Positions 1 to 37,377 of a stretch of DNA of 37,377 nucleotides are shown here, one piece after another. The position numbers and the translations under genes are program-made. This DNA is from Enterococcus phage vB_CECAV_04. Position 1 is the stretch's first letter, and the number at the start of each line of letters is the position of its first letter. The stretch lies in sequence record PV173148.1. The stretch is one strand, 5' to 3'. The notes under the pieces are model-generated. The model had not been told where the DNA came from. It made no database searches and saw nothing but the letters and a program-made list of their open reading frames with translations.

Positions 1-119
1 TCCTATGTCGCTCAAGGGTTTTAACGATTTAGTGGACAGAACAGAACTATTTTCCAATCGCTTTCTAAGAAGTATAAAATAAAAAAAAATTTTTCTTTTT
101 ATTCAGCATAAGCTAATAA

Positions 120-282
120 GCAAAATATTTTGTCCTTTTGTCCATAGGACGTTTTTTTTCTTTTTAAAAAGAAAGAAAAAAGACTAAGAAATAAGGCTTT
201 TGGCTCAAAAATTTTCATGGACAAAATGCAAAAAATTTTTGTCCGTATTTTGTCCATAGCCCTGAATTTTGTCCAAAATGCA
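120..282. repeat. Iteron/operator array. TTTTGTCC direct repeats at 128-135, 136-143, 237-244, 248-255 and 267-274. Inverted copy GGACAAAA at 219-226 and half-site GGAC at 147-150, forming dyads GTCCataGGAC and GGACAAAA-N10-TTTTGTCC.
   Basis: Read directly from the sequence. The same heptamer family recurs at 22005-22300 and at the window end (37344-37366). Confidence 0.7.
151..181. promoter_or_regulatory. A/T-only palindrome TTTTTTTTCTTTTTAAAAAGAAAGAAAAAAG. A homologous copy lies at 22088-22117.
   Basis: Dyad symmetry is visible in the sequence. It is conserved between the two control regions. Confidence 0.55.
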
Positions 283-331
283 ACCGCTGAAATTAGGAAA
301 AATGAGAAACCGAAAAAATTTTAAAAACCTA

Positions 332-360
332 TTGACTTTGTGGTAATTGGGTAGTATTAT
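332..360 (+). promoter_or_regulatory. Sigma-A type promoter TTGACT-N17-TATTAT, preceded by an A-tract and CTA (family motif AAAAACCTATTGACTTT).
   Basis: Consensus hexamers with 17-nt spacing. It is one member of the repeated promoter family. Confidence 0.6.
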
Positions 361-400
361 CGAAGTATAAAGACAATACCTTGAAAGGAAGTTAGAAACA

Positions 401-1216
401 ATGACAGAAACAAAAACTAAAAAGAAGAAAGGCAGACCGAACACAGAAACATGTCAACCTTTGACAAAACCACTATCTGACGAAGGACTAGACCTTGTAG
501 ATTATGCAAACCGCCCCGTGAATAGTTGTCGCATTGTAGGCGAGCCTTACATTTATCGAAGCCCGAACGTAATGGGTTTGCTAAACAAAGAAAGAGAATT
601 TGCTAGTGGATACCTGACTATATGTTTGAACGAAGGTAAGAAATATCGTGGATACGAACTCGAACGTACACCCGAATATGACAGATATTTTGATATGCAA
701 CCGATAGTGTTTCTTGATGAGAATAACTTGAACTTTTCAAGAACTATCGAGCAAGTCGATTCAAACACGGGGAACATTCTCCCTATAAAGTACACCATAG
801 GCGAGCGAAGGCATATTCCTTGGCACGAACGCTACACCCCCGAACAGCTAAAAGTTATCATGGAAACAGGTTCAGATGAAGTCGCCTATACCAGTGATTT
901 TGTATCAGTAAAAGAACCGACTGAACGAGACACAGCCTTGCGACCTATTCAAAGAGAAGCCGATATCAAGCTAGGCGACTTTGTTTTATTGTCGTATGGT
1001 AAAATTGCCACCTATGGAACGTTTACAAGCGTTTTAAAGCGTTCGAATATGACAAGTTGGGAATTAAGCGAAAATGTCTTAGAAACGAAATTAGGCACGA
1101 ATAACAGCAATGTAAGAGTTTACCACTTATACAACGAAGAAGAATATAACCGATTTATGAAAGACTTACGACAAATACGCAAGTTAAGAGAACGAAAAAT
1201 ATTTAAAGGAGAATAA
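401..1216 (+). CDS. Hypothetical protein (271 aa), the first gene downstream of control region 1. Its N-terminus is lysine-rich with a KKKKGRP (AT-hook-like) motif, so it may bind DNA or act as a regulator.
   Basis: Long ORF with an AAAGGAAG SD about 9 nt upstream of the ATG. I recognise no catalytic motif. Confidence 0.6.
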   Translation: MTETKTKKKKGRPNTETCQPLTKPLSDEGLDLVDYANRPVNSCRIVGEPYIYRSPNVMGLLNKEREFASGYLTICLNEGKKYRGYELERTPEYDRYFDMQPIVFLDENNLNFSRTIEQVDSNTGNILPIKYTIGERRHIPWHERYTPEQLKVIMETGSDEVAYTSDFVSVKEPTERDTALRPIQREADIKLGDFVLLSYGKIATYGTFTSVLKRSNMTSWELSENVLETKLGTNNSNVRVYHLYNEEEYNRFMKDLRQIRKLRERKIFKGE

Positions 1217-1218
1217 CC

Positions 1219-1560
1219 ATGACAGAAATTGAAAACAAAATAAGAGCAGAAATCGAGAATTACCGAGTAACCGTTGACGAATTACTAGAACAAATCGAAG
1301 CATTGTCCGCCCGATGTAACTTTGCTGAAAGTCGCCTACAAAAGTATGACGGTATCGAAGAAAGCTTATTGCAATTGGAAAGAGATTATAAAGCCTTGCA
1401 AAAAGACGCTGAAAACTTAAACAAAGAGTTAGCATTTGCTAACAAGCGAGTTGAAAACCTTGATAAGCTACTTGACGATAAACAAAAAGGAATTATGTTA
1501 GCCAATGACCGAGCGAACGCATGGAAAAAGGTCGTCGAGTTGGAACTGTTCGAGAACTAG
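1219..1560 (+). CDS. Hypothetical coiled-coil protein (113 aa).
   Basis: ORF with an AAAGGAGAA SD. Heptad-like, Glu/Lys/Leu-rich composition. Confidence 0.6.
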   Translation: MTEIENKIRAEIENYRVTVDELLEQIEALSARCNFAESRLQKYDGIEESLLQLERDYKALQKDAENLNKELAFANKRVENLDKLLDDKQKGIMLANDRANAWKKVVELELFEN

Positions 1561-1573
1561 AACATTATTGATT

Positions 1574-1604
1574 AAGCCTTGATTAACAAGGCTTTTTTAT
1601 TTTG
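1574..1604 (+). terminator. Rho-independent terminator. Stem AAGCCTTG/CAAGGCTT, loop ATTAA, then a T-tract.
   Basis: Perfect 8-bp stem followed by TTTTTTATTTT. Confidence 0.7.
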
Positions 1605-1669
1605 CTTTATGTAGCAACCTTGTAACTGATTGCAAGAAATTCCTCCCCGTTGAGTAACTCCTCGACCCG

Positions 1670-1698
1670 TTGAAAAATAACTTATTTTGTGATATAAT
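1670..1698 (+). promoter_or_regulatory. Strong promoter TTGAAA-N17-TATAAT with an extended -10 (TGaTATAAT), upstream of terS.
   Basis: Exact consensus -35 and -10 hexamers at 17-nt spacing. Confidence 0.7.
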
Positions 1699-1766
1699 GA
1701 AGCTATTGAACAATTGTATCAACATATTAACTAATTAAAAATAACTGCTAAGGGAGTGAAATATAA

Positions 1767-2168
1767 ATGGCAAGACCTAAAAAGAACCCTACGCCCCCTA
1801 CATTAACCGAGTGGGTAAAGCCGGCTAAACTAGCATTAATCAAGGCTTATCGGGTTGACGGTGCAAGCTTGAATGATGTTGCAAACCTTATCGGCGTAGG
1901 TCGTAGCACATTATACAAATGGAAAGCACAAGAACCGAAAATCGAACAAGCATTATCAATGGGAAAAATGGAAGCTGTTGCGCTTGTTGAAAATCGTTTC
2001 TTTGAAAATGCTTTAGTATCGAACAAACCGACAGACCAACTAGCATGGTTACGATATAACAAACGTGATAAATACTATGATGAACAACCGAGAACACCAA
2101 AATCAGATAACGTTGATAGCCAATTAAACGCGTTACTGGATAAAATCGCAACAGAATTGTATCGTTAG
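1767..2168 (+). CDS. terS: Terminase small subunit (133 aa) with an HTH-type DNA-binding N-terminus.
   Basis: Position immediately upstream of the large terminase. HTH-like segment SLNDVANLIGVGRSTLYKW. SD AGGGAGTGA. Confidence 0.75.
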   Translation: MARPKKNPTPPTLTEWVKPAKLALIKAYRVDGASLNDVANLIGVGRSTLYKWKAQEPKIEQALSMGKMEAVALVENRFFENALVSNKPTDQLAWLRYNKRDKYYDEQPRTPKSDNVDSQLNALLDKIATELYR

Positions 2169-2178
2169 GAGTGACAAA

Positions 2179-3420
2179 ATGGCACTTGACCTACTTTTCA
2201 CGAAAAAACAACAAGAAGTATTAAAAGCATTAATGAGTGATGATTGGTTCATTGCTGTTTTACATGGCGCTGTTCGTAGTGGAAAAACGTATTTGAATAA
2301 CTATATTTTCTTATACGAAGTGCGTAGAGTTGCTGAAATCGCAAAACGTGAAGGAATAACCAACCCTATGTATATTCTAGCTGGTTATACGAAAAGTAAC
2401 ATTCAAGATAACGTTTTGAATGAACTTTCTAATGTGTTCGGCTTTGAATTTAAGTTTGACAAATTCGGTTCGTTTGAATTGTTCGGGGTTAAAATCGTAC
2501 AAACTACACACGGAACAAAAAACGGTGTTGGTCGCATCCGTGGTATGACAGCCTTTGGTGCTTACGTCAATGAAACGAGTTTAGCGAATGAAAGCGTATT
2601 TGAAGAAATAAAAGCCCGTTGCAGTGGTAAAGGCGCAAGGATAATCGCTGATACCAACCCGTCACACCCTGAACATTGGCTGAAAAAGAACTATATTGAT
2701 AGTGAAAGCCCTAGTATTAGGAGTTTTAACTTTGTATTGGAAGATAACACTTTTCTTAGTCAACGTTATATCGACAACTTGAAAGCGTCAACGCCAAGTG
2801 GTATGTTTTACGATAGAACAATTAAAGGCTTGTGGGTATCGGGCGAAGGCGTGGTATATCCCGACTTTGATATAACCAAGCATCTAATTCCTGAAATTGA
2901 CGAGAACGGAAACCACTTTCCGTATTGGAATTGTGATGAGTATATCGTAGGTTGCGACTGGGGATATTCTCACTTTGGAAGTATTTTGGTTTTAGGGAGA
3001 ATCGGGGACAATTGGTATCTTGTGGAAGAATACGCCGAGCAATACAAAGAAATTGATTACTGGGTTGATATAGCCTTGAACATAACAAACCAATACGGCT
3101 ACATTCCTTTTTATTGTGATAGCGCCCGACCTGAACACGTTGACAGATTTTTAAGAGAAGGAATTAACGCTATCAATGCTGACAAATCTATAATGAGTGG
3201 AATTGAACACGTTGCCAAGTTGATAAAATCAGATAACTTTTATATTATCAAGCATGATAAAGAATTGTATATTTTGAAAGAACTGTACGCTTATGCTTGG
3301 AATGAAAGCACGGGTTTACCAATTAAAGAAAATGATGACTGCTTGGACGCTTTACGATATGCTTTATACACTCATTGTTATAACCCGATTGAAATTAGTA
3401 ACCAAAGTATTTTTAAATAA
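2179..3420 (+). CDS. terL: Terminase large subunit (413 aa). Walker A GAVRSGKT, with a C-terminal nuclease region carrying acidic motifs.
   Basis: P-loop motif near the N-terminus, size, and position between terS and portal. Confidence 0.85.
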   Translation: MALDLLFTKKQQEVLKALMSDDWFIAVLHGAVRSGKTYLNNYIFLYEVRRVAEIAKREGITNPMYILAGYTKSNIQDNVLNELSNVFGFEFKFDKFGSFELFGVKIVQTTHGTKNGVGRIRGMTAFGAYVNETSLANESVFEEIKARCSGKGARIIADTNPSHPEHWLKKNYIDSESPSIRSFNFVLEDNTFLSQRYIDNLKASTPSGMFYDRTIKGLWVSGEGVVYPDFDITKHLIPEIDENGNHFPYWNCDEYIVGCDWGYSHFGSILVLGRIGDNWYLVEEYAEQYKEIDYWVDIALNITNQYGYIPFYCDSARPEHVDRFLREGINAINADKSIMSGIEHVAKLIKSDNFYIIKHDKELYILKELYAYAWNESTGLPIKENDDCLDALRYALYTHCYNPIEISNQSIFK

Positions 3421-3469
3421 TTAACTGAAGTCAACCCGTTGTATAGCGAGTTGAAAAGGAGTGAAGAAC

Positions 3470-4921
3470 TTGACCGAGCTATTAAGCTTACCAATTGAAC
3501 TAGTGAGAAAAACAAGCCCTTATAAGAACGTGTTCGGCGCTGAAAAGGGCGTGAGAATGAATGATAGGGGCACTTTCATCGCCGATAAATCATTAGAAAT
3601 TGGTATAGACCAGATTGACGACTATATTAATTTACATCAAACATACCGTGTACCGAAGTTACTTGAAAGCCATTACATGTACTTAGGCGAGTACCCTATT
3701 ACATACAATGGAAGCGCTGAAATCATCCCCGAAGGCATGCCTGATAACCGTTTAGTAGTCAACTTTGCGAAGTATATTGTTGATACTTTTAACGGGTACT
3801 TTATCGGTATCCCACCAAAGATAAGCGCCGATGATGACAAAGTTACCGAGTTAGTTAATGATTTTTTTGAAAGTGCCGATTTATCAGATAACCTTGCCGA
3901 ATTATCTAAAATTTGCAGTATTTACGGCTACGGTTACGCTTTTCTATATACTGACGAAAACGGGGAAATTCAATGTACTTATAACAGCCCCCTTGACATT
4001 ATCATGGTTCATTCAGATACAATCGATGAAAGCCCACGGTTTGCAATCAGATATTACATTAATCATGACAATGAAACTTGTGGCGAATTATATACACAAG
4101 ATAGCAAGTTTGAATTTAATATTCAGCAAAAAATCTTGAAAGAAGTCGAGTATTTTGACACTTTCAACGGGCTTCCATTAATTGAATTTGTCGAGAACGA
4201 TTTTAGACAATCGATTTTCGAGCAAGTAAAAAACTTAATCAACCACTTTAACAAAGCGCTATCTAGTAAGGCGAACGATATTGAATACTTTGCCAATACT
4301 TACATGAAAATTATCGGTGCTAAAGTGGGAAGTAACGCCGTGACAACCATGCAGAAGCAACGTGTTATCAACGTTACAGGACAAGGTTCAGACAAGGTAT
4401 TAATTGACTTTATCACTAAGCCTGACAGCGATACCACGCAAGAAAACTTATTAGAACGATTGCAGAAACTTATATTCGTTACTAGCATGGTCGCGAATAC
4501 GACAGATGAAAACTTTGGCAATACTAGTGGCGTAGCCCTTGAATTTAAGTTGCAAAATATGCACAATCTAGCAATAGCTAAAGAGCGTAAGTTTACAAGT
4601 GGCTTAAAACAATTGTTCAAACGTTTGTTTAATACGCCACTTGTTCCCGTTGACGAGCAAGCTTATAAGTCTTTAAAATATAAGTTTACGCTGAATATCC
4701 CTAGAAACGTATCCGAAGAAATCGAGAACGCTAAGAATTTAGAAGGTATTGTTTCCAAAGAAACGCAACTAGGACAACTATCTTTTGTAACCAACCCACT
4801 TGATGAAATCGAAAAAATTGAGAAAGAAAAGGTTAGCGACTTTGATAGTTTCAACGAGTTGAGCAATGTTTCCATTGACAACCCAACGGGTGAAAGTATC
4901 CTAGATAACAGCGAAGAATAA
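3470..4921 (+). CDS. Portal protein (about 483 aa). I infer a TTG start after the AAAGGAGTG SD; the ORF-track GTG at 3461 lies inside the SD.
   Basis: Size and position after terL. The acidic C-terminus is typical of portals. Confidence 0.75.
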   Translation: MTELLSLPIELVRKTSPYKNVFGAEKGVRMNDRGTFIADKSLEIGIDQIDDYINLHQTYRVPKLLESHYMYLGEYPITYNGSAEIIPEGMPDNRLVVNFAKYIVDTFNGYFIGIPPKISADDDKVTELVNDFFESADLSDNLAELSKICSIYGYGYAFLYTDENGEIQCTYNSPLDIIMVHSDTIDESPRFAIRYYINHDNETCGELYTQDSKFEFNIQQKILKEVEYFDTFNGLPLIEFVENDFRQSIFEQVKNLINHFNKALSSKANDIEYFANTYMKIIGAKVGSNAVTTMQKQRVINVTGQGSDKVLIDFITKPDSDTTQENLLERLQKLIFVTSMVANTTDENFGNTSGVALEFKLQNMHNLAIAKERKFTSGLKQLFKRLFNTPLVPVDEQAYKSLKYKFTLNIPRNVSEEIENAKNLEGIVSKETQLGQLSFVTNPLDEIEKIEKEKVSDFDSFNELSNVSIDNPTGESILDNSEE

Positions 4922-4928
4922 TAAAATG

Positions 4929-4969
4929 TGATATAATAGCGCTATCTAATAAACAGGTAGCGCTATTTT
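4929..4969 (+). promoter_or_regulatory. Extended -10 element TGaTATAAT (4929-4937) overlapping a hairpin ATAGCGCTA/TAGCGCTAT (4936-4966) with a short T-tract. I read it as a leaky terminator plus an internal promoter before the minor head gene.
   Basis: Seen in the sequence. The same TGTGATATAAT string as at 1689-1698. Confidence 0.4.
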
Positions 4970-4987
4970 AATTAGGGAGTGAATAAC

Positions 4988-5941
4988 ATGGATAACATAG
5001 AGCAATTCCTAGAACAGCATGGAAAAGTCATGCTAACCAATGAACAGGGTAGAGAAAAGGTTGCTAACAAAATAACAAAGCAATTCAAAGAGTTAGCGCA
5101 ATATTTGAACAAAGTATTTACAACGTGGTTTAATGAATACAAGGACGAAAATAACACGGTTGACATTACAACGGCACAAAAACCGTTGACAGTTAGTGAA
5201 CGGGCGACTATTTTACAGCATTTAAAACGATACGAGCGACCAAGCTTTTTCAACGGGTTGAGCCGTGAACAACAATTGGACTATACCAATTCTTATAATA
5301 AGATTATCCAAAAGGCAACTGAAAACAAGTTGACTTATCTTGAAAGCATGATTGAAATCGAAATACTAGCATTTTATACAGCATTAAATGTCAAGGTTGA
5401 TGATACGCTAACAAATGAAATCGAACGGGAATACGACTACACAAGACAGATAGTCAACGCAGAAAACCTTGAAACACCTATTGAAACTATCAAAGAAAAG
5501 GTTACCCCTGATAAGGATAAGTCCTTGCTTAATCAACGAACAGTATTGTTAGCAACCATTTTATTACTTGTCAAGACAGCTTTAATTGCTAACAAACCAC
5601 GATTACAGACTACTAAACAAATGACTAAACAAGTAGCCAAAGCAAGCGCGCAATTTACTAGCACTTTGAGAAGCGCAATCGCCGATAGTCAAATTGAAGC
5701 GCAAAGACAAAGTTATCATGATTGCGATATAAAAAGATATTGCTTTGTAAGTGAAACCGAGATGTATAAGCATACGTCACTAGGCGGTAAAAGTACAACC
5801 AAAGGGAAAAACCTTACGCCTTGTCCGATATGTCAAGGTTTGAATGGGCAAATATTTTACGTTAAGAATATGAAACGGGGTAAAAACGCCCCTAAAATGC
5901 ACCCGAATTGTAGATGTAGTACCGTTCCCGTGATTGACTAG
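4988..5941 (+). CDS. Minor head / head morphogenesis protein of the Phage_Mu_F (SPP1 gp7-like) type, about 317 aa.
   Basis: C-terminal Cys/His cluster CPICQG...HPNCRCS is typical of Mu F-like minor capsid proteins. It follows the portal. Confidence 0.7.
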   Translation: MDNIEQFLEQHGKVMLTNEQGREKVANKITKQFKELAQYLNKVFTTWFNEYKDENNTVDITTAQKPLTVSERATILQHLKRYERPSFFNGLSREQQLDYTNSYNKIIQKATENKLTYLESMIEIEILAFYTALNVKVDDTLTNEIEREYDYTRQIVNAENLETPIETIKEKVTPDKDKSLLNQRTVLLATILLLVKTALIANKPRLQTTKQMTKQVAKASAQFTSTLRSAIADSQIEAQRQSYHDCDIKRYCFVSETEMYKHTSLGGKSTTKGKNLTPCPICQGLNGQIFYVKNMKRGKNAPKMHPNCRCSTVPVID

Positions 5942-5946
5942 GCGAT

Positions 5947-5975
5947 TTGACAACACCCTGATAATGTTGTATATT
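5947..5975 (+). promoter_or_regulatory. Promoter TTGACA-N17-TATATT upstream of the scaffold/capsid genes.
   Basis: Consensus -35 with good spacing. Confidence 0.55.
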
Positions 5976-6016
5976 TATTTAAGAGCTAACGTTATTTATG
6001 AATAATTATTCACTTT

Positions 6017-6093
6017 GTGGCACATGACACCACGTTAAAAACAAGGTTATTTTAATTGATAGTGGCACATGAAACCACTTAAAAAACAAGGGG
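6017..6093 (+). repeat. Two about 30-nt direct repeats GTGGCACATGA(C/A)ACCAC(G)TTAAAAA(A)CAAGG, at 6017-6046 and 6062-6093, in the 5' leader of the scaffold-capsid operon. Each has a small GTGG...CCAC dyad.
   Basis: Seen in the sequence. They lie between the promoter and the SD. Confidence 0.6.
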
Positions 6094-6103
6094 GAAATAT
6101 TTG

Positions 6104-6712
6104 ATGAATGAACAAGAAACATTGAATTTAGCTGAACAAGCCGTACAAAATGCAACAACGCAACCCGTTGAGCAAGAAACGCAACCCGTTGAAAGTGAAG
6201 TTACAACCAACGACAAACCAACGGAAAAAACATTTACACAGCAAGAAGTTGATGACATTGTAAAGTCACGAATTGAGCGAGAAATTAAAAAGTTAACAGC
6301 TAAAGCGCAAGAACCGAAAAAGCTAACTGAGATTAATGAAATTGAAACGTTGAAAAGTGAATTACAAGAAACACAAAAGGCGTTACAAGAATTGACAACT
6401 CAACATATCAAGACTGAATTGCGAGCAAAAGCAAGTGACATTTTAAATTCAAACGGTATCAAGCCGAATGATAAAATGCTTGATATTTTAGTGGCAGATA
6501 ATGCAGAAACAACTCATGACAATATCAAGGCTTTTACTGATTTATTAAAAACACAAGCCGTTGACATTGTAAAAGTGCAGATGAAGGGAGCAACCCCCGT
6601 AAGCACAACGGCTAACGTAACTAAAACGGTTACAAAAGCTGAAATTATGGCAATTAAAGACGTAAACGAACGCCAAAAAATGATTGCTGAAAACTTACAC
6701 TTATTCAAATAA
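6104..6712 (+). CDS. Scaffolding protein (about 202 aa), acidic with high helix propensity.
   Basis: Position directly upstream of the major capsid gene. Composition is rich in Q/E/K/T. SD AAGGGGGA. Confidence 0.65.
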   Translation: MNEQETLNLAEQAVQNATTQPVEQETQPVESEVTTNDKPTEKTFTQQEVDDIVKSRIEREIKKLTAKAQEPKKLTEINEIETLKSELQETQKALQELTTQHIKTELRAKASDILNSNGIKPNDKMLDILVADNAETTHDNIKAFTDLLKTQAVDIVKVQMKGATPVSTTANVTKTVTKAEIMAIKDVNERQKMIAENLHLFK

Positions 6713-6733
6713 AATTATAGGAGTGATTTATAC

Positions 6734-7705
6734 ATGGTAGCAACATCGCCTACTTATCCTGAAACACCACTAGTTAAACAAGGGACTGTTACACCAACAG
6801 ACAACGGTTATACAGCAACGGGTAACTCTATCGCCCGTATTCCTGAAATTGACTTTGTAGAACAATTTAATGAAAATATTAATAAATTATCAGAAGCTTT
6901 AGCTTTGACACGCCGATTATCGTTGTCCGAAGGTTCAATTGTACGCCGTTACAAATGGGATAAAACAAAAACATTAGTCAATGGAACTGTAGAAGAAGGC
7001 GCTTTAATTCCATTATCTGAAGTAGCGTTAAAAGAAGTTAAGCCAATTGTCGTTGGGTTCAAGAAATACCGTAAACAAGTAACGGGCGAAGCAATTCAAA
7101 TGTACGGACAAAACATGGCAATCAATCAAACAGACGCTCAACTTGTTCAAATGATTCAGCGTGACTTGCGTAAGACTTTCTTTGATAATTTAAACTCAGA
7201 CGCAACTAAGAAAAATCAATCTATCGGAGTAGGCTTACAAGGTGCAATCGCAGAAGTAAAAGGCGAATTAGAAAAAGTCTTTGAAAACTACGGGGGCGCT
7301 GACAATATCATTGTCTTAGTCAACCCTATGGATATTGCTAAGTATATCGGCACAGCAAACGTTACTACACAGACAGCCTTTGGTCTAACTTATATCACAG
7401 GCTTTATCGGCGGTGTGACTATTTTATCATTTACAAACGTTCCACAGGGCAAAATTTACGCAACTGTTCCGAATAACTTAATCTTAGCCTATGCAAACGT
7501 GGGGGGCGCTGTTGGTTCAGCATTTGATTTGACGAGTGACGCAACTGGACTTGTCGGAATTACTCACAAGGCTATTCCTGAACGTTTTGCTTATGATACC
7601 GTTGCTATTACGGGCTTACAGTTATTAGCTGAAATTCCTGAAGGCGTTATTCAAATGACTATGCGTGATACTATTCCAGTTGCTGACACTGGTGACGGAC
7701 AGTAA
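6734..7705 (+). CDS. Major capsid protein (323 aa).
   Basis: Position after the scaffold, size, strong SD, and a terminator immediately downstream. Confidence 0.75.
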   Translation: MVATSPTYPETPLVKQGTVTPTDNGYTATGNSIARIPEIDFVEQFNENINKLSEALALTRRLSLSEGSIVRRYKWDKTKTLVNGTVEEGALIPLSEVALKEVKPIVVGFKKYRKQVTGEAIQMYGQNMAINQTDAQLVQMIQRDLRKTFFDNLNSDATKKNQSIGVGLQGAIAEVKGELEKVFENYGGADNIIVLVNPMDIAKYIGTANVTTQTAFGLTYITGFIGGVTILSFTNVPQGKIYATVPNNLILAYANVGGAVGSAFDLTSDATGLVGITHKAIPERFAYDTVAITGLQLLAEIPEGVIQMTMRDTIPVADTGDGQ

Positions 7706-7720
7706 CTGATGAATTTTGAA

Positions 7721-7756
7721 AGTGGGGAGGGATAAATTCCCTTCTCACTTTTTGTT
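7721..7756 (+). terminator. Terminator hairpin AGTGGGGAGGGA/TCCCTTCTCACT (with G-U pairs), followed by TTTTTG.
   Basis: 12-bp stem including wobble pairs, then a T-tract. A post-capsid attenuator is typical. Confidence 0.6.
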
Positions 7757-7775
7757 ATAAAAAGGGAGTGTTAAA

Positions 7776-8120
7776 ATGGCTTTAATTGATGACATTAAAA
7801 CTAGAAAAGGTATCAACAACGCAACCCTTGACAACTTAATTCAAGCACTGATAACAAATACACAAAATTATCTTACAACGGTGTATGGTGTGCCGTCCGA
7901 TAACCTAACGGATATTGATTTTATTACACAAGATATTGTTATTGAAAGATTGAACCGTATGGATAATGAAGGCTTTTCTAGTGCTTCTCAAGATGGATAC
8001 AGCTTTTCTGTTGATTATGCTAGTGTTTTTGAAAAATATACCGACATGATTAACGCTTATCTTGAAAGCGAGGGGCTTGAAACATACGATAACACCAAGT
8101 TGGCGTTTATCGGTTATTAG
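7776..8120 (+). CDS. Head-tail connector / DNA-packaging (gp6-like) protein, 114 aa.
   Basis: Size and position. SD AAAGGGAGTG. Confidence 0.6.
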   Translation: MALIDDIKTRKGINNATLDNLIQALITNTQNYLTTVYGVPSDNLTDIDFITQDIVIERLNRMDNEGFSSASQDGYSFSVDYASVFEKYTDMINAYLESEGLETYDNTKLAFIGY

Positions 8121-8134
8121 GAAGGTGGTTCAAA

Positions 8135-8454
8135 TGATGAAAGAATTTACCATTGTAAAAAACGGCGAGCGTGTTTTTGATAGAACGCAAGGGAAGTATG
8201 TTATTTCAAACCCGACTAAAACAAAAGCCGTTGCTAAATTGAACTATCTTAACTTATCTAAGACAAGGGAGATATTTGGCGATATTGCAACGAATGTTAT
8301 CGTTATTAGAAACCCGTACCCCGATAGCGCATTGTCTTGGAATTTTGACTATATTGTAGTAGACGGTAAAACATACCGATTAATCAATCAAGCCAATTAC
8401 AGCAATTGGAACGCAACCTATTATTTTAGTCAATCAAATGATACGGTGGTTTAA
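8135..8454 (+). CDS. Head closure / head-tail adaptor protein (about 106 aa). I infer the start at ATG 8135 after the GGAAGGTGG SD.
   Basis: Small ORF at the conserved position in the head-tail joining cluster. Confidence 0.55.
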
Positions 8455-8455
8455 T

Positions 8456-8830
8456 ATGGGAATTAAGATGAGTGTATCGTCAAGCGGTGGTAGACCTTTT
8501 TCAAAGACTTACGACTATTTGAACATAGATGATAACATTGTTCCTGAATTAAGAACCATTGTGAAAAACAACGGTGTACAACTAGTACAAGGTGCACAAA
8601 AACGAAGTCCCGTTGATACAGGTGCATTGCGTAGGTCAATTAGATTATCCCTTGAAAATGGCAACTTGAAAGCCGTTGTTAAGACAAACGTTCCTTATGC
8701 TAAATTTGTTGAGTATGGAACTATCCGACAAAAAGCGCAACCTTATATGCGACCTAGTTTAAGAGTACAAAAAGCAAAATTTGTTAAGGCGATTAAAAAT
8801 GCAATCGGTGTAAAGAAAAAAGGGGGTTAG
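8456..8830 (+). CDS. HK97 gp10-like tail component (about 124 aa). The start at ATG 8456 follows GGTGG and overlaps the upstream stop.
   Basis: Position and size. Translationally coupled to the upstream gene. Confidence 0.55.
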   Translation: MGIKMSVSSSGGRPFSKTYDYLNIDDNIVPELRTIVKNNGVQLVQGAQKRSPVDTGALRRSIRLSLENGNLKAVVKTNVPYAKFVEYGTIRQKAQPYMRPSLRVQKAKFVKAIKNAIGVKKKGG

Positions 8831-8833
8831 CGT

Positions 8834-9235
8834 ATGGTGGGAAGCAGTACAGCAGTTTACACCCTGATTAATAGCTATCTAGCCGATAGATTGCCCGATT
8901 TATACGTTCAGATTGATGATGAAATAACAACGTTTCCATTTATCAGCGTAGGAGAAGTGCAATCAATTAAGCAAGATAGCAAGTATTTTGAACATTATGA
9001 AATAACGCAGACTATCAGACTATATCATAATGATATAAATGAACGTGCTACCCTTGAGAACATTATTCACAAACTTATAACCGAGTTAGAAAATACTAGT
9101 TACAAGGTCAACGGGTGGCAATTGGATTTACTAAATTACAACTACGATATAAGCGTTGAGATAGATACAAGTACACAAAAATATTTAAGATTATTTTGCG
9201 AGTTGACTTTTAAAGGGTTATCAGTTGACAACTAG
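8834..9235 (+). CDS. Tail completion / tail terminator protein (133 aa).
   Basis: Position directly upstream of the major tail protein. SD AAGGGGG. Confidence 0.55.
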   Translation: MVGSSTAVYTLINSYLADRLPDLYVQIDDEITTFPFISVGEVQSIKQDSKYFEHYEITQTIRLYHNDINERATLENIIHKLITELENTSYKVNGWQLDLLNYNYDISVEIDTSTQKYLRLFCELTFKGLSVDN

Positions 9236-9323
9236 TCAACCGAGTTGAGCAGTACAAAGCAAAGTTTAATCAAATATGTTATAATACGGTTGTATAAGCA
9301 ACCTAAAAGGAGTGATGAAATCA

Positions 9324-9839
9324 ATGGCAACTACTAAAGAAGCCTTAATGGGTAAAAATACAGTATTGTTATTCCGATTATTGAAAGAACAAGGTACACA
9401 ATCAGCGGTAAAATTGGCATTTCAGACCGAACATGAATTGACAGAAAGCCGTGACACAGATACAACAGCGACAAAAGATGGGAACATCGTTACACCATCA
9501 GCATTAGAAACTTCCCTTGATTGTACGTCAATCTTGGCTAAAGGCGATGAAACAGCCGATAAATTACGCCAAGCGTTACGAGATTATGAAAAAATTGAAA
9601 TTTGGGAAGTTGACCTATCTACTAAGGGAACTAGTGGCGCAGATACTAACAAGTACAAAGCTATGTATTATCAAGGTTATGTTTCCGAATGGTCAAAAAG
9701 TCCGAGCGCAGAAGATAGCATTGAGTTATCTTTAACATTTACCATTGAAGGCGTTGGTCAAAGCGGTTATGTTACTTTGACACCCGAACAGGAAAACGTG
9801 GTTAAGTATGTATTTAAAGACGTAACACCTGCCACATAG
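9324..9839 (+). CDS. Major tail protein (about 171 aa). I infer the start at ATG 9324, 10 nt after AAGGAG.
   Basis: Position, size, and a strong terminator downstream. Confidence 0.65.
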   Translation: MATTKEALMGKNTVLLFRLLKEQGTQSAVKLAFQTEHELTESRDTDTTATKDGNIVTPSALETSLDCTSILAKGDETADKLRQALRDYEKIEIWEVDLSTKGTSGADTNKYKAMYYQGYVSEWSKSPSAEDSIELSLTFTIEGVGQSGYVTLTPEQENVVKYVFKDVTPAT

Positions 9840-9856
9840 TAACATTTAATGAAATT

Positions 9857-9882
9857 GCTAGGGTTTTCCCTAGCTTTTTTAT
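9857..9882 (+). terminator. Terminator GCTAGGG-TTTT-CCCTAGC followed by a T-tract.
   Basis: Perfect 7-bp stem followed by TTTTTTA. Confidence 0.7.
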
Positions 9883-9887
9883 TCACG

Positions 9888-9916
9888 TTGATTATTTATA
9901 AATGTTATGTTATAAT
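9888..9916 (+). promoter_or_regulatory. Promoter TTGATT-N17-TATAAT (the -10 is extended, TGtTATAAT) ahead of the chaperone/TMP genes.
   Basis: Consensus elements with 17-nt spacing. Confidence 0.6.
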
Positions 9917-9946
9917 CATAATAGCTATTGAAAAGGAGTGAAACTC

Positions 9947-10297
9947 ATGTTATTAAATATCGGAAATAAAGAAACTGAATTGAATTTTGGAATTAGATTT
10001 ACTTATGAATTAAACAAAAAATATAAACGTATTGAAAACGGTATCGAGCTAGGCTTTGGTTTGCCTACCGTATATGTTAAATTAGAAGTTGGTGACCTAA
10101 CAGCATTAGTCGACATCATTTATTGTGCAACAAGAAATAGCAAATATAAACCAACTGAAGCACAGATTGAAACATTTATTGATGAATGTAGCGACATTGA
10201 CGGCTTAATCGCTGAAATCTATGACGAATTGGCAGAGAGCAACGCAACAAAAAAAGCGTTAGCAACCTTGAGAGAAAGTCAAGAAAGCCCGAAGTAA
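9947..10297 (+). CDS. Tail assembly chaperone, G-like (116 aa).
   Basis: Position between the major tail protein and the tape measure. ATG after an AAAGGAGTG SD. Confidence 0.7.
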   Translation: MLLNIGNKETELNFGIRFTYELNKKYKRIENGIELGFGLPTVYVKLEVGDLTALVDIIYCATRNSKYKPTEAQIETFIDECSDIDGLIAEIYDELAESNATKKALATLRESQESPK

Positions 10298-10623
10298 GCT
10301 ATATTGATGAATACGAAAATCTCATTGAAATTGCAATGGTCAAGCTAGGAAAAACCTTGCGAGAAGCTGAGAACATGACTTTAAGGGAATTTAGTTATGA
10401 AATATATGCTTACGAAAAGCGATATATTGAACAAGTTAAGCTGATTGATTTGCAAGCATGGCAGAACAAGCAAGTACAGGCCGAGAAGAAACGGGGGAAT
10501 AAGCTTATACCTTACTTTGATAGCTTTGAACAGTTTTCATTTGCTTATCGCATGGAAAATGAAAAACAAGAGCAAGAAAACGATTTAACCTTGATTGAAT
10601 TGTTGAAAAATGCTAATAAATAA
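9947..10623 (+). CDS. Tail assembly chaperone G-T fusion produced by a programmed -1 frameshift at A_AAA_AAA (10249-10255), joining the G frame to the downstream ORF ending at 10623.
   Basis: The slippery heptamer is in the correct phase (ACA AAA AAA in the 0 frame). The -1 frame is open from 10225 to 10623. This is the conserved arrangement in siphoviruses. Confidence 0.6.
10249..10255 (+). promoter_or_regulatory. -1 ribosomal frameshift slippery site A AAA AAA.
   Basis: Heptamer X_XXY_YYZ in the chaperone frame, about 45 nt before the G stop. Confidence 0.6.
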
Positions 10624-10692
10624 AAGGAAGGCTATTATTGAGCTATTAAATAGCTTGGTAATAGCTTTTTTTGTATGAAGGTGGTTGATTAA

Positions 10693-13200
10693 ATGGAAGA
10701 AAATACCGAACAAGTCACGGTTTCCCTGGCCGTTGACTTGGGGAATTGGGGGAGTGGATTCTCAAAAGCTAAAAACGATTTAGATAATTTCGAAGATAAA
10801 CTCAAACAGACGACACAAAAAACAAATAAATTTGACTTTAGTAAGTTTTCGGACAGTGTAAGCAAGGTAACTAGCAAGGTATCTCAACACGCAAACCGAA
10901 TAGGGGATACCTTTTTAACAGCCGGTTTAGCTATCAAGACAGCAACCGTTGGTGTCGTTGGTGCAGTTGGTGCAATGGGTACGAAAATTCTAGAAACCAG
11001 TGCAGATATTCAGGTGGTAGAAGCGCAATATGAACAAGTCTTTCAAGATATTGAAAAACAAGCCAATGAAAGCATGGAAAACATGAGCAAAGCATGGAAT
11101 GTTGTTCCCGAACGACTAAAAGTGCCTATGAGTGCTTTTCAATCATTCTTCAAGGCAACGGGACAAGACGCGCCAAAAGCGCTGAAATCGACTGAAAAAG
11201 CCCTTACATTGGTAGCTGACGCAAGTGCCTTTTATGATAGGAGTTTAGAAGATACTCAAGAAAGCTTGAAAGGGTTCTTAATGGGTAACTATGAAAATGG
11301 GGACGCCATCGGGGTAAATACTAACCTTACTAAAATTGCAACGGCTTACAATAAAAAATACGGTGGTTCGTTTGAGGAATTATCGGACAGCGCCCAACAA
11401 GATTGGTTGCTAGAATATATTCAAGACGTTTACAACGCTAGTGGCGTAACGGGACAAGCAACCCGAGAAAGTGCAAACTGGGCAAATGTTTTAGGTAACT
11501 TGCAAGCTAAATTCAAAGGTTTAATCGGTTCAATCGGTAAAGGTTTTCTAACACCCGTTATTAATAACCTAAACAAACTAACACCCGTGCTAGACGAAGT
11601 AGGGAAAAAGATAGAAAACTTTTTCAACAGCGCAAAAGGGAAGGCAGTAATTGACAGCTTTTCAAAGGCTTTAGAAGTGCTTGTTGACGCTTTTATTAAA
11701 ATGTTACAAGATGTCGATATTGACGCAATCGCTGACACGTTGAAAAAATTCTTTGATGGCTTTGCAAATGGCGATATTGTTGGAACAATGAAAAGAATTA
11801 CTAAGAGTATTTCTGACTTTGTTTCTAAAGCGATTGAACTAGCTAAGGTAATTATTCCACTTATTCCCGTTGTTGTAAAATTGGCGCCCAGTTTAATCAG
11901 TCTAGGTCTAGCATTCAAGACAATCGGCGCAGTTAGTACCGCAGTTGGTGCATTAACTAGCTTTGCAAGCGGTATCGTTGCAATTGTCAAAGCTGTTCAA
12001 GGTGGAGCTATATTGACGAAAATATCTAGTGGCTTTACAGCTATAGGTACAGCATTAGGTGCAATAAGCGCTCCCGTTGCGATTGCTATTGGTGCTGTTG
12101 TAGGCTTGGTAGGTGCATTTATAATAGCGTATAATAAGAGTGAAGCATTTAGAACAAAAGTGAATGAAGTATTTAGTTATATTGGTCAATTTATATCTCA
12201 AACATGGCAAAGTATTAAGGAAGTATCGGCAACCGTATGGAATGAAATAAGTGCAACCGTTATGACAGCAGTTGATACGGTGGCTAGTTGGATACAAACC
12301 GTTTGGGGACAGATTAAGGAATTTTGGAATACCAACGGTCAAGAAATTTTAGCAGTCACTGGTGTAGTTTGGGAAGCAATTAAAACCGTTATTTCAACGG
12401 CTATGAAGTTTTTATCCGACGTAATCGGGAACGCTTGGGACACTATCAAGGGCGTAACAAGTGGTGCTTGGACAGCTATTTCGGGTATGATTCAGGGTGC
12501 AATTGGTATTATAACAGGTATTATTCAAGTATTTGTTGGGGTATTTACAGGCAATTGGCGCAAAGCCTTTGACGGTGTGAAGCAGATTGTTTCTAGTGGT
12601 TGGAACGCTATTAAGTCATTGTTCAGTGGTGCTATGCAGATATTTGGCTCAGTTGTTCAAGGTGGAATAAAAAATATTATTTCATTTTTCCAAGCTATGC
12701 CTATTAAGATTGCAAACACAATAGGTTCGTTTGGGCAAACATTATTCAATAGTGGTGCCAAAATCGTGCAACAGATTGCCGACGGTATTAGAAGCGCTGT
12801 TCATACTGTTGAAAGTGCCATTAGTAGCGTAACTTCAAAAATACGCCGATTCTTACCGTTTTCTCCGGCGAAAGAAGGTGCCTTGCGAGATTTAAACAAG
12901 CTGAATTTTGGTGGTACTATTTCAGAAGGTATTTATAACGGTAAAAAGGCTGTTACTAGAGCTATGGACTATCTAACAACGTTCCCACAACTAGAGGATA
13001 TCGGCACATTATCAATGCAATCTGATATATCTAGCCAATTCAGAGGACAAACATTCAAAGGTGCTTTAGGAAGTAACAACACGGTAATTCAGACGGTCGT
13101 AACGCTAGATGGCAAAGAGATTGCACGAGCAAGCGCACCATATGCGCAAACTGAGTTAGATTTAATCAACCAACGTAACAATAGGCTTTATGGATATTAA
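10693..13200 (+). CDS. Tape measure protein (835 aa) with Gly/Ala/Val/Ile-rich transmembrane-like central segments.
   Basis: Size, position, helical composition and a hydrophobic core. Confidence 0.85.
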   Translation: MEENTEQVTVSLAVDLGNWGSGFSKAKNDLDNFEDKLKQTTQKTNKFDFSKFSDSVSKVTSKVSQHANRIGDTFLTAGLAIKTATVGVVGAVGAMGTKILETSADIQVVEAQYEQVFQDIEKQANESMENMSKAWNVVPERLKVPMSAFQSFFKATGQDAPKALKSTEKALTLVADASAFYDRSLEDTQESLKGFLMGNYENGDAIGVNTNLTKIATAYNKKYGGSFEELSDSAQQDWLLEYIQDVYNASGVTGQATRESANWANVLGNLQAKFKGLIGSIGKGFLTPVINNLNKLTPVLDEVGKKIENFFNSAKGKAVIDSFSKALEVLVDAFIKMLQDVDIDAIADTLKKFFDGFANGDIVGTMKRITKSISDFVSKAIELAKVIIPLIPVVVKLAPSLISLGLAFKTIGAVSTAVGALTSFASGIVAIVKAVQGGAILTKISSGFTAIGTALGAISAPVAIAIGAVVGLVGAFIIAYNKSEAFRTKVNEVFSYIGQFISQTWQSIKEVSATVWNEISATVMTAVDTVASWIQTVWGQIKEFWNTNGQEILAVTGVVWEAIKTVISTAMKFLSDVIGNAWDTIKGVTSGAWTAISGMIQGAIGIITGIIQVFVGVFTGNWRKAFDGVKQIVSSGWNAIKSLFSGAMQIFGSVVQGGIKNIISFFQAMPIKIANTIGSFGQTLFNSGAKIVQQIADGIRSAVHTVESAISSVTSKIRRFLPFSPAKEGALRDLNKLNFGGTISEGIYNGKKAVTRAMDYLTTFPQLEDIGTLSMQSDISSQFRGQTFKGALGSNNTVIQTVVTLDGKEIARASAPYAQTELDLINQRNNRLYGY

Positions 13201-13209
13201 AAAATACTT

Positions 13210-13242
13210 TCAACGGGTTGAGATAGTTTTTCAACCCGTTGA
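13210..13242 (+). promoter_or_regulatory. Intercistronic stem-loop TCAACGGGTTG-N11-CAACCCGTTGA (11-bp perfect stem) between TMP and Dit, immediately upstream of the Dit SD.
   Basis: Seen in the sequence. No T-tract follows, so I do not class it as a terminator. Confidence 0.55.
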
Positions 13243-13260
13243 CTAAAGGAGTGATTTTAC

Positions 13261-14904
13261 TTGTATCAATTTAGGGATGTCGAGCAATCTAGAAAAGATA
13301 GCAACCTTTCAAGTGAAAGTTTTACTTATAACGGAGTATACTTTGAAAACGTTATCGAAGGTTATAAAACCTTGAAAGTAACGGGGCGAGAAAGCTTTCA
13401 AAAAGAAATTAACAGCGAAGTAATCGGACAAACAGACGGAGAATTTTATAACTATTCTAGGATTGCCAAAAGGGATATTGCTATCACTTTTCAATTGAAA
13501 GCGAAAACACCTAATGACTTGATGAATAAATTTACTCAACTAAACAAGTTATTAAAAAAGGATAATGCAAGGCTGATTTTTACTGATGAAAGCGACAAAT
13601 ATTTTAACGCTACATTTGTTCAAATGGAAAATGTAACCGAAGGAACATTAATGTTGACAGGAACAATGTTGTTTACTTGTCTCGACCCTTACAAATATGA
13701 TGTAAACGCAAAAACTCAAACATTGACAACGGGGAAAAACTATATCGAAGTCAATAACGAAGGAACAGCGCCTACCTTCCTAGATGTTAGGGCCGAAATG
13801 TTATCCGATAATGGTTTTATTGGGGTTGTAACTGACGATAGGTATTTTCAACAGGGCAACCCTTATGAAAATGACACGGTCGGTCTAACACGCTCGGAAA
13901 CCTTATTAAACGCTAACCATTGGCAAGGTGGAACAACCACTATATCGGGGGTAGCGCCACGGGTAAATAGCAATGCTTATTTAGGGAAGGCTTATCAGAA
14001 TTTTTACGCTTTAAACCAACAACCATCAATAGTCGATATTCCCAGCATGGACTATCCAACAAGACCGGGTGAGCAAGGTATACAACATTTGAACGCAATG
14101 AAAGTATTAACCGTTCAAAATAACTTTACCGACAATGTCACGGGTGGTCAAAATTATCAGGGAACTGGTTTGAGTTGGGAAATTCCTAACGATACTCAAG
14201 GTGTAAAAGGTGCAGTAAACTTTAGATTTTTATTCGCTTTATGGTTTGAAACGGCCTACATTACCGAAGCAAGCTATATGCAGATATCTTGTATTGACGA
14301 ACACAACAATACAATGGTCAGCGTTGAGTTTGTAAAAGATACTATCAATAACAATAACGCCAATATGATTGTTAAACGTTACTCAACTGACTCAAGTTTT
14401 TCGAGCAACCTTTTCACCGAAGTAATAAGAGTACCTTTTCAACCAACTTATTGGAACGATTTGACTAACTGTAAATTGCGTGGCTTCTCAATTAGTAAAC
14501 ATGGTTCAGATGTGACGGTTACTTATCCTACTAATGCTATATCTTTCGCACTACCTGACTTTAAAAACGTAGCTTGTAAACATATCTCAGTATTTATCGG
14601 GCGAAAAGCACCACTGAATAACGCAAATATGTTAACACGCCGATACATTACTGATATGATTTTCATAAAAGATAACGTAAATTATACCGAGGATGTTCCT
14701 AACTTTTTCTATAATGGTTCAGTTTGGGAACTAGATAGCAGTAAGAACGAAACCCGAATAAACGGTACACCGAATAATGTCATGCGAGACATAGGTTCGC
14801 AACCTATTGTTATACCAACGGGAACAAGTAAGGTATATTTTGGGGTTTCAAACTTTGCAAAAATGCCGAATATAACTGTTTCATATCGACAAAAATATTT
14901 ATAA
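13261..14904 (+). CDS. Distal tail protein, Dit (547 aa). The long form probably carries an inserted carbohydrate-binding module.
   Basis: Position directly after TMP. TTG start 8 nt after AAAGGAGTG. The length is well above a minimal Dit. Confidence 0.7.
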   Translation: MYQFRDVEQSRKDSNLSSESFTYNGVYFENVIEGYKTLKVTGRESFQKEINSEVIGQTDGEFYNYSRIAKRDIAITFQLKAKTPNDLMNKFTQLNKLLKKDNARLIFTDESDKYFNATFVQMENVTEGTLMLTGTMLFTCLDPYKYDVNAKTQTLTTGKNYIEVNNEGTAPTFLDVRAEMLSDNGFIGVVTDDRYFQQGNPYENDTVGLTRSETLLNANHWQGGTTTISGVAPRVNSNAYLGKAYQNFYALNQQPSIVDIPSMDYPTRPGEQGIQHLNAMKVLTVQNNFTDNVTGGQNYQGTGLSWEIPNDTQGVKGAVNFRFLFALWFETAYITEASYMQISCIDEHNNTMVSVEFVKDTINNNNANMIVKRYSTDSSFSSNLFTEVIRVPFQPTYWNDLTNCKLRGFSISKHGSDVTVTYPTNAISFALPDFKNVACKHISVFIGRKAPLNNANMLTRRYITDMIFIKDNVNYTEDVPNFFYNGSVWELDSSKNETRINGTPNNVMRDIGSQPIVIPTGTSKVYFGVSNFAKMPNITVSYRQKYL

Positions 14905-14912
14905 AATTCTCT

Positions 14913-14941
14913 GGGTAGACTTTGAAGTCTACCCTTATTTG
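14913..14941 (+). terminator. Terminator GGGTAGACT-TTGA-AGTCTACCC followed by a T-rich tract. It overlaps promoter TTGAAG-N17-TATAAT (14922-14950, extended -10 TGtTATAAT).
   Basis: 9-bp perfect stem, then TTATTTG. Promoter hexamers read from the sequence. Confidence 0.65.
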
Positions 14942-14984
14942 TGTTATAATATTCAATATGAAATACAAATGGAGTGATTTATAA

Positions 14985-17900
14985 ATGGCTCAAACATGGA
15001 CTATCTCAGATAAAAACTATGTAATGCTAGCACAATTTACAAATGAAGATAGTGATTTTATTTCTAATGACGAGCATTTCATTTCAGTCGATACGCCTTC
15101 CAGTTACTACCAATTTGACTGCTTGATTAACCACGAACTCGCAAAACACATTGCGGTTGGTAATCATGTTATTTTGAGAGATAAAGAAGACTATATACAC
15201 GACTTTACTATTAGAAAAATTACAACAGATATAAACAACGTTCGTATGACTGTTTACGTTGAAAACGGTGGCATGGACTTAAATAACGAAAGCGCACAAC
15301 CTTTTTCAGCGCCTAGTGAACAAAAAACGCTAGAATGGTATCTCACGCAACCGGGGCAACCATTGTATGATAGCCCGATTAAACTAGGGTTAAATGAGTT
15401 ATCCAATTTAAAACGTGTTATTTCAAATGATAGCACGGAAACAAAGTTGCTACAGCGTTTAATAACAACGGTTAACGCCTTTGATGGTGGCGAGTACCGA
15501 CTTCACGCTAAGTTAGCGAACAATAATACAACGTTGCCAGTTTTGAATTTACAGCTTGATATCGTTAAAAAATTGGGTTCAGATATTTCACAAACGTTCT
15601 TAATTGACGATTACAACTTGAAAGAACTGACAAATGAAACAAGTATTATCGATTTGATAACAGCTGTTTTTCCACGTGGTAAAGAGTTGGAAAATGGGAC
15701 AGTTGTTGATATATCAGACATCGTTTATGATGATGGAACATACTATACCACTAAAGGCAGTCAATATATTAAGAACCGAAAAGCGCATAGTGAATGGTCG
15801 TATAGTCGCTTTAGTAATGATGAACGTTGGGGCTACATTTTGGGTAACTTCGAATACGATACCGAAAGCCCACAAGAATTATTTAATCGTGCTTTAACGT
15901 ACTTGAAACAACATGATTCGCCAACCGTTGCATTTAGTGCAAGTGGTAGAGATATGAACGCTAAATTAGGCGATACAATTATGATTGCTACTCATAAAAC
16001 GCCAGACCCGATTTATTTGAGAGCAAGAGTGTTACAAATGAAAATCTCCTACGTTGACAACGATAAAACGGAGTACATTTTGGGCAACTTTGCTATACAA
16101 CCAAGCATGGTTTCTCAAGAGCTATTAAACCTTAGAAATCAGATTCAAGATAACAAAGTAGGTTATGTTTGGTTGCGCTACGCTGACGACCGAGAAGGTA
16201 ACGGTATAAGCGAAAACCCCGAAGGGAAAAGCTATTTAGGTATCGCTTACAATATGCCATACCCCGAACCATCAAACAACCCTAGCGATTATAATTGGTC
16301 GCTGATTAAAGGAACAAACGGTTCAAATGGCGCCGATGGTGTAGGGGTGCAAACTTCCAATGTTCAATATGCTTTGGGCGATAGTGGAACAACAGCGCCG
16401 ACAACGGGTTGGACAACGAACATACCAACTTTACAAGATAATAAATATCTTTGGACAAGAACAATTATCTATTACACGAACGGAACAAATAGCGTTTCTT
16501 ATAGTGTTTCTAAAAAAGGCGATAAAGGCGAACAGGGTATTCAAGGGACTAAAGGCGCGGACGGGCGAAGCCTTTATACTTGGTTGAAATACGCCGATGA
16601 TGTAAACGGAAATGGTATGAGTGAAACGCCTGACGGTAAAAAGTACATTGGACTTGCATATAATAAAACTGTATCAACAGAAAGTAGCAACCCTAGTGAT
16701 TATACATGGTCGCTGATTCAAGGCGAAAACGGGGTAAAAGGGGAAGACGGAAAAACCTACTATACATGGGTAAAATATGCCGATACGTCAACGGGGGCGG
16801 GTATGAGTGACAACCCTACGGACAAGAAATATATCGGACTTGCTTATAATAAGACAACCCCGACTGAAAGTACAAATCCTAGCGATTATCAATGGGCTTT
16901 GATTAAAGGTGATAAAGGCGAACAAGGGGAAACAGGAAACGGTGTATCATCAACCGTTGTCAATTACGGTATCTCGACGAGTGGAACTGTTCAGCCTACG
17001 AGTTGGGGAACAAGTATTCCTAGTGTACCGAACGGGCAATTTCTTTGGACACGAACCGTAATGAATTACACGAACGGAACAAGTACAACATTTTACAGCG
17101 TGGCTAAAATGGGCGAAACGGGTGCAAAAGGTACAATGGGAATTGCTTACTTGCAACCGACAGCGCCAACGGGGGACATTGAAACGGGGTCTACTTGGTT
17201 TAAAACTGTTTCCACAACTGACAAGCGTATCACAAGCATTTATCATTATTTGTCGGGTTCTTGGGTACAGAACCAATTCACACAAGACGCTATTAATGTA
17301 AAAAGTTTGAGTGCTTTGAGTGCCACGCTAGGGAATGTTACCGCGGGTACTATCACTGGTTCGAGCTTTACTACAACGTTCGACAGACCGTACACGGGTA
17401 CCACAAACCGAGTTGGTTCGCTTGCGATAAACGATGGTAAAATACGTATTGATTACAAAGACCGTAACACGTCAACAGGGGAAGAAACTGCGACTAATTC
17501 TTACATGGAATACAGCGAAACGGGAATTGATTTTGCTGAAAATGACGGAACTGCAACAGGCAAACGGCTAGAATTGAATAGCAATAGAATTGCTTTAGGC
17601 GCTAGTAACGGTTCTTTTTATGCAGACCCTAAAAAAATGACGTTATCGGGCGATGGTTATTTTGAGTCGCGACCAAGATATTTTCTAGGTTCGAGCGGAG
17701 ATACGAACTATCAGAAAATGTCTTGGACAGTTGACGGGTTCGAGTTGCGACCCGTTGATATCTACGGCAACCCTAGAAACGGAAACACGGGTGTTGAAAT
17801 AACTGGGACTATGTCGTATATTGACTTTAAAACACCATACAATGGTGCACAAGACTACGATATACGATTCATCGAAGATAGTAGCAAAATATTTACTATT

Positions 17901-18473
17901 CAGTCCGATACCCCACAGCCAATCTATATCAAAAGTAATGTCGGGGGGAACATTAGTTTAATTACTAACAATTCTAATGGTTGGGTAAATTCATGTTCAA
18001 ACAATGGCTTTAACTCACGAAACTCTTCCGACACGGCCTTTCAAAAGATACAAGCCAGTGGTTTCAACAACTTGTCCGATAAAAAATGGAAATATAACAT
18101 CAATGATATGCCGTCAAGGTTAGAACAATTTAAAAACATTGACTTTAAATCCTACCGTTTGTGGGCTGAAAGTGGAAAATATCAAGAAGGTATCATCGCC
18201 AATGATAACATTGAACTTCCATTTATCAACAAAGGTTACGACGGTTATTCGGTTGACACTTACGCTTATACAACGTTTATCGGAAAGGCTACACAAGAAT
18301 ATATTGTTCAGACTGATAATACTATCAACGAGTTGAAAAATGAAAATACTGAATTAAATAACAAAATCACTAACTTAGAAAGTGAAAATGCTGAATTAAA
18401 TAACAAAGTTGACAACCTATCAACCGAACTAGAAACAATCAAACAACAATTATCAACCTTGCTAAACAAATAA
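14985..18473 (+). CDS. Tail-associated lysin / tail fibre protein, Tal (1162 aa). N-terminal prophage-tail-like domain, internal tandem repeats, collagen-like G-X-Y triplets and a C-terminal coiled coil.
   Basis: Position after Dit and size. Triplet runs GDKGEQGIQGTKGADG and GDKGEQGETGNG. Repeats described separately. Confidence 0.8.
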   Translation: MAQTWTISDKNYVMLAQFTNEDSDFISNDEHFISVDTPSSYYQFDCLINHELAKHIAVGNHVILRDKEDYIHDFTIRKITTDINNVRMTVYVENGGMDLNNESAQPFSAPSEQKTLEWYLTQPGQPLYDSPIKLGLNELSNLKRVISNDSTETKLLQRLITTVNAFDGGEYRLHAKLANNNTTLPVLNLQLDIVKKLGSDISQTFLIDDYNLKELTNETSIIDLITAVFPRGKELENGTVVDISDIVYDDGTYYTTKGSQYIKNRKAHSEWSYSRFSNDERWGYILGNFEYDTESPQELFNRALTYLKQHDSPTVAFSASGRDMNAKLGDTIMIATHKTPDPIYLRARVLQMKISYVDNDKTEYILGNFAIQPSMVSQELLNLRNQIQDNKVGYVWLRYADDREGNGISENPEGKSYLGIAYNMPYPEPSNNPSDYNWSLIKGTNGSNGADGVGVQTSNVQYALGDSGTTAPTTGWTTNIPTLQDNKYLWTRTIIYYTNGTNSVSYSVSKKGDKGEQGIQGTKGADGRSLYTWLKYADDVNGNGMSETPDGKKYIGLAYNKTVSTESSNPSDYTWSLIQGENGVKGEDGKTYYTWVKYADTSTGAGMSDNPTDKKYIGLAYNKTTPTESTNPSDYQWALIKGDKGEQGETGNGVSSTVVNYGISTSGTVQPTSWGTSIPSVPNGQFLWTRTVMNYTNGTSTTFYSVAKMGETGAKGTMGIAYLQPTAPTGDIETGSTWFKTVSTTDKRITSIYHYLSGSWVQNQFTQDAINVKSLSALSATLGNVTAGTITGSSFTTTFDRPYTGTTNRVGSLAINDGKIRIDYKDRNTSTGEETATNSYMEYSETGIDFAENDGTATGKRLELNSNRIALGASNGSFYADPKKMTLSGDGYFESRPRYFLGSSGDTNYQKMSWTVDGFELRPVDIYGNPRNGNTGVEITGTMSYIDFKTPYNGAQDYDIRFIEDSSKIFTIQSDTPQPIYIKSNVGGNISLITNNSNGWVNSCSNNGFNSRNSSDTAFQKIQASGFNNLSDKKWKYNINDMPSRLEQFKNIDFKSYRLWAESGKYQEGIIANDNIELPFINKGYDGYSVDTYAYTTFIGKATQEYIVQTDNTINELKNENTELNNKITNLESENAELNNKVDNLSTELETIKQQLSTLLNK
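16160..17140 (+). repeat. Intragenic tandem repeats in Tal. There are three about 57-aa units (Y-W-x-YAD...GNGMSE.P.GK.YIGLAYNK...SNPSDY.WSLI) at roughly 16164-16340, 16575-16745 and 16758-16920. There are two about 64-aa units (...TSW/GWT..IP....LWTRT..YTNGT...YSV.K.G) at roughly 16345-16540 and 16940-17135.
   Basis: Protein and DNA level repeats visible in the ORF translation. Confidence 0.7.
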
Positions 18474-18482
18474 GCAAGGTTG
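18454..18482 (+). promoter_or_regulatory. Hairpin CAACCTTGCT-N9-AGCAAGGTTG (10-bp perfect stem) spanning the Tal stop codon.
   Basis: Seen in the sequence. No clear U-tract follows, so it may be an RNA stability or processing element. Confidence 0.45.
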
Positions 18483-18514
18483 CATAAAATAATATAACTA
18501 TACGGGGGTAAAAA

Positions 18515-19924
18515 ATGACACTAGCTAAAGTAATAACAAGAACGCTAGATATTGATGTCGAAGATGTAAAAATTGACCTAACAGCTACTATTAAATCATA
18601 CGATTTAACCGATACAAAATTTATCTTTGACATTCGGTCTAGCCAAGGGCTAACCATTGATTTAACGGGCGGTACAGCAATGTATATTGTCGAGTATGTG
18701 CATAATTCACAAACTTACGCTATTCAAGGGGATATAACCGTAGTAAATTCAACAAAAATATCTTTTAACCTTCCTGAGGATTTAAAAGGCTACAAGGGTA
18801 CTGTTTTAATCGGTCTGTATGTAAAATTGACAGACGGAACGAAAATCGATATTAAAGATATTGCTGTCAGAATTGAACCGTCTGTTATGGATAAGGATAT
18901 TGATTTTTCGGCTAAAACGTATTTTAAAGACTTTGAGTCGGTCAAAGCAGAAGTTATTTTAGAAGGAGAAAAAGCGAAGAATCAGATAAATGCAGTATTA
19001 CCTACCGTGCAAGCTCAAGTAAGCGAGTTAGACAGACAGATTAAAGCATTACCACCAATTCCCGATTTATTTGTAGCGTATGCAGACAGCGCAGATGGTA
19101 GCGTTGGTTTTAGTAAAATTAAAAAAAATATTAATTACAATGCTTATCTTAACTCATTTCACAGATACATTGGCTATAGTGTTAAAAATAGTACTAATCC
19201 ATCATATTATCGTTGGCAAGTGAATCCTGAATGGCAAAGAGCACAGTTAGAGTACGAAAAAGCAAGCATGATACAAGATAAATTGGTTAATTTGATACCT
19301 AATGCTGATTTTACTCAAGGTCTAAATAGGTGGTTTAAATCAGCTGGTGTAAATTCGCTCAATATAAATGGAGATTATCTAACGATTGTAAAAAACGAAG
19401 GACAATCAGGGGCTGTTGGAGTATATACAAACGCTAGCGATTATATGACTAAAGGTAATAAATATTATATATCAGCAGATTTTAGGAGTACCGAAGGTTA
19501 TTATGGTGTTTTCCTATTCGATGGTCAAACGATAAATAGGCCATCTGATGTCGATGTGTCAACATTCCACAAATACTCGAAATTGATTGTACCTGATACA
19601 GATTTCACAATAAGATTCTATACGTTTAATAATCAAACTTACGATATGCGTAAGCCTATCTTGTATGACTTAACATCTATTTTTGGCAAAGGCAATGAAC
19701 CGACTTTAGAAGAATTTGAACGTTTATTAGCGATTAATGTTAACAGTCCGACAATATATAGTCAATCCGTTTCAAAAGCTGAATTAAACAGCAACCCTAT
19801 TAACAGTATCTTAACTACATTATCTGGAGAAAATCCGTCAACAACCTTAGGCGGAACTTGGACGCAACTTGGAACAGAAACGAAATTTAGTAACACAATA
19901 TATTATTGGAAACGAACACAATAG
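18515..19924 (+). CDS. Baseplate upper protein / receptor-binding protein with a BppU-like N-terminal domain (469 aa).
   Basis: The N-terminal sequence style (MTLAKVITRTLDIDVEDVKIDLTATIKSYDL...) resembles the BppU_N proteins of Lactobacillales phages. Position after Tal. Confidence 0.6.
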   Translation: MTLAKVITRTLDIDVEDVKIDLTATIKSYDLTDTKFIFDIRSSQGLTIDLTGGTAMYIVEYVHNSQTYAIQGDITVVNSTKISFNLPEDLKGYKGTVLIGLYVKLTDGTKIDIKDIAVRIEPSVMDKDIDFSAKTYFKDFESVKAEVILEGEKAKNQINAVLPTVQAQVSELDRQIKALPPIPDLFVAYADSADGSVGFSKIKKNINYNAYLNSFHRYIGYSVKNSTNPSYYRWQVNPEWQRAQLEYEKASMIQDKLVNLIPNADFTQGLNRWFKSAGVNSLNINGDYLTIVKNEGQSGAVGVYTNASDYMTKGNKYYISADFRSTEGYYGVFLFDGQTINRPSDVDVSTFHKYSKLIVPDTDFTIRFYTFNNQTYDMRKPILYDLTSIFGKGNEPTLEEFERLLAINVNSPTIYSQSVSKAELNSNPINSILTTLSGENPSTTLGGTWTQLGTETKFSNTIYYWKRTQ

Positions 19925-19935
19925 GAGGAATTAAT

Positions 19936-20208
19936 ATGAAAAAAATCTATTACATTAACGAAGGTGGAACATTTAAAGAATTCGAAGTAGCAGACGATTT
20001 TCCACAAGTAGCCGATTTTGTCTACACGCAACCTGATGAAAGTATCAAATATCCCGTATTTAATACGCAGTTAGGGCGTTGGGAAGAAGATAAAGACAAA
20101 GTGATTGCAGATTTAACGCAACAGGTTACTGATTTACAAGAAGTAGTAACAACTAATTTTGAAACGGGGGTAGCAGATAATGGAGAAGATTTACCTAGCG
20201 TTAATTAA
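19936..20208 (+). CDS. Small hypothetical protein (90 aa) between the tail module and the lysis module.
   Basis: ATG 9 nt after GGAGGA. Confidence 0.55.
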   Translation: MKKIYYINEGGTFKEFEVADDFPQVADFVYTQPDESIKYPVFNTQLGRWEEDKDKVIADLTQQVTDLQEVVTTNFETGVADNGEDLPSVN

Positions 20209-20344
20209 AAAACATTTGAGAACGTTGGAAAGTGTACCGAACGTGCAAGATTTACCAAGTAAAGTGAAAGCATTGCTAGACGCAGAAAATTTAGATGGCA
20301 ACGGGTATCCGAAGGAAGAACAAACCCGCCACAATAAAAATTAA
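20180..20344 (+). CDS. Possible small ORF (54 aa) overlapping the end of the previous gene.
   Basis: ATG preceded by GGGGG. Below the ORF-track cutoff. Weak call. Confidence 0.3.
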   Translation: MEKIYLALIKKHLRTLESVPNVQDLPSKVKALLDAENLDGNGYPKEEQTRHNKN

Positions 20345-20355
20345 ACAAAACATTA

Positions 20356-20390
20356 CAAACGGTTAGAATATCCTAGCCGTTTGTTTCACG
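20356..20390 (+). terminator. Weak terminator hairpin CAAACGGTTAG/CTAGCCGTTTG with a G-U pair, followed by TTTCACG.
   Basis: 11-bp stem. Poor T-tract. Confidence 0.4.
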
Positions 20391-20411
20391 TTCTCAAAAT
20401 ATTCATATATT

Positions 20412-20440
20412 TTGCATTAATATTCATTTAGTGATAAAAT
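20412..20440 (+). promoter_or_regulatory. Promoter TTGCAT-N17-TAAAAT upstream of the endolysin.
   Basis: Hexamers and spacing read from the sequence. Confidence 0.55.
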
Positions 20441-20462
20441 AACATGAGAGGTGGTTAAGCAA

Positions 20463-21260
20463 ATGACTAAATTTTATAAAGGCATTGCCGGCGCAAGGGG
20501 TTCAGCGCCTTTAGGAATTGTATTCCATAATGACGCCGGCTCACAAAATGCCAATGCGAATTTTTACCGAAATTGGTTACCTACTCATGACGCTGAAAAC
20601 GGGTTCGCTCACTACTATGTAGCGTCAGATGGTACTTATCAAGCCGAAGATGAAAAGAACATGGCTTGGCATACGGCAAACTCAAACGGTAACGCAAACT
20701 ATATCGGTATTGAAATTTGTCAATCAATGGGCGATGAAAAAACATTCCGTGAAAATGAACAAAAGGCTTTCAAACTTGGTGCTGAAATTTGCAAGCGCTA
20801 TGGTTGGGTGCCGAATTATAGCCTTTTTCCACTTCACAAGGAATTTTCATCGACTGATTGTCCACACCGTTCAAGTGAGTTGCACGGGCAATCAGTACAG
20901 GCAGTAAGGCAGTATTTTACCGACCAAGTTATGAAATATTATAACGGACAAGGCAATACTAATACACAAACAAATAACAAAGGGGGAATCGCGACTATGT
21001 ACGCTATTTATTGGATACCGAACAAGACTGGTAAAGGGGAAGACGCTTATTTCTTTAACGGGGTAGCTTATGAATATATCAACCACCCTGACGTCATCAA
21101 TATCTTAAAACAAGTTTACCGAGATAACAACGGGAAAGATATTCCCGAATATCATTGGAAAAATGGTGCGCCGTGGTGGATTAGATTAGAACAGCCTATT
21201 GTCAATCTTCAAGACATGGCTAACAAGATTGACAAAATTGCCAAGAAAACTGGTGCTTAA
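20463..21260 (+). CDS. Endolysin. N-acetylmuramoyl-L-alanine amidase (Amidase_2/PGRP fold) with a C-terminal cell-wall-binding domain (about 265 aa).
   Basis: Motifs HNDAG, AWHTANSNGNANYIGIE and SSTDCPH (zinc ligands) are characteristic of Amidase_2. ATG after a GAGAGGTGG SD. Confidence 0.85.
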   Translation: MTKFYKGIAGARGSAPLGIVFHNDAGSQNANANFYRNWLPTHDAENGFAHYYVASDGTYQAEDEKNMAWHTANSNGNANYIGIEICQSMGDEKTFRENEQKAFKLGAEICKRYGWVPNYSLFPLHKEFSSTDCPHRSSELHGQSVQAVRQYFTDQVMKYYNGQGNTNTQTNNKGGIATMYAIYWIPNKTGKGEDAYFFNGVAYEYINHPDVINILKQVYRDNNGKDIPEYHWKNGAPWWIRLEQPIVNLQDMANKIDKIAKKTGA

Positions 21261-21281
21261 AAAGGTAGAATAGTTTTATAA

Positions 21282-21373
21282 GGCTTTAAAATCGTTTATA
21301 AGGCGTTTTGTTAGCGTTGAGTATAATTAGCCTAGCTAATTGTCAAAACGCCTTAGAACGCAAAATAAGAGCC
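21282..21373 (+). repeat. Structured element R1-A. Inverted-repeat arms TAAGGCGTTTT (21299-21309) and AAAACGCCTTA (21345-21355) flank a 35-nt loop containing TGaGTATAAT. A conserved tail CTTAGAACGCAAAATAAGAGCC follows. It is homologous to 37078-37167.
   Basis: About 75% identity to the second copy. 11-bp perfect IR. Confidence 0.65.
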
Positions 21374-21400
21374 TTATAAGACAATATAAGGGGGTTTACA

Positions 21401-21853
21401 ATGTTTATTGAAAAATTTAGCGCACTAGTTAACAATAATTATTTTATTGTTTTTATGGTGCTAGTATCGTTCGACTATATCACGGGGGTCGCTAAGTCTA
21501 CCATTTGGAAAGTGACAGATTCAGACGCAAGTATCAAGGGTATTATTAGACATACGATTGTTCTTCTTAGCGTTGCTTTGATATGGGTAGGTTGTCAGTT
21601 GTTCGATGCTGAATACCTAGCATTTACGATTAATATTATGTATTGTTTGAATTATTCTTTAAGTATTTTAGAAAACTTTGGGGTTATGGGTATCTATGTT
21701 CCTAAATTCCTACAGAACAAAATCGAAGCTGAAATCAACCGATATGAGCAACAGCTCGAAAACAAGTTAGATAACAAAGACTTGAGAAATAAAAAATCTA
21801 AAACAGATGTCAACATCAATATTAGTCACGATAAAGAGCAAGATAACAAATAA
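21401..21853 (+). CDS. Holin (150 aa). Multiple TM helices and a charged C-terminal tail.
   Basis: Hydrophobic segments (FIVFMVLVSF, IVLLSVALIWVG, YCLNYSLSIL) and a Lys/Asp-rich C-terminus. Adjacent to the lysin. Confidence 0.75.
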   Translation: MFIEKFSALVNNNYFIVFMVLVSFDYITGVAKSTIWKVTDSDASIKGIIRHTIVLLSVALIWVGCQLFDAEYLAFTINIMYCLNYSLSILENFGVMGIYVPKFLQNKIEAEINRYEQQLENKLDNKDLRNKKSKTDVNINISHDKEQDNK

Positions 21854-21860
21854 CACAAAC

Positions 21861-21889
21861 TTGACAAATGGAAGTGATTAGGGTATACT
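21861..21889 (+). promoter_or_regulatory. Promoter TTGACA-N17-TATACT immediately after the holin, reading into a non-coding region.
   Basis: Consensus -35 with 17-nt spacing. Confidence 0.55.
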
Positions 21890-21941
21890 ATTATCAAGGT
21901 TACTTTTTCTTTTTCTGTTTTGTTTCTTTTCTTTCTGTGAA

Positions 21942-21980
21942 TACCGTTGAGCGATTGCTTGACGGTATTTTTTGTTTTTC
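21942..21980 (+). terminator. Hairpin ATACCGT-N14-ACGGTAT followed by TTTTTTGTTTTT. It could terminate a short CU-rich transcript started at 21861-21889.
   Basis: 7-bp stem and a long T-tract. Confidence 0.4.
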
Positions 21981-22004
21981 GGGGTTGGTTTGTTTTCAGG
22001 GTTT

Positions 22005-22305
22005 GGACAAAATTAAGCTGTTAATGGACAAAATTAGGACAAAAAATGTAAGCGTTTTTGTCCATGACTTTCAGAGCCAAGAAGCCTTATTTCATGGTCT
22101 TTTTTCTTTCTTTTTAAAAGAAAAAGGACAAAGGACAAAAGATATAAGCAATTAGCATATACTGAACAAAAAGAAAAAAAATTTTTGTTTTACACTTGCT
22201 AGAAAGCGACTGAAAAATATTTTTGTTCCGTCCCTGAAATCACGCAACCCCTTGAACCACAACGGTTTGAGCATGGGACAGAATCACTCTATTTTGTTCC
22301 AAAGC
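22005..22305. repeat. Second iteron/operator array. GGACAAAA at 22005-22012, 22027-22034, 22037-22046, 22116-22122 and 22123-22130. TTTTTGTCC at 22055-22063, forming the dyad GGACAAAAAA-N8-TTTTTGTCC. Variants TTTTGTTCC at 22221-22229 and 22293-22301, GGGACAGAA at 22276-22284. A/T palindrome at 22088-22117.
   Basis: Same motif family as 120-282. It also shares CCCTGAA and GGACAGAA strings with region 1. Confidence 0.7.
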
Positions 22306-22356
22306 TTGAAATTTTGATAAAATTTTCGGTTTTGGCAACTTTTTTGTAAGCAACCC

Positions 22357-22385
22357 TTGTATAGTTTTTGCCTGTATGGTATAAT
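22357..22385 (+). promoter_or_regulatory. Promoter TTGTAT-N17-TATAAT (extended -10 TGgTATAAT), the first early promoter.
   Basis: Hexamers and spacing. Confidence 0.6.
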
Positions 22386-22416
22386 GGAATTATCAAACGA
22401 AAAGGAGAAACAAAGC

Positions 22417-22923
22417 ATGATAATTGAAATTGACTTTAAAGAACTAGCTAAAAGACAAGGGGAAGTTTTGAACGTACACCCCTATGAAATTTTTTATGAA
22501 CATAAGAAATTCTTAGATAGTTTAGTTAGGACTGTTTTGGTTGAAAGCGAAGAAATGTATAACTTTACCGAAGAAGCAAAAGCAACGTTTGAAGAAGCAC
22601 ACGAAATATTAATCGGTATTATTAGTGATTTGAACACCAAGACAAATAAACGCCTTGAAAACGAAGTATTTAAGATGTGGGTACCTAAATATAGAGAAAT
22701 CGCTGATATGCTACTAATTACGGGACTAGATGGTATCAGCAAGGCTTGTATTTTAGCCAATGAAAATTGGTTTGAAGCAATTGATACAGACAAGGAATTT
22801 GAAGAATATTACCTTGATAAAACCGAACTGGAAGAAATTCCATTTATGGAATACGTTGAAACTTTAGTATTATTAGTCGTATTGCTTGAAAAAGGTATTG
22901 AAAAATGTAATGCTAGAAATTAA
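22417..22923 (+). CDS. Highly acidic early protein (about 168 aa). Candidate host-takeover or DNA-mimic protein.
   Basis: ATG after an AAAAGGAGAAA SD. Very high Glu/Asp content. No recognisable motifs. Confidence 0.6.
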   Translation: MIIEIDFKELAKRQGEVLNVHPYEIFYEHKKFLDSLVRTVLVESEEMYNFTEEAKATFEEAHEILIGIISDLNTKTNKRLENEVFKMWVPKYREIADMLLITGLDGISKACILANENWFEAIDTDKEFEEYYLDKTELEEIPFMEYVETLVLLVVLLEKGIEKCNARN

Positions 22924-22956
22924 TTTGAGTACAACGCTGAAAAAATTAAAAATCTA

Positions 22957-22985
22957 TTGACTTTGAAATTCAATTGAGATATACT
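22957..22985 (+). promoter_or_regulatory. Promoter TTGACT-N17-TATACT (family AATCTATTGACTTT).
   Basis: Hexamers and spacing. Confidence 0.55.
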
Positions 22986-23004
22986 TAAAACAAGCTAAGG
23001 TAAA

Positions 23005-23048
23005 CCTTGACAAATAAAACAAGTCAAGGTCTAGCCTTGACAAATAAA
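23005..23048 (+). promoter_or_regulatory. Operator-like site. CCTTGACAAATAAA is directly repeated (23005-23018, 23035-23048), with dyad CCTTGAC-N11-GTCAAGG (23005-23029), in the leader of the next gene.
   Basis: Seen in the sequence. Confidence 0.5.
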
Positions 23049-23066
23049 CAGAAAGAAGGAAACAAA

Positions 23067-23633
23067 ATGACAACTAAAGCACAAGAATGGAAATCAATTG
23101 CTACAATCAAAGGAATGGTAACGGCTCAACTAACTTACAGCTTTCGAGACATATCATTCGCCCTTAAAGATTCACCGATTAACGGAACTGATTTAGTTGA
23201 CGAAATCATTCAATCAATGCTCGATAAAATCGAAGTCATTGATAACATTACTAAAATCGCAAAAGAGAAGCGCAAAGAAGAACTAGCAAACGCTATTCAA
23301 GGGGTATTATCAGCTGTTGGTTATGGTTTACTAATTATCGACTTTGAACGCGGTAAGATGGCTGAAAACGTGACTGAAAGTGCGTTTCATGTATTCATTG
23401 AAGGTTATAAGGTAGCACGAAAAGCGATTTTAACGTATACAGACTTTGAAAGCGTACTCGAATACCTAGACCTCTATGGCGCATACTTGTTTAACTTCGA
23501 TATTTTCTATGAAGATATGATTGAAACCGTTGAAGATATGATTGAAACCGTTGAAGAAAACGACAACGTAATTGAAACATTAGAAAATTTGAAAGCCGAG
23601 TTTGAAAAGCTAGGGGTAAAATTTGACGAATAA
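23067..23633 (+). CDS. Hypothetical early protein (about 188 aa) with an acidic C-terminus. It contains an in-frame 21-nt perfect duplication (23511-23531 and 23532-23552, EDMIETV x2).
   Basis: ATG after GAAGGAAA. Confidence 0.6.
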   Translation: MTTKAQEWKSIATIKGMVTAQLTYSFRDISFALKDSPINGTDLVDEIIQSMLDKIEVIDNITKIAKEKRKEELANAIQGVLSAVGYGLLIIDFERGKMAENVTESAFHVFIEGYKVARKAILTYTDFESVLEYLDLYGAYLFNFDIFYEDMIETVEDMIETVEENDNVIETLENLKAEFEKLGVKFDE

Positions 23634-23888
23634 ATTAAAGTCTTAATGAAAAGCTAGGGCGAAACCTAGCTTTTCATTTACGCTGAAATTTATACAATTT
23701 TGTTTAAATATTCATTCAAAATGAATAAAATAATTTATCCGAAATATAATTTTTTTTTTTATTAAAGTCTTAATGAAAAGCTAGGGCGAAACCTAGCTTT
23801 TCATTTACGCTGAAATTTATACAATTTTGTTTAAATATTCATTCAAAATGAATAAAATAATTTATCCGAAATATAATTTTTTTTTTTT
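23634..23888 (+). repeat. Perfect tandem duplication of a 127-bp unit (23634-23760 and 23761-23888). The only difference is the length of the terminal T-run. Each unit carries a terminator hairpin AAAAGCTAGG-GCGAAA-CCTAGCTTTT (23649-23680 and 23776-23807) and a dyad TATTCATT-CAAA-ATGAATA.
   Basis: Seen in the sequence. Confidence 0.85.
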
Positions 23889-23898
23889 CAAAAAACTA

Positions 23899-23926
23899 TT
23901 GACTTTTCAATTATCCTTGATATAAT
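23899..23926 (+). promoter_or_regulatory. Promoter TTGACT-N16-TATAAT (extended -10 TGaTATAAT). Family motif AAAAACTATTGACTTTT.
   Basis: Hexamers and spacing. Confidence 0.6.
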
Positions 23927-23959
23927 GAAACCATATCAAACAGAAAGAAGGAATAAAAC

Positions 23960-24247
23960 ATGATGGACTTAATTATTGTAGCAATGGTAATCATTCAAGG
24001 ATTATCACTTTTTTTCACTTTTTACACGCTTGTTAATATCGACAAAAAGAACCGAGAAATCAAACGATTGAGAAATCAAGTGAAAATGTATGAGAATTAC
24101 GCATACGGGTTAGAAAAAGAACTAGTAACACTTGACAGCACTAAGTCTGAATTGGCTAGTAAGTTATCAGTTACCGAATATATGCTAGAAGAACAAGCCA
24201 AAATGCTTACTGAGCCACAAACAAAGAAAAAAGGAGTTAAAAAATGA
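23960..24247 (+). CDS. Hypothetical protein (95 aa) with an N-terminal TM helix followed by a coiled coil.
   Basis: ATG after GAAGGAATAAAAC. Hydrophobic segment LIIVAMVIIQGLSLFFTFYTLV. Confidence 0.6.
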   Translation: MMDLIIVAMVIIQGLSLFFTFYTLVNIDKKNREIKRLRNQVKMYENYAYGLEKELVTLDSTKSELASKLSVTEYMLEEQAKMLTEPQTKKKGVKK

Positions 24248-24420
24248 ACGGATTTTTATATATTTTGAACATTATTCTTGATATTGTATCGAATATATTT
24301 TTTGCACTGTATATCTTTATCGGTGCTAGTGTGATTACAACAATGGGGACAGCTATTGTGTTCACAGTGTGCTTTGTACTTATCCAATTGATACAGGGGT
24401 ACCGGCGCTATGTTAATTGA
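24244..24420 (+). CDS. Small hydrophobic membrane protein (58 aa, two predicted TM helices).
   Basis: ATG in an ATGA overlap with the upstream stop. SD AAAGGAGTTAAAAA. Not in the ORF track because it is shorter than 60 aa. Confidence 0.5.
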   Translation: MNGFLYILNIILDIVSNIFFALYIFIGASVITTMGTAIVFTVCFVLIQLIQGYRRYVN

Positions 24421-24498
24421 GTTTTACATGATTTTAGTGGTGGGAACCAAGCTACTATCAGAATTAAATATTATATTGTACGAAAAAGGAGTTAAAAA

Positions 24499-24663
24499 AT
24501 GATTATTGCAATTTTACTATTCGCTTTAATAGCGTTTTTATCATTGGATTTAATTGTAGCAGGTTTACAATTTGTTTTTATCGTTATCGGAGCGCCGTTC
24601 GTTATTATTTATCAACTATTGAAACTACTTTTTAGCAAAGGAAAGAAAGCCGATGAAAGCTAG
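24499..24663 (+). CDS. Small hydrophobic membrane protein (54 aa, two predicted TM helices).
   Basis: SD and spacer identical to the preceding small gene (AAAGGAGTTAAAAAATG). The stop overlaps the next gene's start. Confidence 0.5.
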   Translation: MIIAILLFALIAFLSLDLIVAGLQFVFIVIGAPFVIIYQLLKLLFSKGKKADES

Positions 24664-25090
24664 ATATGAAGATATACGAGAATTATTAAACGATTATCCT
24701 TACGCTAGTGGTTGCCTTGATGAAATCGACATCGACGACTTGCGAACAGGGGATACATTGGCATTTACTGATGAAGATGTAGACGAAGGAAGAACCGAAA
24801 TCCTTTTCAAAATACAGGACTTTGGAATTAAACGCTTGGGACGTATAAATTATATTGTCATCAACGGGTATTGGTGCTACTACAAACTAACCAAGCTCGA
24901 CAAGTTAAACGGCTTGAAAACATACGAAATAAAGAAGGGTTGGAACTTTCTTGAAGGTACTGCTAGGTACGCTTACAGCTTTGAAGCAAAAGTATTTGAA
25001 AACGAAGCGCTTTACGTTGATGAAATAGAGAAAGACGATAATGATAATAATTTTATCGAAAATATGTTCAATGAGTTGATGAAACCATGA
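24653..25090 (+). CDS. Acidic hypothetical protein (145 aa).
   Basis: ATG with an AAGGAAAGAAAG SD. Asp/Glu-rich. Confidence 0.6.
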   Translation: MKARYEDIRELLNDYPYASGCLDEIDIDDLRTGDTLAFTDEDVDEGRTEILFKIQDFGIKRLGRINYIVINGYWCYYKLTKLDKLNGLKTYEIKKGWNFLEGTARYAYSFEAKVFENEALYVDEIEKDDNDNNFIENMFNELMKP

Positions 25091-25302
25091 ATGTTTACGT
25101 TATCGCCAAAATATCTGAAAATGGCAGAGTTTATTATCATTCAGGGGGCAACGCTTTTAACAGTAAGGTTGTTACCCGATTATACAACGATTTAAGAACG
25201 GCTAAGATACAGCTTGATAAAGTTAGACAAGGTTTGGAAAAACCTGAAAGCGTGGTACTAGTGGGTTATCGTGCTGAAAATGGCAAAGTGTTACCATTTT
25301 AG
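25087..25302 (+). CDS. Hypothetical protein (71 aa), translationally coupled through an ATGA overlap.
   Basis: ORF-track support only. Confidence 0.5.
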   Translation: MNVYVIAKISENGRVYYHSGGNAFNSKVVTRLYNDLRTAKIQLDKVRQGLEKPESVVLVGYRAENGKVLPF

Positions 25303-25347
25303 TTTAACAATTGAATATTTTAATGCTAACCTAATAAATAGGTCAAT

Positions 25348-25400
25348 CCCTTGTCTGTACTTGATACATAGCTATGTGCTAACGACAAGGGTTCTTTTTA
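25348..25400 (+). terminator. Terminator-like hairpin CCCTTGTC...GACAAGGG with a long loop that contains the palindrome CATAGCTATG, followed by TTCTTTTT.
   Basis: 8-bp stem. T-tract. Confidence 0.45.
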
Positions 25401-25413
25401 ACACAGGGGGCAA

Positions 25414-25665
25414 ATGATGAAAGAAATAGTATTATACACCAAAGATAATTGCCAAGCTTGCAGATTGATGAAAGCGCAACTTGACAAGCTGAACGTAAAT
25501 TATAAAGTTGAAAATATCCTTGAAAATGAAGAACAATTAGAATATTTTCGTTCAATTGGTATTTTACAATTACCGATTTTAACAATTGATAAAACCGTTG
25601 AAGCCTTTGGTATGCGAGTTGATAAAGCCAAAGAAGCGCTGAAAAATCACGGAATTATTGAATAA
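25414..25665 (+). CDS. nrdH: Glutaredoxin-like protein of the NrdH-redoxin type (83 aa) with a CxxC active site (CQAC).
   Basis: Size about 80 aa. N-terminal CQAC in a thioredoxin-fold context (VLYTKDNCQAC...). It is flanked by terminators and has its own SD. Confidence 0.65.
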   Translation: MMKEIVLYTKDNCQACRLMKAQLDKLNVNYKVENILENEEQLEYFRSIGILQLPILTIDKTVEAFGMRVDKAKEALKNHGIIE

Positions 25666-25670
25666 TGCTG

Positions 25671-25704
25671 AACCCGTTGCAGATGGTAACGGGTTTATTT
25701 TCTT
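25671..25704 (+). terminator. Terminator AACCCGTT-GCAGATGGT-AACGGGTT followed by TATTTTCTT.
   Basis: 8-bp perfect stem and a T-tract. Confidence 0.65.
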
Positions 25705-25769
25705 ATAACGAGTGCAAAAAGTTATTGTAGATACAAGAAAATATTTTAAAATTTTTTGCAAAAAAACTA

Positions 25770-25798
25770 TTGCTTTTAACTTGCGACCATGCTATTAT
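25770..25798 (+). promoter_or_regulatory. Promoter TTGCTT-N17-TATTAT. Family motif AAAAAACTATTGCTTTT.
   Basis: Hexamers and spacing. Confidence 0.5.
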
Positions 25799-25851
25799 AA
25801 GAATGTAGTTGATGACTACTAAAATAATTCTAAGAAAGAAGGAAAATAAAA

Positions 25852-26703
25852 TTGACTAAGGTATATAACGGGAACAATTGGAATATCGTAGAAATAGAAA
25901 CAACTAGAGAACTAGAAAACTTTCTAAGCGCCCCTATCTTAAAGGGGCGAGATAATGCGAGCGAAACTGGTAGTAAGTCCTTTACAGGGACAACTAGCTT
26001 TGAACAAGCAGACAATTTGAGAAGAAAAGGCGACAAGAAAAGTCTAGCAATGCTGAATGAGTATAAAATTAAGTTTGATAAATACATTCAGTATAATAAT
26101 GGCTGCAAAATTAAACAACGGAATGACATACACGGGTTCGTACCAATTGTACCGAACGCTATTATAGGGCTTCCTTTGTCAATGATTAATCAGACAAGGG
26201 AAGCTAAGAAAGTAAAGGGCATTGATATATTTTTCAACGTATCAATAAGGTGTGCAACTGGAACAGACGACATAGCCCGAAAAGGTGCTATCATGTTATC
26301 ATTGATAGACGCACTTGAAAGAAAAGGTTTTCGAGTGAATCTAAAAGTGGGCAGTGTTTGCATGAAAGGGAATACGGTTCACGGGGTTATAACCACTATG
26401 AAACGGTATAATGAACCATTGAACATTAGAAAACTAGCTTACTACCTTGTAAACCCTAGTTGTTTGAGAAGAACGTTTTTCAGATTAAAAGAAACTATAT
26501 CCGAACTTACAGACGTAACCAATGACGGTTATGGTACTAACAATAAATTTGACAAACAACGAAAACGATTGAAAGCTATTTACGGCGAACAACTAAGAAT
26601 AGTAGATAGCAGTATTATGGAAAACACAGATATTTCAGACAATGAACTGTTTGAAAAAATGTGTCAAGTGCTAGGGGTTGAAAGTACCACGATTTTAAGT
26701 TAG
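25852..26703 (+). CDS. Hypothetical protein (283 aa). TTG start after a GAAGGAAAATAAAA SD.
   Basis: Long ORF. I recognise no motif. Confidence 0.55.
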   Translation: MTKVYNGNNWNIVEIETTRELENFLSAPILKGRDNASETGSKSFTGTTSFEQADNLRRKGDKKSLAMLNEYKIKFDKYIQYNNGCKIKQRNDIHGFVPIVPNAIIGLPLSMINQTREAKKVKGIDIFFNVSIRCATGTDDIARKGAIMLSLIDALERKGFRVNLKVGSVCMKGNTVHGVITTMKRYNEPLNIRKLAYYLVNPSCLRRTFFRLKETISELTDVTNDGYGTNNKFDKQRKRLKAIYGEQLRIVDSSIMENTDISDNELFEKMCQVLGVESTTILS

Positions 26704-26708
26704 ACTAT

Positions 26709-26740
26709 CAAACGGTTGGGCGATTGCTTGACCGTTTTTA
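26709..26740 (+). terminator. Terminator-like hairpin AAACGGT-N14-ACCGTTT followed by TTTTTA.
   Basis: 7-bp stem. T-tract. Confidence 0.45.
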
Positions 26741-26812
26741 GTTTGCTTGGTTTTCCTATTTTAACCAGTTGAAATTTTTCTCAACTCAGTTGAAATTTTT
26801 TGTAAAAACTAT

Positions 26813-26840
26813 TGATTTTTAGTTTTAACCATGATATTAT
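26813..26840 (+). promoter_or_regulatory. Promoter TTGATT-N16-TATTAT (extended -10 TGaTATTAT). Family motif AAAAACTATTGATTTTT.
   Basis: Hexamers and spacing. Confidence 0.55.
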
Positions 26841-26843
26841 ATA

Positions 26844-26866
26844 TTTGTGGTTGAGATAACCACAAA
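26844..26866 (+). promoter_or_regulatory. Perfect dyad TTTGTGGTT-GAGAT-AACCACAAA between the -10 and the SD of the ATPase gene. It is either an operator or a 5'-UTR hairpin.
   Basis: 9-bp perfect inverted repeat seen in the sequence. Confidence 0.55.
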
Positions 26867-26891
26867 GAAACAAGAAAGAAGGAAAACAAAC

Positions 26892-28301
26892 ATGACTGAT
26901 AAAGAAAAAGAACTAGCTAGACAATTGAATGTTGAAATGTTAACAACACTAGGTTTCAACAAGAAGTACGGGTTATACTTTGATAGCCTAGAAAAGAAAA
27001 ATAAGATGTACGTTGGATATACAGGCTTAAATGCTAAAGGCGAATATTTGAAATTGCATGAATATCCAAGTCTTGAATTTATCGCCTGTACTCAAGACGG
27101 TAATTCTAAGCCTTTTAACGAGCAACTAAAGAATCGTTTGTGGCAATACGTTGACAACTTGATTGAAAGCACAGACTATGGACACAGATTTATTTCAACG
27201 CAACAAGAACCACAATATCCAATGGTACAAACAGAAAAACAAGAACAACAAGAAAAGAAAGTGGGACAAACAGAAATGACAAATGAAATCAAAGAATTAC
27301 AGCAATCTATCCTTGAAATGCAAAAATCAATGCTTGAAGGTTTCAAGGTAGTAACCGAGAAAAACCCTTATGAAAAAGCAATTGTTGACGCTATTATCGA
27401 CAAAGGAAAATCTATTTCAGTTGATGAACTCAAAGAAGATATTCTTAAGATGGTAAATGAGTTTATCAATAGCGAATACGGTAATCTACCAACAACAATT
27501 GAAATAAAGAAGGGAAGTGAAAGAAAGCAAGTAAAAGGGAACTTTCATAAAGACTTTGAAAAAATTCTCAAAGTTGTTGACGCTAATGTTCCTGTAATGT
27601 TAGTAGGTCGCGCCGGTTCAGGTAAGAACCACACACTTGAGCAAGTCGCAGAAGCGCTTGACCTTGATTTTTACTTTAGCAACGCCGTAACTCAAGAATA
27701 TACACTCAAGGGTTTCATAGACGCAAACGGACACTTCCATGAAACACAATTCTATAAAGCTTTCTCTCAAGGCGGAATGTTCTTTCTTGATGAAATGGAC
27801 GCAAGTATTCCCGAAGCGCTTATTGTATTGAACAGCGCGATTGCAAACGGCTATTTTGATTTTCCAATCGGGCGAGTTAGAAAACATGAACGCTTTAGAG
27901 TTGTTTCAGCAAGTAACACATGGGGAACGGGCGCGAATGCAATATATATCGGCCGCAACCAACTTGACGGGGCAACGCTTGACCGTTTTGTTCAAATAGA
28001 ATTTGACTATGATACCGAGTTAGAACGTGGCTTTACAAGCGATACAGACTTGTACGAATTTACAATTGACTTGAGAAAGGCTATCGACAAAACACAAACA
28101 AGGGCGATTGTATCCATGCGAGCATTGCTAAACGCTGACAAGTTAAACGGGACACTTCCAATTGATGAAATTATTAAATCTGTTTATATTAAGGGGATGA
28201 ATAAAGCTGACTTAGATATTATACTTGATGAAATGAGAACTGACGACAAGAACAAGTATACAGCCGAGTTAAAAAAGATTGTTAAAAACATGGAAGATTA
28301 A
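26892..28301 (+). CDS. AAA+ ATPase of the AAA_5/MoxR-like type (about 469 aa). Walker A GRAGSGKN and Walker B FFLDEMD lie in the C-terminal half. The about 240-aa N-terminal extension has no recognised motifs.
   Basis: P-loop and hhhhDE motifs with the correct spacing. ATG after GAAGGAAAACAAAC. The ORF-track GTG start at 26847 sits inside the upstream dyad. Confidence 0.7.
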   Translation: MTDKEKELARQLNVEMLTTLGFNKKYGLYFDSLEKKNKMYVGYTGLNAKGEYLKLHEYPSLEFIACTQDGNSKPFNEQLKNRLWQYVDNLIESTDYGHRFISTQQEPQYPMVQTEKQEQQEKKVGQTEMTNEIKELQQSILEMQKSMLEGFKVVTEKNPYEKAIVDAIIDKGKSISVDELKEDILKMVNEFINSEYGNLPTTIEIKKGSERKQVKGNFHKDFEKILKVVDANVPVMLVGRAGSGKNHTLEQVAEALDLDFYFSNAVTQEYTLKGFIDANGHFHETQFYKAFSQGGMFFLDEMDASIPEALIVLNSAIANGYFDFPIGRVRKHERFRVVSASNTWGTGANAIYIGRNQLDGATLDRFVQIEFDYDTELERGFTSDTDLYEFTIDLRKAIDKTQTRAIVSMRALLNADKLNGTLPIDEIIKSVYIKGMNKADLDIILDEMRTDDKNKYTAELKKIVKNMED

Positions 28302-28351
28302 TCAGGGGGCTTGATAGCCCCTTTTATAGCATGATTGAAAGGAGTAACCGA

Positions 28352-29494
28352 ATGAATACCTTTAGAGAACACGTTGAAAAACGAACAAAGGAAAGACAAC
28401 TAGCAATTAACAATGACAATTACAGCATTAGCCCTCGTTACGAACGCCCCTTGACAAAAGAAACGTATGAACAACTCGAGAACTTGAAAACAGTTGCGAT
28501 TGATAAAGGGCGAGCGATTGCTGAAGATTTTTATATTCGCTACTTTGACCCGGATAGGCGAGCAATAGAAATGTGTTTCATGGTCGATGATGAAAGTGAT
28601 GAAGAACTTGAATATTTATTGGAATGTTTAGGCTTTGATACTGAATTAAAAGAATTATTGGAAACACTTTACAACATTATTTACAAGGAAGAAACGGTAT
28701 TTGAAGTCATTGTAACACCTTTTGTTTACGGTACGAACAATCGCGAGTTCGGTGGTATATTGGTCGATATAGAAAACTCAAGTGGTTCGATTATCGATAT
28801 TGTATGTTATGATACGGTATCTGGTTTTCAACAAATGTTTATGGGTACTGATTTTACAAGTGAATTTTTTCAAATACCCTATGTTAGATATATCCTTAAT
28901 GCTTTTTTATTTGAAGCGTTGACAGTGCCGATAATAAAATATTGGTATCAATGCGAAAAAGATTATCATTTATCCTTAACAACGGGCTTTGGTGGCGAAC
29001 CGAAACGATTATTGAAACACGATAGCTACATTGACGATATTGCCGAATGGCTAGACAACTACCATAAAGGAGAGTTCACACTAACTAAAAAACTTGGAAG
29101 TAGGGTTGTTGACGGCGAATGTGCCAAGTTACTCGTTGAGTTGAATAATAGCAAAGTCAAATATTGTATTTTTTACAACAGGAACAAAGCCCTTGCGAAT
29201 CTTGTTTACGATAACAGACGCTATGACCAGATTACTTTTTCAGCGTTTAATGAATCAGATAAAAAAGAAGTTGTCAAGATACTATATGCTAGACTGATAA
29301 CTGATACAATTGTCTTTAATTTTGGGGTATACAACAAACAATATCCACTATACGGTATTGATTGGAAGCAGTTTTTGACAACGGTTGGTATACCAAGCAA
29401 TATAATAGATTTATCAGACGATAACTTCATGTTCGAAATTGAACAAAACAACCGATTATTAATGCAGATATTACAAGATTATCAAAACAATTAA
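28352..29494 (+). CDS. Hypothetical protein (about 380 aa), adjacent to the ATPase and probably its partner. A possible degenerate MIDAS-like DIENSSGS segment is noted, but I have little confidence in it.
   Basis: ATG after a GAAAGGAGTAACCGA SD. No firm domain recognised. Confidence 0.55.
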   Translation: MNTFREHVEKRTKERQLAINNDNYSISPRYERPLTKETYEQLENLKTVAIDKGRAIAEDFYIRYFDPDRRAIEMCFMVDDESDEELEYLLECLGFDTELKELLETLYNIIYKEETVFEVIVTPFVYGTNNREFGGILVDIENSSGSIIDIVCYDTVSGFQQMFMGTDFTSEFFQIPYVRYILNAFLFEALTVPIIKYWYQCEKDYHLSLTTGFGGEPKRLLKHDSYIDDIAEWLDNYHKGEFTLTKKLGSRVVDGECAKLLVELNNSKVKYCIFYNRNKALANLVYDNRRYDQITFSAFNESDKKEVVKILYARLITDTIVFNFGVYNKQYPLYGIDWKQFLTTVGIPSNIIDLSDDNFMFEIEQNNRLLMQILQDYQNN

Positions 29495-29517
29495 ACAAAA
29501 TAATTCTAAAATAACCA

Positions 29518-29549
29518 TTGACTTTGCTTTAATCAACGGGTATGATAAT
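29518..29549 (+). promoter_or_regulatory. Promoter TTGACT-N17-TATGAT(AAT).
   Basis: Hexamers and spacing. Confidence 0.5.
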
Positions 29550-29577
29550 GTTATCAACAAGAAAGGAATGAAATCAA

Positions 29578-30078
29578 ATGAAAGATTTGACAAAACAAGA
29601 ACATTACACGAATAATGGAATTGAACCAATCGAAATCATGCGAAAAAACTTCTCTCATGACGAATTTATAGGTTTTTGCAAAGGTAACGTTTTAAAATAC
29701 CTTTTGCGCTACAAAGACAAGAACGGCTTGGAAGATTTAGAAAAAGCGAAAATTTATCTAAATTGGTTGATTGATGAACTTGTAGCAGAAGATTTGAACA
29801 AGACCTTTGATGAACGCTTTGAAGAAATCGAACGAGAAGAACGAGAGAAATGCTCTTGTGGTTGTCATTGTGAAGATTGCAAAGACTATGACGGTTGCGA
29901 AAGTTTTGGCGTACAATTGTCATTGTTTGATAATGAACCAATGGAAGAACCTTCAATTGTTTCAACCAATGATTTTAAAGAAGCAGACCTAACTAATGAA
30001 AAGTGTGAAGAACCAAGTAACTTTGAAAAATACTTAGCTTGGAAACAAACGCTTGACGAGTGGAGAAAAGGCGAGTAA
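29578..30078 (+). CDS. DUF3310-like phage protein (166 aa) with a Cys-rich segment CSCGCHCEDCKDYDGCE and an acidic C-terminus.
   Basis: The N-terminal signature (HYTNNGIEPIE...GNVLKYLLRYKDKNGLEDLEKAKIYL) resembles the DUF3310 family common in phage replication modules. Confidence 0.55.
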   Translation: MKDLTKQEHYTNNGIEPIEIMRKNFSHDEFIGFCKGNVLKYLLRYKDKNGLEDLEKAKIYLNWLIDELVAEDLNKTFDERFEEIEREEREKCSCGCHCEDCKDYDGCESFGVQLSLFDNEPMEEPSIVSTNDFKEADLTNEKCEEPSNFEKYLAWKQTLDEWRKGE

Positions 30079-30116
30079 TTATTTTTAACAGAAAGGAAAG
30101 AAACGGGTGCCGATAA

Positions 30117-30452
30117 ATGAAAATAGGAAACAGAAAAATTATCCATAATCAACCACTTGATGAAGAATCAATGGAAAGATATGAAAAATTTTGCTTGCAT
30201 TTATTTGACAAACTATCGAGACAACAATTCATCAAACACATAAAAATGAAACGCTCAAAACAGAGTGAAGCTTGCTATTATCGAGTATATGGCTATCGTG
30301 GGGGAAGATATGAATTTAGTATTAGAAATCATGATAGCTTTTCGGATTGTAGACAAGAGAATATTTACCTAGATGATTTTGATAGCTTGCGAGAATTGGA
30401 ACATTGGGCTATTAAGGTAGCAAGAAATAGAATTTATAAACAAGAATATTAA
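30117..30452 (+). CDS. Hypothetical basic protein (111 aa).
   Basis: ORF with a GGGTG SD 7 nt upstream. The in-frame stop immediately upstream fixes the start. Confidence 0.5.
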   Translation: MKIGNRKIIHNQPLDEESMERYEKFCLHLFDKLSRQQFIKHIKMKRSKQSEACYYRVYGYRGGRYEFSIRNHDSFSDCRQENIYLDDFDSLRELEHWAIKVARNRIYKQEY

Positions 30453-30501
30453 ACAAACAGAAAAGAAAAGCGACCTTATCAATTGATAAGGGGGCTATAT
30501 T

Positions 30502-31131
30502 TTGAAATATGAAATCATTGCAACAGGAAGTAAGGGAAACGCCGTTTTAATCAATGATATATTGGTTGATTGTGGTATCCCTTTCAAACGCTTAAAACCG
30601 TATTTATACGAAGTAAACACACTTTTAATCACTCACGAACACAGTGACCATGTGAAAGCAACAACTTTGAGAGCAATTAAAAAGTATTTTCCTAACATTC
30701 AAGTGGTAGCTAATTACATGGTTAAACAGCTATTCCCTAATTACGTTGATTTGACCGCCAATGGGGGTGTACCTTTGTTCACACAGTCGGGAATTATAAC
30801 CCCGTTTGATTGTGTGCATGATGTTGATTGCTTGGGGTATACATGGATAGTTGACGGGAAAAAGGTTGTTTATGCGACTGACACAAGTACAATGGACAAT
30901 TGCCCCGTTGATATAGCTATTGACTATTGTTTCTTGGAAGCTAACTATGATGAAATCAAGGTACAGCAGATAGTGCAGAATACAGATATGTTGAAAAAAT
31001 ACGGTTACGACATTAGAAAAGGTACTGTGAGGCACTTTTCAAAACAGCAATGTAAATCATTTTTCTACAGAAACCGTGCCGACGAAAACAGCCAATTGAT
31101 ACAGTTACACCAAAGCGCAAGATTTTATTAA
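30502..31131 (+). CDS. Metallo-beta-lactamase-fold hydrolase (209 aa) carrying the HxHxDH motif (HEHSDH).
   Basis: Motif THEHSDH plus downstream conserved His/Asp residues. TTG start after AAGGGGG. Confidence 0.65.
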   Translation: MKYEIIATGSKGNAVLINDILVDCGIPFKRLKPYLYEVNTLLITHEHSDHVKATTLRAIKKYFPNIQVVANYMVKQLFPNYVDLTANGGVPLFTQSGIITPFDCVHDVDCLGYTWIVDGKKVVYATDTSTMDNCPVDIAIDYCFLEANYDEIKVQQIVQNTDMLKKYGYDIRKGTVRHFSKQQCKSFFYRNRADENSQLIQLHQSARFY

Positions 31132-31156
31132 TACAGTTAGAAAGGAAAGATAACAA

Positions 31157-31954
31157 ATGCTAGATATTAATGTATCTTATACTGTTCCAAAGGTGGAATG
31201 GAACAGCTTTGAACAAGATAAAGAGCAAGCTTTACAGGTCGTCAAAGACTTAGAAAGCCTTGAAATTACAGAAAACAATCTCAAAGAAGGTAAGAAAAAG
31301 ATTGCAGAAGCAAGGAAAGTTACAGCTGAATTAAACAATAAGCGTAAAGAAATCAAAGCCGAAATGCTTACAAGCCTTACTGAATTTTCTAACAAAGTCA
31401 AGGAAATTGACGACATTTTAACGCAAGCTGTAAATGTTCAGCGCGATAAAGTCGAACAATACGAGTTCCAGATTGCAAATAAGAAGTTTGATACTATTAA
31501 AGAAATCTTTGACAAACGTAGCAAGGCTTACAGCGAATATAATTTTGATTTTAACGAATTTTACAAGACACAATATTTGAACAAGACTTACAAACTTGAT
31601 AAAATCGAGCTTGAAATGGTAGATTTTTTCGAAAACAAAAAGCAAGAAATTGAAACCATTAAAACATTAGAAAATGCCGAAGATATTCTAGTTGAGTATT
31701 ATATTAACGGTTACAACATGAGTAACGCAATTAGTACAGTCAATAGGCGCATTGAAATAGCTAAGAACCTTGAAATCGAGCGCAGAAAACCACTAGAACA
31801 ACCAAAACAACCTACTAAGATTGAACCAACGCAACCAACTTTGCAAGAAAATCAAGAGCAAGATAGATTTATTATCGAAATTAAAGGCGCCGAAAAGATA
31901 GCCCTTGCTAAAATGTTACTTGAAAGCAATAAGATTGATTATACAGTTTTGTAA
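31157..31954 (+). CDS. Hypothetical coiled-coil-rich protein (265 aa). It may be recombination- or replication-associated.
   Basis: ORF with an AAAGGAAAG SD. Lys/Glu-rich heptad-like regions. Assignment uncertain. Confidence 0.55.
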   Translation: MLDINVSYTVPKVEWNSFEQDKEQALQVVKDLESLEITENNLKEGKKKIAEARKVTAELNNKRKEIKAEMLTSLTEFSNKVKEIDDILTQAVNVQRDKVEQYEFQIANKKFDTIKEIFDKRSKAYSEYNFDFNEFYKTQYLNKTYKLDKIELEMVDFFENKKQEIETIKTLENAEDILVEYYINGYNMSNAISTVNRRIEIAKNLEIERRKPLEQPKQPTKIEPTQPTLQENQEQDRFIIEIKGAEKIALAKMLLESNKIDYTVL

Positions 31955-31982
31955 AATAAATTAAAAAAGTTTGAAAAAAGTA

Positions 31983-32010
31983 TTGACTTTTGAATTAAGC
32001 AATGTATAAT
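31983..32010 (+). promoter_or_regulatory. Promoter TTGACT-N16-TATAAT. Family motif AAAAGTATTGACTTTT.
   Basis: Hexamers and spacing. Confidence 0.55.
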
Positions 32011-32084
32011 AGGTAGTGTGATAAGGAAAACAGGAACTTATCACACTAACAAAAATTTTTAAAACCGAAAGGAAAGATGAAATT

Positions 32085-32729
32085 ATGGCAAATTATTTAG
32101 GAAAATTACAACTAGTAGAATTGGAAGTAACTCAACAAGGTGTGGAATTAACGTTCTTTCACGAAAAAGAAGGAACTATCAGACAAGTAAACATTAGAAA
32201 ACAAAAATTTGACGATAAAACAAAGAAATATGTGAATGATGAAGCGCAATTAGAACGCTACTTTGAAAATCTAAAAACGTATTTTGGAACTGATGATGAA
32301 ACTAAACTAGTTGAATCAGTTGGCAAAGAATTTGACGTTTGGGAAAGTGAAAACTATTGTTCACTTTACGAACCACAAACGCTAAAGAAATTTGGCGCAG
32401 ATTATATCGGGCAATTGCTACAAGCTGATATTGTGGAATTTAGAGAATATGACAGCAAAACGGTTGTCGTCCTTGAATATGACGGGGAAAACTATGGAAG
32501 CAATATCAATTATGGAAATTACATTGCTTCACTTGGTAAAACTTTACCGAATCCACAAAGAAAAGCTAAACAAATGGGAAACTTTTATAAGAAATTCCAT
32601 GTTCACTTTAACGATAAAGAGCAACTTGTTGGTACAACCGTAATGATTGAAGTAAAAGCGAACAATGTGGACAGCACGGGTAACAATCCTACTTATATCG
32701 AAATCAAGGCACTTCCTAAAAAGAAATAG
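32085..32729 (+). CDS. Hypothetical protein (214 aa) immediately upstream of the DNA polymerase.
   Basis: ORF with a GAAAGGAAAG SD. No motif recognised. Confidence 0.55.
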   Translation: MANYLGKLQLVELEVTQQGVELTFFHEKEGTIRQVNIRKQKFDDKTKKYVNDEAQLERYFENLKTYFGTDDETKLVESVGKEFDVWESENYCSLYEPQTLKKFGADYIGQLLQADIVEFREYDSKTVVVLEYDGENYGSNINYGNYIASLGKTLPNPQRKAKQMGNFYKKFHVHFNDKEQLVGTTVMIEVKANNVDSTGNNPTYIEIKALPKKK

Positions 32730-32807
32730 CCTTTGAGAAAATAAAATAGCATAAAGCCCTAGCTAGTATGGTTAGGGCTTTAATATTAAAAGAAAGGGAC
32801 TGTTCAA

Positions 32808-34757
32808 ATGATTACAGTTGACAATTTTTTAAACGGAGAAAACCTGGTATTTCTTGATATAGAAGTCTTTGCGTATGATTGGTTAGTAGTTGCTAAAGAC
32901 ATAAACCACAATGTTTTAGGGGTTTTTCGTAACGGAGTGAACCCGTGGGAACATGAAAAGCTAGTGAAAGACAATATCAGTAAGGGATTATCGAGATTGA
33001 TTGATGGCAAAGTGGTTGTTGGTTACAATAATTATTTTTATGATGATAAAATCTTAAACAAGCTATTAACTACCACAGACACAAGATTTATCAAAATGCT
33101 AAATGATACCATTATCAACGGACACCGATATAAGCAAGGTAAACAAGAATTTTTATCCCTTGACGTATTCAGACAGATTGATGTAAGTAACCCTAGCTTG
33201 AAGAAAATCGAAGCCAACAGGGGTACTAATATCGAAGAATCAAGTATACCGTTTGATATTAAACGTCCTTTGACGAGTGAAGAACTCACAAGCACTTTTG
33301 AATATTGTTCACATGACGTTTCAGAAACTATTGAAACATTTAAACTAAGATTGGATAACTACTTTGAACCAAAGCAGATTATTATTAGAGAAATTCTCAA
33401 CCGTTGGGGCGAGCGTTACGAGTTTTCAAGACTGATTAAACTTAACATAACGAGCTTAATGGGAATCTTGATTTTAGGAGATAAAAACATTGAACAATGG
33501 AACAGCTATCACGTTACAACGAAACCAACAGGCGCTTTTGAAAGTCATTATGAGTTAGTCACAGCTTGGAACGAACAAGACAAAGAATTTATCGACGCCC
33601 AAGTTAAAAACGGACTACCACAAGCCGTTGTCGATATGTGGAACAATAGTCAATTTAACCACTTAACGAATAAATTCGAGCGACCTACAAAGAAAGTTAT
33701 TATCGAAATGTTTGACAACAAGCTTGAATTCGGGTTTGGGGGCTTACATGGCGTACCCGCGGATAAGTCGCTAAGCGTGTTTAAAAACGTTTATATGTTA
33801 GACGTGGCGAGCCTATACCCGTCAATCATGGTTAAATTAGGGGTATTGGGAGAAGGTACGAAATACTTTGATAATATCATGCAACAGCGACTTGCATTTA
33901 AGCACACTAAAGGCAAGGAAAAGCAATCATTCGGGTTGAAAATCGGTATCAACTCAACATTCGGTTGTTTAATTAGTCAATATTCTAACCTTTTCAACCC
34001 TTACGGTGGTCAATCTGTTTGTATGTATGGGCAAATGTGTTTATTTGACCTTGCAAAGCGTCTTGATGAAATAGGTGCTTTCATGATGAACATTAACACA
34101 GACGGTATCGGGTTCACTCATGATAACATGGAAGAAGTTAAGCGAGTTTGGCACGAGTGGGAAAAGGTTTGGGGCTTTACCCTTGAATTGGACGAGTTTC
34201 ACAAAATTTACCAAAAAGACGTAAACAATTATATCGGTACACGCTTGATAGAAGGTAAAGAAACAGTTACAAAGGCCAAAGGGGGACAAGTTAGCCGATA
34301 CAAGAGCAACCAATATTTTAAAGATAATAGCTTGCGAATTTGCGATATTATGCTTGTAAATGCTATTGTTCACAAGACACCTCTAATGCAGACAATCAAA
34401 GATAATCTTAACAACCCTTTACTATTTCAGCAAGTGCTAAACAGAACGGGTAAATTTGCCAAGACCGTTGACGATAATGGGACCGAGTTTGACAACAAGG
34501 TTATCAGGGTTTTCGCTGTTAAGGCGGATGAAGTGACAGATGATTATGTAACAGTTGGAAAATTGTATAAACAGCGTGCAGACGGTTCAAGAATCGTTTT
34601 TGAGAAACTGAATGACACGAACATTATATTCAATGACAAGCTAGAAAATTTGGATATTGAAGATTTTTCAGAGATGATAAATAAAAAATACTACCTTAAA
34701 TTAGGCAATGACTTACTCAAACAATGGGGCTTTGACCTAAGCGAACAAGGTTACTAA
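32808..34757 (+). CDS. Family B DNA polymerase (649 aa) with an N-terminal 3'-5' exonuclease domain.
   Basis: Exo I FLDIEVF, Exo II YNNYFYDDKIL, Exo III YCSHDV. Pol motif A LDVASLYPS, motif B KIGINSTFG (the K-x3-NS-x-YG type), and a putative motif C NINTDGIG. Confidence 0.8.
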   Translation: MITVDNFLNGENLVFLDIEVFAYDWLVVAKDINHNVLGVFRNGVNPWEHEKLVKDNISKGLSRLIDGKVVVGYNNYFYDDKILNKLLTTTDTRFIKMLNDTIINGHRYKQGKQEFLSLDVFRQIDVSNPSLKKIEANRGTNIEESSIPFDIKRPLTSEELTSTFEYCSHDVSETIETFKLRLDNYFEPKQIIIREILNRWGERYEFSRLIKLNITSLMGILILGDKNIEQWNSYHVTTKPTGAFESHYELVTAWNEQDKEFIDAQVKNGLPQAVVDMWNNSQFNHLTNKFERPTKKVIIEMFDNKLEFGFGGLHGVPADKSLSVFKNVYMLDVASLYPSIMVKLGVLGEGTKYFDNIMQQRLAFKHTKGKEKQSFGLKIGINSTFGCLISQYSNLFNPYGGQSVCMYGQMCLFDLAKRLDEIGAFMMNINTDGIGFTHDNMEEVKRVWHEWEKVWGFTLELDEFHKIYQKDVNNYIGTRLIEGKETVTKAKGGQVSRYKSNQYFKDNSLRICDIMLVNAIVHKTPLMQTIKDNLNNPLLFQQVLNRTGKFAKTVDDNGTEFDNKVIRVFAVKADEVTDDYVTVGKLYKQRADGSRIVFEKLNDTNIIFNDKLENLDIEDFSEMINKKYYLKLGNDLLKQWGFDLSEQGY

Positions 34758-34790
34758 GCTAGGGTTTATCCCTAGTTGTTGCTTTATTTA
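34757..34790 (+). terminator. Terminator AGCTAGGG-TTTAT-CCCTAG followed by TTGTTGCTTTATTT.
   Basis: 6-7-bp stem and a T-rich tail. Confidence 0.55.
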
Positions 34791-34952
34791 GCGTTTCTCA
34801 GTTGTGAATATTTTTAGCGAGTTGTAATAAATATTCATTTTCATGTATAAAATTGTATAAAAATTCAATATATACTACCGAAAACTGCATATTTTCAACT
34901 GGTTGAAAGTGAAATATTCACGGTCTACAGCGAAAAATTTTTAACAACCTAT

Positions 34953-34980
34953 TGACTTTTTGGCAGATTAATCATAAAAT
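34953..34980 (+). promoter_or_regulatory. Promoter TTGACT-N16-TAAAAT. Family motif AACAACCTATTGACTTTTT.
   Basis: Hexamers and spacing. Confidence 0.55.
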
Positions 34981-35025
34981 AATCTTGTGTTTTACACGCC
35001 TGAACTAAACAGAAAGAGAAAGGAA

Positions 35026-36978
35026 ATGATTAAAGCAATGTATATCCAATACAAGAACGGAACGAAGCGCCCTTTTAAAGACGCAGACGGCGAATATGTA
35101 TATTCCCCCGACCTTGAAGCATTTAATACTTGCGGAATTGTACTAACCGATACCGACATAGTACTTGACTTTGACAACGTAGACAAGCAGATATTGAGAA
35201 ATTTAATCAAAGTATTAAATATCAATACCGAAATTTGTTGGACGGAAAGAGGAGTACACTTATTTTTCAAAAAACCTAATGGGGTTAGGTTCCCCGTCAA
35301 TGCTATCGCTAAGTGTGGGTTGCCCGTGGAGTACAAAAAGAAAACGGGAAAAAATATCAGCATTACTCGTAAAATGAACGGCGTACCACGGGAAACATAC
35401 AACTTGGGCAAGCGTGAAGAACTGCCCGAATTTTTATACCCGTTTAAAAAGGGAACTGATAGCGATGCCGTCAACTTGTCAACTTTACAGCAAGGTTCAA
35501 GAAACAACAACCTTTTTAAATATGGTTTACTTATCAAGTCATTAAAAAATTGGCAAACCTATCTAAAATGGGCAAACGAAAATATCCTTGACGAACCCCT
35601 ACCCGAAAAAGAAATTGACGCAATTGTAAACAGCGTACAGGCGCACGAAGGCGGTACAGACAACGAATTTTCAGAAGATTACAATTTGGCACAGCGCGTT
35701 ATTAAAGAAAAGCGTGTTTATCTTTACAAGGAATTACTTTGGGTACTTATTTCTGACGAACCTTTAACGTGGTCTAGCCAAGACGAACATTTAAGGAAAG
35801 CAATCGGGGAGATAGCCAAAGGTCAAAGTGCAAGTATGCTAAGCGCCGTATTCACGCAACTTAAATATCATGCCCCGATTATTCGAGAAGATACCATTTT
35901 TCCCGTTCGCTTTGCAAATGGTATCTTAGAAAATGGTCGCTTTGATACAGACGATGACGAGCGTTTCTCACCTTACACAATAAACATTGTATACGACAAA
36001 CACGCTCAAAGCGTTAAAATCGTTGATGACTATTTAAACCACCTGACGCAAAATGATGAAAATTACAGGCGAGTTGTATTAGAAATGATTGGTCATTGTT
36101 TGATTACCAACCCTGAGAAAAAGAAAGCATTAGGCAAGTTTTTCTTCCTACACGGTGGTGGGGGAAACGGTAAAGGTACATTGCTTGAGATTATAACAGC
36201 AATTTTAGGACGTTCCAACGTATCAAATGTAAGCCCTAAACAGCTAAAAGACGAACGATATAGCAATGCTTTAATCGGGAAGTTGGCGAATTTAGCTGAT
36301 GATGTGGAAGATGTTTCTCTTGATAACGACATCATGAAAATCATGAAAAATATTTCAACGTGCGACAATATCCAGTTGCGCAAGCTCAACCATAACGCAA
36401 TTGAAACCCGTGTAACAGCAACCTTAATCAATACGACCAACCACTTGTTGAAATCCTTTGAAAAAGGCGACAGTTTCAGAAGGCGTATGCTTTGGTTGCC
36501 AATGTTTACCAAAGTAGAAAAGTTTGACGGTACTTTCATCACACGAATAACAGTACCCCAAGCATTGTCTTATTGGGTACGTTTAATAATCGAAGCGTAC
36601 GAGCGCCTTTGGGCGAATGGCGAGTTTACCAAGAGTGAAATGCTGAATGAAGCACAAACGGAGTATCACAGAAATAACAACAATACTATTATGTTCTTGG
36701 AAGATACCCCCGAAAGCGAGATACGTTGGCGAACTATTTCAGACATTTACACAAGTTATGAACAATGGTGCGAGGACGCTTGCGAAAAACCACTAGCTAA
36801 GATTAGATTGACTGAAAGCATTAGACAGTCACTAAACCTTGAAAGTAAGCTGACATGGCTACCAAACGGCTCAAACCGTGGGCGCTACTTTGTTCCCGTA
36901 GGTTATGACGCTAAAACCGATAAAGAACGAGAGTTGAAATGGTTGAATGAAAATTTGAAGCAATTACATGAAATGTAA
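35026..36978 (+). CDS. Bifunctional primase-polymerase (prim-pol) / D5_N / SF3 helicase (P4-family primase C-terminal domain), about 650 aa.
   Basis: N-terminal prim-pol-like region (DIVLDFDNVD...WTERGVHLFF). Walker A FFLHGGGGNGKGT and a downstream Walker B-like LANLADDVED. ATG after an AGAAAGGAA SD. Confidence 0.8.
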   Translation: MIKAMYIQYKNGTKRPFKDADGEYVYSPDLEAFNTCGIVLTDTDIVLDFDNVDKQILRNLIKVLNINTEICWTERGVHLFFKKPNGVRFPVNAIAKCGLPVEYKKKTGKNISITRKMNGVPRETYNLGKREELPEFLYPFKKGTDSDAVNLSTLQQGSRNNNLFKYGLLIKSLKNWQTYLKWANENILDEPLPEKEIDAIVNSVQAHEGGTDNEFSEDYNLAQRVIKEKRVYLYKELLWVLISDEPLTWSSQDEHLRKAIGEIAKGQSASMLSAVFTQLKYHAPIIREDTIFPVRFANGILENGRFDTDDDERFSPYTINIVYDKHAQSVKIVDDYLNHLTQNDENYRRVVLEMIGHCLITNPEKKKALGKFFFLHGGGGNGKGTLLEIITAILGRSNVSNVSPKQLKDERYSNALIGKLANLADDVEDVSLDNDIMKIMKNISTCDNIQLRKLNHNAIETRVTATLINTTNHLLKSFEKGDSFRRRMLWLPMFTKVEKFDGTFITRITVPQALSYWVRLIIEAYERLWANGEFTKSEMLNEAQTEYHRNNNNTIMFLEDTPESEIRWRTISDIYTSYEQWCEDACEKPLAKIRLTESIRQSLNLESKLTWLPNGSNRGRYFVPVGYDAKTDKERELKWLNENLKQLHEM

Positions 36979-37077
36979 TGAAAAGGCTATACAAGGTTAT
37001 ACAAAGCTATCTCAGCCCTTTGCGACTAGTTTACTAGTTACAAGGGGCTTTGTAGTACCCTTAAAATACTCACTCAT

Positions 37078-37167
37078 TCTAAAACACGCTTAAAATCGTT
37101 TCTAAGCCGTTTTAGCCGTTTTGGGTATAATTACCCTAGAAACTATTTAAAACAGCTTAGAACGCAA
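37078..37167 (+). repeat. Structured element R1-B, homologous to 21282-21373. Arms CTAAGCCGTTTT (37093-37104) and AAAACAGCTTAG (37140-37151). The loop contains TGgGTATAAT. Conserved tail CTTAGAACGCAAATGAGAGCG.
   Basis: Aligned by eye to R1-A. The arms show a compensatory G:C to C:G swap. Confidence 0.6.
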
Positions 37168-37299
37168 ATGAGAGCGTTTTAATGTTGTTCAAGGCTATTT
37201 CATTCTTTCAGGGTTACAAGGTTGGTTGTTGAAGTAATAAAAAATGAGAAAATGACTGGTTTTCTTAAAATGCAATTAGTTTTATTAAAATTTAATTCG

Positions 37300-37377
37300 A
37301 ATTGTCTACAAATCACAAACAATTCAGTGTTTAATTCTTTTTTGGAACAAAATGGGGTAAAAATGTCCAGGGCTCAA
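37300..37377. repeat. Start of the TTTGTCC-family array at the window end (GGAACAAAA, ATGTCCAGGGC). It probably continues into positions 1-330 if the genome is circular or permuted.
   Basis: Motif similarity to 244-262 and 22221-22301. Confidence 0.4.

Follow-up and report, generated by a model that had tools for sequence, protein, structure and literature searches.

The window, i.e. the whole stretch of 37,377 nt that was analyzed, is a complete, circularly permuted siphovirus genome, all genes of which are carried by the plus strand. Two non-coding spans interrupt it (36979-400, 799 nt, and 21854-22416, 563 nt). The only open reading frames inside these spans are 205-444 (minus strand) and 21868-22155, and in the relatives no gene is called at the corresponding place, in agreement with the sequence-only reading, which saw no plausible ORF there. 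Scans of the whole window with Rfam (gathering threshold) and for tRNAs gave zero matches. The spans harbor region 1 (R1; 37341-37377 plus 1-292) and region 2 (R2; 21995-22303), which lie 15 kb apart, one at either end of the early (replication) gene block. R1 starts 363 nt downstream of the primase-helicase gene and wraps around the window end, as had been supposed, the junction from 37377 to 1 being contiguous in independent contigs (L001/L002). The relevant features are the following:

32808-34757, plus strand: gene for a family-B-type DNA polymerase, the presumed replicase after initiation (PHROG 1252, E 1e-116)
34987-36978, plus strand: gene for the primase-helicase, which is proposed to be the initiator and to bind the iterons
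37341-37377, plus strand: first part of R1, aligning with the reverse complement of 22303-22267, kept in 12 of 12 aligned copies and continuing at position 1
37345-37353: iteron-like GGAACAAAA, in the first part of R1
37365-37369: TGTCC, in the first part of R1
beginning in 37341-37377, then 1-22: conserved GC-richer box of R1
1-292, plus strand: main part of R1
34-46: degenerate tandem iterons GGACAGAACAGAA of R1
62-127, no strand: AT-rich tract I, candidate DNA-unwinding element, 83% A+T, between oppositely oriented iteron-like repeats
128-143, plus strand: two abutting direct iterons TTTTGTCC TTTTGTCC of R1
144-218: AT-rich spacer II of R1, 76% A+T
157-174, no strand: 18-nt palindrome TTTCTTTTTAAAAAGAAA, within AT-rich spacer II
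219-226, minus strand: single inverted iteron of R1 (GGACAAAA on the plus strand)
237-274, plus strand: three direct iterons TTTTGTCC of R1 (237-244, 248-255 and 267-274)
260-266: CCCTGAA, in R1
332-360, plus strand: sigma-70-type promoter TTGACT-17-TATTAT, 10/12 match, just outside R1
21995-22303, minus strand: R2, a paralogue of R1 in inverted orientation, arranged in the same way
22005-22012, 22026-22033 and 22037-22044: three copies of GGACAAAA on the plus strand, in R2
22056-22063: TTTTGTCC on the plus strand, in R2
22107-22124: near-palindrome of R2
22126-22140: iteron pair of R2
between the iteron pair and the degenerate iterons of R2: AT-rich tract of about 70 nt
22221-22235: degenerate iterons of R2
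after the degenerate iterons on the plus strand: GC-richer box of R2
22276-22283: GGACAGAA, in R2
22292-22300: TTTTGTTCC, in R2
22357-22385, plus strand: extended -10 promoter (TTGTAT-17-TGgTATAAT), read by eye, just outside R2

The earlier observation of two iteron regions is real but under-described. Where shared pieces had been noted, R1 and the reverse complement of R2 can be aligned over around 320 nt, so that a single ~320-bp element is present twice, at full length and in opposite orientations, with an end-to-end identity of around 68% and the same order of iterons (two direct, an AT-rich spacer, one inverted, three direct). The window contains 16 occurrences of the heptamer TTTGTCC; in shuffled sequence the number is 7.5 +/- 2.6, and none of 100 shuffles reached 16. 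Twelve of the 16 genomic sites fall within the two regions, six at 129-274 and six at 22005-22139. In an unbiased 7-mer clustering scan of the whole genome GGACAAA/TTTGTCC came out joint top; the other joint-top 7-mer sits in a trivial exact tandem duplication. The two dyads described before were recovered at 219-244 and 22037-22063, where chance would predict none. The description of a pure A/T palindrome in each region holds in part: the palindrome is present in R1 and exact there only, but the R2 variant has two mismatches, and C and G are included. The least stable 40-bp window of tract I, which starts at position 62, falls into the bottom 0.02% of the genome for stability (lowest 0.7% for 100 bp), although that of R2 ranks within the lowest 2-3% only and the AT-rich tracts are not the genome's least stable DNA.

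When 12 kb of the window were compared by megablast with 50,697 phage records, no match was obtained, and relatives were therefore collected through their proteins. A metagenome scan with the pattern TTTTGTCCNNATTTTGTCCAT yielded, among the 83 loci listed, none homologous to R1 or R2. Among orthologous copies the identity amounts to 87-90% for R1 and 82-90% for R2, with around 85-87% for neighboring coding DNA. Over nine distinct copies 34 of the 41 iteron columns are invariant, compared to 142 of the 275 other columns (Fisher p = 1.5e-4), and both copies are evidently under purifying selection. The abutting iteron pair was found in 12 of 12 aligned copies, with a spacing that is 1 nt shorter in the region-2 copies, and the three direct iterons are invariant among the aligned copies, except for the third in one copy.

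Nine of the ten relatives that encode this primase carry a non-coding block of iterons, AT-rich DNA and iterons, either a short way behind the gene or where two modules meet. The tenth is phage C, whose contig includes no more of the paired element than its outer arms; the repeat there, TGAAACA, was read by eye. The iterons of the relatives are phage-specific (GTTACC, GTTACA, ATTACAA, GGTTACA, GATACAA, TGAACA and GGTAAC). At least seven different iterons occur in what is a small sample, and the primase-helicase consistently diverges most in its C-terminal domain. The Listeria phages P35 and P40 share their host genus and differ in their iterons, and since this is so the iteron specificity is, as far as sequence comparison goes, phage-encoded; a reading of the repeats as host DnaA boxes was rejected on the same grounds.

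The sequence-only reading had advised a check for conservation, and the second copy of the element is indeed kept in P35 (16023-16252 and 35376-35605), in P40 and in metagenomic relatives. Six contigs of close metagenomic relatives show the same arrangement: four are nearly identical to one another, come from different samples and measure 22.4-39.8 kb (37.8-39.8 kb in three cases), and the other two cover a fifth relative. In the more distant phage C the contig ends are inverted repeats, which implies that a second copy is present, and phage E has two copies in direct orientation. The elements of P35 and P40 are not adjacent to the primase gene. A distant inverted pair was sought and found to be absent in Lactococcus phage 1358 and in two temperate phages of Staphylococcus, so not every relative has the pair. 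Temperate relatives have a single copy, as does phage F over the 21.6 kb available, which makes clear that the second copy is not needed by the replication module as such. A partial literature search yielded no paper on paired origin repeats in P35-like phages, and an earlier description may exist.

The primase-helicase contains a PriCT_1 primase-associated domain and an SF3 helicase (DUF5906; TIGR01613 over residues 315-604), followed by a predicted C-terminal winged helix (residues ~566-637). As the homologs are 641-645 aa long, translation probably begins some 17-22 codons into the listed ORF. The match to TIGR01613 ('phage/plasmid primase, P4 family') scores 121.3 bits where the curated cutoff is 108.7, and the alignment with the alpha protein of P4 covers 314 residues (BLASTP E 1e-8). 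The AlphaFold model (AF2; pLDDT 88.6) places helices at 584-597 and 605-616 and a beta-hairpin at 618-637, and thereby predicts an SF3 helicase with a C-terminal winged helix as in the SaPI-type initiators. The best solved structural match of this model is PriRep5 of SaPI5 (7OLA; E 2e-18, target-normalised TM-score 0.70-0.75), at a sequence identity of 16-18%. The C-terminal domain is the part that varies most: compared to the protein of phage C, which has different iterons, the core is 83% and the C-terminal domain 53% identical, a link between domain and iteron that is based on about ten sequences. The polymerase shows a weak match to Pfam DNA_pol_B and is encoded beside the primase in all relatives.

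The product of ORF 401-1216 had been put forward as a candidate DNA-binding regulator, an assignment for which no support was found. The protein is an orphan without a Pfam, PHROG or NCBIfam match and has only 10 close homologs among 5.8 billion proteins. The G and the R of its GRP motif vary among homologs of 79-95% identity, leaving only the P invariant, and its AF2 model (pLDDT 48.6) is unusable. The primase-helicase itself is the more likely binder of the iterons.

We consider it likely, on the strength of these comparisons, that R1 and R2 represent two copies of a P4/SaPI-type, iteron-based origin element that bracket the early module of a virulent siphovirus. The regions had been proposed to be either candidate replication origins or a multi-operator switch, and it is the former half of that proposal that is upheld, by the P4 ori layout, the P4-family primase-helicase and the blocks in the relatives, but not the latter. 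From the anatomy and paralogy of the elements, their conservation, the change of iterons between phages and the family and fold of the protein we infer binding, melting and initiation along the following lines. The early genes would be expressed by the host RNA polymerase, after which the primase-helicase (a P4-alpha-like SF3 protein with an N-terminal primase domain) may recognize the TTTTGTCC iterons via its C-terminal winged helix, assemble on both sides of the AT-rich tract, melt this tract and load itself as the replicative helicase. It would then prime the synthesis that the phage B-family polymerase extends. Both copies may fire, or they may cooperate as a bipartite pair of the ori/crr type that is bridged by the initiator. 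An inflection of the GC skew, which had been suggested as a check, was seen at neither region: the cumulative skew rises monotonically, as is expected when all genes are on one strand, and so lends the origin reading no support. What speaks against this reading, in addition, is the moderate rank of the R2 tract in instability, the fact that temperate relatives manage with one copy and the distance of the elements from the primase gene in P35 and P40.

It is possible, though on balance doubtful, that the two copies constitute one initiator-bridged unit that loops out the 15-kb early module, whereby the complexes at the borders would insulate early from late transcription or trigger a switch from theta to concatemer replication. 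Such a unit would explain why a copy at the border is kept in several genera, why the copies change iteron together and why their orientation can be inverted or direct, and, if true, it would couple the licensing of replication to the timing of the late genes.

A variant that would refine rather than exclude the two-copy origin, and that we regard as rather unlikely, holds that one copy fires and that the other is an initiator-bound auxiliary site, either a cis partner like crr of P4 or a fork barrier like oriR of SPP1. In the latter version the first fork of the theta mode would be stalled, causing a switch to concatemer (sigma) replication for headful packaging. P4 requires ori plus crr, and its crr is located 3' of alpha, like R1. 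The directly oriented copies of phage E fit with a partner site that works independently of orientation. The portal of the phage is of the SPP1 type and its large terminase of the T4 type, which suggests headful packaging of concatemers, and for SPP1 it has been proposed that gp38 at oriR stalls the fork and triggers the switch (PMC6316719; PMC3485210). Nevertheless, both copies retain the full ori-type iteron layout and both AT-rich tracts, where crr of P4 has a different layout, and the sequence offers no distinction between an active and a passive copy.

It seems improbable that a phage transcription regulator uses the repeats as operators, in a multi-operator switch that would act on the neighboring promoters and set the timing of the early and late transcription units. 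Promoters are located just downstream of both regions, and the dyads, GGACAAAA-N10-TTTTGTCC, resemble the binding sites of dimers. The promoter at 332 drives ORF 401-1216 and the downstream genes, and that at 22357 the first early gene (ATG at 22417). Strong promoters had been proposed beside each region. The former matches the sigma-70 type at 10 of 12 positions; the latter has a weak -35 that matches at 3 of 6 positions only, for which reason it was missed by the consensus scan. Similarly, the promoter at 332 had been taken to launch the late operon, but it is not evidently 'late' because its consensus family (D4) recurs at 22936, 31962 and 34931, including sites inside the early region. No exact TTTGTCC iteron overlaps the -35 or -10 of either promoter: the end of the nearest one lies 58 nt ahead of the -35 at 332, and the iteron-like site closest to the promoter at 22357, TTTTGTTC (22292-22299), also ends 58 nt upstream. 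Moreover, the copies are inverted, and equivalent sites therefore differ between the two promoters in both distance and side. Among the 30 proteins scanned we found no repressor-like gene and, apart from the small terminase, no HTH regulator, so that the combination of operators over a core promoter and an adjacent repressor gene was not encountered. In relatives the block sits directly after the primase gene, which in the temperate ones means inside the early region and away from the genetic switch. In P35, the element does contain a consensus promoter (TTGAAC-17-TATAAT) whose -35 is overlapped by the third direct iteron, and binding of the initiator could there also affect transcription. This embedded promoter is absent here and was rejected as a conserved part of the element.

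We attach very little probability to the idea that the inverted repeats are recombination substrates that flip the late versus the early module, comparable to the inversion of segments in the 2-micron plasmid or herpesviruses, by which bidirectional theta replication could be turned into double rolling-circle replication. It is true that this phage, P35, P40 and phage C all have a module enclosed by an inverted pair. In addition, the copies of P35 are 93% identical over 149 nt and those of phage C share an identical core of 30 nt, identities that hint at occasional gene conversion. The copies here, though, are around 68% identical only, which is poor for homologous recombination, and those of phage E are direct. 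Both marks of an invertible segment were absent from the proteins and contigs examined: the 30 proteins scanned included no site-specific recombinase, and all contigs that span either copy (L001, L008, L146-L149 and L051-L054) show a single isomer. Finally, it is very unlikely that the regions serve in packaging, as pac sites or as sites to which the small terminase binds, even if the R1-equivalent of P35 and P40 lies directly upstream of the small-terminase gene, which is found 1.4 kb downstream of R1 here, as a second inverted copy beside the early genes would make no sense for packaging and in seven relatives the block comes right after the primase gene, with the terminase, where it is on the locus, 2-6 kb further downstream.

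The origin type is ordinary and the conserved two-copy layout is mildly new. P35 and P40 are used in biocontrol and diagnostics, and the two-copy origin would provide a concrete origin assignment for these and other poorly studied virulent siphoviruses of Gram-positive bacteria, with the predicted C-terminal domain of the primase-helicase as the likely initiator part. The iteron and the specificity domain of the initiator appear to be swapped as a pair. The iteron layout of the P4 ori would reach from a satellite phage of E. coli to autonomous phages of Firmicutes that have their own B-family polymerase. Cloned copies of the origin could serve as decoys that confer phage resistance by titrating the initiator, or as amplifiable vectors that depend on the phage. 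The question raised is why the far end of the early module retains another copy, though temperate relatives with the same replication genes have one.

Three known systems invite comparison. The first is SPP1, a precedent for two origin regions and likewise a virulent siphovirus of a Gram-positive host with two homologous regions of repeats and an AT-rich unwinding element, oriL and oriR, which are around 13 kb apart on the circular map and share a single initiator that binds them (PMC6316719). That initiator is unrelated in type, however: SPP1 employs gp38 with a DnaB-type helicase and loader and the host polymerases; oriL lies within the initiator gene, and homology was neither seen nor expected. 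Pfam gave no match to a DnaB-family helicase or loader among 30 proteins that included nearly all early-region ORFs (PHROGs and NCBIfam were applied to subsets), and the replication genes found, encoding a B-family polymerase and a P4-family primase-helicase, do not make up a set of the gp38 and DnaB type.

The second system is that of the SaPIs, whose Reps are self-loading helicases. Their C-terminal winged helix binds 6-12 iterons that surround an AT-rich center directly behind rep (PMC9371898). At least two iterons to each side of the center, in opposite directions, characterize a SaPI-type origin. Here, too, short iterons specific to the phage occur to either side of AT-rich DNA, and an element follows the pri-rep gene. 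Each copy has six exact and several degenerate iterons, and AT-rich tract I is flanked by opposite orientations, with one side degenerate (GGACAGAA); R2 is not beside the gene. The specificity of the SaPI proteins resides in the C-terminal winged helix (PMC9371898), a domain that is predicted here and in which the protein varies most. The SaPIs differ in having one ori, where there are two here, and in P35 and P40 neither element is beside the gene.

The third system is P4. It differs in several respects: crr of P4 consists of two 120-bp direct repeats with a layout unlike ori, whereas here both elements are full ori-type copies, and the spacing of the elements is 15 kb compared to around 4.5 kb. 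The N-terminal primase domain is PriCT_1-associated, and the phage, an autonomous virulent siphovirus of a low-GC Gram-positive host, has its own B-family polymerase. The alpha protein of P4 binds ori and crr through a C-terminal winged helix. The helicase and C-terminal region of alpha and of the primase-helicase belong to the same TIGR01613 family, and the iteron core of P35, TGTTCA, resembles the P4 repeat TGTTCACC. On its minus strand the P4 ori reads as two copies of TGTTCACC, 35 nt with 83% A+T, an inverted copy, 14 nt and three direct copies, which is the layout of R1 and R2: two direct iterons of around 8 nt, an AT-rich spacer, one inverted and three direct. The alpha operon is flanked by crr, immediately 3' of alpha, and ori, just as the early module is flanked here, so that in both cases a second, distant element with the same iterons exists and one of the two is located 3' of the initiator gene. 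R1 occupies the position of crr in P4 and of the ori in SaPIs, and R2 that of the P4 ori, at the 5' end of the early module.

The window comprises a complete, circularly permuted siphovirus genome of 37,377 nt, with all genes on the + strand and a 37377->1 junction that is contiguous in independent IMG/VR contigs. Two gene modules can be discerned:

~401 to 21853 (+), late genes: small terminase, T4-type large terminase, SPP1-type portal, tail genes, amidase endolysin and holin
22417 to 36978 (+), early genes: DUF7192, AAA_5 ATPase, DUF3310, metallo-beta-lactamase-fold protein, DUF1351, B-family DNA polymerase and primase-helicase

Among GenBank phages no close relative was found at the DNA level. 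By protein, the nearest named relatives were the Listeria phages P35 and P40 (primase 36-37% identical) and some temperate Staphylococcus phages.

The two modules are separated by two non-coding regions, R1 and R2, for which the sequence-only reading had proposed an enrichment of TTTGTCC/GGACAAA iterons, two dyads, a shared A/T palindrome and other common pieces. The enrichment was borne out: TTTGTCC was counted 16 times versus an expected 7.5 +/- 2.6, with 12 of the 16 inside the two regions, and in an unbiased 7-mer clustering scan GGACAAA/TTTGTCC ranked joint first genome-wide and formed exactly two clusters. Both dyads are present where chance predicts none, and the 18-nt palindrome is exact in R1 but carries two mismatches in R2. 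The shared motifs are thus real and non-random, but the relationship had been understated, as over their full length the two regions are inverted copies of a single element: aligned with the reverse complement of R2 (22303-21995), R1 (37341-37377 plus 1-292) shows ~68% identity. In R1 orientation, each copy consists of the following parts:

part 1: iteron-like GGAACAAAA and TGTCC
part 2: a conserved, GC-richer box
part 3: tandem, degenerate GGACAGAACAGAA
part 4: AT-rich tract I (~65 nt, 83% A+T)
part 5: two abutting copies of TTTTGTCC
part 6: AT-rich spacer II, with the palindrome within
part 7: a single inverted iteron
part 8: three direct iterons, at spacings of 11 and 19-21 nt

In both R1 and R2, the part 8 side is turned towards the late genes. 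In stability, the AT tracts fall within the lowest 0.02-3% of genome windows, without being the extreme. No strong promoter was found within the element; the promoter at 332-360 and the extended -10 promoter at 22357-22385 both lie immediately beyond it.

Several other promoters and repeats were observed. Near-consensus promoters at 311-343, 22936-22968, 31962-31994 and 34931-34963, and also at 23886-23926, 25762-25812 and 26804-26854, form a family whose members share an A/T tract upstream and have tATTGACTTT as the context of the -35; one member is the '332' promoter ahead of the supposed late operon, so this promoter may be active early. A 79-nt direct repeat (21286-21364 and 37090-37168, +; 77% identity), holding GAGTATAAT/GGGTATAAT followed by a small hairpin, has one copy ahead of the holin gene and one in the interval from the primase gene to R1, with a third version downstream of the primase gene of phage C, a relative sharing this primase type (contig L138, 11960-12040). 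It may represent a late promoter or a regulatory RNA common to two late transcription units. In very AT-rich, non-coding early-region DNA (23634-23887), 127 nt are exactly duplicated in tandem, with a palindrome (AAAAGCTAGG...CCTAGCTTTT) inside; no DNA of the genome is less stable. Finally, the motif (C)AACCCGTTGA(G/A) occurs in pairs at 1646-1679 and 13206-13241 (both intergenic) and at 6161-6196 (inside the scaffold-protein ORF); a related string, CCCGTTG/CAACGG, is found in the GC-richer box of the proposed origin elements of P35, P40 and phages C and D.

A short self-contained transcription unit (21861-21978, +) lies downstream of the holin stop and ahead of R2; its promoter is TTGACA-17-TATACT (21861-21889), and its intrinsic terminator (21939-21970) is followed by a T-run. 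A CU-rich stretch of its ~80-nt RNA (21903-21936) is 82% complementary to 26877-26910, barely within the 5' end of the AAA_5 ORF (26847-28301) and around an in-frame ATG that may be the true start. At 93-94%, conservation of the unit in close relatives exceeds that of the flanking DNA. P35 has a counterpart (promoter 15857-15885, terminator 15936-15960, 'tttctttcctcctt'), which shares anti-Shine-Dalgarno-like CCUCC motifs with that of P40. The unit, for which there was no Rfam match, is a candidate phage small regulatory RNA.

Both copies of the element recur in the same arrangement in four contigs of 22.4-39.8 kb (37.8-39.8 kb for three of the four) that come from different samples and whose AAA_5 protein is 91-97% identical, and in a fifth relative (two further contigs). 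Orthologous copies are 82-90% identical versus 67-75% for paralogous copies, so the duplication is older than these phages; set against the ~85-87% identity of the adjoining coding DNA, the orthologous values indicate constraint on both copies. Over 9 distinct copies, 34 of 41 iteron columns were invariant versus 142 of 275 elsewhere (p = 1.5e-4). In P35 an inverted pair occupies the equivalent sites, 3' of the holin gene and 5' of the small terminase gene, with copies 93% complementary over 149 nt and TTTGAACA as iteron; P40 has the same arrangement with the iteron GGTAAC. Since both infect Listeria and yet differ in iteron, a host protein is excluded as the specificity factor. The 16.5-kb contig of phage C (primase 69% identical) corresponds to the early module and ends in inverted repeats with 30 identical bases; all that it holds of the paired element is the outer arms, with a repeat, TGAAACA, that was read by eye. 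In phage E (primase 41% identical) two copies with 66% identity lie at the module borders in direct orientation. Phage F and the temperate relatives showed one copy each in the DNA at hand, and no second. Overall, an iteron/AT-rich block with its own iteron is present in 9 of the 10 relatives inspected, the tenth being phage C; iterons vary between phages, while the copies within a genome agree. In seven relatives the block begins no more than ~0.6 kb past the primase gene; in P35, P40 and L151, a temperate relative, its place is a module border, not directly after that gene.

P35 carries a consensus sigma-70-type promoter (TTGAAC-17-TATAAT; 16067-16095, +, and 35561-35533, -) inside the repeated element, its -35 being the third direct iteron; it reads into the early genes from the early-gene copy and antisense into the last early genes from the other, and has no conserved counterpart in the window phage. 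P40 has a second, unrelated inverted pair of tandem ~48-nt repeats (2143-2247 and 17517-17685), one arm between the genes for the large terminase and the portal, the other within the early region.

The iterons had alternatively been read as operators of a multi-operator switch. This is disfavoured, considering that no exact iteron overlaps the core promoters, that the inverted copies are placed differently with respect to them, that no repressor gene was found in 30 proteins scanned and that the block directly follows the primase gene in relatives; ORF 401-1216, put forward as a candidate regulator, is still an orphan. A role of the inverted copies as recombination substrates is likewise disfavoured: the paralogues are just 68% identical, none of 30 proteins scanned was a recombinase, all contigs spanning a copy show one isomer, and the direct pair of phage E argues against models that require inversion. 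Packaging sites would account neither for the second copy nor for the location in relatives.

A role in replication initiation is suggested by the primase-helicase, which is of the P4/SaPI type. It scores above the curated threshold of TIGR01613 ('phage/plasmid primase, P4 family'), P4 alpha aligns over its helicase region (E 1e-8), and among solved structures it matches only the SaPI5 primase-helicase in sequence. The AlphaFold model is confident (pLDDT 88.6), has SaPI5 PriRep5 as best fold match (E 2e-18; target-normalised TM-score 0.70-0.75) and ends in a predicted helix-helix-beta-hairpin winged helix. The last ~90 residues have diverged far more than the helicase core, as would be expected of a specificity domain. 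The Reps of SaPIs load themselves as helicases and, through a C-terminal winged helix, recognise 6-12 short iterons, which flank an AT-rich centre on both sides, directly downstream of rep (PMC9371898). From sequence, structure prediction and comparison we infer that the primase-helicase would bind the iterons via its C-terminal domain, melt an AT-rich tract, load itself and prime, after which the phage polymerase would extend. Both copies may fire, or one may be an auxiliary or barrier site.

Origins of this type are already known. In the literature searched, with the P35/P40 and 1358 genome papers outside that search, there appears to be no description of such an origin in this phage group, or of the conserved second copy on the far border of the early module. 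The closest match is P4, going by its annotated record. Read on the minus strand, the P4 ori has two copies of TGTTCACC, a 35-nt stretch with 83% A+T, a single inverted copy and, 14 nt further on, three direct copies; the two paralogous, conserved iteron/AT-rich elements have this layout and keep its iteron order. A second element of P4 with iterons, crr ('cis required region for replication'), lies directly 3' of the alpha gene, and ori is annotated on the opposite side of the alpha operon. In the window phage the early module is bracketed alike, with R1 in the position of crr and R2 in that of ori. A precedent for two origin regions in one phage is SPP1, in which a single initiator binds two homologous regions, one of them a proposed fork barrier (PMC6316719).

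Follow-up and report, generated by a model that had tools for sequence, protein, structure and literature searches.

The genome of Enterococcus phage vB_CECAV_04 (sequence record PV173148.1), analysed here as a single window of 37,377 nucleotides, carries two look-alike palindromic elements, R1-A and R1-B, and the question raised by them is whether they act as promoters, as structured RNAs, as signals on single-stranded DNA or merely as repeats. A sequence-only reading had described them as paired ~90-bp elements with about 75% identity. Both are real, homologous and strongly palindromic, far beyond chance: a repeat search of the window aligned 21286-21364 with 37090-37168 (79 nt at 77% identity), and all four shared strings quoted in that reading are present. 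R1-A lies where it was first placed, at 21282-21373, whereas R1-B, first given as 37078-37167, is better placed at 37086-37177. The features of the two copies are as follows.

21273-21383, + strand: full R1-A palindrome with outer stem GTTTTATAAGGCT / AGCCTTATAAGAC, taking up the endolysin-holin gap
21286-21309, + strand: R1-A left arm box, TTAAAATCGTTTATAAGGCGTTTT
21299-21309 and 21345-21355, + strand: R1-A arms in their 11-nt version, TAAGGCGTTTT and AAAACGCCTTA, bracketing 35 nt
21299-21310, + strand: 5' arm of the main R1-A inverted repeat, TAAGGCGTTTTG
21312-21317, + strand: TAGCGT hexamer inside the R1-A loop; of the two copies, in R1-A only
21322-21327, + strand: R1-A -10-type hexamer TATAAT, perfect, 12 nt past the left arm
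21344-21355, + strand: 3' arm of the main R1-A inverted repeat, CAAAACGCCTTA
21352-21364, + strand: R1-A right flank, CTTAGAACGCAAA
37086-37177, + strand: full R1-B element with outer stem ACGCTT / GAGCGT
37090-37113, + strand: R1-B left arm box, TTAAAATCGTTTCTAAGCCGTTTT
37103-37113 and 37149-37159, + strand: R1-B arms, TAAGCCGTTTT and AAAACAGCTTA, with one C·A mismatch
37126-37131, + strand: R1-B -10-type hexamer TATAAT, perfect, 12 nt past the left arm and within the mini-palindrome GGGTATAATTACCC
37156-37168, + strand: R1-B right flank, CTTAGAACGCAAA

In both copies the arms TAAG(G/C)CGTTTT and AAAAC(GC/AG)CTTA are inverted across an interval of 35 nt, and the perfect inverted repeat of 11 bp reported for R1-A holds and in fact extends to 12 bp. 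The left arm box of R1-A contains a weak local hairpin with a T tract and three CGTT(T/G) repeats ~11 nt apart that run on to 21319, and the right flank CTTAGAACGCAAA is a degenerate inverted copy of the outer part of that box. The 24-nt left box matched twice in the window against 0.00 matches expected, and perfect 11-nt inverted repeats gave 20 matches there (~8 loci) against 1.3 expected. The gene context had also been read correctly, as both elements are located at module boundaries. R1-A separates the endolysin gene (20451-21260) from the holin gene (Phage_holin_4_1, 21401-21853), whose ATG lies 73 nt past the R1-A -10 box, and R1-B begins 108 nt after the stop codon of the primase/helicase gene (34987-36978). 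The window is a closed circle, related contigs continuing from the R1-B region into window position 1, and no ORF of at least 50 aa intervenes between R1-B and orf401.

R1-A and R1-B are members of a widespread family of intergenic palindromic cassettes found in Firmicutes phages, satellites and plasmids, a family apparently undescribed so far; a search of the full-text literature with the box and arm sequences returned nothing relevant. The family architecture, with arms 35-36 nt apart and a -10 box 12-13 nt from one arm, is carried by Enterococcus Saphexavirus, Bacillus Nitunavirus, Streptococcus prophages and satellites, a Weissella phage and ~365 plasmids of lactic-acid bacteria. In an IMG/VR arm search that admitted arm-to-arm lengths of 47-72 nt, 24 of 40 matches were 57-58 nt long, and exact copies of the R1-A left box occur in 8 IMG/VR contigs and also in genomes and plasmids. 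Centres vary by lineage while spacing and -10 position are kept; the R1-B centre TTGGGTATAATTACCCTAGAAACTATTTAAAA is ~78% identical to the element upstream of Enterococcus Saphexavirus terS. A metagenome scan with GTATAATTASCCTAG gave chance matches only (0 of 120 had an arm-box-like TAAG plus CGTTT/CATTT just upstream), and a megablast of the locus against phage genomes gave no match.

Family members sit tightly between ORFs; the next start codon usually follows the right arm within a few tens of nucleotides (3-46 nt in tight cases). Contigs hold two copies here, four in one case (L105/L127) and a tandem pair in another (L139). Replication genes adjoin the element in several phages: at R1-B, which follows the primase, in Enterococcus phage fHoEfm07, where the element lies ~40 nt before the replication initiator gene, and in L083 and Javan174. 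In Lactobacillus-type prophages it lies upstream of ORF pairs whose sizes suggest terS and terL, and in Weissella phage WC27P1 the -10 box is ~40 nt before gene 14, after a 210-nt gap. In these prophages and in fHoEfm07, WC27P1, Saphexavirus and plasmid L062, the left box and -10 box stand immediately ahead of genes or operons with no right arm, which speaks for a promoter.

We examined the predicted folding of both copies. RNA folds of the + strand gave z = −5.2 for R1-A and −5.8 for R1-B (−4.5 and −5.5 for the − strand), with RNA free energies of −31.7 and −30.9 kcal/mol and more than 20 stacked pairs, and DNA folds gave z = −6.4 and −3.6, R1-A reaching −24.9 kcal/mol over 21273-21383. RNA folds this stable, in elements that are intercistronic within co-directional operons, are consistent with a cis-acting RNA hairpin of ~90-110 nt in read-through mRNA, acting in processing (e.g. 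by RNase III), as a stabiliser or in antitermination. Such a hairpin might also govern whether the holin ribosome-binding site is accessible: CCTTATA at 21375-21381 can pair with TATAAGG at 21277-21283 or with a second TATAAGG, which overlaps the Shine-Dalgarno sequence of the holin gene. RNase III processing hairpins occur in T7 or SP82 early mRNA, and HK022 putL and putR are paired cis-acting antitermination RNAs whose sites, downstream of their promoter, function as RNA. R1 resembles these systems in having two diverged stem-loops of ~70-90 nt per genome, at operon boundaries and with some compensatory change.

The evidence from base pairing itself is mixed. The compensatory change between the two copies, G to C in the left arm matched by C to G in the right, is real and, together with modest covariation in the family, speaks for a hairpin, but it is weak evidence for a selected fold. 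The adjacent pair is a C·A mismatch. To call this covariation a hallmark of selected secondary structure was an overstatement, as orthologues break stem pairs without compensation: 3 of 13 main-stem pairs in L095, the R1-B orthologue, whose core folds at only −2.2 kcal/mol, and one pair in L097, the R1-A orthologue. Across the family, the variable arm position formed Watson-Crick pairs in 21 of 37 cases (57%) against 12.7 ± 2.8 (34%) expected, with a covariation score of 0.183 against 0.148 that was reached by 2 of 500 shuffles, although in the orthologues stem pairs are broken without compensation. Mismatches in the family were G·T in 74 cases and A·C in 69, and this lack of a G·T excess, and thus of strand asymmetry, is as expected for a duplex function. 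No conserved fold was found in the loop interior among family members, and the fixed arm-to-arm length is expected of contacts with duplex DNA rather than of a hairpin loop. A purely duplex model, however, explains the above-chance arm pairing only via copying from arm to arm.

Further observations count against an RNA hairpin. In contrast to the put sites, the best-conserved feature of R1 is the -10 box within the loop, and in contrast to both put and the T7 and SP82 hairpins, its stems decay uncompensated while the arm sequence itself is conserved beyond pairing, which a plain stem would not need; mismatches show neither wobble preference nor strand asymmetry. In the Saphexavirus phages BC611 and EFKL the element sits at a divergent junction ~200 nt upstream of terS, with which the late operon begins, so that in BC611 no co-directional gene lies upstream, and in the Streptococcus pyogenes satellite Javan490 the -10 box is antisense to the genes. 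A transcript started at the internal TATAAT, if that box fires, would miss the 5' arm. At gathering thresholds Rfam gave no element match in the window or in 18 related loci, and in E-value mode all matches were at chance level (E ≥ 0.075) and far under gathering scores. We consider the RNA hairpin an unlikely explanation.

The -10 box, by comparison with the arms, is the most constrained feature of the cassette. TATAAT is unchanged in both L097 and L095, even with decayed arms. Among 31 non-redundant family members, 16 had a good -10 hexamer 11-14 nt from an arm (3.2 ± 1.7 with shuffled loops), and the positional peak is sharp, at 12-13 nt. Of the functions that had been proposed for R1, a promoter-type function is thus the best supported, the TATAAT being perfect, invariant and at a fixed offset family-wide. 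The TGnGTATAAT box described earlier is present, but it is not a canonical extended -10 (TGnTATAAT), the TG being one base too far upstream. No -35 hexamer near TTGACA was found 16-18 nt upstream of TATAAT, where the sequence is TAAGGC or TAAGCC (at most 1/6 matches), and a promoter consensus scan listed neither R1 site. Because the early promoters of this phage are canonical (TTGACT-N16/17-TATAAT), R1 would be a distinct promoter class in the same genome, and because R1 has neither a -35 nor a canonical TGn extension, its activity free of any factor is uncertain. In metagenomic contigs, judged against co-oriented flanking ORFs, 11 elements had the -10 box in sense only, 6 had it antisense only, 3 had it on both strands and 9 had none; orientation by -10 score alone is unreliable, since the centre is often a palindrome too. 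In phiNIT1 a canonical early promoter follows 40 nt downstream of the element, which is therefore not needed as a promoter there.

Several other known signals were compared by eye with their consensus sequences and rejected on spacing or sequence: SigB (GTTT-N12-15-GGGTAT), ECF sigma factors, ComX, T3/T7-like promoters, LytTR/OmpR-type direct repeats, cre/CcpA, CodY, LexA and XerS dif. The idea that the folded loop mimics a pre-opened transcription bubble, in which the -10 box would be single-stranded and duplex would begin at +1, fits R1-A and R1-B by eye and fails in the family, where the distance from -10 box to duplex ranges from 1 to 22 nt. Neither element contains an intrinsic terminator in the form of a G+C-rich hairpin with a T run: the left-box hairpin is A/T-rich and mismatched with only TTTT after it, the terminator scan was silent there, and no T run or terminator follows the long palindrome in either copy. 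The scan called 37157-37182 only, with a weak tail and no counterpart in R1-A.

If R1 is a promoter, which factor reads it? The leading idea of the sequence-only reading was a phage-specific late promoter, with arms that bind an activator or antiterminator of this phage. Factor-dependent phage promoters without a -35 include the T4 MotA-box middle promoters and the TP901-1 late promoter with Alt, and also the RinA/ArpU-dependent promoters upstream of terS. Like these, R1 combines a good -10 with a conserved upstream box in place of a -35, is found at the start of late or packaging modules and differs from the early promoters of its own genome; a -35-less promoter beside canonical early ones is the classic layout of factor-dependent middle or late transcription. 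Both copies lie at late-module boundaries, and the many phage ORFs of unknown function, such as orf401-1216 immediately upstream of terS, might include a regulator.

In contrast to the MotA, Alt and RinA systems, R1 carriers share no cognate activator that BLASTP could detect and include small plasmids, and the R1 box is repeated in inverted orientation downstream of the predicted start at a fixed spacing of 35-36 nt. The boxes, spacing and centre recur in Saphexavirus, Nitunavirus, Weissella and Streptococcus elements and in plasmids of 2-60 kb. BLASTP (E 1e-3) found no regulator shared among the window, WC27P1, Javan490, the first 50 kb of BC611 and partial loci of other carriers; the only matches among cassette carriers were structural proteins, primases, holins and one pair of short unannotated ORFs. 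Phage-specific control would be better suited to two other motifs of this genome, CAAC(S)(S)GTTG, which occurs in 7 copies against 0.15 expected, every one in the late region, and the clustered TTTTGTCC boxes. Given that unrelated phages, satellites and small plasmids share the cassette with no detectable regulator, a late-activator module specific to this phage is distinctly unlikely.

We tentatively favour a different kind of promoter, a DNA-level promoter/boundary cassette recognised by the host, with a -35-less core between inverted arm boxes. R1-A and R1-B would be two instances of a modular transcription cassette in circulation among Firmicutes mobile elements. Its core would be the TATAAT without a -35, the arm box (A/T)TCGTTT(C/T)TAAGnCGTTTT filling roughly −48 to −25 and its inverted copy lying at about +12 to +30, and host RNA polymerase is predicted to start ~7 nt past TATAAT, near 21334 and 37138. 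The upstream box may stand in for the -35 contact, and its weak hairpin and T tract may attenuate read-through, while the downstream inverted box would mirror the upstream box on the opposite strand; with both boxes so arranged, the cassette would therefore constitute an insulated re-start point. R1-A would give the holin gene a start of its own, uncoupled from endolysin, and R1-B would launch transcription from the end of the replication module into the control region ahead of orf401 and terS. As the cassette is found in small plasmids and in unrelated phages that have no protein in common, it must on this account be recognised by host machinery or a host factor, and it would be independent of any activator peculiar to this phage.

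If this host-read cassette is correct, it explains how the timing of holin can be separate from that of endolysin and how transcription restarts after the replication genes. It also yields a signature (arm box, 12-13 nt, TATAAT, ~17 nt, inverted arm box) that annotators could use in hundreds of intergenic regions of phages and plasmids now left blank. That phages and plasmids of lactic-acid bacteria, enterococci, streptococci and bacilli have the cassette in common suggests a shared host component exploited by mobile elements. Finding that component, or demonstrating DNA priming at R1, would be important for the biology of phages and plasmids and for designing vectors for these hosts.

DNA priming is at the centre of the main alternative explanation, in which R1 is an sso/ssi-like initiation signal of single-stranded DNA. 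Once exposed, as could happen in sigma or rolling-circle replication, on the template of the lagging strand or following conjugative entry, the palindrome would fold, and host RNA polymerase or primase would prime the complementary strand, recognising the TATAAT-rich loop and the conserved stem. The family was seen on mobile DNA only (phages, satellites and plasmids) and has no cognate protein, which would suit such a signal, as would the surroundings of the plasmid copies: 197 of the 365 plasmid matches are typed as mobilizable and 23 as conjugative, and the plasmids inspected have the element next to mob cassettes, oriT-like nick sites or replication genes. In two (L150 and L152) it directly follows a RepA_N-type repA and faces a mobC-relaxase operon, in another (L151) it is upstream of mobC, and in a fourth (L062) it lies 0.5 kb from TAAGTGCGCCCT nick-site motifs and ~110 nt upstream of an epsilon-antitoxin gene.

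The closest link is to pWV01-type rolling-circle plasmids, in which the first 19 nt of the R1-B left box are matched at 19/19 positions (pUL8C 1413-1445). Their left box abuts a large inverted repeat located upstream of the double-strand origin; the box, the rep gene and the TACTACGAC nick motif are all on one strand, and the SSO of these plasmids maps to the left-box region (PMC7866527). In pNZ4000 the same left-box block adjoins mobC. The TAGCGT of R1-A (21312-21317) is the same hexamer as CS-6, a motif in the single-strand origins of rolling-circle plasmids (PMC4598088); R1-B has TAGCCGT at this place, and TAGCGT is not general among family members. The strong ssDNA folds, the above-chance arm covariation, the frequent adjacency of phage copies to replication genes and the position of the phiNIT1 copy, 170-230 nt from the physical genome end, are likewise consistent with priming. 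Overall, R1 resembles ssoA, ssoW and the Frpo ssDNA promoter of F in being palindromic, non-coding, common to unrelated replicons and putatively host-recognised.

Other evidence argues against an sso-like role. The hairpin appears dispensable, since the arms are decayed in L095 and the right arm is absent from WC27P1 and Saphexavirus. The ssoA RSB motif TTATGCCGAGAAAATTT is absent from the stems of R1-A and R1-B, an RSB-like TTTTGCCGAG occurring elsewhere in pUL8C and pNZ4000, and no arm box was found in pAMβ1 2720-2950 (the ori/ssiA region, ~150 bp downstream of ori). The pWV01-type plasmids have arm boxes only singly or as direct repeats, outside the large inverted repeat. Elements of the sso type are strand-specific, yet R1 mismatches show no bias of G·T over A·C; a fixed loop of 35-36 nt without a conserved internal fold is unusual among known sso types, and most R1 carriers, unlike those of ssoA and ssoW, are double-stranded DNA phages and theta plasmids. 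We regard the sso-like explanation as rather doubtful. We lend similarly limited credence to its broader form, in which the R1 palindrome represents an unrecognised class of host-read cis-element confined to Firmicutes mobile DNA and common to lytic and temperate phages, satellites, and theta and rolling-circle plasmids, a universal single-strand initiation or entry-phase start signal whose folded DNA would recruit host RNA polymerase or primase without a protein encoded by the element. Were either true, sso-like function would be extended to these phages; to our knowledge, descriptions of it are so far confined to plasmids, ICEs and ssDNA phages.

Finally, R1 might do little by itself and be a selfish miniature repeat or the scar of a recombination event (either MITE-like or a terminator that was duplicated), or it might be a small-RNA gene present in two copies, explanations that we judge very improbable. 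Many contigs hold several copies, and mosaic junctions, e.g. in Inc18 plasmids beside an integrated cat plasmid, carry partial arms. A terminator origin might be suggested by the genome matches to the 21-nt left motif (n = 86), as most of those in Clostridia, with T as the variable base, are ordinary terminator hairpins (ACGCCTTAAAA-TCGT-TTTTAAGGCGT with Ts after it); these matches can be explained by a query that is palindromic and T-tailed and were left out of the family count. For the small-RNA gene there is no support, neither element having an Rfam match or a terminator after it. Correia (CREE) and REP/BIME elements are short intergenic palindromes, able to supply promoter elements and, once transcribed, to fold into hairpins, and R1 is likewise short, palindromic, intergenic and promoter-element-bearing. 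R1-type elements differ in being restricted to mobile DNA, in numbering 1-4 copies and in having lineage-specific centres without transposition signatures. They show no target-site duplications, and their spacing and -10 position stay constant while the centres vary, which argues against mere repeats. Relative to its orthologue in L095, R1-B is ~86% identical and its flanks 92-93%. R1-A, by comparison with L097, is conserved above its coding flanks: the region is 95% identical, whereas the endolysin C-terminus has diverged and the holin protein is 87% identical.

The phage genome is complete and circularly closed; two related IMG/VR contigs (primase 98% identical) continue from the R1-B region straight to window position 1. 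The virus is lytic and siphophage-like, and the + strand encodes every gene. No close relative was found among cultured phages, the nearest being of the Listeria P35/P40 type with primase identities of 37-40%. The two palindromic elements, R1-A and R1-B, occupy intergenic positions in the following gene order.

Gene order around the two elements
401-1216, +, orf401
starts 1767, +, terS
starts 2179, +, terL
20451-21260, +, endolysin
21282-21373, +, R1-A
21401-21853, +, holin (Phage_holin_4_1)
from about 22357, +, early genes
32808-34757, +, DNA polymerase
34987-36978, +, primase/helicase
37086-37177, +, R1-B

R1-A and R1-B are 77% identical over 79 nt, and all of the shared strings quoted in the sequence-only reading occur in both. 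That reading placed R1-B at 37078-37167; the element is real, but the shared block spans 37090-37168. The pair departs from chance: for the left 24-mer, 0.00 copies are expected in the window, perfect 11-nt inverted repeats number 20 (1.3 expected) and fold z-scores range from −3.6 to −6.4. The arms of R1-A pair perfectly over 12 bp (TAAGGCGTTTTG / CAAAACGCCTTA). In the R1-B arms (TAAGCCGTTTT / AAAACAGCTTA) the reported G>C change is indeed matched by C>G, but the neighbouring pair is a C·A mismatch. The 35-nt interval between the arms holds TATAAT 12 nt past the left arm in both elements. The upstream arm box fills the −35 region; its CGTTT repeats are phased at intervals of ~11 nt, and it also contains a T tract and a weak hairpin. 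The same box recurs in inverted orientation at about +12 to +30 relative to the predicted start. The TGnG-TATAAT string described earlier is present but is not a canonical extended −10 and, lacking both a −35 and TGn, R1 failed as a self-sufficient sigma-A promoter.

We compared orthologous elements from two metagenomic relatives of the phage. Around R1-A, positions 21250-21400 are 95% conserved, with the endolysin C-terminus replaced and the holin protein just 87% identical; one of the changes disrupts pairing in the main stem. The R1-B orthologue, at ~86%, is less well conserved than the non-coding sequence on either side (92-93%). Its main stem has lost three of 13 pairs with no compensating change, and three repeat units read CATTTT in place of CGTTTT; TATAAT and the centre of the interval are retained. 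Therefore, the constrained parts are the −10 box and the centre, not the pairing, and the arm covariation once offered as proof of a selected structure does not serve as such. These uncompensated changes also make improbable an RNA-level hairpin that would affect transcript processing or stability or regulate the holin ribosome-binding site, as does the occurrence of elements antisense to genes and at divergent junctions; the likeness to paired put-like RNAs is superficial only.

Covariation in relatives, proposed earlier as a check, gave a divided answer, since pairing in the wider family (about 35-37 non-redundant elements) is above chance but the orthologue stems are broken. The variable arm position is Watson-Crick in 21/37 elements against 12.7±2.8 after shuffling (p≈0.003), and the covariation score of the extended palindrome (0.183 vs 0.148) was reached by 2 of 500 shuffles and lies above all slid controls. 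This excess complementarity may reflect occasional hairpin function, or arm-to-arm copying by template switching, a process known for quasi-palindromes. No conserved fold was found inside the interval across family elements, and a selfish repeat or small-RNA gene has little support and is the least probable of the readings considered.

The family covers phages and plasmids and is thus more general than could be seen from one genome. The exact 24-nt left box occurs in eight IMG/VR contigs (~0.04 expected by our rough estimate), only one of them a close relative, and the two-arm pattern TAAGnCGTTTT-N25-50-AAAACGnCTTA found 40 further viral loci, whose total length peaks sharply at that of R1-A and R1-B (57-58 nt in 24 of the 40). 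A blastn search with R1-B matched 194 phage records, some of which we inspected for context. About 60 Enterococcus Saphexavirus genomes carry an element with centre TTTGGGGATAATTACCCTAGAAGCTATCTAAAAG at a divergent junction ~200 nt upstream of terS, the first late-operon gene. Enterococcus phage fHoEfm07 has one ~40 nt before its replication initiator gene, Streptococcus prophage Javan174 has one in its early region, and S. pyogenes satellites carry it antisense to genes. In the Bacillus Nitunavirus genomes phiNIT1 and SPG24 it lies 170-230 nt from the genome end, inside the terminal redundancy, and the first canonical early promoter follows closely. Bacillus anthracis phage Tsamsa also carries it, in a 1.5-kb non-coding region where LexA-box-like palindromes (CGAACAGTTGTTCGAA, CGAACATTCGTTC; L144 2200-2330) occur as well. 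Weissella phage WC27P1 has the left box and −10 box, without the right arm, directly before gene 14. The element is equally common on plasmids, with 365 PLSDB records (Lactiplantibacillus 91, Enterococcus 79, Lactococcus 68), 197 of them typed mobilizable. This spread over unrelated mobile elements goes against the proposal of a late-gene control system peculiar to the phage, and a phage-specific late activator site is accordingly quite improbable.

We tentatively favour, at somewhat less than even confidence, the interpretation that R1-A and R1-B are −35-less promoter cassettes whose function resides in duplex DNA and is centred on the promoter core. An invariant −10 box sits in a fixed geometry, arm sequence is conserved beyond mere complementarity, and relatives lose the hairpin yet keep the box and −10 box. 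A wobble asymmetry is absent (G·T 74 vs A·C 69 mismatches, without strand preference), and elements directly precede the starts of genes or operons, for example that of an epsilon-antitoxin gene on plasmid L062 (described below). A good −10 hexamer lies 11-14 nt from an arm in 16/31 elements against 3.2±1.7 in shuffled loops, peaking at 12-13 nt. Elements are packed between ORFs, in tight cases with the preceding stop ~10-60 nt upstream and the next start 3-46 nt downstream. Relative to co-oriented flanking ORFs in metagenomic contigs, the −10 box is sense-only in 11 cases, antisense-only in six, both in three and absent in nine; in the annotated cultured phages inspected it is sense, except in streptococcal satellites, and ambiguous in Nitunavirus.

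A BLASTP comparison of the window, WC27P1, the streptococcal satellite Javan490, the first 50 kb of the Saphexavirus BC611 and partial other loci found no common regulator; matches were structural, primase and holin proteins and one short unannotated ORF. Since carriers share no such protein, we infer that the factor reading the element is host-encoded. Anatomy, conservation pattern and distribution are observed; the start sites, the activity, the roles of the boxes and the host component are predicted. As a promoter cassette, R1-A would be an insulated re-start point for holin, and R1-B would launch a transcript where the replication module ends, crossing into the control region ahead of orf401 and terS.

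The strongest rival, a single-strand initiation signal, is unlikely; in its favour, the family is confined to mobile DNA. Inspected plasmids carry the element beside mob cassettes, oriT-like nick sites or replication genes: in two (L150, L152) it starts ≤10 nt from the stop codon of a RepA_N-type repA, and the pNZ4000 copy adjoins mobC. The left box of pWV01-type rolling-circle plasmids matches R1-B at 19/19 nt and is contiguous with a large inverted repeat that shortly precedes the double-strand origin, in the region to which the SSO (IR I and II) maps (PMC7866527; PMC2951906). R1 is similar to plasmid single-strand origins in being palindromic and in its distribution. R1-A, but not R1-B, contains the CS-6 hexamer TAGCGT (PMC4598088). 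However, the RSB motif that defines these origins is absent, as is similarity to the pAMβ1 ssiA region, the hairpin is dispensable in relatives and there is no strand bias. Factor-dependent −35-less phage promoters are closest to the proposed working of the R1 cassette. No Rfam family, match in literature sequence searches or published description was found for it. We rate it as a newly found variant of a known sort of promoter/boundary palindrome; that phages and plasmids share a previously unknown class of initiation signal read by the host seems doubtful.

On one plasmid (L062, an Enterococcus dongliensis 7.5-kb contig at ~3000x coverage) a full R1-type palindrome lies immediately upstream of an epsilon-antitoxin gene; this high-copy theta plasmid has five 22-bp iterons, a ctRNA_pND324 match and three MOBQ-type nick-site motifs (TAAGTGCGCCCT). 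Clostridia genome matches to a relaxed left motif were mostly plain terminator hairpins and were left out of the family. One relaxed-motif match, in an Eubacteriales MAG (L078, CAJUGU010000012.1, ~900-925), falls within a CRISPR spacer: the left-box motif AAAAATCGTTTTTAAGCCGTTTTAAA there lies between GTCGCCCCCCGCACGGGGGCGCGGATTGAAAC repeats, so a mobile element with a sequence of this kind has been the target of a host. In Lactobacillus-type prophages (L003, L004, L005, L035) a second conserved string, GTTTAAAAC..CCCCC(C)GCCC, follows the left box, just upstream of paired ORFs that could, by their sizes, be terS and terL. The string recurs beside a TTGACT-N17-TACTAT promoter in a 3.4-kb S. thermophilus rolling-circle plasmid (L156, about 3250-3300), which argues against a cos site.

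The window holds further repeats. An inverted pair of ~295 bp (37341-37377 plus 1-257 vs 22024-22303; 73-91% complementary) marks both early/late boundaries, one copy starting 165 nt after R1-B and the other ~650 nt after R1-A. TTTTGTCC boxes (12 in the window vs 3.05 expected) cluster in these copies at 128-274 and 22005-22140, and the repeats probably represent either operator arrays or a region of bidirectional termination. The palindromic motif CAAC(S)(S)GTTG has seven copies (0.15 expected), all in the late region (3432, 5251, 6161, 6182, 13211, 13232, 16402) and most seemingly within intergenic gaps or close to them; copies pair up as hairpins at two sites (6161-6196 and 13206-13241), and the motif is a candidate phage-specific late-region regulatory or terminator motif. 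Near-consensus early promoters at 311-360, 22936-22985, 23886-23926, 31962-32010 and 34931-34980 share a longer block, AAAAA(C/A)CTATTGACTTT...TATAAT, clearly unlike the R1 type. Just upstream of the third, a 127-bp sequence is duplicated perfectly in tandem (23634-23760 and 23761-23887), and each copy contains a hairpin with 29-nt arms around AAAGCTAGG...CCTAGCTTT. The large tail/fibre gene (14985-18473) contains a 140-nt unit three times (16203, 16614, 16800) and a 96-nt pair (16444, 17038), which suggests repeated domains.

Follow-up and report, generated by a model that had tools for sequence, protein, structure and literature searches.

In phage P4, the iterons recognised by the initiator are found at two separate loci, ori and crr, both of which are needed in cis; crr lies a few kb away from ori and consists of two direct repeats of 120 bp. 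The virulent lactococcal phage c2 has its origin between gene blocks, together with a strong promoter and a short non-coding transcript that is thought to prime replication from this single origin. SaPI origins comprise 6-12 iterons just downstream of rep, placed on both sides of an A/T-rich centre, and the SaPI Rep proteins recognise iterons of 5-6 nt via a C-terminal winged helix and self-load there (PMC9371898). The P4 alpha protein has the domain layout primase, SF3 helicase and C-terminal winged helix (PMC2777425). In the virulent Bacillus siphovirus SPP1, two origins of similar organisation, oriL and oriR, lie ~13 kb apart on the circular genome; they consist of direct repeats and an A/T-rich unwinding element, one is intergenic while oriL lies inside gene 38, and the second copy has been suggested to form a barrier that sets off the change from theta to concatemeric replication (PMC6316719). 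Iteron origins, initiators of the SaPI/P4 type and phages with two origins are already known. A conserved, inverted pair of such elements that brackets the structural and lysis genes of virulent Firmicutes phages appears to be undescribed in the literature searched, as does a highly conserved short RNA adjacent to one of them.

In this study, we analysed an intergenic element, R2, in the genome of Enterococcus phage vB_CECAV_04 (PV173148.1), a sequence of ~37.4 kb that was taken whole (37,377 nt) as the window and in which every gene lies on the + strand. Related contigs (L001, L002) continue unbroken across the end and start of this sequence, which is therefore either circular or circularly permuted. 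It has just two long non-coding regions, 21854-22416 and 36979-37377 + 1-400, and no tRNAs were found. The best matches of the endolysin are Lactococcus 936-type phages (47%), and the tail protein matches come from mixed Firmicutes. R2 had been proposed to be a structured leader, a non-coding RNA, a second origin or the operator bank of an early/late switch. The second origin is now favoured, given iterons around an A/T-rich centre, primase-adjacent elements in relatives and an initiator of the PriRep type with a winged helix; the operator bank is weakened, and the structured leader and long non-coding RNA are unsupported. On sequence evidence, the best-supported reading is that R2 belongs to a pair of inverted origin-module copies that would be read by the phage's own primase-helicase, and an iteron-type origin module, either a second origin or an auxiliary initiator-binding site, is in our judgement the most probable, if far from assured, identity of the element.

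R2 is laid out in the order iterons 1 to 4, a middle block of 32 nt, an A/T palindrome, a tandem iteron pair, an A/T run and a conserved tail (Table 1). Its iteron, GGACAAA, occurs 16 times in the genome compared with 7.6 +/- 2.5 times in shuffled sequences (0/100 shuffles reach 16), and 12 of the 16 copies fall into two clusters of ~150 nt, six at 22005-22139 and six at 129-274. R1, the related element at the sequence junction, and R2 each contain these six exact copies and about four with one mismatch. Iterons 1 to 3 are spaced by 21 and 11 nt in R2 and by 19 and 11 nt in R1, near whole helical turns, and boxes 1 to 4 are kept in both R1 and R2 of relatives. The dyad was as originally described, and other parts of that description needed adjustment: of three GGACAAA copies placed at 22027-22046, two are there (22026 and 22037) and the third is at 22005, while GGACAAAGGACAAAA and the A/T palindrome are present, the former at 22126-22140 rather than 22116-22130 and the latter at 22097-22129 rather than 22088-22117.

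Table 1. Positions of the two elements, their parts and the surrounding features in the window
Feature	Position	Strand	Remark
R2, flagged element	22002..22303	+	inverted paralogue of R1, ~300 bp
Iterons 1-3, GGACAAA direct	starts 22005, 22026, 22037	+	spacing 21 and 11 nt
Iteron 4, GGACAAA inverted copy	22057-22063	-	
Dyad GGACAAAAAA...TTTTTGTCC	22037-22063		
A/T-rich palindrome GTCTTTTTTCTTT...AAAGAAAAAGGAC	22097..22129		13-nt arms, 92% complementary
Tandem iteron pair GGACAAAGGACAAA	22126..22139	+	adjoins A/T centre
Conserved tail of R2	22164..22303		mean pairwise identity 0.78-0.79
Degenerate iterons in R2 tail	22164, 22222, 22276, 22293	+, -, +, -	
A/T run in R2 tail	22165-22192		
Near-invariant TAGAAAGCGACTG in R2 tail	22200-22212		
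AACCCCTTGA in R2 tail	22246-22255		
R1, main part	1..277	-	opposite orientation to R2; continues across junction into 37341-37377
R1, tail end	37341..37377	-	other side of sequence junction
R1 GGACAAA	268, 249, 238; 219; 137, 129	-; +; -	
R1 palindrome	147-184		counterpart of R2 palindrome
Gene block 401-21853	401-21853	+	unknown 271-aa protein, small and large terminase subunits, portal, capsid, tail, endolysin, holin
Endolysin	20451-21260	+	
Holin	21401-21853	+	
Promoter of candidate small RNA	21861..21889	+	TTGACA-17-TATACT, 11/12 matches
Candidate small RNA, ~85 nt	21896..21980	+	CU-rich single-stranded 5' part to 21938, then terminator; z = -3.9
Intrinsic terminator	21939-21970 + T run	+	14-bp hairpin
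Early promoter	22357..22385	+	TTGTAT-17-TATAAT, preceding TG (extended -10), outside repeat
Early and replication genes	22417-36978	+	
DNA polymerase	32808-34757	+	
P4/SaPI-type primase-helicase, 663 aa	34987..36978	+	Pfam DUF5906 and PriCT_1
Promoter upstream of gene 401	332..360	+	TTGACT-17-TATTAT, outside repeat

Two features of SaPI-type origins are thereby present: six to twelve short (5-8 bp) iterons, in R1 and in R2, and an A/T-rich centre with iterons on both sides, the palindrome lying in R2 between the iterons at 22005-22063 and the tandem pair at 22126-22139. We regard the palindrome as the candidate unwinding centre. A 44-nt block that covers most of it (22082-22125) is 91% complementary to 156-199 of R1, and the tandem pair beside it has a mean pairwise identity of 0.87 across relatives. 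The tail holds, besides its degenerate iterons, a near-invariant TAGAAAGCGAYTG and an AACCC-TTGA motif. Some points count against an origin. Iterons run + + + - to the left of the centre and + +, followed by degenerate +, -, + and -, to its right, so that both orientations occur on either side without two clean opposed sets, whereas in SaPI origins the sets simply face in opposite directions. Among the 12 stretches of 60 nt with the lowest stability in the genome, an A/T run of R1 appears but the A/T centre of R2 does not, and the idea of the centre as a stability minimum holds weakly and for R1 only. Compared with SaPI origins, the ~300-bp element is longer, has the extra conserved tail, and occurs here as two inverted copies 15 and 22 kb apart on the circle.

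That R2 is a second copy of a control region located elsewhere in the genome was confirmed, and the resemblance extends to the whole of R1. In BLASTN, 22303-22002 matches 37341-37377 + 1-277 with 74.8% identity over 318 nt (E = 2.8e-52) as one continuous inverted repeat, beyond the motifs in common, and this is the sole long inverted repeat between distant sites in the genome. We aligned 10 copies jointly, taking relatives' R2 from five related metagenomic phages, whose neighbouring proteins are 70-98% identical to those of this phage, and R1 from three. R1 copies group together, as do R2 copies; orthologues are 84-91% identical for R1 and 69-84% for R2, whereas R1 and R2 are 63-72% identical to one another, alike within and between genomes. 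The two separate orthologue groups and the equal divergence within and between genomes place the duplication before these phages, and in the identity comparison across relatives no concerted evolution between R1 and R2 was seen. Since orthologues are more alike than the two copies are to each other, each copy is under its own purifying selection, R1 more tightly conserved than R2. The spacers that flank R2 (21981-22003 and 22311-22356) are poorly conserved (0.43-0.56, compared with 0.5-0.87 in the element itself), which marks the edges of the element.

The protein proposed to read these iterons is the primase-helicase encoded near the end of the window. Its homologues, of which roughly 450 were obtained, are named 'phage/plasmid primase, P4 family', its sole PDB sequence match is 7OLA, SaPI5 PriRep5 (E = 4e-11), and 7OLA is also the best fold match of its AlphaFold2 model (pLDDT 87.5) with a target-normalised TM-score (TMt) of 0.73. 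Pfam, PDB and the model together identify an SF3 helicase core and a C-terminal winged-helix domain. In the model, a helix-turn-helix and beta-hairpin lie at 584-637, and the C-terminal domain (~residues 560-663) is predicted to be a winged helix. SaPI Pri/Rep proteins (SaPI1, SaPI5 PriRep5) likewise combine a primase, an SF3 helicase and a C-terminal winged helix within a single polypeptide. The likeness to P4 alpha extends to the annotation of homologues as P4-family primases, although the primase domain of P4 is of another type. As in SaPI origins, the iteron sequence varies by lineage, and the last ~100 residues of the primase-helicase are the most divergent between phages with different iterons: P35 and P40, two Listeria phages described below, share 0.25-0.29 identity in the C-terminal ~100 residues and 0.48-0.77 in the rest of the protein. 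Among relatives that have the same iteron, identity is 0.98 for residues 561-610, and residues 611-663 score 0.85, the latter value reflecting differing C-terminal lengths. This pattern, which is correlative and is accompanied by divergence of the N-terminal region, is consistent with a C-terminal specificity domain.

Support for a role in replication also comes from other phages. A megablast search of the flagged region against isolated phages gave no match. Judged by polymerase and primase (35-40% amino-acid identity), the nearest named phages are two that infect Listeria, P35 and P40, together with two temperate phages of Staphylococcus. P35 and P40 each carry an inverted repeat (16023-16252 vs 35605-35376, 84%, in P35; 16078-16187 vs 35376-35267, 77%, in P40), for which we found no description in the literature searched, and its copies occupy the same two junctions as in vB_CECAV_04, one between holin and early genes and the other between the end of the early genes and terS. 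The iterons differ, TTGAACA in P35 and GGTAAC in P40, and each repeat combines an A/T-rich centre with a tandem iteron pair and, towards the early genes, a motif of the CCC-TTG type. Analogues of the tandem pair were found in P35 (GTGAACGTGAACAG), P40 (GGTAACAGGTAAC) and the temperate Staphylococcus phage HHU-22 (GGGTTACATGTGGTTACA), and also in L018, a metagenomic relative whose primase is 48% identical. Thus the layout is kept while the iteron sequence itself changes between lineages. In L018, an element with TTGTATC iterons stands just after the primase gene, and in HHU-22 (GGTTACA) and the second Staphylococcus phage, phiST9-C (GTAAC), a single copy lies one or two small genes past the primase; HHU-22 has no second iteron cluster and no inverted repeat. 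In these three genomes the element is within 0-2 small genes of the primase. Taking all of these phages together, the element accompanies the replication module through varied genome layouts, which argues for a replication role and against one in packaging or one specific to the lysis/early junction. Against this, the P35 and P40 elements do not adjoin the primase gene, and relative L017 has no iterons directly after its primase. Two wider searches added nothing further: a scan for the three-iteron pattern in one genome per prokaryotic species gave a single unrelated match, in a Bacteroidota metagenome bin with no further similarity to the phage, and hence neither a host nor a satellite, and an IMG/VR scan with an AAA_5 ATPase alignment found no new lineages.

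We propose that the C-terminal winged helix of the primase-helicase would recognise the GGACAAA iterons of R1 and R2, that the protein would assemble on the iteron sets flanking the A/T-rich centre, melt this centre and load itself, and that it would then prime synthesis to be extended by the phage DNA polymerase. Both the binding of the primase-helicase to GGACAAA boxes and the initiation of replication at either copy are what we infer from these likenesses. R1 is probably the primary origin, being the better conserved of the two copies and the one found downstream of the initiator gene. This location, a resemblance to SaPI origins that applies to R1 only, is a loose one, since R1 starts ~360 nt past the stop codon of the primase-helicase gene, and the P35/P40 copies are away from the gene. 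R2, 12.7 kb upstream of the primase-helicase gene, may itself fire, giving the phage two origins, or it may serve as a further high-affinity site for the initiator. Such a site could help R1 in cis, as crr does in P4; unlike crr, however, R2 is a single full-length inverted copy of R1 and not a pair of direct repeats of ~120 bp. It could alternatively stall forks and aid the change to concatemer synthesis, the part suggested for oriR of SPP1. SPP1 offers two separated sequences of similar organisation, with repeats and an A/T-rich element, yet its origins have no homology to R1 or R2, and its gp38 initiator belongs to a different protein family and works with a DnaB-type helicase and a loader. 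We found no gp38-like protein in this genome, whose candidate initiator is of the P4/SaPI type, and the comparison with the two SPP1 origins is therefore one of analogy and not of membership. A single bidirectional origin should suffice, which also counts against this reading of R2.

Upstream of R2, the intergenic region contains a unit that has the features of a small-RNA gene, namely a promoter, a predicted short untranslated transcript, a terminator and conservation above that of its neighbours. The 21861-21889 promoter, a near-consensus sequence as originally predicted, has a mean pairwise identity of 0.96 in five genomes, compared with 0.71-0.76 for the flanking genes, and the CU-rich part and the terminator reach 0.93 and 0.90, making the unit (21861-21980) the most conserved part of the whole intergenic region. 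The terminator lies ~50 nt downstream of the promoter with a CU-rich stretch of ~45 nt between them, and a strong terminator at this distance makes the ~500-nt transcript that had been envisaged from this promoter unlikely for most transcripts. Instead, the promoter probably makes only a short terminated RNA of ~85 nt, which would end before R2. P35 and P40 have positional analogues after the holin gene, each a predicted short pyrimidine-rich RNA with CCUCC (promoter 15857-15885 and terminator 15936-15960 in P35; promoter 15920-15948 and terminator 16001-16030 in P40). The intergenic location between gene blocks, the strong promoter and the short non-coding transcript recall phage c2, except that here the short RNA would stop at a terminator ahead of the iterons and has no counterpart at R1. 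The best predicted partner of the candidate RNA is the start region of gene 30117 (-36.8 kcal/mol), a site kept in close relatives, and start regions are predicted to bind it better than internal sites (p = 0.007). A general role as an anti-ribosome-binding-site RNA was rejected, since composition-matched shuffled seeds did nearly as well (-15.5 +/- 0.8 vs -16.3 kcal/mol). The similarity of the CU-rich stretch to the reverse complement of the gene 401 start is regarded here as a low-complexity resemblance.

The main rival is that the GGACAAA boxes form an operator bank, on which a phage-encoded transcription factor would coordinate the promoters at 21861, 22357 and 332 in an early/late switch. 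We consider this unlikely but retain it, given the points that weigh against an origin (stability, mixed orientations, promoter-like sites in P35 and the positions of the P35/P40 copies). The two large intergenic regions in which the copies stand also contain the main consensus promoters, and the specificity of the iterons varies by lineage, as operator/regulator pairs do. In P35, moreover, the A/T centre contains a promoter-like TTGAAC-17-TATAAT whose -35 falls within an iteron, an arrangement that fits an operator. In vB_CECAV_04, on the other hand, no box overlaps a conserved promoter and no conserved promoter lies inside the element. The early promoter, recognised in the original prediction and retained in its TGNTATAAT form in relatives, has the boxes ~220-350 nt upstream of its -35, and the -35 of the 332 promoter has them ~58-205 nt upstream. 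Located ~60 nt from iteron 1 of R1, this latter promoter is part of a promoter family with four members (311, 22936, 31962, 34931). An internal -10-like TATACT at 22158 is not conserved, relatives having TATGTA, TATACA or TATGCT in its place. Transcription runs in one direction only, and the copies are inverted relative to it; a like element adjoins the primase in temperate Staphylococcus phages, far from lysis/early junctions, and in L017 the gene-401 homologue has its promoter apart from the element. Finally, no candidate regulator was found. The 271-aa protein encoded beside R1 has no Pfam or PHROG match and close homologues only, and as a candidate for binding the boxes it was set aside because its AlphaFold2 model was unusable (pLDDT 40).

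The remaining explanations fare less well. If R2 were a structured leader or part of a long non-coding RNA transcribed from 21861 and acting as RNA, the lack of a credible ORF and the folding of the + strand of 21981-22356 (z = -4.6 vs shuffles for the single sequence) would be accounted for. The - strand also folds below shuffles (z = -2.4), however, and folding of both strands is expected from DNA palindromes; RNAalifold over 9 copies gave -4.8 kcal/mol with a covariation term of 0, and Rfam returned no match at gathering thresholds and chance-level matches only at permissive E-values. Furthermore, the conserved 14-bp terminator and its T run stand between promoter and element, and R1, given its orientation, would be transcribed as the complement. 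An RNA of this kind is thus largely refuted by computation and we regard it as extremely unlikely; the want of covariation and of an Rfam match indicates a function at the DNA level, and these comparisons point to R2 acting as DNA. That the two copies are recombination sites, which flip the late/early arm or drive a switch in replication mode in the manner of the yeast 2-micron repeats, would suit inverted copies that split the circle into 22-kb and 15-kb arms, an arrangement kept in P35 and P40. We nevertheless find it very unlikely. No recombinase gene was recognised among the genes of this genome or in the Pfam lists of relatives, an identity of only 75% with indels is poor for homologous exchange, and gene order and strands are constant in all public contexts examined, all of which make inversion through the repeats unlikely; the separate evolution of R1 and R2 is a further objection. 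No inversion isomers were seen in the 17 places examined: all R2 contexts read holin, then R2, then early gene, and in every context with a visible upstream gene the primase is upstream of gene 401 on the same strand. Least probable of all is that the boxes are packaging signals of the pac or cos type, bound by the small terminase subunit. R1 does lie ~1.5 kb upstream of the terS gene, and one of the P35/P40 copies is just upstream of terS; yet headful packaging, the type to which the T4-like large terminase subunit belongs, has no use for another copy, inverted and placed behind the lysis genes, and the single element of the temperate Staphylococcus phages is beside the primase gene and not terS.

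Within the origin reading, the inverted orientation may itself be functional, R1 and R2 forming a polar pair that splits the circle into an early and a late arm, a suggestion that we put forward as speculation and think quite unlikely. At the lysis/early junction of this lineage, P35 and P40, the copy has its tandem pair and CCC-TTG motif directed towards the early genes, so that the inverted copy faces these genes from the other end. If the pair were polar, it could trap or block replication forks and so time the passage from circle-to-circle to concatemer replication, or it could be two directional origins, or 'handcuffed' sites that couple replication to the early/late programme, and the adjacent conserved CU-rich short RNA could be part of the same control unit.

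The origins of virulent Gram-positive phages have rarely been mapped, and the present reading offers a concrete, testable assignment for a metagenomic phage lineage as well as for the cultured Listeria phages P35 and P40. As these two phages can be grown, and CRISPR-based editing is available for Listeria phages (PMC6061871), the role of the second copy, be it another origin, a helper site or a fork barrier leading to concatemer synthesis, is directly testable there, and the question bears on phages such as SPP1. The reading would also tie self-loading primase-helicases of the SaPI type to full-size lytic phages. In practical terms, these repeats interrupt assemblies and are assigned false ORFs by gene callers. 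In one relative, for instance, public gene calling predicted an ORF of 115 aa across R1, and this frame is broken by stop codons in vB_CECAV_04. The ORF at 21868-22155, which had been dismissed as an artefact with a GTG start, does exist as an open frame, and its start codon is ATG.

Immediately downstream of the holin gene lies a candidate small RNA unit, made up of a consensus promoter, a CU-rich stretch and a strong terminator. Its conservation (0.90-0.96) exceeds that of the genes on either side (0.71-0.76). The top predicted partner of the CU-rich RNA is the start region of gene 30117-30452 (window 30081-30140; -36.8 kcal/mol), where ACAGAAAGGAAAGAAAC, a near-perfect 18-nt complement of the RNA, lies 5' of the start codon. 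The predicted pairing site is retained in close relatives, and the A/G changes found there still pair with U. An analogous unit with CCUCC occupies the matching position in the Listeria phages P35 and P40. These cultured phages also carry inverted repeats, with iterons of their own, at the two genome junctions that match R1 and R2, the inverted pair of iteron-bearing elements in the window. In P35, promoter-like sites of the form TTGAAC-17-TATAAT lie inside the A/T centre of the repeat, and in the second copy they have an antisense orientation relative to the end of the early gene region.

Coordinates of the features (window positions unless a relative is named)
Feature	Position	Remarks
Candidate small RNA, ~85 nt	21861-21980	consensus promoter, 45-nt CU-rich stretch, strong terminator
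Inverted repeat, L014 (Listeria phage P35)	16023-16252 / 35376-35605	
Inverted repeat, L015 (P40)	16078-16187 / 35267-35376	
Direct repeat, 77%	21286-21364 and 37090-37168	holds -10-like GAGTATAAT / GGGTATAAT
Promoter family, 4 copies	311-343, 22936-22968, 31962-31994, 34931-34963	A/T-rich upstream part AAAAACCTATTGACTTT
CCCGTTG examples	1646, 1666, 3435, 6164, 6185, 13211/13235, 25673, 29534	
Perfect 127-bp tandem duplication	23634-23887	downstream of gene 23007-23633
17-bp hairpin AGCCCTTTGCGACTAGT..ACTAGTTACAAGGGGCT	37016-37056	directly 3' of primase-helicase stop codon

In the relative L017, whose primase is 69% identical, two tandem 278-aa genes (12191-13880) immediately follow the primase gene, each preceded by the promoter that in the window lies upstream of gene 401, which encodes the 271-aa protein beside R1. 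The two genes are positional counterparts of the 271-aa gene. The R1-like sequence of L017 begins only downstream of both, and therefore the placement of the element relative to the 271-aa gene is not fixed. The public gene call for another relative, L019, places a 115-aa ORF over R1 (3107-3454); in the window this reading frame is interrupted. Contigs of several assemblies (L011, L021, L023, L024 and L028) stop inside or adjoining R1 or R2, suggesting that assemblies break up at the inverted repeat.

The 77% direct repeat has one copy in the gap that separates the endolysin gene from the holin gene and the other 3' of the primase gene, where L017 and L019 carry it too; this repeat may be a phage-specific promoter. 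In the four-copy promoter family, one member is upstream of gene 401 and three are in the early region, and the gene 401 promoter may therefore not be a late promoter.

The heptamer CCCGTTG occurs 31 times in the window, on both strands, against about 1.4 copies expected from composition. Its frequent form is ACCCGTTGA, and it is found in several reading frames as well as in short intergenic gaps, with one hairpin at 13206-13241. Close relatives are likewise enriched (11, 16 and 8 copies, with fewer than one expected). For P35, P40 and the Staphylococcus phages, copy counts gave no such enrichment. A Chi-like or regulatory function is possible. Each copy of the tandem duplication contains a hairpin (AAAAGCTAGG...CCTAGCTTTT), and the hairpin behind the primase-helicase gene, which is without a T run, is kept in relatives.
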